From a virus, in the IMG/VR virus record IMGVR_UViG_3300045988_037273: a stretch of 33,217 bases of DNA; one strand, 5' to 3'. This document shows, in pieces, positions 1 through 33,217 of the stretch; positions within the stretch are counted from its first letter, which is position 1, and each line of letters begins with the position of its first letter. The notes under the pieces are model-generated. The model made no database searches and had not been told where the DNA came from. It was given only the letters and a program-made list of their open reading frames with translations. Position numbers and translations under genes: made by a program.

Positions 1-53
1 ATACCGGAATAGTCCGACTAGTCCGAACCGTCCCGATACCGGAATAGTCCGAC
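1..53. repeat. 35-bp tandem repeat block (unit TAGTCCGAACCGTCCCGATACCGGAATAGTCCGAC) forming a terminal redundancy with the window end
   Basis: Bases 1-38 are identical to 33180-33217. TAGTCCGAC/TAGTCCGAAC sub-motifs lie at 10-18, 19-28 and 45-53. After removing the 38-bp overlap, the junction reads as two perfect 35-bp units. Confidence 0.9.
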
Positions 54-132
54 TACCGGTCTACTACTCGCGCATCTCTTTAGGAGACCGTGGGCGCACA
101 CGCGCAACACCTTATCACTAAATAACAAAAAT

Positions 133-759
133 ATGGCAGGAAGAGCAAAGAAGGAAGCCGCCCCCGATACGAAGGCGGCAATTACCAAGGGACAAGCGAC
201 GGGCAAAGCCCCAGCCCCCAAAGACGATTTGAAGAAGTGCAAAGAACTTTATGAGATTGTGCAGACGCGCGGTTGCAAAGGCGCTACGTTGGCAACCGTC
301 GAGGAGTGCGTCAATTACGTAGCCGAGTACATGAACTTCTGCGAGCGGAACCCGTTCATTACGTATGACGTCCTGAAGGGCGGGAACGCGGCAGGGCAGA
401 AAGTCCCTATAGAGAAGAAACGCGCGCCATCGCTCGGGGGCTTCTGCCTTTTCATCGGGTGGACCTTACAGGCGTTCAAGAAGAACGGCGCACGGCTTGA
501 AAAGCTGGCGGACGACGGGAACGAAGACGCGGCTAGCCTATTGACCGGGTACGCCCTTATCGCCGAACTCATCGCAACCGATATGGATGAAAGCGCGCTT
601 GCCGGTGTGGTTGATGCCAACTACATGGCGAGGTTAAGAGGACTACGGGACCTTAAGGACGTTACAAGCAATGGCAAGGAGGCAGGCACGAAGGCTATGC
701 AGGTGAACGTACTGTCAGAGGACGCGGTGAAGAACCTACAGAAGTTAGGAGGCATTTAG
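133..759 (+). CDS. terS: terminase small subunit
   Basis: Lies directly upstream of terL. Has a Lys/Ala-rich N-terminus and the segment RAPSLGGFCLFIGWTLQAF, which resembles the HTH-like core of Terminase_2-type small subunits. Confidence 0.7.
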   Translation: MAGRAKKEAAPDTKAAITKGQATGKAPAPKDDLKKCKELYEIVQTRGCKGATLATVEECVNYVAEYMNFCERNPFITYDVLKGGNAAGQKVPIEKKRAPSLGGFCLFIGWTLQAFKKNGARLEKLADDGNEDAASLLTGYALIAELIATDMDESALAGVVDANYMARLRGLRDLKDVTSNGKEAGTKAMQVNVLSEDAVKNLQKLGGI

Positions 760-762
760 GGC

Positions 763-1908
763 ATGAACGTTACATTTACTTTTGAAAAGATACTGGCGGC
801 TTTCGTAGACCCGAAGATACGCGGTGTAGCCTCTAAAGGCGGTACACGTAGCGGTAAGACATGGGCAACCCTACAGATGCTGCACATACTGGCGCTGAAC
901 AACCCCCAACCGCTCGTTATCTCGTGCGTGGCGGCTACGTTCCCGATGGTTAAGCGCGGTATGCTCCGCGACTTCAAGGCTATGGTAGCAGCCGAGGGGT
1001 ATTGGGACGAGAACAGGTTTAATAAAACGGAGAGTACATACGAATACCCGAACGGCACGATAATCGAGTTCTTCTCGTGTGATAACGCCGGCAAGGTGCA
1101 CGGTCCTGCACGTGATATTCTGTACGTCAACGAGGCGCAAAGCGTACCGCGTGAAGTCTTTAGGCAGCTCGATATCCGTACCCGTAAAAAGGTTATCATC
1201 GACTATAACCCCGTGCGGAAGTTCTGGGGCGAGACCGAGTTCGTAGGTGACAGATACGTTACCATACATTCAACGTACAAGGATAACCCGTACTTAACGC
1301 CCGAACAAGTCGCAGCCATCGAGAAGAACAAGGACGATGCCAACTGGTGGCGCGTGTATGGCGAGGGCTTGACGGGCGGCGTAGAGGGTAACGTTTACCC
1401 CGAATATGAGGTTATCGACGACATGCCGGAAACTTACACCGGCAGGTGCCTGGGGCTTGACTTCGGGTTCGTGAATGACCCTACCGCGATAGTCGACATA
1501 CGTATGGAAGGCTGGGACCTGTACGTAGACCTGCTTTGTTATGAACAAGGCTTGCTGAATAGCCATATAGCGGACTACTTGAACGCCAATGCACTGAACC
1601 GCGTGGTAACGGTGTGCGACAGTGCGGAGCAAAAGAGTATCGTGGAGCTGCAGCAGAAGCGCATCAAAGCGATACCGTGTGTCAAGGGGCGCGGCTCCAT
1701 AGCAGCGGGCATTGCCCAGGTCAAGCAGTTCAAGCTGCACGTAACAAAGCGTTCGGTCAAGCTGCTTGATGAACTGGATAACTACAAATGGATTAAGGAC
1801 GAAGTATCGGACACATACACCAACGAAGCTATAGACGCGTGGAACCACGCACTTGACGCGCTCCGTTACGGTGTGGACTTTCTAATACGTAAATACAGAC
1901 CCAAATAA
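763..1908 (+). CDS. terL: terminase large subunit (PBSX/Terminase_3-like)
   Basis: Walker A motif GGTRSGKTW. RNaseH-like nuclease motifs GLDFGFVNDPTAIV, CDSAEQKSI and HALDALRY. Confidence 0.9.
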   Translation: MNVTFTFEKILAAFVDPKIRGVASKGGTRSGKTWATLQMLHILALNNPQPLVISCVAATFPMVKRGMLRDFKAMVAAEGYWDENRFNKTESTYEYPNGTIIEFFSCDNAGKVHGPARDILYVNEAQSVPREVFRQLDIRTRKKVIIDYNPVRKFWGETEFVGDRYVTIHSTYKDNPYLTPEQVAAIEKNKDDANWWRVYGEGLTGGVEGNVYPEYEVIDDMPETYTGRCLGLDFGFVNDPTAIVDIRMEGWDLYVDLLCYEQGLLNSHIADYLNANALNRVVTVCDSAEQKSIVELQQKRIKAIPCVKGRGSIAAGIAQVKQFKLHVTKRSVKLLDELDNYKWIKDEVSDTYTNEAIDAWNHALDALRYGVDFLIRKYRPK

Positions 1909-2519
1909 TGAAAAAGTTTATATTGAAATGGATTTATCGCATAACAGCGATTAACAACCGAAAGGTTTTGTTACGGGTTGCCAACCTACCCGCAAACGGA
2001 ACCGTCCGAATAACCAAGGACGAGGAAAGGCTACTCAAGGATATGATTAAATACTGCCGACCCTCACAAGTCGCTACGCGCAATGGGAAAGCCGTGTACA
2101 GACTCAGGGACGTCGAGGGTATAACTCTATGGTCTATGCTTGAAACGCGCCGCGCAGAGGACGCAAACGGGCGTATCAAGGCGTGGACTGATGACAACTA
2201 TGAAGCGGAGACGATTCTCGACGCCGCAAAGCTTGATAAGTTCATAGTGTCACAGATGGAAATCGCGGACGGTCTCGAGCAAATCGTGTTCCAGAACATG
2301 AAGCAGACGGGCGAAAGCGCGTTGACGGGCGACGAGAACATTAGGCAGGCAAAGAACCTTCTCGGACTTGTGCAGATTACCGCCGAGCTTTTCCACTGTA
2401 GCTTTGAGGACGCGAAGCAAATCAACTATTCGGACGCTATGCTGGCTATCGCCAAACGTAACGACGAGATAGAGAAGGAAAAGCGGGAAATGAAGAAACA
2501 ACAGATGAAAAACAGATAG
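1908..2519 (+). CDS. hypothetical protein (structural module)
   Basis: 203-aa ORF. Its ATG overlaps the terL stop (TAATG). No motif recognised. Confidence 0.7.
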   Translation: MKKFILKWIYRITAINNRKVLLRVANLPANGTVRITKDEERLLKDMIKYCRPSQVATRNGKAVYRLRDVEGITLWSMLETRRAEDANGRIKAWTDDNYEAETILDAAKLDKFIVSQMEIADGLEQIVFQNMKQTGESALTGDENIRQAKNLLGLVQITAELFHCSFEDAKQINYSDAMLAIAKRNDEIEKEKREMKKQQMKNR

Positions 2520-2521
2520 TT

Positions 2522-2926
2522 ATGACTTTTGAAACAATAATTAACACGGCGAACGCCCGGGCTACAGCCTTGGGCAAAACGCTGATATTCGGAGATACTG
2601 CCGTGCAGAACGTAGCGGCTAACGGATTGGGTGATGACTTTTTTACGCTTGACGTAACGACCGGGAGCTATACGGACACAAACGTACCGGGGTCAAGCAC
2701 CTACACGGTAGTCATTCGCTGCATGGGTACATCGGCTTATATGCGGGACGATGCCGTAGAGATAGCAACTTTGATACGCACCGACTTGCTTTTGCATGAG
2801 ATGCTTAAGAGCTTCATATGCGGCTACGAGATTGGCTCGCTGCGTATCGTCAAAGTGCAAAACCAGTACGACACCATCAAATCGGGTTGGGAGGCAACGT
2901 TCGACGCCTACAAGTACGGGGCGTGA
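2522..2926 (+). CDS. hypothetical protein (structural module)
   Basis: 134-aa ORF that starts 2 nt after the upstream stop. Confidence 0.7.
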   Translation: MTFETIINTANARATALGKTLIFGDTAVQNVAANGLGDDFFTLDVTTGSYTDTNVPGSSTYTVVIRCMGTSAYMRDDAVEIATLIRTDLLLHEMLKSFICGYEIGSLRIVKVQNQYDTIKSGWEATFDAYKYGA

Positions 2927-2961
2927 ACTTAATACCGTTTGCTTTCTGACGGTTTACTTCG

Positions 2962-2969
2962 TACTTTTG
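2962..2969 (+). promoter_or_regulatory. candidate Bacteroidota-type -7 box (TACTTTTG)
   Basis: Exact TAnnTTTG match in the 67-bp gap, 25 nt upstream of the ATG at 2994. It is followed by the A-rich leader AAAAACAAAAGAGC. Confidence 0.45.
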
Positions 2970-2993
2970 TGCACTGTCTAAAAACAAAAGAGC

Positions 2994-3338
2994 ATGAAAA
3001 TCATCAGAAACAACTTTATCCCGGTTAAAGGCTTCAAGGCTATTAACCTATTCGGCATTCTCTTCGTACGTGGTAACGCGGCTATTAGTGAAAAGACGCT
3101 AAGACACGAACACATCCACACGATGCAGATGCGCGAGATGCTGTATGTGCCGTTTTACTTGTGGTATGGTATTGAGTACGTCATTCGCTTCATCGGTTGG
3201 AGCTTCGAGAAGAAGCCCTGCGACCCGAACGATAAGCCATACGACCGCATGAGCTTTGAGAAGGAGGCCTACGGCAACGAGCACGACGTAGACTACCCAA
3301 AGACAAGGAAACATTTTAGCTGGTTTAAGTATATTTAA
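2994..3338 (+). CDS. small HExxH-motif protein (putative zinc metallopeptidase)
   Basis: Contains RHEHIHTMQ (HExxH), with a downstream FEKEAYGNE that could supply a third Glu ligand. 114 aa. Confidence 0.5.
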   Translation: MKIIRNNFIPVKGFKAINLFGILFVRGNAAISEKTLRHEHIHTMQMREMLYVPFYLWYGIEYVIRFIGWSFEKKPCDPNDKPYDRMSFEKEAYGNEHDVDYPKTRKHFSWFKYI

Positions 3339-3340
3339 CT

Positions 3341-3781
3341 ATGAACAAGGAAGTTACCCAATTAGTTAAGCAGATACGCGACGAGATAGTAGATAACTAC
3401 TATCGTATGGGGCTTAACGCTTCGGGTCGCTTCGACAGAGAAACTGAAGTGGTGGAGTATGCAGGCGGCGTGAAGATTGAAAGCCCGGCATACATCTATC
3501 AGATGGAAGACGGGAGGGCGGCTGGCAGCTTTCCGCCCGTTTCTGCCATCAGGCAGTGGATTAAAGACAAGAACGCGAACGCCGGGACTGACATACCCGA
3601 GGAAGCGGCATACGCGATAGCATACGTTATCAAGCGCGACGGTATTCGTGTACCCAACGAGCACAACGAAGGCGGCGTAGCAAGTAAGATACTAACCCCC
3701 GAGATGGTGCAACGTATCACAGTAGAGGTGTCCCGGATAGTAAGGGCAGAGATATTAACCATTTTAACTAAAAAGAAATGA
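3341..3781 (+). CDS. hypothetical virion protein (possibly a head-tail joining, HK97 gp10-like protein)
   Basis: 146-aa ORF. The segment EDGRAAGSFPPVSAIRQWIKDK weakly resembles gp10-like tail-component proteins. Confidence 0.3.
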   Translation: MNKEVTQLVKQIRDEIVDNYYRMGLNASGRFDRETEVVEYAGGVKIESPAYIYQMEDGRAAGSFPPVSAIRQWIKDKNANAGTDIPEEAAYAIAYVIKRDGIRVPNEHNEGGVASKILTPEMVQRITVEVSRIVRAEILTILTKKK

Positions 3782-4797
3782 TAATAAGAAACCTATTAAA
3801 CAACCAAACGGCAACGGCGGGTGGGAGTATGGATATCGGCGGAATTGGCACAGGTATCTATCGCCCTATACGACTGGAACAGGTCGGCTCGGTTACCAGT
3901 ATATCCCTTATCTTTTCGCGCAACGGAGCACGGAAGGCAACGGCTACCGTTGTCCCATACGAGGGGGCAGTATTGGATATGTCGATGATGGCGGCAGCCA
4001 CACCGAGCTTAACGGAGAGCATTAACGCGGGTCTCGGCTTTACCGACTTCGTCGATAACATTCAGATATTATACACCGAGGGCACGAAGAAGTCTATCAC
4101 GGTACGCGTTATACATGTCCCGGCAGCAGACGCCCGGTTTGCTAACACTGCAAGCACGCGCAACCTATCCGACTACGGTAACGGACTGTTTAACCAGTTG
4201 GACTTTAACTGTGCTTCGTTTCTCAATAGTCCGTTAACGGGTGCACCGTTTAACTTTGCTTTGAGATACGGGCAGTTTACGGCGAACTCGGACGGTAGAC
4301 TACGGCACAGAGTCAATGGTACGGGTACATCCGGGAGATGGTCAAATACCGACCGGATAGACGGAGCGAACCAGCCCAATAGAGAGTTCAGAACCGCCAA
4401 CGACGCGTCTACCTGGGGGTGGGCACGTTTTGAACGCAAATACCCGTATTGCCCCAACCCTAACAAACGCGTAACGCTTCGATGGCTTAACAGCAAGGGG
4501 GCTTATGATACGATGTATTTCGACCGATACCGCATTGTGCCTACTTACTTGGTTAACTTCTCGGGCGGCAACCGTGTGTTGTCCTACGACGTTACAATAA
4601 ACGTAGTAGTAACCGATGATAACCAAAACGCGTTGTACTGGCTTTCACGCTCGGGCGAGGTTGCCGGGGTATTCCCTTTGGCTACAAACCAGTGGGCACG
4701 CGTTACGATACAAAACCCGAACGCATTGAACATACAAGGCGGTGCCACGGGACGGGTAGCGGCGTTTAAATGCAAGTTTGAAATCATAGAACCTTAA
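3778..4797 (+). CDS. virion structural protein (tail or fibre-like)
   Basis: 339 aa, rich in G/N/T/S/aromatic residues with a beta-rich composition. ATGA overlap with the upstream gene. Confidence 0.45.
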   Translation: MIIRNLLNNQTATAGGSMDIGGIGTGIYRPIRLEQVGSVTSISLIFSRNGARKATATVVPYEGAVLDMSMMAAATPSLTESINAGLGFTDFVDNIQILYTEGTKKSITVRVIHVPAADARFANTASTRNLSDYGNGLFNQLDFNCASFLNSPLTGAPFNFALRYGQFTANSDGRLRHRVNGTGTSGRWSNTDRIDGANQPNREFRTANDASTWGWARFERKYPYCPNPNKRVTLRWLNSKGAYDTMYFDRYRIVPTYLVNFSGGNRVLSYDVTINVVVTDDNQNALYWLSRSGEVAGVFPLATNQWARVTIQNPNALNIQGGATGRVAAFKCKFEIIEP

Positions 4798-4801
4798 CAA
4801 T

Positions 4802-6409
4802 ATGGACCTAACGATACGAATTAATGGCGAAGTGATAGACGGTGTTTCCGCTAACTCGGTGAAACTGACTATCAACAACCCCGACCCTTTGAAATTTACG
4901 GAGCAAACGGTTAGTTACTCCGGGACAATCAACATACCCCGTTCAGAAGTGAATGACCGGGTATTCCGTTCCGAGCGTTTCCCGGGGAAGTTCATAAGAA
5001 CGGCTCCGTACCGTGCCGAATTGTGTTTCGGGGGCTTCAATATTCCGTTCGGCAGCGGTTTGTTCCGTGTACGGGTAACGGCAGATGAGGACGGTTACAG
5101 CCTTGAACTGATAGAAAACATATCGAAGCTTTCGACATTGCGCGCCCCAGTGGTTGCCATACCTACCTTTGAAACGCCGGCGTACCAGTTTTCGACGTAC
5201 GAGGATAGTCTTAACTACGCGTACCCTACCCCGGTAATTATGCCCAACCTATACGCATTTAACGGGACAACACCCGTAAATCTCGCATACGTGGCAGACC
5301 GGGAAACGAAAACAGCAGGCGCTTATAAGGATGCGGAAAGCCAGTTGGTTTTTAAGGGTGCGCATGACGGGCTTAGGGGTTCGGTGTACGCCGCAAATTA
5401 CATGATAGCGGAGGATAACGACGTAGCAACATGTTTCACGTATATGGTGGGTTCTACGTTCGACCTTGAATTCACTTCCGATTCGTTCGTTATCCTACCT
5501 CCGACAGCCCCGGCAACCGTTTACCTACGAAGTAACGGGGGCACATTCGCTTTGCCTTTCGCACGCGGAACCGTAAGACCCGATGGTAATTACCCTTACT
5601 ACCCGGTTAGCCCCGGCACCACGTCGTGCATAATAACCCCGAGACCGGCACGAGACCTGAATTTCGGGTTTACAACCTCTTCGAATTCTATGGTTTATTC
5701 GGGTACGCCTATTACTTCCGTACCTACTACCGAAGCGTATTATATATCGTTCCGTATCAGGGCGGTTGGGTCGCCAGCGTATGCCTGGGACTTGGTGTCA
5801 ACGATGGGGCTGAGCACCCCGTTCGATATCGTGCAGGCGTTTTGCAAGGCATTTTGCTGGACTTATGAGTTTCAGTCCGAACCGTTTTTGTTGACGCTCA
5901 AACCGTTCGTAAACCCGTCGACATCTTCGACCTATAGAATTAACTGGACCGGGAAGATAGACCCTACCAGTATTAAGGTGTCCGAAGCGGAAGGGGCGGC
6001 ACGAACATACACTGTAAAGGTAGGCGAGTTAACGCAAACCGTGGGTGGCTATGGCGGTGCGATATCCACGCAGGAGACCGCTGGAGAAAGCAATTTCCCC
6101 GTAAACCCGGGCGCTTCCCGACCATACGCCTCCATGATAAGGGCGAGCGGTTCGAGCTGGATACCCGATAACTATTTCAACCGTGCGAGCGGTTACCGTG
6201 CTACGATAGCAGGGCATTACGACCGCTTCTCCCCTGGTTGGCAGATAACGGCTAAAATGAACCTATCATATTTTGATATACAGAAAATGAAGTCCGACGC
6301 GCTTTATTTCGTAGGTGAGCTTAACCACTGGTTCTACCTTAGAACACTAAGCAATTGGGACCCGTCAACAGGAAATGCGAACGTTACGTTAATCGCAGTT
6401 AAAAATTAA
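4802..6409 (+). CDS. virion structural protein (tail fibre or receptor-binding-like)
   Basis: 535 aa with beta-rich, G/S/T/Y/P-rich composition, lying between other structural genes. Confidence 0.45.
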   Translation: MDLTIRINGEVIDGVSANSVKLTINNPDPLKFTEQTVSYSGTINIPRSEVNDRVFRSERFPGKFIRTAPYRAELCFGGFNIPFGSGLFRVRVTADEDGYSLELIENISKLSTLRAPVVAIPTFETPAYQFSTYEDSLNYAYPTPVIMPNLYAFNGTTPVNLAYVADRETKTAGAYKDAESQLVFKGAHDGLRGSVYAANYMIAEDNDVATCFTYMVGSTFDLEFTSDSFVILPPTAPATVYLRSNGGTFALPFARGTVRPDGNYPYYPVSPGTTSCIITPRPARDLNFGFTTSSNSMVYSGTPITSVPTTEAYYISFRIRAVGSPAYAWDLVSTMGLSTPFDIVQAFCKAFCWTYEFQSEPFLLTLKPFVNPSTSSTYRINWTGKIDPTSIKVSEAEGAARTYTVKVGELTQTVGGYGGAISTQETAGESNFPVNPGASRPYASMIRASGSSWIPDNYFNRASGYRATIAGHYDRFSPGWQITAKMNLSYFDIQKMKSDALYFVGELNHWFYLRTLSNWDPSTGNANVTLIAVKN

Positions 6410-6420
6410 TAATTTGGATT

Positions 6421-8928
6421 ATGGCAACAGAAAAAGTTACTCTATTAGACCTTTCGTTTGATACGTCTTCAGCCCTTGACGGGCTGGACGCTCTCATAGC
6501 AAAGTCCGTCGAACTGGCAGAAACAAAGAGCCAGCTAATGGCAGCACTTAAGGACGAGAAGAAGCAGTTGGACGAGGCAGGAAAGGCGTACAAGGATGGG
6601 ACAATCGGACAAGACGAGTATAAAAAGGCGGTAGGCGATGCGGCAAAGGCGCAAATAGATTTGAAAAAGCAGTTGTTGGACGTTAACGCCTCAATCTCCG
6701 ATAACAACCGCGAGATAAAGACGAGCACGACGCTCTTAAACAGCCAAGAGGACAGCGTAGACGCGCTCCGTGCGCGGCTTGCAAAGAACACCAAGGAACT
6801 AAACGCGATGAGCGCAGCGACGCGCAACAACACGGAAGAAGGGCAGAAGCTTGTAGCCGAGACAAAGGAGATAAGCGACAGACTTAAGGACATGGAAAAG
6901 GCTGTAGGCGATAACCGTAGGAACGTAGGTAACTATGCGGAAAGCATACAGGAAGCAATGAGCAGCACACAAGGGCTTTCTGGGGCTACGGCGGCTATGG
7001 CTACGTCTCTGTCGGGTGGTGTGAACATCCTAAAGGTGTTTAACGCTACGTTGAGAGCCAACCCGATATTGGCAGTAGTTTCTGTTATACTGGTTCTTGT
7101 GTCTACGGTTGAAAAGCTGATGAAACGTAACAGTGAGATGGCGGCAAACCTAAAGGCGGCATTCGCTCCGTTTGAGGTTATCTTCTCGCGCATACTGGAC
7201 GGCATTACCAACATGTTGAGCGGTGTCGCAAAGGCTTTCGAGTGGGTAACGGAGAAGGTTGTCAACTTGCTTTCGTCTATCGGTCTTATTACCGAGGAGA
7301 CCACGAAGGCAGCGAACGGGGCAAAAGCACTCACCAAGCAGGAGCTGGCGATATATGAGGCGGAAACGAATAACCTTGTAACGCTGTCGGCGATGCGCAG
7401 GGAACTGGAAGCGCAAAGTACCATTATAGGGGACCAGCTAAAGACCGCAGAAGAACGGAACCTGGCAGCGCAAAAGGCTATTGCTATTTCTAAGCAGATG
7501 GAGAAAGCCGAGATAGACGTACTACAGCAGAAGTACAATCAAATCAAGGCGCAAAACGAACTGAGCTACACCAGCAAGGAAGACAGACGCGCCGAGATGC
7601 AAGCACTGGCAGACCTGCAAGCACGCCAAGCGGATTACATCTCGCAGCGTAAAGAGTTGGAAAACCAGGCGAGCGGCATTGTAAAGGCACAGATAGAAGC
7701 CAATGCAGCAGCTTACAAAGCCGCAGAGAGCGCCAAAGCACAAGCCGCAATAAAGGCAGCGCAGGACGCGGAGAACCAAAAGCGCGCTTTACAAGAGGCT
7801 ACTATAAAGCAGATGGAAACAGCGTTAACGGCTCTTAACATTTCTATGCAAGCTAAGGAACTGGAAAACGGCACCATCGGAGCGAAGATAGAAAACGAAA
7901 AGGCATACGTTGAGGAAAGTTTAAAACTTGAAAAGTACAGATTAGAGCAAGGTCTCATCTCAAAGCAAGAATATGCCAACAAGGAAGCCGAATTTAATTT
8001 GGGCATACAGCAATTGGAGATGCAGCGTAAAGAGGAGCAGGACGCTCTTATGAGGGAACGCGACGCGATGGACGCGGCGAACCTGCACGAACTTAAGATG
8101 GCAGAAATAACAAACGAGTACGACTTAAGACAAGCGCAACTTGACGCACAATATGCGCAGGAGATTGCAGCCGCCGAGAAGATAGGCGCGGACACCGCGT
8201 TGATACAAGCCAAATACGAGAAGGCGAAAGAGGAGAACACGAGAGCACGCGTTAACGCAGAGCTGACAATGACCGCAGGTCTTGCAGGACAAATGTCAAC
8301 ACTGTTAGGGGAGCAAAGTGCTATAGGTAAGGCATTTGGCGTTGTTCAAGCGACAATAAATACTTACTTAGGCGCAACAAAAGCTCTTGCTACCGGGGGT
8401 ATTCTCGGTATCGCACAAGCCGCAGTTGTTATCGCATTCGGTATGAAACAAGTCGCTACGATTGCGAAACAGAAAGACCCCGATACGAAAATTAGCACAT
8501 CGGTCAAGAAGTACGCAAAAGGCGGGCAGATATACGGGCGTTCCCATGCACAAGGCGGTGTAACGTTCCGGGGTGATAATGGGCAGGTGTTCGAGGCTGA
8601 AGGCGGTGAAAACGTCTATATCATGAAGAAGACAGCGAGCGCCGAGATTAACGCACTGTCTGCACTCAATGAAGCACACGGGGGCAACTCGTTCGGTACC
8701 TCGGGGCTTTACAAGTTCGCCGATGGTGGTATGGTTGCCGGACTTTCCGAAGCTAACCGAGTAGTCAAGCAAGCCGGGAGCATGAAGTTATCAAACGAAA
8801 GCATTAACCAACTCGCCGGGGTAGTTATCGACGCAGTAATGAGCATGCCCAACCCGGTTGTATCGGTGCAGGATATCAACAACGGACAGAACGACGTTTC
8901 AGTAGTTCAAGGGCTGGCAACATTTTAA
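6421..8928 (+). CDS. tape-measure-like or ejection protein
   Basis: 835 aa. Long A/E/K/Q coiled-coil tracts, hydrophobic Gly/Ala-rich segments (ANPILAVVSVILVLVSTV, GGILGIAQAAVVIAFG) and a Gly-rich C-terminal domain. Confidence 0.55.
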   Translation: MATEKVTLLDLSFDTSSALDGLDALIAKSVELAETKSQLMAALKDEKKQLDEAGKAYKDGTIGQDEYKKAVGDAAKAQIDLKKQLLDVNASISDNNREIKTSTTLLNSQEDSVDALRARLAKNTKELNAMSAATRNNTEEGQKLVAETKEISDRLKDMEKAVGDNRRNVGNYAESIQEAMSSTQGLSGATAAMATSLSGGVNILKVFNATLRANPILAVVSVILVLVSTVEKLMKRNSEMAANLKAAFAPFEVIFSRILDGITNMLSGVAKAFEWVTEKVVNLLSSIGLITEETTKAANGAKALTKQELAIYEAETNNLVTLSAMRRELEAQSTIIGDQLKTAEERNLAAQKAIAISKQMEKAEIDVLQQKYNQIKAQNELSYTSKEDRRAEMQALADLQARQADYISQRKELENQASGIVKAQIEANAAAYKAAESAKAQAAIKAAQDAENQKRALQEATIKQMETALTALNISMQAKELENGTIGAKIENEKAYVEESLKLEKYRLEQGLISKQEYANKEAEFNLGIQQLEMQRKEEQDALMRERDAMDAANLHELKMAEITNEYDLRQAQLDAQYAQEIAAAEKIGADTALIQAKYEKAKEENTRARVNAELTMTAGLAGQMSTLLGEQSAIGKAFGVVQATINTYLGATKALATGGILGIAQAAVVIAFGMKQVATIAKQKDPDTKISTSVKKYAKGGQIYGRSHAQGGVTFRGDNGQVFEAEGGENVYIMKKTASAEINALSALNEAHGGNSFGTSGLYKFADGGMVAGLSEANRVVKQAGSMKLSNESINQLAGVVIDAVMSMPNPVVSVQDINNGQNDVSVVQGLATF

Positions 8929-8970
8929 ACCATTAACTCGTACAGAGATGGCAGTTTATTATATACTGCC

Positions 8971-8978
8971 TATCTTTG
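8971..8978 (+). promoter_or_regulatory. candidate -7 box (TATCTTTG) upstream of the scaffold/capsid genes
   Basis: Exact TAnnTTTG match 26 nt upstream of the ATG at 9005. Confidence 0.45.
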
Positions 8979-9004
8979 CACGTGTTACAACAAAGACAAA
9001 TTAT

Positions 9005-9976
9005 ATGAAATTTAGAAAACTTAGAATTATTCAAGCCGGGGTTACTACCAATTTCGGTACATACGAAGGCAAGGAATTTCCGTTAGTCATTACGGAGACC
9101 GCAGTTCAAAGCGTTGTAACGCTCGGCAACCTAAAGCCTATCCATTGCAGGCGCACCCATAACGGGACGGATATGCTGGACGGGTATTTAGGAAAATTCA
9201 CTAACTTCGTCTACGAAGACGGTGTAGCCTATGCCGATTTGGAATTATCCGAAGCCCTACAAGCTGCCTACCCATCGGAGGCAAAATTCATCTCCGAGAT
9301 GATAAAGAACGAACCTGATATGTTGGGCGTTTCGGTGGTGGGCGTAAACAATCAGACATTAAACGGTGATGTGCTGGACGTTACCAAATTCTTTGAATTG
9401 TATTCATGTGATTTGGTAGGGCTGCCAGCAGCCACCACAAGCTTATTTAATAATCAAAACGAAAAGAAGATGAACAAATTTTTTAGTTCTTTCGCAGAGC
9501 TATTCAAGAAGTCAAGCTTTGCGACAGAGACGGTAGAAACCGTAGACGGTGCGAGTATCACCATTGAAGCAGCAGGCGAAACAATGGCTATCGGCGACAA
9601 GGTTTTCGATAGCGAGGGCAATGCACACCCGGACGGCAAAGTAGAAGTGCAGGTTGAGGACGGTGTATTGGTTATCACCATTGCAAACGGTGTTATCGAA
9701 AGCGTAGAAGCTAAGGCAGAAGAAGAAGAAAAAGAAGAAAAAGAAGAGGTTGAAACCCCAGCCACCGCAGACGTACCCGAAGAGTTTGCAAACCGTATAG
9801 CAGCCTTGGAAACCTCGGTTACTGAACTCGCCGCAACACTGGAGGCTATGACGGCTCAATTTAACAGAGCGACAGCGAAACCCGGTGCCCCATCGGTTAA
9901 CATGCCGAAAAAGAAACAAACAAAATTGTCTAAAGAGGCTGTAGCAGAAGCAGCTAAAAGATTTTACAACAAATAA
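9005..9976 (+). CDS. prohead protease / scaffolding fusion protein
   Basis: N-terminal half has HK97-type S78-like features (THNGTDMLDGYLGKF ... DMLGVSVVGV). C-terminal half is acidic and coiled-coil (EEEEKEEKEE, ALETSVTELAATLEAM). Lies immediately upstream of the capsid gene. I moved the start from 8948 to 9005 because a promoter-like box sits inside the longer ORF. Confidence 0.5.
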   Translation: MKFRKLRIIQAGVTTNFGTYEGKEFPLVITETAVQSVVTLGNLKPIHCRRTHNGTDMLDGYLGKFTNFVYEDGVAYADLELSEALQAAYPSEAKFISEMIKNEPDMLGVSVVGVNNQTLNGDVLDVTKFFELYSCDLVGLPAATTSLFNNQNEKKMNKFFSSFAELFKKSSFATETVETVDGASITIEAAGETMAIGDKVFDSEGNAHPDGKVEVQVEDGVLVITIANGVIESVEAKAEEEEKEEKEEVETPATADVPEEFANRIAALETSVTELAATLEAMTAQFNRATAKPGAPSVNMPKKKQTKLSKEAVAEAAKRFYNK

Positions 9977-9992
9977 CTAAAAACAAAAGATT

Positions 9993-10943
9993 ATGGCTTT
10001 TACATTTACAGACCTTAACAAACTGAACCTCAACTCACTTAACGAGGTTATTTCCTTAACCGTCGGGCTGGCTGGTGAAATCTCACAAGGTATTACCGTT
10101 ATGAACGGTATTCCGAACGGTACGCCCGTTGTTTCCCTTACAGCAGCCGACAAGGCATTGCGTAAATCAGCAGGCTGTGGCAGTGAATATTTCTATAATA
10201 GCGTAACCAATAAGGTTAAGTATTACCAGCACGCACCTATCGAACTGCCTATTGAGATTTGCTTGCAAAGCTTGTGGGGTAAGATGGTCGCAAAGGGTAT
10301 CAACCTTGATGACAACTTCTCTGAAACCGAATTGGCTGGCTTTATCCAGTCCGAAGTATTGAAGGTATTGGAAGCTGACTTGCTTCGTTTGGCTTGGTTG
10401 GACGGTAACGTATCGGAAACAGCAACTGGTTACGGTATCTTCACTAACGGCGGTATCATCAAGCAGTACAAGGACAGCGCAATGACTGAAAAAGTATTGA
10501 CCCTCACCACTGACAGCGTTCTCACTGCATTGCGTGGTGCTATCGATGCACAACGCCCCGATACGCTGGATAACTCGGAATTCTTCGTTACGTCTAACGT
10601 TATGCGCTTGTACAAGAACTTGTTGCAGACACGTGATAACAGCGTAGCGCAGTCCGATATCGTAGACGGTCGCCCGGTGTATTACTTCGAGGGTTACAAG
10701 ATTAACGAATTGAGACACGTTTCTAACGCTGCAACGGCTGACGGTTTGGACACCGCGTTTATCGCGTTCACTCCGAAAGACAACATTCAGATTGCACTGG
10801 AAAGCGCCGGTACGGTTATCGCTCCGTTCATCCAGGACGCAAAGAGCCGTAACTACTACTCACAGACTTTGTTCGCGGCTGACGCCATGCTGGTAGCACC
10901 CGAGAAAATGCAGTTGTGGTTGACAGCGAAAGCAGCAGGATAA
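9993..10943 (+). CDS. major capsid protein
   Basis: 316 aa, directly downstream of the protease/scaffold gene. Has an A-rich strong-expression leader (AAAAACAAAAGATTATG) and is followed by a strong terminator. Confidence 0.7.
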   Translation: MAFTFTDLNKLNLNSLNEVISLTVGLAGEISQGITVMNGIPNGTPVVSLTAADKALRKSAGCGSEYFYNSVTNKVKYYQHAPIELPIEICLQSLWGKMVAKGINLDDNFSETELAGFIQSEVLKVLEADLLRLAWLDGNVSETATGYGIFTNGGIIKQYKDSAMTEKVLTLTTDSVLTALRGAIDAQRPDTLDNSEFFVTSNVMRLYKNLLQTRDNSVAQSDIVDGRPVYYFEGYKINELRHVSNAATADGLDTAFIAFTPKDNIQIALESAGTVIAPFIQDAKSRNYYSQTLFAADAMLVAPEKMQLWLTAKAAG

Positions 10944-10973
10944 ATAAATAAATAAATAAATCATTTACTAATT

Positions 10974-11010
10974 AAAGGGGTTGGGATATTAACCCAGCCC
11001 CCTTTTTATT
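10974..11010 (+). terminator. intrinsic terminator after the capsid gene
   Basis: AAAGGGGTTGGG / CCCAGCCCCCTTT stem, with one G-U pair and a bulge, followed by a T-run. Confidence 0.75.
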
Positions 11011-11019
11011 TCAAATAAT

Positions 11020-11553
11020 ATGGGAAGACAATGTTTAGCAAGGCTTAGTGGTAATATTACCGTAGCGTGTACGATTCCGCGGGTCGGCGTGAAAAACATA
11101 TATTTGGTACACGTCGAGGACGTTACAGGGATTACGTTCTCATCACTGAATACTTATGTTAACTCTATCACTTTTGCCCCCAGCGCTAAATCTATTTTGG
11201 TAGAGGGGTACAGGCAAAATATCCAGGTTACCGGGTCGCTCCGGGCTATGGACACTTCCGTAAAGCAGGACATTAGTGTAGTGTTTAAACTGCCGCGTAC
11301 CGGGTCTTATGTAGCGCAATCAAGGTCTCTTATTACAGGCAGGTTTTATGTCCTTGTAGAGGAGGCAAACGGCGAATATACATTTGTGGGCGCTGTCTCT
11401 CCTTTGGAGTGTTCGGGATTCGATTTTGATAGTAACGCCAACGCGGGTATGATAACAGTAACGTTAACCGCGCCCGAGGGTTCGACAGGGAATTATTTCA
11501 CTTATGCGGTCGCCGATGTAGTAGCCGCAATCAAATCAAAAGCAGGAGTTTAA
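11020..11553 (+). CDS. virion protein, paralog 1 of 3 (tail-tube-like?)
   Basis: 177 aa. Shares an N-terminal C-x3-(K/R)(L/I)...C pattern and central/C-terminal blocks with the next two ORFs. Confidence 0.35.
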   Translation: MGRQCLARLSGNITVACTIPRVGVKNIYLVHVEDVTGITFSSLNTYVNSITFAPSAKSILVEGYRQNIQVTGSLRAMDTSVKQDISVVFKLPRTGSYVAQSRSLITGRFYVLVEEANGEYTFVGAVSPLECSGFDFDSNANAGMITVTLTAPEGSTGNYFTYAVADVVAAIKSKAGV

Positions 11554-11555
11554 TT

Positions 11556-12098
11556 ATGGCATGTATTACAAAATTGGCAAACGCAATTGCCTATGATTGC
11601 GACAGTGGCACAACTGGTTTAGATAGCGCGATTATTATTAATAAAGCGGATATTGAGAGATATGTTCTCGACGCAAACGTAAAGGTAACGAGCTTGACTT
11701 TAGCCGCGGGCGCAAGTGCGTACAAGGTAGACACCGTAAAGCGCTCTACCACCGCTTCGGTGGCTTTAAAAATTAATGATGGCGCACCTAACGCATATAC
11801 TCATTCGGTTACGCTTACTATTATGGGCTTTATTGGGTCGGTGGACTATGCTAAGTTACTGGGCGCTCTTGCAAACGGTAGTTTTGTAGTGCTGGCGAAG
11901 CACCGAGGGGTCTCCCGAAATTGCGCCGTGTATGGCTTGTATTACGGGATGAGTGCTGTCTCTATAGACCGCGGTTCGCACGATAACGGGGGTTGGGTTG
12001 CCGTAAAACTTGAAACCCCCGAAAACGTTATTGGGGAGGACAGCCTATATATTGGGGATGCGGAATACGACGCCCTTTATGAGGCAGCAGTAGGGTAG
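11556..12098 (+). CDS. virion protein, paralog 2 of 3 (tail-tube-like?)
   Basis: 180 aa. The MACITKLANAIAYDC N-terminus matches the MACIGKIASSLAMMC of the next ORF. Confidence 0.35.
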   Translation: MACITKLANAIAYDCDSGTTGLDSAIIINKADIERYVLDANVKVTSLTLAAGASAYKVDTVKRSTTASVALKINDGAPNAYTHSVTLTIMGFIGSVDYAKLLGALANGSFVVLAKHRGVSRNCAVYGLYYGMSAVSIDRGSHDNGGWVAVKLETPENVIGEDSLYIGDAEYDALYEAAVG

Positions 12099-12129
12099 TA
12101 ATTAACTAAAAAAGAAAGGAAAAAATAAT

Positions 12130-12702
12130 ATGGCATGTATTGGAAAAATTGCGTCCAGCCTGGCTATGATGTGCGGCTCTCCCGCTTGGTCAGACTTAGG
12201 CAGACCCGTATCGGCAAAGGTTCTAAATGCTTCGGATATTGCGAGCTACACGGTTTCTCCCACAGGCTCTGCCACCATAACGAGGGTACCTGGGGCGCAG
12301 GGCTGGGACATGACAACCACTAACAACTCCCTGGTTGTTACGGTCGGCTTGAAGTCGCAGGACATTATGCCGGGCGCGTATGATGTAGCAATTACGTTTA
12401 AATCATTTTCGGGTACGCCCTCTCTGGTGAGTAACCCCACGCCTATGGGCGTTGTCGGTATCCTGGAGAGAGCGGAGCTTGTTTTTGCTGTAGACCACGG
12501 CGATGCGATACGCGTCTATGGTTTGGGTTTGCCCCTGGTTTGTACCGAGATTTCCGGTGATTCAAGCGCGAACGAACGCGCAACATACACGTTTGGCGTT
12601 GAAGATTGGCAAGTAGGTACTACTATCCACTATTTGACACGGGAATCGTACAAAGCGTTGAGTACACCAGAACCAGAACCAGCACCAGCACCAGGAACAT
12701 AA
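12130..12702 (+). CDS. virion protein, paralog 3 of 3, with a Pro-rich C-terminal tail
   Basis: 190 aa. N-terminus is paralogous to 11556..12098. Ends in PEPEPAPAPGT, encoded by a 6-nt CCAGNA tandem. Confidence 0.35.
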   Translation: MACIGKIASSLAMMCGSPAWSDLGRPVSAKVLNASDIASYTVSPTGSATITRVPGAQGWDMTTTNNSLVVTVGLKSQDIMPGAYDVAITFKSFSGTPSLVSNPTPMGVVGILERAELVFAVDHGDAIRVYGLGLPLVCTEISGDSSANERATYTFGVEDWQVGTTIHYLTRESYKALSTPEPEPAPAPGT

Positions 12703-12717
12703 TAAATCAAAAAGAAA

Positions 12718-13074
12718 ATGGCAGAAAAATTAACTAATACTACGGAGCAGGGCAAAAGCACTGCACCCGTTGTTGTTGAACCGAAGGTTGCAACATTACA
12801 GGAGAAGTTGGACGCGTATTTTGCGATGACAGGTCTAAAACTTGACCCGAATTGCCACATGGATATGGAATATTTATCTTTGTGGTACGAAACGAAGTAT
12901 CTGACAAAGGTAGTTTACAGATGGGCGATGAAACCCGGGGCGCGTATCGTGCATTACGTGGACGGCGTTATCTATAAGAGTGCGAACATGACTGACAAAA
13001 TCGCGGAACGCCTTATGAATGAAAACCCTGCTTATGCGGAATGCTTCGTAGAAATCAATAAAGAGGAGGTTTAA
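12718..13074 (+). CDS. hypothetical protein
   Basis: 118-aa ORF with an A-rich leader. Confidence 0.7.
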   Translation: MAEKLTNTTEQGKSTAPVVVEPKVATLQEKLDAYFAMTGLKLDPNCHMDMEYLSLWYETKYLTKVVYRWAMKPGARIVHYVDGVIYKSANMTDKIAERLMNENPAYAECFVEINKEEV

Positions 13075-13076
13075 AA

Positions 13077-14237
13077 ATGATAGGTTACAGACGTTTCGCG
13101 CTTGTTGTCGAAAAGGCGCTTAAGTTGTCCGCTAATACGGGCGATAAGATTATTAACTACGGAGATGGCAACTTATATCCGCAGGAAATAGCCGAGCTAA
13201 TATACGCTTCAAAGACAGCCACAGCCGCAGTTGAGAAAATGACCGAGAACATTATCTGCGAGGGGTTCAAAAACAAGGACTTCGCTGCGATAACAAACGG
13301 GAACGGCTGTAACATGGACGACGTTTTAGAGGCTACGGCAAACGATGTCGCACGTTTTAGGGGCTGGGCTTGGATAGTACAGTATGGGCTGACACCCGAA
13401 GGCTACAAGCCCCGAAACGTGTATAACGTTCCGTTTGAATATGTCCGTGCCGAGATGAACGACAACTATTTGAAAGACCCGGCGATAAAGAGATGGCGCG
13501 TTTTCAATAACTGGGACAGACAGAACGTCAAGGCAACAAGCAGCGCGCAGAACTCCACGGTATACCCGACATATGACCCGGAAAACTTCGCTTCAGAGGT
13601 TGAGGAATGCGGCGGTATCGAGAACCACAAAGGGCAACTATTATACGTGAACCTTGGTACAACGCGCCCGTATCCCCTTAGCACGTTCCATTCGGTACGT
13701 AACGAGATGGGCGCAGAGGACAAGAACGGCAAGTATGTTAACCGTACTTTGGGCAGGGGCTTCCACATGTGTAGTATCGTGTCGCACGGTGATTTCGAGA
13801 CCGAGCAGGCACAGCAGGAGTTCAGAGATACATTAGCCGATATGATGGGTAGCGAGAACGCCGGCTCCGTGCTTACTGTAAGAGACGAGAACGTAGCCAC
13901 GGACAAACCATTTATCCGGGTTGACCAGTTGGGCAGCCCGATAGATAGGGAGCTGTACAAGGCTTATGTGGAACCCCTTAGAAAGGATATCGCGATAGCG
14001 GCATATAACATTCCGTTACCCCTTATTGACAGTTCGCTGATGACCTACTCAAACGCTTCGGGCGAGGTTATAAAGGAGCTGCAAAAGGTCTATCGCAATA
14101 GCTTGCAAAAGATACGCCAGCGCATCTCGCGCGAGTTGTACCAAGTGTTCGGGGTTGACCCGTCAATAACAGAAATTAATAATAAATTTGAGGAAGAAGA
14201 TGGCATACCCGATAGCGTTGTTCCGCCAGTTGTTTGA
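13077..14237 (+). CDS. portal-like protein
   Basis: 386 aa. The N-terminal segment YGDGNLYPQEIAELIYASKTATAAVEKMTENIICEGF resembles conserved portal N-terminal blocks. Its position is unusual, far from terL. Confidence 0.5.
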   Translation: MIGYRRFALVVEKALKLSANTGDKIINYGDGNLYPQEIAELIYASKTATAAVEKMTENIICEGFKNKDFAAITNGNGCNMDDVLEATANDVARFRGWAWIVQYGLTPEGYKPRNVYNVPFEYVRAEMNDNYLKDPAIKRWRVFNNWDRQNVKATSSAQNSTVYPTYDPENFASEVEECGGIENHKGQLLYVNLGTTRPYPLSTFHSVRNEMGAEDKNGKYVNRTLGRGFHMCSIVSHGDFETEQAQQEFRDTLADMMGSENAGSVLTVRDENVATDKPFIRVDQLGSPIDRELYKAYVEPLRKDIAIAAYNIPLPLIDSSLMTYSNASGEVIKELQKVYRNSLQKIRQRISRELYQVFGVDPSITEINNKFEEEDGIPDSVVPPVV

Positions 14238-14631
14238 GATAGCGACGGACGTTAAAGACAACAAAATAGAAAAAGCATTCTTTGAGGCAGACCTACTCGA
14301 TATATTGCCGCAGATTGACAGCATGTATGAGGCTGTTCCGGGGCAATATATCCCGGACGGGTCTAACTTCGCAGGACTTGAAAAGGTTATTTGCTACTAC
14401 GCGTTCGCGCGGTATTTGCAGATAGCAGACCAAAACAGTACGAGCACGGGCATGAAGATTCAGACCTATGGCGGCTCGGTAGTCGTTCCAGATACAAGCA
14501 AGGTTAAAAGGTTTGAAGCCGAACGGGGCAAAGCAGACCTTTTCATAGAACCGTTGATTTGCCGAATGAAGGCGGACGGGTTTATAAAGACATGTACAGT
14601 ATCGAACACCCGTATAGGGTTAGTCAAGTGA
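14200..14631 (+). CDS. hypothetical protein (virion completion?)
   Basis: The ORF-track start at 14188 is a TTG. The first ATG is at 14200. Confidence 0.65.
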   Translation: MAYPIALFRQLFEIATDVKDNKIEKAFFEADLLDILPQIDSMYEAVPGQYIPDGSNFAGLEKVICYYAFARYLQIADQNSTSTGMKIQTYGGSVVVPDTSKVKRFEAERGKADLFIEPLICRMKADGFIKTCTVSNTRIGLVK

Positions 14632-15107
14632 TAGAACAATTAGAGACCTATTTCCGCACGTTTTTTGCTGTGACCGTTCTGGCAGTAGTTACGGGCATAC
14701 GGGACTTTATATTTTTAGTAATTATCGTTACCGCGTTGGACTGGCTGGTAGGTTATTTGGCAGACCGGGCGAAAAGAAAGCCCTACAAGCACAAAAAGAC
14801 TATGCAGGCGGTTAAGGAGCTGTTTTTAACCAGTGCGATTCTTTTCTTTGTAGCACTAACATGTGATATGTTGGAGCCTGAGATAGATTATCAGCTTTTA
14901 GTTAAGGTACTCACGGGTATATTCCTTATTATATACGCGCGTAACATAACAAGAAACCTTAGGGTAGTACAGCCGGGAAATGAATTCGTGAAGGTGCTAA
15001 ACAGCATAGCGAATAGCAAGTATTTCCAGCTTAAGAGAAAGATTAGGGACGGCGAATTTGAAATACCCTTAGAAGAAAAGGAGAAAGAAGATGGCGAACA
15101 GCAGTAA
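14592..15107 (+). CDS. holin (Phage_holin_4-like multi-TM protein)
   Basis: Three or four hydrophobic helices and an LDWLVGYLA motif. Lies directly upstream of the endolysin and overlaps it. The start is uncertain: TTG 14559, ATG 14592, or GTG 14628, the last overlapping the upstream stop as GTGA. Confidence 0.6.
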   Translation: MYSIEHPYRVSQVIEQLETYFRTFFAVTVLAVVTGIRDFIFLVIIVTALDWLVGYLADRAKRKPYKHKKTMQAVKELFLTSAILFFVALTCDMLEPEIDYQLLVKVLTGIFLIIYARNITRNLRVVQPGNEFVKVLNSIANSKYFQLKRKIRDGEFEIPLEEKEKEDGEQQ

Positions 15108-15606
15108 ATTAGTACCGTTCATCCTACAGTGGGAAGGCGGTTTCGTTAACGACCCGGACGACCTGGGGGGTGCAACAAACAAAGGAATCACCATAGGCAC
15201 ATTCACCGAATACAAGAAGCGGAAGGGGCAAAAAGCCCCGACCGTTGACGACTTGAAAAACATATCCGATGCAGAATGGCACGATGTATTCAAGTCCCTG
15301 TACTGGGATAGGTGGAAAGCCGATGAGATTAAAAGCCAGTCGGTAGCCAATATCTTGGTTGATTGGGTTTGGGCTTCGGGTTCGCACGGTATAAAGCGCC
15401 CACAACGTCTTTTGGGCGTGAAGGCGGACGGTATCGTAGGCAAACAGACCATTGCAGCCGTTAACGCTATGGACGCGGCTACGCTCTTTAAAATGATTAA
15501 AGACGATAGAGCAAAGTTCATCGACGAGATATGCAAGGCGAGACCTAAAAACGAGAAATACCGCAAGGGGTGGATGAACCGTATTAATGCGATACGCTAT
15601 GAATAA
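15091..15606 (+). CDS. endolysin, GH108 N-acetylmuramidase with a PG_binding_3-like C-terminal domain
   Basis: ILQWEGGFVNDPDDLGGATNKGIT is the GH108 hallmark. The C-terminal part has GVKADGIVGKQTIAAVN. Confidence 0.9.
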   Translation: MANSSKLVPFILQWEGGFVNDPDDLGGATNKGITIGTFTEYKKRKGQKAPTVDDLKNISDAEWHDVFKSLYWDRWKADEIKSQSVANILVDWVWASGSHGIKRPQRLLGVKADGIVGKQTIAAVNAMDAATLFKMIKDDRAKFIDEICKARPKNEKYRKGWMNRINAIRYE

Positions 15607-16177
15607 ACTGCAAAAGATAATCATAGGCTTTGCAGTCCTTATGGTGCTGTTTGGTGCGGTAACCAAGATGGTAGACACCATAAGGAAGCAAAGAGCCGAA
15701 ATAGGACGTTTGGAGCGTAACGTTGAGGCGCTGAACGACGTGCAAATAGAGTACAAAACCAAGCTCGGAGACGCAGCAGTGAAGCGTAAGGCTTTAGAGA
15801 TGTCGCACAAGGAGCTAAAGAAAACGAACGCAGACCTATATAAAGAGGTGGACGCGCTTAACGTTCGGGTGAAAGACGCTTTATCCGCAACCCGTACCGT
15901 TACCAAGACCGTAATAAAGGAGGTAGTACGTACCGATACCGTAGCCGGGGAGCTTATAGCCGAATACCGGGACGCATGGAACACGATACAGGCAAGGGCT
16001 AAACGGGATAGCACGGAATTAAGCTACCAAGGCAGGGACACGATAACGGGTGTTATCACGGTCCGGAAGAAAAGATTCTTGTTTTTCAGATGGGGGGTCA
16101 AGGCTATAGAGCATGACATATCAAACAAAAACCCCAAATCAAAGATAGATATAGACATAGCTGTAAAGCTAAAATAA
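15587..16177 (+). CDS. i-spanin-like lysis accessory protein
   Basis: N-terminal TM helix (IIIGFAVLMVLFGAV) followed by a coiled-coil. It is the last gene of the lysis cassette. An alternative ATG lies at 15599. Confidence 0.45.
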   Translation: MRYAMNKLQKIIIGFAVLMVLFGAVTKMVDTIRKQRAEIGRLERNVEALNDVQIEYKTKLGDAAVKRKALEMSHKELKKTNADLYKEVDALNVRVKDALSATRTVTKTVIKEVVRTDTVAGELIAEYRDAWNTIQARAKRDSTELSYQGRDTITGVITVRKKRFLFFRWGVKAIEHDISNKNPKSKIDIDIAVKLK

Positions 16178-16182
16178 TCAGG

Positions 16183-16217
16183 AAATGGAGGGCTGTTAAC
16201 AGTTCTCCATTTTTTGT
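16183..16217 (+). terminator. intrinsic terminator ending the late module
   Basis: AAATGGAG / CTCCATTT stem enclosing the CTGTTAACAG palindrome, followed by TTTTTT. Confidence 0.8.
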
Positions 16218-16230
16218 TAACATTCTTTAG

Positions 16231-16497
16231 ACACAGCCTGCACAGTAGAAAAGTAGGTCTGTGCAGGTCTCTGTGCAGTCCTACTATCTATATATCAACT
16301 ACTTATATATAATTGCACAGTAAACACAGTAAAAAGGGGTTAAAACATTATTCTGGAGAAAATACCATTTACCACTATAGAACGGACTGTAAAAACCGCT
16401 ATATTCTATATTAAAGTTTAGAAATTTAGGTGTGTGTCTGTGCTGTGCAGGATAAGACACTGATAAATAGCACTTTAGCTCGCACGCACTGTTCATT
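16231..16497. repeat. structured non-coding element, copy A (TGCACAG/CTGTGCA dyads)
   Basis: Aligns by eye with 32785-33042. Shared blocks: CACAGC(C)TGCACAGTA, CTGTGCAGGT, CTGTGCAGTC, CACAGTAAAAAG-GGGT-AAAACATTATT, TTCTATATTAAAGTTTAGAAA, GTCTGTG-CTGTGCAGG and GCACG-A-TGTTCA. Confidence 0.85.
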
Positions 16498-16541
16498 TAC
16501 ATCTTTTCACTTTTGATTAAGGTTTATTAGCACAAAAAGAG

Positions 16542-16587
16542 ATACAACCTACCATTATTTGCCGTATATTTGCAATGTCAAAAGGAA
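16542..16587 (+). promoter_or_regulatory. class II promoter cassette (-7 box TATATTTG at 16565-16572)
   Basis: ATACAACCTA...TTATTTGCCGTATATTTGCAATGTCAAAAGGAAA is nearly identical to 25987-26033. Confidence 0.6.
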
Positions 16588-16771
16588 ACAAGGCTGTTAT
16601 TTACCGAAACTAATAACACGATACCCGAAAGGGAAGGTTTGAAAAGTGAAAGGGATTCAAACGCCGAATAGTTTTTTAAAAAGAAAAGAGGTCACCAGGA
16701 CATTAAACTGGAAATAACCGTGAACAAGTAAGAACGTAGATTTGTTATTAACGTATAAAACGAAGCGAAGT

Positions 16772-16996
16772 ATGAAAGCAATTGATTTAATTTTCAGAGA
16801 AACAATGACCGAGGGTCAATTCGAGATGAAGAGCCACGTATTAGTATTTATAGACGAGGCAGGCAACGGGTATGGCGATACCTTTTCAGAGGTACACCAT
16901 AACGGGAGATTTGAAGCATACCAATACAACGGTATGGGGTATGGGTACATGCAGGTCCTTATGGAAGCTATTTTCTTAAATAAGGTTAACAAGTGA
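16772..16996 (+). CDS. hypothetical early protein
   Basis: The ORF-track start at 16742 is a TTG. The first ATG is at 16772 (74 aa). Confidence 0.6.
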   Translation: MKAIDLIFRETMTEGQFEMKSHVLVFIDEAGNGYGDTFSEVHHNGRFEAYQYNGMGYGYMQVLMEAIFLNKVNK

Positions 16997-17040
16997 ACCG
17001 ACGTATTTGCAAAAGCGTTATATTTGCATCAACAATTTAA
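16985..17040 (+). promoter_or_regulatory. class I promoter cassette (GTTAAC 16985-16990; -7 box TATATTTG 17019-17026)
   Basis: GCGTTATATTTGCATCAACAATTTAAAAA is shared with the cassettes at 19142 and 30099. Confidence 0.65.
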
Positions 17041-17052
17041 AAAGATAAAGTT

Positions 17053-17328
17053 ATGGAAGAGCAGCAGTTTATCATCGATGAAGTAAAAAAGCATTTGCAG
17101 GCAAGCGCGAGAAAGAACAAATACCAAGTTATTGACGCAGTGCAGGAAATGCCGACGTTTGAAGGGTTTATACTCCCTTACTACGTATCTACAATGGAAG
17201 GAACGAGATACCCCGTGAATGTTGAGGATATGTATATCTACTGCGATGAGTGGGACGGGTTCTATAATGAGACGGTGACCAAGGTTGCACAAGCCATTTT
17301 GGAAGCCGAACAAATCAAAGAAGCATAA
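17053..17328 (+). CDS. hypothetical small acidic early protein
   Basis: 91 aa, with 17 D/E against 8 K/R by my count. First gene after a class I promoter. Confidence 0.7.
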   Translation: MEEQQFIIDEVKKHLQASARKNKYQVIDAVQEMPTFEGFILPYYVSTMEGTRYPVNVEDMYIYCDEWDGFYNETVTKVAQAILEAEQIKEA

Positions 17329-17361
17329 ATTAGTTATTCACCATATAAAAAGGAAAGGAAA

Positions 17362-17952
17362 ATGAAGATTACACCGTTAACAATCGATTTTGACGTTACA
17401 AACGAGCAAGAAGTAGCATTTGTAAATGAGCTTATGAACCGTCTATTTGGTAGTGTGCCCCTTAAGGCTATGTCAGCGCCTACAGAAAGCCCCGTAAACA
17501 GTACAAGCGTACCGACGTTTAGCGAACCTACACGGACCGCCGCACCCGTTCAAGAACTTAAGAAGGAAGCAAATCCCGAAGCCACAGCGGTAGCTATTGC
17601 AGAGGAAACAATTACCGAAGCTATCGCGGAAGTTAAAAAGGAAATTGGAAAACCCGTAACTGTCGGAAAGCCCGTAAAGCCAAAGACTGTAAAGGAAGCC
17701 CCGCAAGCGACGATTGAACCCGAACCCGTACAAGCTCCCACCGAAGAGGAGAAAGTCCCGGAAAAAGCCGAAAACAAGCCCCTAACGGCAAAAGATATGC
17801 AGGCGTTCATGATTGACTTAATGAAATCCGGGAAAATCACCCGTCCGCAATTAACGGATATTATGTTGGAATTCGGCGGCGCATCTCTTATGCGTATCAA
17901 GCCCGAGAAGTACGAGCTGCTGAAACAGCGTATCGAAACCTATAACGATTAA
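17362..17952 (+). CDS. hypothetical protein with a Pro/Glu/Lys-rich linker
   Basis: 196 aa: a short N-terminal domain, a low-complexity linker and a folded-looking C-terminal domain. Confidence 0.7.
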   Translation: MKITPLTIDFDVTNEQEVAFVNELMNRLFGSVPLKAMSAPTESPVNSTSVPTFSEPTRTAAPVQELKKEANPEATAVAIAEETITEAIAEVKKEIGKPVTVGKPVKPKTVKEAPQATIEPEPVQAPTEEEKVPEKAENKPLTAKDMQAFMIDLMKSGKITRPQLTDIMLEFGGASLMRIKPEKYELLKQRIETYND

Positions 17953-17957
17953 AAAGA

Positions 17958-19136
17958 ATGAAAGTACAGGTAGACCACACAAGCAGGGCACATGCCCTGC
18001 TTTCCCCGAGCAGCTCGCACCGCTGGCTTAACTGCACACCGTCCGCACGGTTAGAAGAACCATACGAAAGCACAAGTAGCGCAGCATCAGAAGAAGGAAC
18101 TGTAGCACATGAGTTAGCAGAATACGCCATAGAAAAGTATTTAGCCGGGGAATACCTACCATTATTGGACGAATTGCCCGTACCCGACGAGATACGTAAC
18201 AACAAATATTATAGTTCGGAAATGGAACACTACGTAACGGATTACGTGTGCTATGTGTGCGACATATACGAACTAGAGGAAGGCGCCGAAATGAGTATAG
18301 AACGAAAGTTCGATTTAACGGCATACGTTCCCGAGTGTTTCGGCAGCTGTGACTGTGATATAGTGGGCGAGAAGGTTCTAAACATCATAGACCTAAAATA
18401 CGGAAAGGGCGTACAAGTGGACGCCGATGGGAATAGTCAGTTAATGATGTACGCTATAGGGGTGCTTGACTCCCTGGAACCACACCACCGCGCGAAGATT
18501 GAAAAAGTACGTATGCACATCGCACAAGTACGGTTAGGCAATTACTCGGTATCCGAGATGTCCGCACGGGACTTGACCCACTGGGCAATACACGTACTTC
18601 GTCCCACCGCTGAAAAGGCATGGGCAGGACAAGGGGAAACCAAAGTAGGCAGCCATTGTAAGTTCTGCAAGTTCAAAGCGCAATGCAGGGCACAGAAAGA
18701 GGCTTTAGTTAGCGAGTTCGAGACACACGGGGACACCAAGGCGCTAACGCTTGACGAGATAGGCGATATACTAAGCAAGTCCGATATGTTCACCGACTGG
18801 CTGGTCTCGGTTAAGACTTTCGCAATGCAAGCCGCTACACGGGGCGAAAAGGTCAAGGGGTGGAAACTCGTAGAGGGTAGGTCGGTACGTGTCATAAACG
18901 ACACGGAAACAGCCATAGAACGCCTAAAAGCTTTAGGTTTCTCAACCGAGGACATAACTAACAGCAAATTGAAAGGTATCGGAGACCTTGAACGCCTGGT
19001 TGGTAAAAAAACGCTTGCAGCAACACTTGACGGGCTGATAGTCAAGCCGCAAGGACTGCCGACATTAGCCCCGGAAAGCGATAAGCGCGAGGAATTAAGC
19101 CCTACTATTGATGACTTCGAGGAATTAAATTCATAA
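17958..19136 (+). CDS. DUF2800-family PD-(D/E)XK (Cas4-like) nuclease
   Basis: N-terminal HALLSPSSSHRWLNCTPSARLEE signature, a D...DLKYGKG nuclease core and a C-terminal Cys cluster CKFCKFKAQC. Confidence 0.85.
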   Translation: MKVQVDHTSRAHALLSPSSSHRWLNCTPSARLEEPYESTSSAASEEGTVAHELAEYAIEKYLAGEYLPLLDELPVPDEIRNNKYYSSEMEHYVTDYVCYVCDIYELEEGAEMSIERKFDLTAYVPECFGSCDCDIVGEKVLNIIDLKYGKGVQVDADGNSQLMMYAIGVLDSLEPHHRAKIEKVRMHIAQVRLGNYSVSEMSARDLTHWAIHVLRPTAEKAWAGQGETKVGSHCKFCKFKAQCRAQKEALVSEFETHGDTKALTLDEIGDILSKSDMFTDWLVSVKTFAMQAATRGEKVKGWKLVEGRSVRVINDTETAIERLKALGFSTEDITNSKLKGIGDLERLVGKKTLAATLDGLIVKPQGLPTLAPESDKREELSPTIDDFEELNS

Positions 19137-19141
19137 AAGAA

Positions 19142-19201
19142 GTTAACGAAAGAACCAACTTATCAGATAAAGCGTTATACTTGCATTATCAATTTAAAAA
19201 C
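19142..19201 (+). promoter_or_regulatory. class I promoter cassette (GTTAAC 19142-19147; -7 box TATACTTG 19176-19183)
   Basis: GTTAACGAAAGAACCAAC...AAAGCGTTATACTTGCATTATCAATTTAAAAAC. Confidence 0.6.
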
Positions 19202-19209
19202 AAAACGAT

Positions 19210-19512
19210 ATGAAAAGTAACAGCGGTATTTTAACGGAGAAAGAGATTCAAGAAAGAACCAAGTTTTGGAATAAAAAGCAATTCCGTACCTGGAGCAAGG
19301 AAGAACTCGAAAGAACCTCTAAAGACATGCAAAATCTTTTGGTAGCTATAAAGGGGTTCAGCGTGGACGAGATTAAGGCTATTAGAAAGTCAGACCGGTA
19401 TGGCTTTAGAGGGAAAAATGACCCGAAGTATATCATATGGCTGGCATACCGAAGCGAATTAGATTATGCTATTTCAATAGCGCCAAAAACTTTTAAAGTT
19501 AAACAAGGTTAA
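19210..19512 (+). CDS. hypothetical protein
   Basis: 100-aa basic ORF downstream of a promoter cassette. Confidence 0.7.
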   Translation: MKSNSGILTEKEIQERTKFWNKKQFRTWSKEELERTSKDMQNLLVAIKGFSVDEIKAIRKSDRYGFRGKNDPKYIIWLAYRSELDYAISIAPKTFKVKQG

Positions 19513-19567
19513 CAGAATAAACAACTTATTGATTTATTTGTTATCTTTGCGGCATCAAATTAAAAAC
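19508..19567 (+). promoter_or_regulatory. diverged class I promoter cassette (GTTAAC 19508-19513; -7 box TATCTTTG 19542-19549)
   Basis: GTTAACAGAATAAACAAC...GTTATCTTTGCGGCATCAAATTAAAAAC. Confidence 0.55.
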
Positions 19568-19612
19568 GGAACGCCCGAACCGATTAGAGGGCAAAAACAA
19601 AAATTGTAGAAT

Positions 19613-20152
19613 ATGAAAGCAATGATTAAGAACGTGAGATTGAGCTATGTTAGATTGTTTGAAGCGCAACAAGTCAACGGACAAGGAGAAGCAAGTTACA
19701 GTGTATGCTTATTGATTCCGAAGGATAGCCCGGAAGTCCCAAAGATTAGGGAAGCTATAGAACAAGAATTCAGGGGACTGAAATCCCGTTACCCGAAACT
19801 GAACGGCAAGGACCCGAAAGTATGGACTAACCCGTTACGGGATGGGGATGCAGAGAAAGACGGTGCGGAGTATCAAGGTTGCTACTTTATCAACGCAAAG
19901 CGTAAAGAGAAGCAAGGCGCGCCTATCGTAATTGACGGCAGAAAACAGTATATCACAGACCCGAACGAGGTTTATAGCGGTTCTTGGGGCAATGTAGCCG
20001 TATCATTTTACCCTTATGAGTTTACCGGGAAGTACGGTATTGGTGTAGGTTTGAACGGTGTGCAGAAGACGAGAGACGACGAAAGACTGGACGGCGGTAC
20101 AAGTATTGATGACTTCGATTTTGAAGACGAGAACGACGACCTTTTCAACTAA
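19613..20152 (+). CDS. DUF2815-family single-stranded DNA-binding protein (T7 gp2.5-like)
   Basis: N-terminal VRLSYVRLFE...YSVCLLIPK pattern and an acidic C-terminal tail DDFDFEDENDDLFN. Confidence 0.85.
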   Translation: MKAMIKNVRLSYVRLFEAQQVNGQGEASYSVCLLIPKDSPEVPKIREAIEQEFRGLKSRYPKLNGKDPKVWTNPLRDGDAEKDGAEYQGCYFINAKRKEKQGAPIVIDGRKQYITDPNEVYSGSWGNVAVSFYPYEFTGKYGIGVGLNGVQKTRDDERLDGGTSIDDFDFEDENDDLFN

Positions 20153-20177
20153 TAACTGAATTAGACAAATCAATAAC

Positions 20178-20198
20178 TGGGCGGTGTAATACCGCCCA
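20178..20198 (+). terminator. stem-loop after the SSB gene (weak terminator)
   Basis: TGGGCGGT-GTAAT-ACCGCCCA, an 8-bp stem followed by an A-run rather than a T-run. Confidence 0.35.
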
Positions 20199-20214
20199 AA
20201 AATAAAAAGCAAAA

Positions 20215-21315
20215 ATGGGAAAGTACGATTCGTACGTAAACGAAGAAGGTGTTAGAATTTCAAAGGTGACGGGAAAACCGTTGAAAAAATATAATAAGGT
20301 AAACAAGGCATACTGGGCAGCCCGTGAGGGCAAAGCAGTTGTGGGCGTACAACAACCTACAGTAGAGGTAGACCCGTTGATAGAGGAGCTTAAAAGCTAT
20401 TACAACGAGGAAGAGCTAAAGGGTATTATCGGTTTGAAGAAGGACGCGCCGCCCGTCGAACTGGTAGACATCACACCGAAGAAAAAGACATCGCTCGATG
20501 AGGGAAACACTGGTTTTCTTATTGCATCAGACTGGCATGCCGACGAAGTAGTAAAAGCCTCTACAGTATTGGGCAAAAACGAGTATAACAAGGATATCGC
20601 AGAAAAGCGTATCACTAATTTCTTTGCTAATGCCGCGTACATGATAAAGAAAAAGCCGGTAGATAACTTGGTTATCAGTTTGATTGGCGATATGATAGGC
20701 GGCTACATACACCCCGAACTCGAGCAAACGAATAGCATGTCGCCGATGCGCGGTGTTAACTTCGTTAAGAACCTAATTATTTCCGGGCTTAAATATCTGC
20801 ACGACCAGCTACCCGAGGTTAACAAAATTACTGTCATCGGTATTTGCGGAAACCATTCAAGAACTACAAAAAAGATGCAGTTTAGCAACGGTTTCGAGAT
20901 GAATTATGAGTATTTCATGTACAAGGACATCGAACGCGCCCTGACACTTATGGGGCTTACCAAATTTAGCTTTATCATTCCGGAAAGTGAATTTGCTTAT
21001 ATCGACGTGTACGGAAAGAAAGTGTTATTTGCACACGGGCATCAATTCCGCACGGCTGGCGGTATCGGAGGTATTTACCCGTCGATGATGAGGTGGTACG
21101 CAAAGATGAACCAAACGATACATATTGATAAAGCCTTTATCGGACATTATCACCAAATGGTATATACCAAAGAGGTTTGTGTTAACGGCTCTCTGAAAGG
21201 TTTCGACGCGTTCGCAATGGGGCACGGACTGGCATACGAAGAACCACAGCAAACATACGTAATTCTTAACGAAAAACGAGGATTTATTTTCTACTCACCT
21301 ATTTTTGCAGATTAA
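20215..21315 (+). CDS. calcineurin-like metallophosphoesterase
   Basis: Ordered motifs DWHAD, GDMIGG, GNHSR, AHGHQ and GHYHQ. Confidence 0.8.
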   Translation: MGKYDSYVNEEGVRISKVTGKPLKKYNKVNKAYWAAREGKAVVGVQQPTVEVDPLIEELKSYYNEEELKGIIGLKKDAPPVELVDITPKKKTSLDEGNTGFLIASDWHADEVVKASTVLGKNEYNKDIAEKRITNFFANAAYMIKKKPVDNLVISLIGDMIGGYIHPELEQTNSMSPMRGVNFVKNLIISGLKYLHDQLPEVNKITVIGICGNHSRTTKKMQFSNGFEMNYEYFMYKDIERALTLMGLTKFSFIIPESEFAYIDVYGKKVLFAHGHQFRTAGGIGGIYPSMMRWYAKMNQTIHIDKAFIGHYHQMVYTKEVCVNGSLKGFDAFAMGHGLAYEEPQQTYVILNEKRGFIFYSPIFAD

Positions 21316-21318
21316 GTT

Positions 21319-21360
21319 AAAAGGCTACTGATTGTTAAATAAATGCAATTAGTAGCCTTT
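21319..21360 (+). terminator. intrinsic terminator
   Basis: AAAAGGCTACTGATTG / CAATTAGTAGCCTTT stem with one G-U pair, followed by T-rich sequence. Confidence 0.7.
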
Positions 21361-21386
21361 CTTCTTGTTTATTAAAAACATTGCCG

Positions 21387-21394
21387 TACCTTTG
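21387..21394 (+). promoter_or_regulatory. candidate -7 box (TACCTTTG) upstream of the DNA polymerase gene
   Basis: Exact TAnnTTTG match 36 nt upstream of the ATG at 21431, with a CAATTAAAAC leader. Confidence 0.5.
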
Positions 21395-21430
21395 CCGTTA
21401 TAACAGTATTAACAATTAAAACAATGAGTT

Positions 21431-23449
21431 ATGAGACATCTGTTTATTGACTTTGAAACGTATTCCGAAACGGACATCGAAAAAGCTGGTAACTATAAAT
21501 ACTGTGAGGACGAGAATTTTGAAATACTCCTTTGCGGCTACATGTGGGACACCGATACGGACGTTACAATAATCGACCTAACAAAGCCCGGAGGGCTGGG
21601 TGAGTTCAACGAGTTGTTCACGTATGTACAGAACAACGGGGACGTTGTGATAGTAGCACACAACGCTACTTTTGAGCGTATCTGTCTGCGCGAGTACGGG
21701 TTTGACATCAACCCTATGCGTTTTTTCTGTACCGCTAACATGTCATTGTATTGCGGTATGCCTGCATCACTGGAAGCGGTATCTAATATTCTAAATCTCG
21801 ATGATAAGAAGAAGGGCACGGGAAAGAACCTTATCCGTTATTTTTCAATTCCGTGCAAGCCTACCAAAACAAACGGAGGTCGCACACGTAATTTGCCGGA
21901 ACACGCCCCCGAGGACTGGGAGGAGTTTATAGATTACCTACGTTATGATGTGCTTTCAGAAAAGGAAATATTCGGTAAGTTGTCCCGGTTTGAATTCCCG
22001 GAAGAAGAGCAGCGCATCTATGCGGCAGACCAGCGTATAAACGATTATGGCATACTGGCAGACCTCGAGCTGGCACACGCCGCGCAGGATATGGACGAAG
22101 AATATAAAGCACGCCTAACCGAAAGAGCCAAAAAAGAATTTGGACTAAGCTCCTTAAAGTCCATGCCGCAGCTTAAGGGCTTCATTGAAGAGCGTACGGG
22201 CGTGGTTATTGATTCACTCAATAAGAATAGCATCGGGGAAGTTATAAAGACCGTGACGAGCCTTAAAAACATTACCGATGAGGATAAGCAAGCAGTGTTA
22301 GACGTTATAGACCTACGCAGGGAGATAGGCAAAACATCGAACGCCAAGTACACCGCTATACTTGCAAGCGCGGGGCGGGGTAACCGTATCAGAGGTTTGT
22401 TCCGTTACTACGGTGCGAACCGTACCGGGCGATGGGCTGGGCGGTTGGTTCAACTACAGAACCTGCCGCAGAACCATATCGAGGACTTGGACGGGGCACG
22501 AGAACTGGCAAAGATGCACGATTTGGATATGATGGAAGTTATATATGACAAGCCTACACACATACTATCGCAGCTTATACGTACCGCGTTTATTGCCCCC
22601 GAAGGGTACACGTTCGCTGTAGCTGACTTCTCGGCGATTGAGGCACGTGTAATTGCCTGGGTTGCTAACGAACAATGGCGTTTGGACTTATTTAACGACC
22701 CGAAGGCTGATATATATTGCGCTTCTGCGTCTAAAATGTTCGGTGTCCCGGTGCACAAGGGCGACGACTTAAGGCAGCGCGGTAAGGTAGCGGAGCTTGC
22801 ACTCGGATACGGCGGCGGCGTCAACGCCCTTACCACAATGGATATTAAAAAAGCGTTAACAGACGAAGAAAAACCTCAAATACTGTCAAAATGGAGAGAA
22901 GCTAATAAAAAAATAGTATCTTTGTGGCGTTCGTTAGAAGACAGCGCAAAAAGATGTATCGGAACAAGGCGTGAACAAGTCTATAAGATAGACGATGTTT
23001 CAAGTATTATATTTCGATATGAGAGCGGCGCAATGACTATTGAGCTACCAAGCGGTAGAAAGCTGTTCTACCCGTCTGCAAGAATGGGAAAACGTACTAT
23101 CGAGGGCGTTAACGGCTCGTTTGAGGTTGAGGCTATATCCTACATGGGTCAAGACCAAACCTCCGGGAAATGGGTTAAGCTAAACACATACGGCGGCAAG
23201 TTAACCGAGAACGTTGTGCAGGCGATAGCCCGTGACTTGCTGGCGAATGCGATTTTTAAGGTATTTGATTTAGGTTTTAATATCGTGCTGCATGTTCACG
23301 ATGAGATAGCCGCCGAGATACCGAAAGGCGGAAACGAAGAAAGGACGCTGCAAATAATGAGCGATGCCATGTGCAGCGCCCCGAGTTGGGCAAAGGGCAT
23401 ACCATTAAGAGCAGCGGGCTATATTACTGAATATTACAAAAAAGATTAA
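21431..23449 (+). CDS. family A DNA polymerase with a 3'-5' exonuclease domain
   Basis: Exo motifs FIDFETYS, VAHNATFE and YLRYDV. Pol motif A is ADFSAIEARV, motif B is RQRGKVAELALGYGGG and motif C is HVHDE. Confidence 0.95.
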   Translation: MRHLFIDFETYSETDIEKAGNYKYCEDENFEILLCGYMWDTDTDVTIIDLTKPGGLGEFNELFTYVQNNGDVVIVAHNATFERICLREYGFDINPMRFFCTANMSLYCGMPASLEAVSNILNLDDKKKGTGKNLIRYFSIPCKPTKTNGGRTRNLPEHAPEDWEEFIDYLRYDVLSEKEIFGKLSRFEFPEEEQRIYAADQRINDYGILADLELAHAAQDMDEEYKARLTERAKKEFGLSSLKSMPQLKGFIEERTGVVIDSLNKNSIGEVIKTVTSLKNITDEDKQAVLDVIDLRREIGKTSNAKYTAILASAGRGNRIRGLFRYYGANRTGRWAGRLVQLQNLPQNHIEDLDGARELAKMHDLDMMEVIYDKPTHILSQLIRTAFIAPEGYTFAVADFSAIEARVIAWVANEQWRLDLFNDPKADIYCASASKMFGVPVHKGDDLRQRGKVAELALGYGGGVNALTTMDIKKALTDEEKPQILSKWREANKKIVSLWRSLEDSAKRCIGTRREQVYKIDDVSSIIFRYESGAMTIELPSGRKLFYPSARMGKRTIEGVNGSFEVEAISYMGQDQTSGKWVKLNTYGGKLTENVVQAIARDLLANAIFKVFDLGFNIVLHVHDEIAAEIPKGGNEERTLQIMSDAMCSAPSWAKGIPLRAAGYITEYYKKD

Positions 23450-23453
23450 ATTT

Positions 23454-25892
23454 ATGGATTTACGGAAAATGATTTTTAAAATTGCTACAGCGAGCAGCGC
23501 GAAGTCTACTTCATGGAAAAACCGTTCTTACTCATGGGACGAGTTGACCGAGAAGCTGGCAAGGGCAAAGGTTACGGATGAGACGTACCGCGAGTTTATA
23601 AGCGCGAGCAAAGCCGAGCAGGGTAATATTAAAGACGTAGGAGCCTTCATGGGCGGCGAGTTGTTCGGCAGCCGTAGAAACAAAAACAATATCGGGGAGC
23701 GTTCCATTTTGGCGCTTGACATTGACTACGGGGAAAAGAACTTTCCCGAAATGTTCTACTCGGTTATCAATTGCGCGTGTATCATTCACGGAACGCACAA
23801 GCATAACCCGAAGGCGAATACGCTCCGTTACCGTGTTATCATCCCGTTGTCCGAGCCAGTGGACGGGGAGCAATACGAAGCCATCGCCCGAAAGGTTGCG
23901 GAGTTAACGGGTATCGACTTGTACGACAGAACGACGTTTCAACCCGAGCGCTGCATGTTTTTCCCCTCGGTTTCCCGGGATGTAGACTATGAGTTTATAG
24001 ATTACTCGGCGTTTAACGAAAACCCTTTGGACGTGCAAAAGTATCTGGGCATGTACGACGATTGGAGCGATACTACCGAATGGGCATACCACAAGGACGA
24101 GAAGGGCGAAGCCCGGACGCTTGCTAAAGAACAGCAAGACCCCACACTAAAGGAGGGCAATGTAGGAGACTTTTGCCGGGCATACACGATTAGCGAGGTT
24201 ATCGCGGAATACCTATCGGACGTTTACGAACCCACCGAGCAGGCGGATAGATGGACATATACGGGTGGCTCCACATCGGGCGGCATGCTTACGTTTAATG
24301 ATATGTTTGCTTATTCGTTCCATAATAATGACCCCATCCAGGGCAACCACGTGTTCAACGCCTACGACCTTGTACGTGTACACAAGTTCGGTAAACTGGA
24401 CAAGGGCTCGGATAGAAAGAATTCCACCGAGGCTATGAACGAACTTGTAAACAAGGACCCGAAGGTAGCAGCGGCACGTGCCCGGATGCTGGCGGTTAAG
24501 GCTGGCGAAATAATGGACACTTTCGACGACGTTATAGAAGTAGAGGAGGCGACGGATGCCGATGTGGCAACAACGTATGAGGACGCAATGGCGAAACTGG
24601 AAACGGATAGGCGCGGCGCATATCTCCCATCAGCGAAGAACCTCGGTTTGATAATGAAGTATGACCCTAATCTAAAGGGGCTTATTGCACGAGACCTTTT
24701 CAAGGAACGCCGGGTTGTTACACGCGTACCTCTATGGCGCGCAAAGGATAGTTCTTTGGACTTCCAGGACGTGGACTACGCGGGCGTACGTAAACACATC
24801 GAGGACGTTTACGGCATATCGAATAGCGCAAAGATTGACGACGCCATAGCACTATCCGCAGAGATGAATTCTTTCCACCCCGTGCAGGAATACCTAACCA
24901 AATTAAAGTGGGACGGTATCGAAAGAGTTGATAAAGCGCTTATCCATGTCATGGGAGCGGAAGATAACATATACACCCGTGAAGCATTCCGTATCATGAT
25001 GGTAGGCGCGGTTAAGCGTATCTTCCAAAAGGGCTGCAAGTTCGATAGTATGTTAGTGTTACAGTCCGAGCAGGGCGCCGGGAAAAGCACATTCATCCGA
25101 AAGCTGGGCAAACACTGGTTCTCTGATAGCCTTTCGAGCATGGACGGCAAGGGGGCGTTTGAACAGCTGCAAGGTAACTGGATATTAGAGGTTGCGGAGT
25201 TGTCAGCGATGCGACGTTCAGAGGTTGAAGGCGTGAAAAACTTCATTTCCAAAACAGAGGACAGCTACAGACCGGCATACGGACGTGTTACGAAGAACTT
25301 TCCCCGGCAGTGTATCTTTGTAGGTACGACGAACCGGGACGAATTTTTAAAAGACGACACGGGCGGCAGACGGTTTTTGCCCGTGAAGGTTAAGGCAAAC
25401 GCTAATACGCATCTTATCTTTGAGAAGGGGTTCGATGATTACGTAGACCAGCTATGGGCGGAAGCCGTACAAATGTATTTCCGAAAAGTGAGTACGTTGT
25501 TATCCCGTGAAGCCGAGGAAATCGCCGAGAAAGGACGCGAAGAGCATTTCGAGGCAGACCCCCGTACTGCATCAGTAGAAGCGTATTTGAATATGCTTGT
25601 GCCGTCAGATTGGAGACGTATGTATGTGAATGAAAGGCGCATGTACTTTAGAGAATACGACGCATCGAAGGCAGACCCGGAAGACTTTACACTGGAAAAG
25701 ATGGACTTCGTATCTATTATGCAAATAGCTACAGATGTGTTCGAGATGGAAGTAGGGCGCGTAACCACTAAGGAAAGCCGCGAGATAGCCGCCATCATGT
25801 CTAAAGTACAAGGGTGGCAACGCGCGGCGAACGGAAAAACCGTCGCAGGTATCGGACGCACACGAGGATATGAGCGTATTGTTAACGGGTGA
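23454..25892 (+). CDS. primase-polymerase / VirE-D5-like helicase fusion
   Basis: N-terminal prim-pol-like region (LALDIDYG...RVIIP...CMFFPS). C-terminal P-loop SEQGAGKSTF, with Walker B ILEVAEL. Confidence 0.85.
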   Translation: MDLRKMIFKIATASSAKSTSWKNRSYSWDELTEKLARAKVTDETYREFISASKAEQGNIKDVGAFMGGELFGSRRNKNNIGERSILALDIDYGEKNFPEMFYSVINCACIIHGTHKHNPKANTLRYRVIIPLSEPVDGEQYEAIARKVAELTGIDLYDRTTFQPERCMFFPSVSRDVDYEFIDYSAFNENPLDVQKYLGMYDDWSDTTEWAYHKDEKGEARTLAKEQQDPTLKEGNVGDFCRAYTISEVIAEYLSDVYEPTEQADRWTYTGGSTSGGMLTFNDMFAYSFHNNDPIQGNHVFNAYDLVRVHKFGKLDKGSDRKNSTEAMNELVNKDPKVAAARARMLAVKAGEIMDTFDDVIEVEEATDADVATTYEDAMAKLETDRRGAYLPSAKNLGLIMKYDPNLKGLIARDLFKERRVVTRVPLWRAKDSSLDFQDVDYAGVRKHIEDVYGISNSAKIDDAIALSAEMNSFHPVQEYLTKLKWDGIERVDKALIHVMGAEDNIYTREAFRIMMVGAVKRIFQKGCKFDSMLVLQSEQGAGKSTFIRKLGKHWFSDSLSSMDGKGAFEQLQGNWILEVAELSAMRRSEVEGVKNFISKTEDSYRPAYGRVTKNFPRQCIFVGTTNRDEFLKDDTGGRRFLPVKVKANANTHLIFEKGFDDYVDQLWAEAVQMYFRKVSTLLSREAEEIAEKGREEHFEADPRTASVEAYLNMLVPSDWRRMYVNERRMYFREYDASKADPEDFTLEKMDFVSIMQIATDVFEMEVGRVTTKESREIAAIMSKVQGWQRAANGKTVAGIGRTRGYERIVNG

Positions 25893-25976
25893 TAACAGAG
25901 GGGGCATAAAAGCCTCCCCCCAAATGTTAACTAACTATTAACAGAATAACTGAATGAGATTTATTTCTTAAATGGT

Positions 25977-26052
25977 GTTAACGGAATATACAACCTATTG
26001 TTATTTGCCGTATATTTGTAATGTCAAAAGGAAATAATAACAATTTAAAAAC
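25977..26052 (+). promoter_or_regulatory. class II promoter cassette (GTTAAC 25977-25982; -7 box TATATTTG 26011-26018)
   Basis: Nearly identical to 16542-16587. It ends in the class I leader CAATTTAAAAAC. Confidence 0.6.
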
Positions 26053-26060
26053 AAAAGATT

Positions 26061-26471
26061 ATGAAAAAGTTAGTAGTTTTAGCGGTGTTAATTCTTACAA
26101 GTGTATCAATGTTTTCGCAGATTACAAGTCAAGGTAAGCCGGACGTATTAAAGTCCTTCCGCATGGGCGTTTGCAAATTGGTGGATACAGACGGGTCTAT
26201 AACCATTGAGGCAGTAACGCGTGAGACCGAAAGGTATATTATGAAAGTCTATTTGGGTACGCCCGAGGAAGCGGCGGTAACGCTTGCAAGCCTTGCAGAA
26301 TACAAGCCCGGTAAGGGCGAGACGGTGAACCTCAACAACCCGAGCAACAACGAGGCATATTTCCAAAAGCTTAACGGCACATGGGTTATCACCGAGAAGT
26401 CAACGGAGCTTTTCAGCATTGCAGTTAGCCGTGGAGAGCTTAGGAAAATGGTCGAAGCGTTGGAAAATTAA
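26061..26471 (+). CDS. exported protein of unknown function
   Basis: N-terminal signal-peptide-like MKKLVVLAVLILTSVSMFSQ with no lipobox Cys. Has its own promoter. Confidence 0.7.
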   Translation: MKKLVVLAVLILTSVSMFSQITSQGKPDVLKSFRMGVCKLVDTDGSITIEAVTRETERYIMKVYLGTPEEAAVTLASLAEYKPGKGETVNLNNPSNNEAYFQKLNGTWVITEKSTELFSIAVSRGELRKMVEALEN

Positions 26472-26511
26472 AGAAGCGTTTTTGTATATACAATTTTAAA
26501 AGGAAAAAATT

Positions 26512-26715
26512 ATGAAAAGCGGAAATTTTATTGAACTGGCGTTCGTAGTTAAAGGTGAGCTGCAAGTAGAGTATATCAACGTTGAACACGTATCGCGTAT
26601 TATGTACGTAGATGGCAAACCGTTTATTGGTATGCTGGGGCAAACCTACACGCGCCAACTTACAGAAACGAGTATGCAAGAACTAACGGAGTGTATTAAC
26701 TTGGAAAACAATTGA
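26512..26715 (+). CDS. hypothetical protein
   Basis: 67-aa ORF with an A-rich leader. Confidence 0.6.
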   Translation: MKSGNFIELAFVVKGELQVEYINVEHVSRIMYVDGKPFIGMLGQTYTRQLTETSMQELTECINLENN

Positions 26716-26721
26716 ATTAAA

Positions 26722-26883
26722 ATGGTTACTATCTTAAAAGTTATCGCGGTAAACGCAGGGGAGCGTATCTCTTATTATCCGACCCCCAACGATGGGGTGT
26801 TTCCTACCGTGGAGATGGCACGGGAGTTTTATAAAGATGAGTTCAAAACAGATAAAATAATATTGTGTTATGTCAGCAAGTGA
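26722..26883 (+). CDS. hypothetical small protein (not in the ORF track)
   Basis: 53-codon ATG ORF that fills the gap exactly and overlaps the next start by 14 nt. Confidence 0.5.
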   Translation: MVTILKVIAVNAGERISYYPTPNDGVFPTVEMAREFYKDEFKTDKIILCYVSK

Positions 26884-27616
26884 AAACGTACAGAGTTACA
26901 ACGTGGGAAAGTCCGATTATGCAAAGCATGCCATACAGCCGTGGGATATTTGGAAAGAATATAACCTCAACCCCTGGGACGCGGATATAGTGAAACGCGT
27001 GCTACGCAGCAAAGAAGGCGAGGCGCGGACGCTCGACTATGAAAAGATTATCCACATATGCAAATATCGCATTGCAGAGCTTTCTAAGGAGACTAAGGTA
27101 GCTGCACCAGTCGAGGCAGAAAAGCCAGTAGATGACGGGGAAAGCGATGATACAACGGTATTTTGCTTGGACGAGACAGAGAAGCCTGCAATGTTCTATA
27201 TTGAGGGCGAGAAGTGGAACGGTAAATATGTCGGTTACTCGGTGTTCGCGGCTGGTAACTCCCCCTATATGTACTTGGGCGTCGACGCAGAGGGGGACCA
27301 CTTATACGCAGACCTTTCGGGGTTCGTACAATGGCTTTACAACCCGGAAACGCACCTGCCGCCAAGCACGTTCAAGCTAAAGTATACCAGCCTTTTCGGC
27401 AATCACAGAAGCTCGCTAAAGATAGGGCACGTAGGTACGAACTACGAGAAGCACGACTATATCGTAACGTGCGACGGGCGGTTATTCCGTTACTTCGGTA
27501 TGAAAGGGAATAAGTTTTCCTATCGCAATATGTCGGCAAAACGTGGAGATGGTACATACCCCGAGGTCTTAAGCGATGTTAAATTAGAAAACAAGGCAAT
27601 TCAATTCACGCTATGA
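26870..27616 (+). CDS. DUF3310-like N-terminal domain protein
   Basis: SDYAKHAIQPWDIW...IVKRVLR...LDYEKIIHICKY resembles the DUF3310 pattern as I recall it. The C-terminal 150 aa are unknown. Confidence 0.55.
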   Translation: MSASENVQSYNVGKSDYAKHAIQPWDIWKEYNLNPWDADIVKRVLRSKEGEARTLDYEKIIHICKYRIAELSKETKVAAPVEAEKPVDDGESDDTTVFCLDETEKPAMFYIEGEKWNGKYVGYSVFAAGNSPYMYLGVDAEGDHLYADLSGFVQWLYNPETHLPPSTFKLKYTSLFGNHRSSLKIGHVGTNYEKHDYIVTCDGRLFRYFGMKGNKFSYRNMSAKRGDGTYPEVLSDVKLENKAIQFTL

Positions 27617-27783
27617 TAAGCAGACAAGAATACGCGTACGGTATCGGAGACGAGATAGTACATAACGGAGAGATTTTAAAGTATAGGGGCTGTTATAACG
27701 GGCACCTCTACACAACTACAGTAGACCACGAAGCCGGGGAATTCTCCAAAACAGTGGTATTTGAAAAACAAATTGAGAAATGA
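27613..27783 (+). CDS. hypothetical small protein (not in the ORF track)
   Basis: 56 codons with ATGA overlaps at both ends (27613-27616 and 27780-27783). Confidence 0.55.
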   Translation: MISRQEYAYGIGDEIVHNGEILKYRGCYNGHLYTTTVDHEAGEFSKTVVFEKQIEK

Positions 27784-28118
27784 AGGATATAATAAGCGAA
27801 AAAGATTTGGAGCGTACATTCTCCGAGAAGCTTAACCGAACAAAAAAGGTGTGGGTAATAAAACTATTATCCACCTTTATAAAAGGTTTGCCGGATAGAA
27901 TGATACTTTGCCAGGGTGGGTATGTAGGCTTCGCCGAGATAAAGACCACGGGAAAGAAGCCAACTAAGATACAGTTATTAGTACATAGCAAGTTAGAGGC
28001 TTTAGGCTTCAAAGTATTTGTTATCGACGATTTGGAAAGCAGGGACGCGGCGATAAGTTTCTTCTTAAGAAAGGTTAAGGAAATAAACAACGTACCGGGA
28101 AAAGGGTTATCTTTGTAG
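27780..28118 (+). CDS. VRR-NUC domain nuclease
   Basis: GLPDRMIL...GFAEIKTTGKKPTKIQ...LEALGFKVFV matches the VRR-NUC PD-(D/E)xK core. Confidence 0.85.
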   Translation: MKDIISEKDLERTFSEKLNRTKKVWVIKLLSTFIKGLPDRMILCQGGYVGFAEIKTTGKKPTKIQLLVHSKLEALGFKVFVIDDLESRDAAISFFLRKVKEINNVPGKGLSL

Positions 28119-28141
28119 CAGCAAATCAAAAAACAGAAATC

Positions 28142-28384
28142 ATGAAAAAGAGAAGTTTAAAGGAAGAAATAGAATACCGTTTAGGTATGTACTTCGGTAT
28201 CAAGTCGGGTGCTCTGCATGTCCGTGACGATAAATTCGGTAACACCGAGGAAATTCTAAACCAGTTGCAACGCGATATTACCCGAGACGTCAATTTCCTT
28301 TCGCGTAAAACACTGGGGTACGTATCGGATGAGCAGGATTTCAAAAGCATTTGCGTATTCTATAAAACAAAATTAATGAAGTAA
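28142..28384 (+). CDS. hypothetical protein
   Basis: 80-aa ORF. Confidence 0.6.
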   Translation: MKKRSLKEEIEYRLGMYFGIKSGALHVRDDKFGNTEEILNQLQRDITRDVNFLSRKTLGYVSDEQDFKSICVFYKTKLMK

Positions 28385-28391
28385 TAGAGCT

Positions 28392-28568
28392 ATGGTAAAC
28401 CATATAGATTTAAAGTTAAAGTGTATCGCAGGACACACCGAAATAGTATTAAACGGTCAGCGCATCAAGTGCGCTGCCGATTATGACAGAGTATTAGGAC
28501 ATATAACCCCGGCGGCACTCTATGAGTTTAGCGCCCAGTTAGCAATGATAAAAGCGATGTTATGTTAG
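28392..28568 (+). CDS. hypothetical small protein (not in the ORF track)
   Basis: 58 codons filling the gap. Overlaps the SNF2 start by 7 nt. Confidence 0.5.
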   Translation: MVNHIDLKLKCIAGHTEIVLNGQRIKCAADYDRVLGHITPAALYEFSAQLAMIKAMLC

Positions 28569-29950
28569 AAAGAAAGCAATTACATGAATACCAGGTAAAA
28601 GGTGTGCAGCATATTATCGACAATGAGTTTTGCGCGTTGTTCCTTGATATGGGTTTGGGCAAAACAGTAACTACCCTAACCGCCATCAAAGACCTTTTGG
28701 ATAATTGCATAATATCTAATTGCCTGGTAATCGCCCCGAAGAAAGTAACGCAGGTTACCTGGAGCGATGAGATTAAAGCTTGGGCACACCTTAAGGACTT
28801 GACGATTTCCGTTATCGACGGCACAGTTAAGCAGCGCCGGGAAGCCTACGAGAAGCAAGCGGACATATACGCGATTAGCCGCGATAACATTGTTTGGCTT
28901 GTGATGGAGTTCGGAGGCATTAAACTTCCCTACGATATGGTAGTTATCGATGAGCTAAGCAGTTTTAAGAACTACGCGTCAAAGCGTTTCAAAGCCCTTA
29001 GAAAGGTGCGGAAGTTCATACCGCGGGTAGTGGGTTTGACCGGTACACCATCGCCAAACGGACTTATAGACTTATTCGCCCAAATGTATTTGATAGACCA
29101 GGGTCAACGGCTCGGAAAATCAATCACAGCGTACAGAGACAGGTTTTTTAGACCAAATAAGAGGAACGGCGATATAGTGTACAGTTATGCACTGAAAAGC
29201 CCCCAGGAGGAAACAGAGAAGCAAATAAGCGACCTTATTAGCGACATAACCGTATCAATGACAGCCGAGGACTATTTGAAGATGCCCGACCGCATCAACA
29301 TATACGACCGCGTGGAGTTGCCCCCTAAAGTGCTGGCGCAATATAAGGAGTTTGAGAAGGAACAGGTATTGGAGCTTATCAACTCGAACGAACCGATAAG
29401 CGCAGCAAGTGCGGCAGCCCTATCCAATAAGCTACAGCAATTCGCAAACGGCGCGATATACGATGCCGACCGGAAGGTTATCGAACTGCACGACGAGAAG
29501 TTAGAAAAACTCGAAGAGCTTGTAGAGGCTGCAAACGGTTCGCCCGTATTGGTTGCCTACTCTTACAAGCATGACCTTGACCGAATAATGAAGAAGCTAA
29601 AGGCGTACAAGCCCGTCAAACTGGAAAAGCCCGAGCAGATAGCCGAGTGGAACGCCGGGAAGATTAAAGTGCTTGTAACGCACCCGGCGAGTGCAGGGCA
29701 CGGGCTTAACCTACAGAAAGGTGGGCATACGCTTATATGGTTCGGTAACACATGGAGCCTGGAGCTGTACATGCAGTTCAACGCCCGGTTGTATCGCCAG
29801 GGGCAAACGTACCCCGTAACCGTTCATCACATCCTAACCACCGGAACGGTAGACGAGAAGATAATAAAAGCCCTTGAAGGCAAGAAACAGACACAAGACG
29901 GGCTTATGCAGAGTATTAAAGAACTTATGGAATTTTACAGTAAGGAATGA
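28562..29950 (+). CDS. SNF2-family helicase
   Basis: Motif I DMGLGKT, motif II VIDELS, motif III GLTGTP, motif V SAGHGLNLQ, motif VI QFNARLYRQGQ. Confidence 0.92.
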   Translation: MLERKQLHEYQVKGVQHIIDNEFCALFLDMGLGKTVTTLTAIKDLLDNCIISNCLVIAPKKVTQVTWSDEIKAWAHLKDLTISVIDGTVKQRREAYEKQADIYAISRDNIVWLVMEFGGIKLPYDMVVIDELSSFKNYASKRFKALRKVRKFIPRVVGLTGTPSPNGLIDLFAQMYLIDQGQRLGKSITAYRDRFFRPNKRNGDIVYSYALKSPQEETEKQISDLISDITVSMTAEDYLKMPDRINIYDRVELPPKVLAQYKEFEKEQVLELINSNEPISAASAAALSNKLQQFANGAIYDADRKVIELHDEKLEKLEELVEAANGSPVLVAYSYKHDLDRIMKKLKAYKPVKLEKPEQIAEWNAGKIKVLVTHPASAGHGLNLQKGGHTLIWFGNTWSLELYMQFNARLYRQGQTYPVTVHHILTTGTVDEKIIKALEGKKQTQDGLMQSIKELMEFYSKE

Positions 29951-29970
29951 AAAAGCCGATAACAGTTATC

Positions 29971-29998
29971 GCAGCCCTACTACTTTTAGTAGGGCTGC
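29971..29998 (+). terminator. perfect 12-bp stem-loop after the SNF2 gene (terminator-like, no T-run)
   Basis: GCAGCCCTACTA-CTTT-TAGTAGGGCTGC. Confidence 0.45.
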
Positions 29999-30098
29999 AC
30001 CGTAGTACAGAACGCCGCGGACAGCATACAACGTAATTTCAAGCTACAACAATCAGAGTACGGGCTATCACTGAAGGATAGTTTAATACTTAAATGAC

Positions 30099-30158
30099 GT
30101 TAACGAAAGAACCAACGTAACTGAAAAAGCGTTATATTTGTATCAACGATTTAAAAAC
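30099..30158 (+). promoter_or_regulatory. class I promoter cassette (GTTAAC 30099-30104; -7 box TATATTTG 30133-30140)
   Basis: GTTAACGAAAGAACCAACGTA...AAAGCGTTATATTTGTATCAACGATTTAAAAAC. Confidence 0.65.
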
Positions 30159-30166
30159 AGAAAATT

Positions 30167-30415
30167 ATGGAAAAGTTTGAAAAGAGAGAAGCCCACCCGA
30201 TGGCAAAGTACATAGGGCGGTCGGTTAACTTCTATGGTAAGGAATTGGAAGTAGTGGGGTATAGTCACAATGAATTGACAGACGAGCCTTTGCTGATAGT
30301 AGAAGCCTTGCCCTTTGGGGGCTGGTCGGCACTGGAGCCTTCCGACGTGATATTCAAAGAATGCGAAAGCTATTGGTACGCCGGTATTAATGATTTGATA
30401 GATTGGAAACTATGA
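30167..30415 (+). CDS. hypothetical small protein (paralog family member)
   Basis: 82 aa. YIGRSVNFYGKELEVVGYS...GGWSALEPSDV is similar to the next ORF. Confidence 0.65.
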   Translation: MEKFEKREAHPMAKYIGRSVNFYGKELEVVGYSHNELTDEPLLIVEALPFGGWSALEPSDVIFKECESYWYAGINDLIDWKL

Positions 30416-30840
30416 TTAGAAACAGAGATTTTGCATTGCTGTACGCAGGGCGTACGGTATTCAATAAGAACGGCGAGTATGCCGGTGTGGTTGTCGGTTG
30501 GAACGATATGCTCGGCGTGATATTAGGTGTCAGCCATGAGGGTTGGCAGACCTGGAGCCTTACCGATATAGGCGTGTCCGATGATGAGTTTCCGTCGTAC
30601 GTATACCGCAACGCCGGGATGCTGGTAGAGCCGGTAGCGCAGTTAGAGCCGGTAGAGGCGGAAGCCCCGAAGCATATGACGATAGGCGAGCTTATCAGGG
30701 AGCACGAAGGCGTGCAGGGTATCCGATTCTCGACGGACGGGCACGGCAATGTACAAGCCGCTTATATCCGTGGCAAGCACGGAGGTATGAAGCTTGTAAG
30801 CATGGGAGACGGTTTGGAAAATGTATCATCAAAAATTTAA
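30412..30840 (+). CDS. hypothetical protein (paralog family member)
   Basis: The track start at 30403 is a TTG. The ATG at 30412 gives an ATGA overlap. Contains YAGRTVFNKNGEYAGVVVGWN...EGWQTWSLTDI. Confidence 0.65.
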   Translation: MIRNRDFALLYAGRTVFNKNGEYAGVVVGWNDMLGVILGVSHEGWQTWSLTDIGVSDDEFPSYVYRNAGMLVEPVAQLEPVEAEAPKHMTIGELIREHEGVQGIRFSTDGHGNVQAAYIRGKHGGMKLVSMGDGLENVSSKI

Positions 30841-30845
30841 AAGAC

Positions 30846-30959
30846 ATGGAAGCATTAATGTGTTTATTCGGAATAGCAATAGGTGCCGGTTTGGTAACCG
30901 GTTTGTGGTGTGTGGCTAAATTCGCAGCCCGTAACATAGACGGGATGTACGACGAGTAA
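30846..30959 (+). CDS. hypothetical small membrane peptide (not in the ORF track)
   Basis: 37 codons with one hydrophobic helix (LFGIAIGAGLVTGLWCV). Its stop overlaps the next ATG (TAATG). Confidence 0.4.
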   Translation: MEALMCLFGIAIGAGLVTGLWCVAKFAARNIDGMYDE

Positions 30960-31309
30960 TGGAAGAGGCGATAACGGTATTGTATGCCGTGGCGATAGCC
31001 ATAGTGGTAACCGCGGCAATCTTTACGGGCATAGACGTATATCCAGCGTTGAAAAATGCACGCGGCAGGAAGCCCGGGTATTTCAATATCCGGTATAAGC
31101 CGGAACATGGCACCGTGTTTTGCCGGGCGCATCTTGCGGGTAAGGTATACCGACTTGATAATAGAGCGCTGTACTTGGTCGAGATACATCCCAAGGATGC
31201 AGCCAAAGTGCACGCGTGGACGGTCCCGGAAATGGAGCTACGCGGAGTGTATTTACCGGGGAAGGGAAAATTCTATAAATTGGCATTCAAAGAAGAATTA
31301 TATGACTGA
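30959..31309 (+). CDS. hypothetical membrane-anchored protein
   Basis: 116 aa with an N-terminal TM helix (VLYAVAIAIVVTAAIF). Confidence 0.65.
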   Translation: MEEAITVLYAVAIAIVVTAAIFTGIDVYPALKNARGRKPGYFNIRYKPEHGTVFCRAHLAGKVYRLDNRALYLVEIHPKDAAKVHAWTVPEMELRGVYLPGKGKFYKLAFKEELYD

Positions 31310-31592
31310 AGAACCAAAGCTTCCCCATAAGCTTAAATGGGGCGACAGGACAGCCGCAAAGGTTGATGGAGCGGAATACCTTATCGGTATCAGAGTAGCG
31401 GGCTGCACGAGCCTGAAAGACGTGACTATAGCAGAGGTACACGAGAGTGTGGCGGACGGGGCGGGCGCATGGAGCGCGCCCGAAGGCTTAAAGAGCGCAG
31501 GCACAGATGGAGACGTGTTTATGGAGAAGCCGCGAGCCGGGGCTTATTACAAGTATATAAGGCTTAAAGACATAGCGAATGAAGAAAGTTAG
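31302..31592 (+). CDS. hypothetical protein
   Basis: 3' part of track ORF 31056..31592. The ATG at 31302 overlaps the upstream stop. The 5' part of the long ORF is Arg-rich out-of-frame sequence. Confidence 0.55.
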   Translation: MTEEPKLPHKLKWGDRTAAKVDGAEYLIGIRVAGCTSLKDVTIAEVHESVADGAGAWSAPEGLKSAGTDGDVFMEKPRAGAYYKYIRLKDIANEES

Positions 31593-31974
31593 TTTCATGG
31601 ATATGGCGGTATGCCTCAACTGCCATGTATTCATCATATGGGAATTCATACGAAGGTACGGATATACCGCCGGGGTAACAAAAGACAAGTACGGGCGCGG
31701 TTATGTGGAAGCCCGGCTTTGCAACGGTTGGATTGATAAGCTGGCAAAGTATGTAGCCGCCCAGGACTTCACGTATAAGCAGCCAATCAATAAAAGGCAG
31801 TATCTTATCAGAGACGAGGCACGCCTCGCAGAGGAGAAAAGAAACGAGCAGGACATATCGAGAACCTACGGAATTGACCCGGACGGAAGGATAAAAAGGG
31901 TATCGGCGTTCAAGAACGGAACGGTTCAGGCGTGGTATTGGCATCGGGATTCGCTCGGGTGGAAATTGACATGA
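31579..31974 (+). CDS. hypothetical protein
   Basis: 131 aa with a CLNCH motif near the N-terminus. Alternative in-frame ATGs at 31597 and 31603. Confidence 0.6.
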   Translation: MKKVSFMDMAVCLNCHVFIIWEFIRRYGYTAGVTKDKYGRGYVEARLCNGWIDKLAKYVAAQDFTYKQPINKRQYLIRDEARLAEEKRNEQDISRTYGIDPDGRIKRVSAFKNGTVQAWYWHRDSLGWKLT

Positions 31975-31990
31975 TGAAATTTATGGCATT

Positions 31991-32605
31991 ATGAGAAAGA
32001 ACATATTACATTTGTGCGCTGACTTGGGCAGCGACAGCTGGTACTACCGGCAGGACGAGAAATACAACGTTATCTGTATAGGCGAGGATATCGGGGTTGA
32101 AAACTATACCCCGGACTTCCCGGTACACGGAATAATAGCCAACCCGGTGTGTACGGAGTTTTCCACCATAGGAGGTTTCCACATAACAAAAGACCTTGAA
32201 AAGGGCATGTTTCTGGTTAACCACTGTCTGAGAATAATAGAAAGCACAAACCCGGAGTTTTGGGTAGTGGAAAACCCGGCGAACGGGAGGCTGAAAGAAT
32301 TTTTAGGCGAGCCCGATATGGTCTACCAGCCCTGGGAGTTCGGCAGCCCGTGGACTAAAAAGACCGCGCTGTGGGGGAAGTTCAACAAGCCAAACAGGAT
32401 ATACAGCCGATGGGAGGACGTTCCTAAATTGGACCTGTATACACGTGCCGGAAGGAAAAAACCGAGTCTCGCCTATCTCCACGTGTCTGCAATAGACAAA
32501 ATACCCGAGTTCCACAAGTTCAAGGACCGCGTCAAAGTAGATGCGGACTTGCGTTCCTTGTGCTCGCAGGGTTTCGCCAAAGCTTTCTACGAGGCTAACA
32601 AATAA
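31991..32605 (+). CDS. minimal C5-cytosine-methyltransferase-like protein
   Basis: Ordered motif-like segments: HLCADLGS (motif I-like), ANPVCTEFS (motif IV PCQxFS-like, with the Cys) and VVENPANG (motif VI ENV-like). At only 204 aa there is no room for a target-recognition domain. Confidence 0.5.
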   Translation: MRKNILHLCADLGSDSWYYRQDEKYNVICIGEDIGVENYTPDFPVHGIIANPVCTEFSTIGGFHITKDLEKGMFLVNHCLRIIESTNPEFWVVENPANGRLKEFLGEPDMVYQPWEFGSPWTKKTALWGKFNKPNRIYSRWEDVPKLDLYTRAGRKKPSLAYLHVSAIDKIPEFHKFKDRVKVDADLRSLCSQGFAKAFYEANK

Positions 32606-32699
32606 CACGCCTCTATTTGACATAATGATAGTGCCGCAAAGACCCGTGTCGAACTAAATGTCAGCGCCCCCAAAGGGCGTGTCAAGTCGGGTGATAGCA

Positions 32700-32746
32700 A
32701 AAAGCCCAAATCTGATTACAAAATGTCAGATTTGGGCTTTTGTTTA
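32700..32746 (+). terminator. intrinsic terminator ending the early module
   Basis: AAAAGCCCAAATCTGA / TCAGATTTGGGCTTTT, a 16-bp stem followed by TGTTT. Confidence 0.85.
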
Positions 32747-32784
32747 TAATTAGAAAAAAGGGGCTCTAAATTTAACATATTTTA

Positions 32785-33042
32785 TGCACAGCTGCACAGT
32801 AAAAAATCGCTACTGTGCAGGTTGCTGTGCAGTCTAACTCCTTGTATTATAATATATTATATGTAAATGCACAGATACACAGTAAAAAGAGGGTAAAACA
32901 TTATTTTGGGAAATAGTGTATTTTAGGGGGTGTAAAATATACTATTTTCTATATTAAAGTTTAGAAAAAAAGGTCTGTGTCTGTGCAGGTGCCCCTAACT
33001 CTCTTTGCGATAGGTAGTTACCGTGCACGAATGTTCAACCGT
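32785..33042. repeat. structured non-coding element, copy B (TGCACAG/CTGTGCA dyads)
   Basis: Direct-orientation homolog of 16231-16497. Six exact TGCACAG/CTGTGCA heptamers. Confidence 0.85.
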
Positions 33043-33121
33043 GTAAATATAATTCATTTGTAAACTTTATTTGTAAAAAAGGCATAACTGCCCGTCGGTT
33101 GGTCCGGTGCGATTTGTTGCC

Positions 33122-33129
33122 TACCTTTG
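33122..33129 (+). promoter_or_regulatory. candidate -7 box (TACCTTTG) for the packaging/structural operon
   Basis: Exact TAnnTTTG match. On the circular map it lies about 190 nt upstream of the terS ATG, so the 35-bp repeats fall in the leader. Confidence 0.45.
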
Positions 33130-33162
33130 TGCCATGGTTGGAAACGACGTGAACAGCCCGGT

Positions 33163-33217
33163 TAGTCCGAACCGTCCCGATACCGGAATAGTCCGACTAG
33201 TCCGAACCGTCCCGATA
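33163..33217. repeat. 35-bp tandem repeat block / terminal redundancy (partner of 1-53)
   Basis: TAGTCCGAAC at 33163 and 33198, TAGTCCGAC at 33189. 33180-33217 is identical to 1-38. Confidence 0.9.

Follow-up and report, generated by a model that had tools for sequence, protein, structure and literature searches.

Among the closest described counterparts of the locus considered here are the replication origins of the staphylococcal pathogenicity islands (SaPIs), whose Rep proteins (Rep1 of SaPI1, PriRep5 of SaPI5) are self-loading initiator-helicases. Such an origin is composed of 6–12 iterons divided by an AT-rich region in the center, with no fewer than two oppositely pointing iterons to each side, and the iterons are contacted by the winged helix in the C-terminal domain of Rep (PMC9371898). 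In the islands there is one origin, placed directly after rep, with repeats of 5–6 nt in length, and the lineage-specific repeat sequence is matched to a lineage-specific C-terminal domain. Two origin regions in a single genome are described for the lytic Bacillus siphophage SPP1, whose oriL and oriR each contain repeats and an AT-rich unwinding element, lie far apart on the circularized genome and are bound by one and the same phage initiator, one of the two occupying a long gap between genes with transcription signals on either side (PMC6316719). The SPP1 origins are ~13 kb apart in 44 kb, oriL falls within gene 38, and gp38 initiates as an origin-binding protein distinct from the loader and the DnaB-type helicase with which it works; oriR has been proposed to be a fork barrier triggering the switch to concatemer synthesis (theta-to-sigma). 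In the small circular genome of the satellite phage P4, the alpha protein, which combines primase, helicase and DNA-binding activities, recognizes one short repeat at both ori and crr; these cis regions lie apart, are unlike in structure and are both needed in cis.

The two ~270-bp stretches described here come from a lytic Bacteroides siphophage, whose genome was analyzed as one stretch of DNA of 33,217 nt (the window), and are probably two copies of an iteron-type replication origin, or at least of a landing pad for an origin-type initiator. As in the SaPI origins, their repeats surround an AT-rich region, with at least two per side in opposed orientation, and the lineage-specific repeat sequence is likewise matched to a lineage-specific C-terminal domain, here that of an encoded Rep homologue, whose SF3 helicase core is of the VapE type and which resembles PriRep5 of SaPI5 in being fused to a primase. 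In contrast to the islands, two full copies are present and are located in the gaps between operons, the repeats are 7–8 nt long, and the replicon is not a satellite island but a lytic siphophage with its own DNA polymerase I. The locus shares with SPP1 the presence of two distant, similarly organized regions in one genome, but its proposed initiator is a putatively self-loading SF3 primase-helicase, and no DnaB-type helicase or loader, with which a gp38-type protein would work, was found in a scan of 20 proteins of the window or in the annotations of the relatives. The likeness to P4 consists in one multidomain protein and two cis regions, the two copies here being, however, full duplicates. 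An earlier, sequence-only reading of this DNA held that no annotated feature type explains the elements, which was mistaken, as rep_origin fits and is merely unannotated in all relatives. The kind of element is known, and what would be new is a duplicated Rep-type iteron origin in this phage group; a literature search found no paper on iterons or origins in these gut Bacteroides phages, and none of the database records searched describes the element.

Two Homologous Elements in the Gaps between Operons

The genome is a circle of 33179 bp, with bases 1–38 of the window being a repeat of bases 33180–33217, and the two elements, referred to as copies A and B, lie in the two gaps, each running from a terminator to a promoter, between the early and late operons (Table 1). 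The sequence-only reading had taken them, by eye, for direct-orientation homologues, and this is confirmed by the local alignment of A (16232–16495) with B (32787–33037), in which 192 of the 248 ungapped columns (77%) are identical. The A/B score of 91 compares with a mean of 10.7 (sd 1.4, maximum 16) for 500 dinucleotide shuffles, blastn of copy A against copy B gives E = 2e-31, and indels between the copies, as had also been claimed, are present in the MAFFT alignment, including a gap of 10 nt. A protein-coding gene was considered and rejected, there being no ORF common to both copies and a 10-nt indel between them; the sole ORF of at least 60 aa is found on the minus strand of copy A (16299–16496), and copy B is without any.

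The strong terminator ahead of each copy and the TAnnTTTG box after it, both part of the earlier description, were likewise borne out. The two terminators were missed by a sigma-70 promoter and terminator scan, their stems and loops being over its limits, and were confirmed by direct folding. The first promoter box of an operon is located 120–140 bp downstream of each copy, with no overlap between the boxes and the iteron repeats, and the 50-nt early promoter region containing the box after copy A is 90% identical to 25988–26037. The small terminase gene (terS) lies ~300 bp downstream of copy B, and a separate 35-nt tandem repeat is found between the two.

The copies are 16554 bp apart, with the other arc measuring 16625 bp (16555 and 16624 bp in the earlier reading). 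The description of this spacing as almost exactly half a genome holds only approximately: the copies are roughly opposite each other, but the early arc takes up 49–55% in 10 genomes. Since the copies occupy the two module boundaries, their half-genome spacing alone is not evidence of function. The GC skew is uninformative on the origin because all genes are on one strand, and it is positive throughout.

Table 1. Coordinates in the window of the two elements, their flanking signals and the gene of the proposed initiator
Feature	Position	Strand	Remark
Intrinsic terminator hairpin, end of late (structural and lysis) operon, just 5' of copy A	16179..16216	+	-22.2 kcal/mol, z -6.5, then U run
Copy A, proposed origin A	16231..16497		aligns with copy B; kept in position in 13/13 GenBank relatives
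Iteron CTGCACAG, CACAG half-site before it at 16232-16236	16238..16245	-	exact match
Direct pair of iterons CTGTGCAG (16259-16266, 16271-16278), starts 12 bp apart, towards AT tract	16259..16278	+	
AT-rich tract of copy A, candidate DNA unwinding element	16285..16312		86% A+T
Iteron TTGCACAG and half-site CACAG, starts 16313 and 16325 (12 bp), back towards AT tract	16313..16329	-	
Conserved non-iteron scaffold of copy A, TAAAAAGGGGTTAAAACATTATTCTGGAGAAAATA, then second AT-rich block ...CTATATTAAAGTTTAGAAA	16330..16426		
Distal overlapping iterons CTGTGCTG and CTGTGCAG	16438..16450	+	
TAnnTTTG box TATATTTG, first early promoter, 3' of copy A	16565..16572	+	
812-aa primase-helicase, proposed initiator	23454..25892	+	Pfam PF05272, E 4e-80
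C-terminal winged-helix coding region	25560..25889	+	predicted: recognition helix aa 772-782; wing aa 788-808; hypervariable 789-799
Intrinsic terminator hairpin, end of early operon, 5' of copy B	32696..32744	+	-27.0 kcal/mol, z -7.6, then U run
Iterons ATGCACAG and CTGCACAG, copy B	32784..32799	-	
Copy B, proposed origin B	32785..33042		aligns with copy A; kept in position in 13/13 relatives
Two direct iterons CTGTGCAG (32813-32820, 32825-32832), copy B	32813..32832	+	
AT-rich tract of copy B	32838..32866		83% A+T
Iteron ATGCACAG and half-site CACAG, copy B	32867..32882	-	
Conserved non-iteron scaffold and second AT-rich block, copy B	32883..32971		
Distal half-site CTGTG and iteron CTGTGCAG, copy B	32975..32988	+	
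TAnnTTTG box TACCTTTG, late-operon promoter	33122..33129	+	

Repeats, AT-Rich Tracts, and Scaffold

The core of the A/B similarity, a feature missed by the sequence-only reading, is the 8-mer CTGTGCAG/CTGCACAG. Eight exact CTGTGCAG sites are present in the window, with 0.36 expected by chance, and all of them fall in the two copies, four in each; with one mismatch allowed there are six sites per copy and no other cluster in the genome, and counting one-mismatch sites together with CACAG half-sites brings the number to 6–7 repeats per copy. The sites follow the same layout in both copies, with a leftward repeat at the outer left end, two rightward repeats, the AT tract, two leftward repeats and, ~110–125 bp to the right, a distal rightward repeat, the AT tract being in this way flanked by two inward-pointing repeats on each side.

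The AT-rich tracts that had been pointed out earlier were borne out by their composition (Table 1). The 40-bp segment from 16284 is the 8th least stable in the genome at -41.6 kcal/mol (mean -55.3, sd 4.4), and the one from 32932, within the scaffold of copy B, is the 2nd least stable (-39.4 kcal/mol). It has to be noted that the AT tracts, while being among the least stable 40-mers of the genome, are not unique in that, which counts against an origin, as does the ~100 bp of conserved non-iteron sequence per copy, which is outside the iteron layout and accompanies the repeats here in difference to SaPI. In the scaffold of copy A, long invariant runs extend across 26 A and B copies, iteron-switched ones included, and a related block is also present in other clades; a scan of viral contigs with a 16-nt scaffold motif returned mostly chance matches in unrelated contigs.

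Comparison with related phages shows both copies, without change of position, in each of the 13 GenBank relatives and in dozens of IMG/VR contigs. In more distant relatives, the two-cluster layout is kept with another repeat, the clusters being 13–17 kb apart and flanking the replication module, and the repeats found there are CTGTGCCAC, CTGTGACAA, TGTTACAA, CTGTTCCRG, and TTGTTTAC (also TGTGACAA and TGTTCCRG). For these distant relatives a two-cluster k-mer scan performed better than self-BLAST, which recovered the A/B pair for part of the loci only, with repeated promoter regions dominating its output.

The Primase-Helicase and Its Co-variation with the Repeats

The proposed initiator is composed of an N-terminal primase region, a VapE-type SF3 helicase (aa 481–698) and a C-terminal winged helix (~aa 703–812), with aa 1–469 matching PHROG primase and helicase families. 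In an HMM search, aa 388–740 match the SaPI1 Rep1-dsDNA complex (PDB 7PDS) at E 6e-99. The AF2 model of aa 470–812 (pLDDT 85.8) was aligned with 7PDS by Foldseek at a TM of 0.85 and an rmsd of 3.2 Å over 348 columns with ~36% identity, and the superposition of this predicted structure takes in the C-terminal helix-helix-wing fold, modeled at aa 755–808 (block pLDDT ~85–94). The protein is a clear homologue of SaPI1 Rep1 inclusive of its winged helix. No P4 alpha structure was present among the best 50 Foldseek matches of the model. Within the protein, variability is greatest in the C-terminal domain, with 30–35% identity to that of the related locus L086 compared to ~80–90% for most of the rest, and across the family the initiators have diverged to 41% identity. 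The placement of the SaPI origin is not reproduced, as the gap after the primase-helicase gene (25893–26060) is without repeats, and the copies are located ~7 kb upstream and ~7 kb downstream.

The gene of the DNA polymerase I adjoins that of the primase-helicase, and an SNF2 helicase is the only other helicase found among the window proteins scanned. The phage also encodes an ssDNA-binding protein of the Enc34/DUF2815 type and, according to the annotation of the relatives, a Cas4-like exonuclease and a VRR-NUC nuclease, the latter without a Pfam match here. A 248-aa early protein matches a function-unknown PHROG and has no Pfam match.

In BU183P1 (L004) and in the locus L075, GACCAG replaces GCACAG at every repeat position of both copies, and both sites to the right of the AT tract of copy A (16313..16329) change in step with the other repeats, the scaffold between the repeats being unchanged. 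Switch-specific columns were defined as those with a residue common to BU183P1 and L075 and absent from 13 unswitched phages, and 19 proteins were compared in this way, leaving out two small genes (30167–30415 and 30959–31309) that are absent from L075. Nine such columns were found in the primase-helicase, eight of them at aa 677–794, which puts almost all of them in its C-terminal domain. Elsewhere a 100-aa protein has a single such column, already variable, and the 17 further proteins are without any, a set which includes the products of all genes between the elements and the primase-helicase gene, the two directly after copy A among them.

Within the clade, three repeat types track the wing residues 793 and 794. 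The repeat TACACAG occurs with D/E-A (7 of 7 loci), GACCAG with G-R (4 of 4 loci), and TGCACAG with N-G or K-A (most loci), the mapping of wing residues to repeats being many-to-one in that TGCACAG is found with both N-G and K-A wings. The quartet L088/L093 versus L087/L089, with 7 iteron-concordant columns versus 6 noise-partition columns, was set aside as not being a clean test, since L089 carries both motif types; column 794 recurs in this quartet. It has to be noted that the GACCAG loci may stem from a single switch event, in which case the co-variation would rest on few independent events. Since BU183P1 and BU241P1, both on B. uniformis, carry different repeats, the repeat specificity is phage-encoded.

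Alternative Explanations

As the co-variation tells who binds the repeats and not what the binding does, the elements could be bound by the primase-helicase and yet be mainly regulatory or architectural rather than start sites, with the binding either timing early and late transcription or, by handcuffing or looping of the paired copies, limiting initiation elsewhere. The position of each copy ahead of an operon's first promoter box would fit with this, and handcuffing is a known control mechanism of iteron plasmids. We nevertheless consider it unlikely, as the repeats leave the promoter boxes free, the inward repeats around an AT tract constitute the origin layout of the homologous SaPI Rep, and the genome holds no other repeat cluster or comparable element that could be the real origin; the paired operator or enhancer regions suggested earlier could apply at most as a by-product of binding by this protein. 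The coordination of the early and late units could also be assigned to another small early protein, with the repeats being its operators and the link to the primase-helicase coincidental. This would agree with the presence of the elements at both operon starts, and a DNA-binding protein could be hidden among nine small early proteins without Pfam assignment (eight of them also without a PHROG match) or among the two small genes left out of the switch comparison. However, 17 of the 19 tested proteins are devoid of switch-specific residues and the match in the 100-aa protein is one already variable column, whereas in the primase-helicase, the homologue of which is an iteron binder, the switch- and type-specific residues map to the wing and the helix predicted to read DNA, which makes another binder quite improbable.

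The earlier suggestion that the elements are transcribed and act as RNA, be it as a structured ncRNA gene or as a cis-acting read-through or antitermination RNA, is not supported. The inverted repeats can be drawn as hairpins, and the iteron switch gives apparent compensatory changes at 5 predicted pairs; however, RNAalifold on 26 copies yields -11.5 kcal/mol over 306 columns with repeat-to-repeat pairs as the sole pairs, and repeats in direct orientation, not all of which are able to pair, also switch together. In addition, the lineages differ in the element at the repeats only, a strong terminator precedes each element, the TAnnTTTG box is missing from both strands of the two elements, and an Rfam scan of the elements at permissive thresholds gave no family at E <= 1, so that a role as RNA appears very remote. 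It is hardly conceivable that the elements are packaging (pac/cos) or site-specific recombination sites. While the vicinity of terS to copy B would be in keeping with packaging, copy A is far from the terminase genes, and the 35-nt tandem repeat is the more obvious candidate; recombination between direct repeats would split the genome into two circles, and no integrase or recombinase is annotated in the relatives or was found among the proteins scanned.

Proposed Mechanism and Significance

The duplicated origin with iterons and an AT-rich tract, which was one of the options of the sequence-only reading, is favored because opposed repeats flank the AT tract, a homologue of SaPI Rep1 is encoded, and the repeats co-vary with its winged-helix domain. 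In the model proposed here, the primase-helicase would read the repeats via the recognition helix and the wing of its C-terminal domain, assemble on both sides of the AT tract and melt it. By self-loading it would then become the replicative helicase, and its N-terminal primase region would prime the synthesis, with the adjacent DNA polymerase I extending thereafter. The sequence comparisons show the architecture of the repeats, their conservation and lineage-specific replacement, the homology to SaPI1 Rep1 and the co-variation, while we infer physical binding, melting and the use of either copy as a start site; the co-variation of the repeat type with residues of the C-terminal domain lends indirect support only to the notion that the Rep protein is specific for its own iterons and melts the origin. 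One of the copies may instead be an auxiliary site or a fork barrier.

A further, rather doubtful possibility is that copies A and B act in a coupled manner and are not redundant origins. One form of this would have replication start at one copy and the initiator on the roughly opposite copy stall the fork, thereby forcing circle-to-circle replication into recombination-driven concatemer synthesis, as proposed for SPP1 oriR. In the other, the two initiator-bound copies would synapse, which would license or limit their firing. If either form of coupling were true, the 49–55% placement, conserved in spite of the divergence of the initiators to 41% identity, would be selected and not an accident of module size.

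The duplicated origin proposed here would allow origins to be annotated concretely in a widespread siphophage family of gut Bacteroidales, with B. uniformis and B. xylanisolvens as hosts of the isolates and B. salyersiae, Phocaeicola, and Parabacteroides as those of relatives; in the records of the relatives, the two longest intergenic regions are nearly unannotated, copy A being without annotation in 11 of 13. It would also supply a natural series of repeat/winged-helix pairs, with at least three types within one clade and at least five across the family, which is usable for working out how Rep-type initiators read DNA. The pair of initiator and origin might serve as a basis from which to build phage-derived replicons or to engineer phages in Bacteroides, and through the two-copy layout, the reason for a small phage to maintain two origins could be addressed directly in a culturable system.

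Paired elements and their setting

The phage genome in the window is circularly permuted and 33179 bp long (bases 1-38 recur at 33180-33217), with all long ORFs on the plus strand. Over >90% of the window's length it shows 88-90% identity to lytic siphophages of Bacteroides uniformis and B. xylanisolvens (BU2-1, EMB1/2, BU730P1, BU183P1/2, BU241P1/2, C2_18_80S2P, BU1-1, BU3-1, BU2-2 and BX788P2). The homology of its two non-coding elements, copies A and B, which a sequence-only reading had judged by eye, is real: MAFFT aligns them with several indels, blastn returns E = 2e-31, and the local alignment (A 16232-16495 with B 32787-33037) has 77% identity over 248 ungapped columns and a score of 91, compared with 10.7 ± 1.4 (maximum 16) for 500 dinucleotide shuffles. 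The same reading was also correct about the terminators upstream of both copies, the TAnnTTTG boxes, the AT-rich tracts and the near-half spacing, the arcs being 16554 and 16625 bp. This near-diametric arrangement is roughly kept in ten genomes, where the early arc takes up 49-55% of the genome; it is not counted as evidence, because the copies sit at the two operon boundaries.

Features of the window and of related loci
Feature	Position	Strand	Remark
Late structural and lysis operon	133-16177	+	ends in strong hairpin terminator
Early replication operon	16742-32605	+	ends in strong hairpin terminator
Copy A	16231-16497
Copy B	32785-33042
TAnnTTTG boxes	16565; 33122
Primase-helicase, 812 aa	23454-25892	+	three parts
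Early promoter regions, ~90 nt	16968-17059; 19125-19216; 25960-26051; 28057-28148; 30082-30173
Promoter just after copy A	16542-16591		90% duplicate of 25988-26037, downstream of primase-helicase gene
35-nt unit GAATAGTCCGACTAGTCCGAACCGTCCCGATACCG, ~2.6 tandem repeats	33151-33217 and 1-55		between late promoter box and small terminase gene
Non-iteron block after AT tract	16330-16366; 32883-32916
Three adjacent late genes (177, 180, 190 aa)	11020-12702
204-aa ORF	31991-32605		adjoins copy B
Copy A with B-type left half, examples	L005:22037-22326; L001:14411-14700; L033:2373-2662		alignment A4
Elements with GTTACA and GTGACA motifs	L089:3460-3900; L089:19300-19880

The five early promoter regions have in common the TAnnTTTG box and an upstream GTTAAC...GAACCAAC block, which suggests a common regulator. 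The 35-nt tandem repeat may serve in packaging or in terminase binding. The 204-aa ORF, with a weak, sub-threshold C5-methylase match, is found among six relatives only in BU241P1 and, in part, C2_18_80S2P, and resembles an accessory-gene insertion next to copy B. The three late genes are only 46-76% identical among relatives in which their neighbours exceed 90%, and form a hypervariable patch of the structural module.

Repeat anatomy and conservation

The similarity of the copies is organised by one 8-mer, CTGTGCAG (reverse complement CTGCACAG). Each copy contains it four times and the rest of the window not at all, a total of eight, with 0.36 expected by chance. Tolerating one mismatch raises the count to six in each copy, besides CACAG half-sites; elsewhere the genome has 19 further one-mismatch sites, none of them clustered. 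In both copies the left part runs from one or two minus-strand sites across a 13-nt spacer to two plus-strand sites 12 bp apart, the middle consists of a 28-29-bp tract of 83-86% A+T followed by a minus-strand site and a half-site 11-12 bp apart, and the right part has a conserved, repeat-free stretch of about 100 bp that includes a second AT-rich block, with one or two plus-strand sites closing the copy. On either side of the AT tract, the closest two sites therefore face it. The AT blocks rank 2 and 8 among the genome's least stable 40-mers, about 3-3.6 sd off the mean. The non-iteron block, roughly AAAA.GG.TA.AAC..TTATT.GG.GAAAA, recurs in several displayed clades whatever the repeat (elements of loci L086, L088, L089 and L039) and might be a host-factor or priming site.

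When conservation was checked, each copy proved to have a same-position counterpart in 13 of 13 GenBank relatives, whose records carry no annotation at copy A in 11 cases and no feature under copy B in 9, and both also occur in about 20 IMG/VR contigs. When 26 copies are aligned, little or no variation is seen in the repeats, in the AT tract or in long scaffold blocks. More distant relatives of the same gene order likewise have two large intergenic gaps, which in Phocaeicola phage BV739P1 (locus L039) share a 273-nt element (81% identity) of the same design with the repeat CTGTTCC(A/G)G. A scan for 8-mers confined to two clusters was run on 80 loci gathered around the primase-helicase gene. 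Of the loci whose length takes in both positions, most, from several lineages, showed a repeat particular to the lineage, in paired clusters that lie 13-17 kb from each other on either side of the replication module.

Repeats by lineage
Lineage or locus	Repeat
Window's clade	CTGTGCAG
L086, L090, L102	CTGTGCCAC
L088	CTGTGACAA
L087, L089	TGTTACAA
L078, BV739P1	TGTTCC(A/G)
Relatives with initiators about 41% identical	TTGTTTAC

Most of these repeats have a TGT stretch in common (CTGT in Bacteroides-phage clades) and differ in the remainder, as would be expected from a homologous DNA-binding domain of drifting specificity. The elements of contig L089 may combine sites of two types or contain a composite site of greater length. 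In BV739P1 the 8-mer GCAGAAGC is present 13 times, at 8-305 and 36050-36167, record ends that are a single region on the circle. Some relatives have a copy A whose left half, comprising spacer and AT tract, is of the copy-B type, indicating sequence exchange between copies or between phages.

The putative initiator

The N-terminal half of the primase-helicase matches phage primase and helicase families, aa 481-698 form a VapE-type helicase domain, and the C-terminal 110 residues fall in no assigned family. Searching with a profile built from four orthologues gave a match at E 6e-99 to PDB 7PDS, SaPI1 Rep1 in complex with dsDNA, and an AlphaFold2 model of aa 470-812 (pLDDT 85.8), with a predicted terminal helix-helix-wing fold, superposes on 7PDS over its whole length (TM 0.85, rmsd 3.2 Å). 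SaPI Reps are self-loading initiator-helicases whose C-terminal winged helix binds iterons; their origins have a central AT-rich region amid 6-12 iterons, with at least two per side in opposite directions, and in SaPI5 the Rep is fused to a primase (PMC9371898). The phage element fits this description, and the phage encodes a matching Rep-type protein; it differs in having two complete copies, each about 7 kb from the primase-helicase gene, and a long conserved non-repeat scaffold within each.

Variation within the protein is greatest in the C-terminal domain, which is 30-35% identical to that of L086, compared with about 80-90% for most of the rest. In BU183P1 (L004) and locus L075, GACCAG replaces GCACAG at every repeat position of both copies, and the scaffold between the repeats is still alignable. 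Across 19 proteins, the comparison sought residues that both of these phages have and 13 unswitched genomes lack: nine such columns lie in the primase-helicase, eight of them at aa 677-794, one lies in a 100-aa protein at an already variable site, and none in the other 17, which include every compared gene between the elements and the primase-helicase gene (two small genes, 30167-30415 and 30959-31309, are missing from L075 and lay outside the set). Because the intervening genes lack such columns, hitch-hiking of one recombination block, in its simple form, does not explain the switch. Tabulation of 49 C-terminal domains places the hypervariable stretch at aa 789-799, within the predicted wing, and the three repeat types of the window's clade track residues 793/794: TGCACAG goes with N-G or K-A in most loci, TACACAG with D/E-A (7/7 loci) and GACCAG with G-R (4/4). 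Since the repeat type differs among phages of one host species, its reader is phage-encoded.

Alternative readings

Among the options of the sequence-only reading, a duplicated iteron and AT-tract origin is favoured and those invoking RNA are not: Rfam gives no match for the elements at E <= 1, and the RNAalifold consensus (-11.5 kcal/mol over 306 columns) holds repeat-to-repeat pairs only, and the switch also takes in direct-oriented repeats, which cannot all pair. A coding role was rejected, the sole ORF of at least 60 aa being confined to copy A and a 10-nt indel separating the copies. Both strands of both elements are free of TAnnTTTG boxes. A scan of 17 proteins that are small or unassigned (9 early proteins with Pfam and PHROG, the remainder with Pfam alone) showed no recognisable DNA-binding family in any of them.

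A duplicated Rep-type iteron origin is the best-supported reading of copies A and B. From homology and co-variation we infer that the primase-helicase would bind the inward-facing repeats, then open the AT tract, self-load and start priming. A precedent for a phage with paired similar origins under one initiator is SPP1, whose oriL and oriR are both bound by one initiator and whose second origin has been suggested to halt fork progress and so bring on concatemer synthesis (PMC6316719). Fork stalling at the second copy, or pairing of copies A and B, may be considered as candidate roles. The literature search found no paper on origins or iterons in these phages, and no origin is marked in the annotations retrieved or reported by BLAST under the matches. 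An iteron origin is a kind of element already well known; what is new is that it is duplicated, lies far from the gene and is kept in this form across a broad family, and that pairs of repeat and wing make up a readable series.

Follow-up and report, generated by a model that had tools for sequence, protein, structure and literature searches.

Repeated elements at the module boundaries

The DNA analyzed here, a stretch of 33,217 bases hereafter called the window, is the roughly 33-kb genome of a Bacteroides uniformis siphophage. It contains two copies of a repeated element, one at each of the two places where the structural/lysis module meets the replication module. Copy A (16230-16449) and copy B (32785-32987) are each ~230 nt, and they start ~7.0 kb upstream and ~6.9 kb downstream, respectively, of a gene for a fused primase-helicase. 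Immediately before copy B, the replication module ends in a strong hairpin resembling an intrinsic terminator (32700-32741, + strand; a 17-pair stem and then a T run). An equivalent hairpin, read by eye, lies upstream of copy A (16186-16215) and is kept in all A copies. Downstream of copy A is a conserved promoter-like block (16538-16592, + strand) with a Bacteroides-type -7 box, TATATTTG, at 16565-16572; a related block after copy B carries TACCTTTG (33122-33129). Each copy is found just 3' of a terminator, and a block with a Bacteroides-type -7 box follows about 115-135 nt downstream. The elements themselves have no exact Bacteroides -33/-7 pair, and a sigma-70 scan of the element gave no signal above background. 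A promoter inside the element was rejected because there is no -33/-7 pair and because the host-type -7 boxes sit downstream in a separable block.

The copy A promoter-like block recurs without heptamers at 25985-26036. The 168-nt gap that follows the helicase gene (25893-26060) contains a terminator and a promoter block and lacks iteron arrays, and no other iteron-like array was found elsewhere in the genome. Near the terminase gene there is a tandem repeat (33140-33217 plus 1-58) that spans the window junction; Tandem Repeats Finder returns nothing at the window end because the repeat is split by that junction.

A heptamer word in both orientations

Exact copies of the heptamer TGCACAG are found on the + strand at 16239, 16314, 32785, 32793 and 32868, and on the - strand (CTGTGCA) at 16259, 16271, 16443, 32813, 32825 and 32981. 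This amounts to 11 copies in 33,217 bases, all of them inside the two elements. The chance expectation is 2.86 +/- 1.88, and none of 100 dinucleotide-preserving shuffles reached 11. The heptamer is also the top 7-mer in the window for clustering strength. Variant words are GACACAG (16230), AACACAG (16323), TACACAG (32876), CTGTGT (32975) and CTGTGC (16438). A re-scan of both strands reproduced every heptamer coordinate of the original prediction and the ACACAG-type variants that it had described in both copies, and the genome-wide count adds that the exact heptamer occurs nowhere else in the window. The prediction had also placed 11 copies within ~450 bp; the count is right, but the copies lie in two stretches of ~210 nt that are 16.5 kb apart. 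Conservation of the heptamers in both copies was borne out, A and B being homologous with 74.7% identity over 229 nt.

Each element contains eight words in a fixed order: two forward words (F1 and F2), an A-rich spacer, two reverse words (R1 and R2), a 36-nt AT-rich block, two forward words (F3 and F4), a core, and two reverse words (R3 and R4). The word is 7 nt long with an invariant core of 3-5 nt (CAG/CACAG). In copy B, F1 (32785-32791) and F2 (32793-32799) are both TGCACAG on the + strand, a 13-nt spacer, TAAAAAATCGCTA, runs from F2 to R1 (32800-32812; 77% AT), and R1 (32813-32819) and R2 (32825-32831) are both CTGTGCA, on the - strand. The conserved AT-rich block that follows (32832-32867) is 81% AT, compared with 53% for the window, and is the proposed DNA-unwinding region. 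F3 (TGCACAG, 32868-32874) and F4 (TACACAG, 32876-32882), on the + strand, are separated from the - strand words R3 (CTGTGT, 32975-32980) and R4 (CTGTGCA, 32981-32987) by a conserved 92-nt core (32883-32974; 76% AT). Two blocks of this core, GGGTAAAACATTATT.TGG and CTATATTAAAGTTTAGAAA, are near-invariant, and at its center there is an inverted repeat that is not conserved in sequence. In copy A, the + strand words F1 (GACACAG, 16230-16236) and F2 (TGCACAG, 16239-16245) precede R1 (16259-16265) and R2 (16271-16277), both CTGTGCA on the - strand, and the AT-rich block (16278-16313) is 78% AT. The + strand words F3 (TGCACAG, 16314-16320) and F4 (AACACAG, 16323-16329) are followed by a conserved core of 108 nt (16330-16437; 70% AT), which has a 10-nt insert relative to copy B and in which ACCACTATA occurs twice. 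R3 (CTGTGC, 16438-16443) and R4 (CTGTGCA, 16443-16449), on the - strand, overlap by one base.

The elements are conserved among related phages. All nine related genomes carry exactly two copies, at the same two positions, and 66 distinct element copies were collected. F2 is the best-conserved word among them, and the arrangement of reverse words R1 and R2, a 36-nt block (78-81% AT in copies A and B), and forward words F3 and F4 is present in all 66. The orientation of the core relative to the genes is identical in every full-length copy (66 distinct sequences). The word itself is not constant. It switches between TGCACAG, TGACCAG/GCCCA, GACACAG and TACACAG, and the eight positions of both copies change together.

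The proposed RNA or cruciform structure

Do the heptamers act as a nucleic-acid structure or as sites for a protein? Both readings had been put forward in the original prediction. On the first, the functional entity would be either a DNA cruciform or a structured RNA, for example a leader or an antitermination element, in which a nested hairpin is combined with a long-range helix around the core. The complementary stretches on which it is based (32792-32801 with 32811-32820, and 32868-32882 with 32975-32987) had been quoted correctly, and some evidence is consistent with folding. As single sequences, copies B and A fold more stably than shuffled controls (z = -5.8 and -3.7, respectively), 90.5% of the F2/R1 dyad can pair over the 66 copies, and several lineages have an inverted repeat in the central core. 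However, the stability is not specific to a strand, the opposite strand of copy B folding equally well (z = -5.0). No Rfam family matched anywhere in the window at E <= 1, and the RNAalifold consensus is weak (-6.6 kcal/mol) and pairs F1 with R4 and R2 with F3.

Covariation among the copies argues in the same direction. The proposed outer stem, F1:R2, matches at 4.69 of 7 positions, versus 5.12 of 7 for the non-partners F1 and R1. A crossed arrangement that is incompatible with the nested one (F1:R1 plus F2:R2) has 74.9% and 92.0% paired cells and a covariation of 0.128, and the nested stems, with 70.3% and 90.5% paired cells, do no better. Since crossed or wrong partners score as well as nested ones, the apparent covariation reflects change of the word rather than compensatory base-pairing. 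The base flanking the inner stem has no consistent covariation, and the arms of the central hairpin vary without compensation. Moreover, complementary pairs are all that a helix requires; eightfold repetition of a single word and direct repeats in tandem are not needed. Structured RNA was rejected as the primary explanation because both strands fold, the partners are non-specific and there is no Rfam match. Specific support was found neither for the nested hairpin nor for the long-range helix, and it is very unlikely that a structure of either kind is the functional entity. There is also a methodological lesson: covariation between inverted copies of one word needs wrong-partner controls before RNA structure is inferred from it.

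A primase-helicase with a predicted winged-helix tail

The proposed initiator is the 812-aa, VapE-type product of the gene at 23454-25892 (+ strand), labeled "PriRep". Judged from its matches and its structural model, it is a single polypeptide with a primase, an SF3 helicase and a C-terminal winged helix. There is a Pfam match to the VapE-like domain (4e-80), and PHROG DNA helicase/primase families match as well, for example DNA primase phrog_9765 over residues 8-438. A phmmer search matched PDB 7pds_A (SaPI1 Rep1) at 2e-81 over residues 392-731. With the predicted model, Foldseek matched 7pds at E = 1e-40 (TM 0.78-0.80, 34% identity) over the whole Rep chain; the alignment spans 448-452 columns of Rep chains of 448-457 residues, meaning that the C-terminal domain of Rep is included. 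The structural neighbors of the N-terminal half are the prim-pol enzymes AsfvPrimPol and NrS-1.

The C-terminal domain (residues 700-812; 25551-25889, + strand) is a predicted winged helix. The AlphaFold2 model has helices at residues 725-734, 755-761 and 772-784, the last of recognition type, and a beta-hairpin wing at 788-797; the order over residues 725-797 is H-S-H-H and then the wing, with pLDDT of 76-91. The wing-tip residues N793, G794, K795 and T796 (codons at 25830-25841, + strand) form a hypervariable patch, and this patch predicts the iteron word. A homologue search with the C-terminal domain alone gave only 7 fragments, and a full-length search was used instead.

Wing residues follow the word class

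The wing dipeptide 793-794 has an adjusted mutual information of 1.00 with word class, compared with 0.41 for the best permutation, in a sample of 49 distinct sequences and four classes with few independent switches, the members of a class being partly related by descent. The dipeptide ranks first among 3,637 two-column windows, which represent all testable ORFs, all of them outside the structural genes at 2994-15107, and the next-best windows are its own neighbors. Nine of the ten single columns most informative on word class are in the C-terminal domain. NGKT and K/R/G-type patches go with TGCACAG (37 loci), GRRA and GRKA patches with TGACCAG/TGGCCAG (4 loci), DAKS, EARP and EAKA patches with TACACAG (8 loci), and NARP and NAKP patches with GACACAG (3 loci). 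Since TGCACAG-type words occur with NGKT, KAKP, KAKS, KARP, RQIA, GQKA and GAKA, the code from residue to base is not one-to-one.

The match between patch and word is not confined to one background. The phage L171 has type II words and a GRKA patch, and its C-terminal domain is 90% identical to that of a type I phage, versus 84% to that of L005, with the same trend in every other segment. Judging by these identities, L171 is an independent background for the patch-word match. The association may nonetheless be confounded with host strain. Among the testable ORFs, co-variation with the word is confined to the primase-helicase. TerS shows none, its maximum normalized mutual information being 0.26. 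By overall identity, none of the L005 proteins is specific to type II words; the wing patch is visible only at the level of residues.

More distant phages, with helicases 42-59% identical, extend the pattern. In four of five, which are Phocaeicola and Bacteroides phages, a duplicated element is again found at these two boundaries. The layout is kept and the words differ (TGTTCCG, TGTTCCA, GATAGAT and TGTCATAGA), and the wings are divergent too. For example, Phocaeicola phage BM127P4 has the same order of forward word, A-rich spacer and reverse word. The duplicated element was not found in the partial record of PM116P5. Statistically, initiator variant and iteron variant go together as cognate pairs across the sequences compared. 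Of the two readings originally proposed, it is the protein-site reading that is supported, by the same word at all eight positions, its concerted switching and its perfect co-variation with wing residues.

Other possible roles for the words

The words could instead be operator or activator sites for a phage- or host-encoded regulator of both module promoters, and the primase-helicase could itself be that regulator and not an initiator at these sites. Position after a terminator and before the promoter of each module, at the distances given above for both copies, fits a transcriptional role as well as it fits an origin. Repeated dyad-symmetric words are typical of operators, and the placement of one copy at the head of each of two operons is reminiscent of OL/OR in lambdoid phages. 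However, the nearest word ends ~115 nt upstream of the -7 box, with no overlap between words and predicted promoter, and the promoter block stands alone, without heptamers, at 25985-26036. Among the small ORFs, Pfam and PHROGs revealed no dedicated DNA-binding regulator, those of unassigned product having no HTH or repressor-like matches, and the only protein that co-varies with the word among the testable ORFs is the primase-helicase. In addition, iterons flanking an AT-rich block are the layout of origins in the homologous Rep family. A regulatory role as the explanation of the words is therefore unlikely, if less so than a nucleic-acid structure.

A further group of roles includes packaging (a pac site for terminase), partition (a centromere) and inversion of the segment between F3 F4 and R3 R4 as an invertible promoter. 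In favor of packaging, copy B is upstream of the small terminase gene, but copy A lies a long way from any terminase gene, TerS fails to co-vary with the word, and the tandem repeat across the window junction is nearer the terminase gene and makes a better pac candidate. The F3 F4 / R3 R4 inverted repeat bounds a segment of ~95-105 nt, which is the typical segment size of Bacteroides invertible promoters. On the other hand, the core is in a single orientation in all 66 distinct full copies, and no ParA/ParB, integrase, invertase or recombinase domains were found among the window proteins with Pfam and PHROGs. Any of these roles is extremely unlikely.

A proposed model for initiation at the elements

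We favor the reading, with a probability of roughly 65%, that the heptamers are iterons for the C-terminal winged helix of the phage's own primase-helicase and that the elements are origin modules. By analogy with SaPI Rep, we infer that binding, melting and initiation take place at the elements. Helicase hexamers would assemble at the word pairs of opposite orientation that flank the AT-rich segment, melt that segment and then self-load. The N-terminal primase domain would prime synthesis, and the phage PolA would extend the primers. In the winged helix, recognition of the word would be divided: its invariant 3' CAG would be read by the invariant helix 772-784, and its variable 5' part by the hypervariable wing tip (793-796). 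As for the duplication, both copies may be origins, or one may be an origin and the other a partner site acting in cis. The iteron model leaves the highly conserved core between F3 F4 and R3 R4 without explanation.

A broader version of the iteron reading is possible, although we hold it only tentatively and think it less likely than not to apply in full. A clade of gut Bacteroidales siphophages (from Bacteroides, Phocaeicola and probably Parabacteroides) would replicate from two near-identical dispersed origins that act together, and would have a two-residue wing code. The origin modules would occupy the two operon boundaries, about half the circular map apart, and each would be read by the wing tip of a primase-helicase-initiator. 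The two wing residues would specify the 5' half of the iteron in a code that is simple and evolvable, and this code would set replicon specificity, leading to incompatibility or cross-talk between co-infecting phages. The modules might cooperate by looping or handcuffing, as with P4 ori and crr, or might couple initiation to transcription of the modules.

What are the implications if the iteron reading is correct? First, the cis sites, the initiator and the candidate specificity residues would be named for a phage family that has dozens of isolates as well as many relatives in metagenomes. Bacteroides is a dominant genus of the human gut, and to our knowledge the replication origins and initiator specificity of its phages are essentially uncharacterized; among the papers searched we found no link between Bacteroides phages and iterons or an origin, the genome announcement for EMB1 and EMB2 makes no mention of repeats, and the heptamer as such is too generic for literature matches to tell anything. 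Second, the logic of a self-loading helicase-initiator, as in SaPIs and P4, would reach lytic Bacteroidota phages, with the addition of a dispersed, two-copy architecture. Third, the four word classes and their matching wing variants would be a natural experiment on how a wing reads DNA. Fourth, there may be practical uses, such as phage-derived replicons or shuttle vectors for Bacteroides, prediction of replication cross-talk during co-infection, and better phage annotation.

Comparison with known replication systems

The closest parallels are with the SaPIs. SaPI Reps bind iterons of 5-6 nt through a C-terminal winged helix, and in a SaPI origin two or more iterons lie on either flank of an AT-rich center, in opposite directions (PMC9371898; PMC7581432). 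The window protein matches SaPI1 Rep by sequence and, over the whole chain, by predicted structure, and like PriRep5 of SaPI5 it has a primase fused to the helicase. The window elements likewise have short iterons in both orientations that flank an AT-rich block, with eight words of 7 nt, slightly longer than the 6-12 iterons of 5-6 nt in a SaPI origin. There are also differences. A SaPI origin is single and immediately downstream of rep, whereas the window has two copies, both ~7 kb from the gene and at module boundaries, so the placement rule of the SaPI family does not hold here. Unlike SaPI origins, the window elements have an additional conserved core of 92-108 nt inside the second convergent word pair. 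The host context differs as well, this being a phage of Bacteroidota rather than a satellite in Firmicutes.

The SCCmec helicase Cch2, a relative of SaPI Rep, has a C-terminal domain that binds direct-repeat iterons of 5 nt, and its putative origin also has inverted repeats (PMC7581432). That origin is one site beside the operon with three iterons, compared with two elements of eight words each in the window. The SCCmec primase is a separate CCPol-MP complex, whereas the window primase is fused to the helicase.

Classical iteron origins, such as lambda O/ori-lambda and those of iteron plasmids, also have initiator words that adjoin an AT-rich unwinding element, and their initiators are winged-helix proteins. 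These initiators are not helicases and need loading of the host DnaB, and their iterons are direct repeats of 17-22 bp. DnaA boxes are often present at such origins but are not enriched in the window (9 found versus 6.5 expected). For geminivirus Rep, co-variation between short iterons and a few initiator residues has allowed cognate specificity to be read from sequence. This is an analogy only: geminivirus Rep is an unrelated HUH endonuclease that acts in rolling-circle replication of single-stranded DNA.

Satellite phage P4 offers a parallel both for the protein and for the paired sites. In the P4 alpha protein, one polypeptide carries a DnaG-like primase, an SF3 helicase and, at its C terminus, a winged-helix domain for origin binding (PMC2777425). 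The prim-pol neighbors of the N-terminal half of the window protein suggest a different type of primase from that of P4. P4 requires two separated cis elements, ori and crr, with the same short word in both orientations; these are not known to be sequence-homologous elements at operon boundaries. Copies A and B, 16.5 kb apart and with the same word, resemble this pairing of ori and crr.

Two elements built from one heptamer

The 33,217-base window holds 11 occurrences of TGCACAG when both strands are counted; dinucleotide-preserving shuffles lead to an expectation of 2.86 ± 1.88, and none of the 100 shuffles reached 11. Every one of the 11 lies within one of two stretches, copy A (16239-16449) or copy B (32785-32987), and CTGTGCA/TGCACAG shows the strongest clustering of any 7-mer in the window. 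This bears out the enrichment claimed in the original prediction, whose heptamer positions were exactly right on a recount of all 11; the variant words and complementary segments that it quoted are both present in the window sequence.

Copies A and B are 74.7% identical over 229 nt and share one anatomy. Read along the gene strand, each consists of two forward words (F1 F2), a 13-nt A-rich spacer, two reverse words (R1 R2), a 36-nt AT-rich block (78-81% AT; whole window, 53%), two further forward words (F3 F4), a conserved AT-rich core of 92-108 nt, and two final reverse words (R3 R4). A copies differ from B copies by 10 nt in length because ACCACTATA is present twice in the A cores (TTTACCACTATAG ... 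AAAACCGCTATAT in the window, 16373-16411); some B copies have the variant AAAAACCACTAT in place of AAAATATACTAT. At 32883-32905 and 16330-16352 the core carries GTAAA(A)G(R)GGGGTA(A)AA, a motif that B. uniformis phages share with Phocaeicola phage BD26P3 (AAGTAAAGGGGGTATAATGG; locus L174, ~17360-17385) despite a different iteron word. It is possibly a second protein site or a priming site.

Repeated word or folded structure?

Do the words form the arms of a structure? The original prediction proposed a nested hairpin (F1:R2 and F2:R1) and a long-range pairing. Both copies do give better folds than their shuffled counterparts (z = -3.7 in A, -5.8 in B), but for copy B the opposite strand does just as well (z = -5.0). 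Rfam gave no match at E <= 1. The RNAalifold consensus over 66 copies reaches only -6.6 kcal/mol and pairs F1 with R4 and R2 with F3, which shows that forward and reverse words can pair in every combination. A partner-specificity test, scoring mean complementary positions out of 7 for each word pair, gave 6.60 and 4.69 for the proposed partners F2:R1 and F1:R2, and 6.31, 6.06 and 5.12 for the non-partners F3:R1, F2:R2 and F1:R1; non-partners complement each other as well, and F1:R2 falls below F1:R1. The nested structure has 70.3% (F1:R2), 90.5% (F2:R1) and 72.7% (long-range helix) paired cells and a covariation score of 0.152; a crossed scheme, F1:R1 with F2:R2, which cannot coexist with it, has 74.9% and 92.0% and a score of 0.128. 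Since an incompatible scheme scores similarly, the apparently compensatory changes reflect a change of word and are not evidence of pairing. Promiscuous partners, the crossed scheme and the folding of both strands leave the nested hairpin and the long-range helix without specific support, and a helix needs neither eight copies of the same word nor tandem direct repeats.

Concerted switching of the word

Scanning IMG/VR and then searching with a profile yielded 66 distinct full-length copies. The element is carried by 13 isolated phages of Bacteroides uniformis and B. xylanisolvens, and each of the nine genomes examined has two copies and no more, in the same two places. Most phages use TGCACAG; others use TGACCAG/GCCCA[CG] (e.g., BU183P1), GACACAG/CTGTGTC or TACACAG/CTGTGTA. 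In the non-TGCACAG phages the word is swapped at all positions and in both copies, and the 3' CAG is constant in every variant. Concerted switching with the CAG retained is what marks a site recognised by a sequence-specific factor, and the words are predicted to be such sites.

The arrangement extends to more distant phages. Five were compared, with primase-helicases 42-59% identical to that of the window, and in four of them a non-coding element is present twice, once at each of these two module boundaries. These four have the same layout, strongly divergent wing sequences and different words: TGTTCCG in Phocaeicola phage BD26P3, TGTTCCA in Phocaeicola phage BM127P4, GATAGAT in B. thetaiotaomicron phage SJC22 and TGTCATAGA in B. 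caccae phage BC679P3. No duplicate was found in PM116P5, a partial record. These genomes also contain other repeats. The ends of the BC679P3 record (1-200 and 37241-37378) hold tandem repeats with 18/30-nt spacing containing CCGGCTCCGGAACA, and a separate 15-nt tandem repeat lies within a structural gene (4794-4884). Short tandem codon-level repeats occur in an early replication-module ORF of BD26P3 (18430-18706), locus L178 (23379-23627) and PM116P5 (17221-17480), at a position equivalent to the window ORF 17362-17952, which points to a protein region of low complexity, or with repeats, that differs from phage to phage.

The word class follows the wing of the primase-helicase

Compared by overall identity, none of the phage proteins sorts with word type. 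At the residue level one stands out, the 812-aa VapE-type primase-helicase (23454-25892), with a hypervariable four-residue patch at positions 793-796. Once 46 further loci centred on the primase-helicase region were added, TGCACAG was found with patch NGKT in 27 loci and with KAKS, KAKP, KARP, RQIA, GAKA or GQKA in 10, so this class tolerates several different patches; TGACCAG/TGGCCAG (type II) was found with GRRA (3 loci) and GRKA (1), TACACAG with DAKS (6), EARP (1) and EAKA (1), and GACACAG with NARP (2) and NAKP (1). The dipeptide 793-794 is a perfect predictor of word class (permutation-adjusted mutual information 1.00; best permutation 0.41), with 9 states in 49 distinct sequences and few independent switches. 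Among 3,637 two-column windows drawn from every testable ORF outside the structural genes, it takes first place; the windows ranked next are its own neighbours, and apart from these only one window exceeds 0.6, in an ORF represented by just 13 sequences. Locus L171 has type II words and a GRKA patch, and its C-terminal domain stands at 90% to a type I (TGCACAG) phage versus 84% to BU183P1, with the same trend in every other segment. Type II words and patch thus sit on a type I-like background, and the link between patch and word is not simply clonal descent. Together with concerted switching, this tracking favours the other option in the original prediction, iterons or protein-binding sites. 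One locus, L158 (IMGVR_UViG_3300045988_024297), is mixed: the first dyad of copy A is TGCACAG/CTGTGCA, the rest of A and all of B are TACACAG-type, and the patch is DAKS. The mixture points to elements having recombined, or to near-cognate words being tolerated.

What kind of protein carries the patch? Residues 392-731 match PDB 7pds, the SaPI1 Rep1-DNA complex (PMC9371898), at 2e-81. In an AlphaFold2 model built from 55 homologues (mean pLDDT 87.6), the C-terminal region has a winged-helix topology: helix 725-734, short strands, helices 755-761 and 772-784, and a beta-hairpin (788-790, turn 791-794, 795-797). Given this hairpin, N793-G794-K795-T796 is the predicted tip of the wing. Foldseek aligns the model with Rep1 over 448-452 columns (TM 0.78-0.80, E = 1e-40). 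As the Rep1 chains have 448-457 residues, this is essentially the whole chain, C-terminal domain included. The N-terminal half resembles prim-pol enzymes, and the protein is therefore a primase-Rep fusion, as is PriRep5 of SaPI5.

Genomic setting

The window is a phage genome, and all its long ORFs are on the + strand. TerS (133) opens the packaging/structural/lysis module and a DUF6549 protein (end 16177) closes it; the replication module (~16772 to 32605) encodes a DUF2800 nuclease, an Enc34-type SSB, PolA, the primase-helicase, a VRR-NUC protein and an SNF2 helicase. Between these modules is copy A; copy B, on the circular map, lies past the replication module and ahead of TerS. A terminator-like hairpin precedes each copy (judged by eye for copy A), and ~115-135 nt past each is a strongly conserved block with a Bacteroides-type -7 box, TAnnTTTG. 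The promoter-like block after copy A (16538-16592), ACAACCTAnnnnTATTTGCCGTATATTTGyAATGTCAAAAGGAAA, recurs without heptamers after the primase-helicase gene (25985-26036), so promoter block and heptamer element are separable; a related block follows copy B (33095-33136). Genome-wide, TAnnTTTG is found 46 times versus 26.6 expected, and on the + strand it stands ahead of many genes. Because the elements are positioned between terminator and promoter, a transcriptional role is possible, alone or coupled to replication; it and an origin role are not mutually exclusive.

Other repeats share this setting. Three intergenic ~90-nt segments (16975-17061, 19125-19218 and 30082-30176; mutual identity 76-83%) are probably further copies of a promoter/leader unit, since small ORFs follow them and TAnnTTTG boxes, at 17019 and 30133, overlap or adjoin them. 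An untranslated leader of ~190 nt (16590-16770) separates the copy A promoter block from the first replication-module ORF (16772). It contains small hairpins, e.g., ACCCGAAAGGG and GTTATT...AATAAC; among relatives, L028 has a ~90-nt segment in duplicate and L038 has lost a similar stretch of ~60-80 nt. The leader may be a regulatory RNA in its own right, or a remnant. A tandem repeat with a ~37-nt unit (ACCGGAATAGTCCGACTAGTCCGAACCGTCCCGAT[A]) spans the window junction (33140-33217 and 1-58), and its copy number differs among relatives. Because the last 36 nt of the window nearly match nt 3-37, some of this repeat may reflect overlapping ends in the assembly of a circular or permuted genome; its position just upstream of TerS makes it a candidate pac/terminase site.

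A replication-origin model

The evidence best fits heptamers that act as iterons for the phage's own primase-helicase, which would read them with its winged-helix wing; each element would be a replication-origin module. By analogy with known systems, hexamers would assemble on word pairs of opposite orientation, melt an AT-rich segment and self-load; the N-terminal domain would then prime and PolA elongate. The invariant helix 772-784 may read the invariant CAG, and the wing tip the variable 5' half of the word. This origin model leaves the conserved core between F3 F4 and R3 R4 unexplained. The two-copy arrangement is kept across genera. Phage P4 has an origin plus a cis partner (ori/crr), and the two copies could likewise be an origin and its partner, or two origins. 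No description of such an element was found in the searchable literature, and the genome has no other iteron-like array, including downstream of the helicase gene, and no enrichment of DnaA boxes.

How do the elements compare with known origins? P4 alpha and pRN1 ORF904 share a primase/SF3 helicase/winged-helix organisation, and winged helices touch DNA via helix 3 and the wing (PMC2777425). SaPI Reps are self-loading SF3 helicases that double as initiators, and their C-terminal winged-helix domain recognises iterons of 5-6 nt; the SaPI origin has 6-12 iterons around a central AT-rich region, at least two per side and in opposite orientations, and two hexamers are thought to load, one per side (PMC9371898; PMC7581432). 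R1 R2, the AT-rich block and F3 F4 of the window elements match this layout. Of the features that define SaPI-type Rep/iteron origins and could be checked, the window elements show five. They differ in location: the SaPI origin lies directly downstream of rep and the window elements do not. The element can therefore be described, by analogy, as one that would work like a SaPI/P4-type origin, a variant of that type rather than a plain member.
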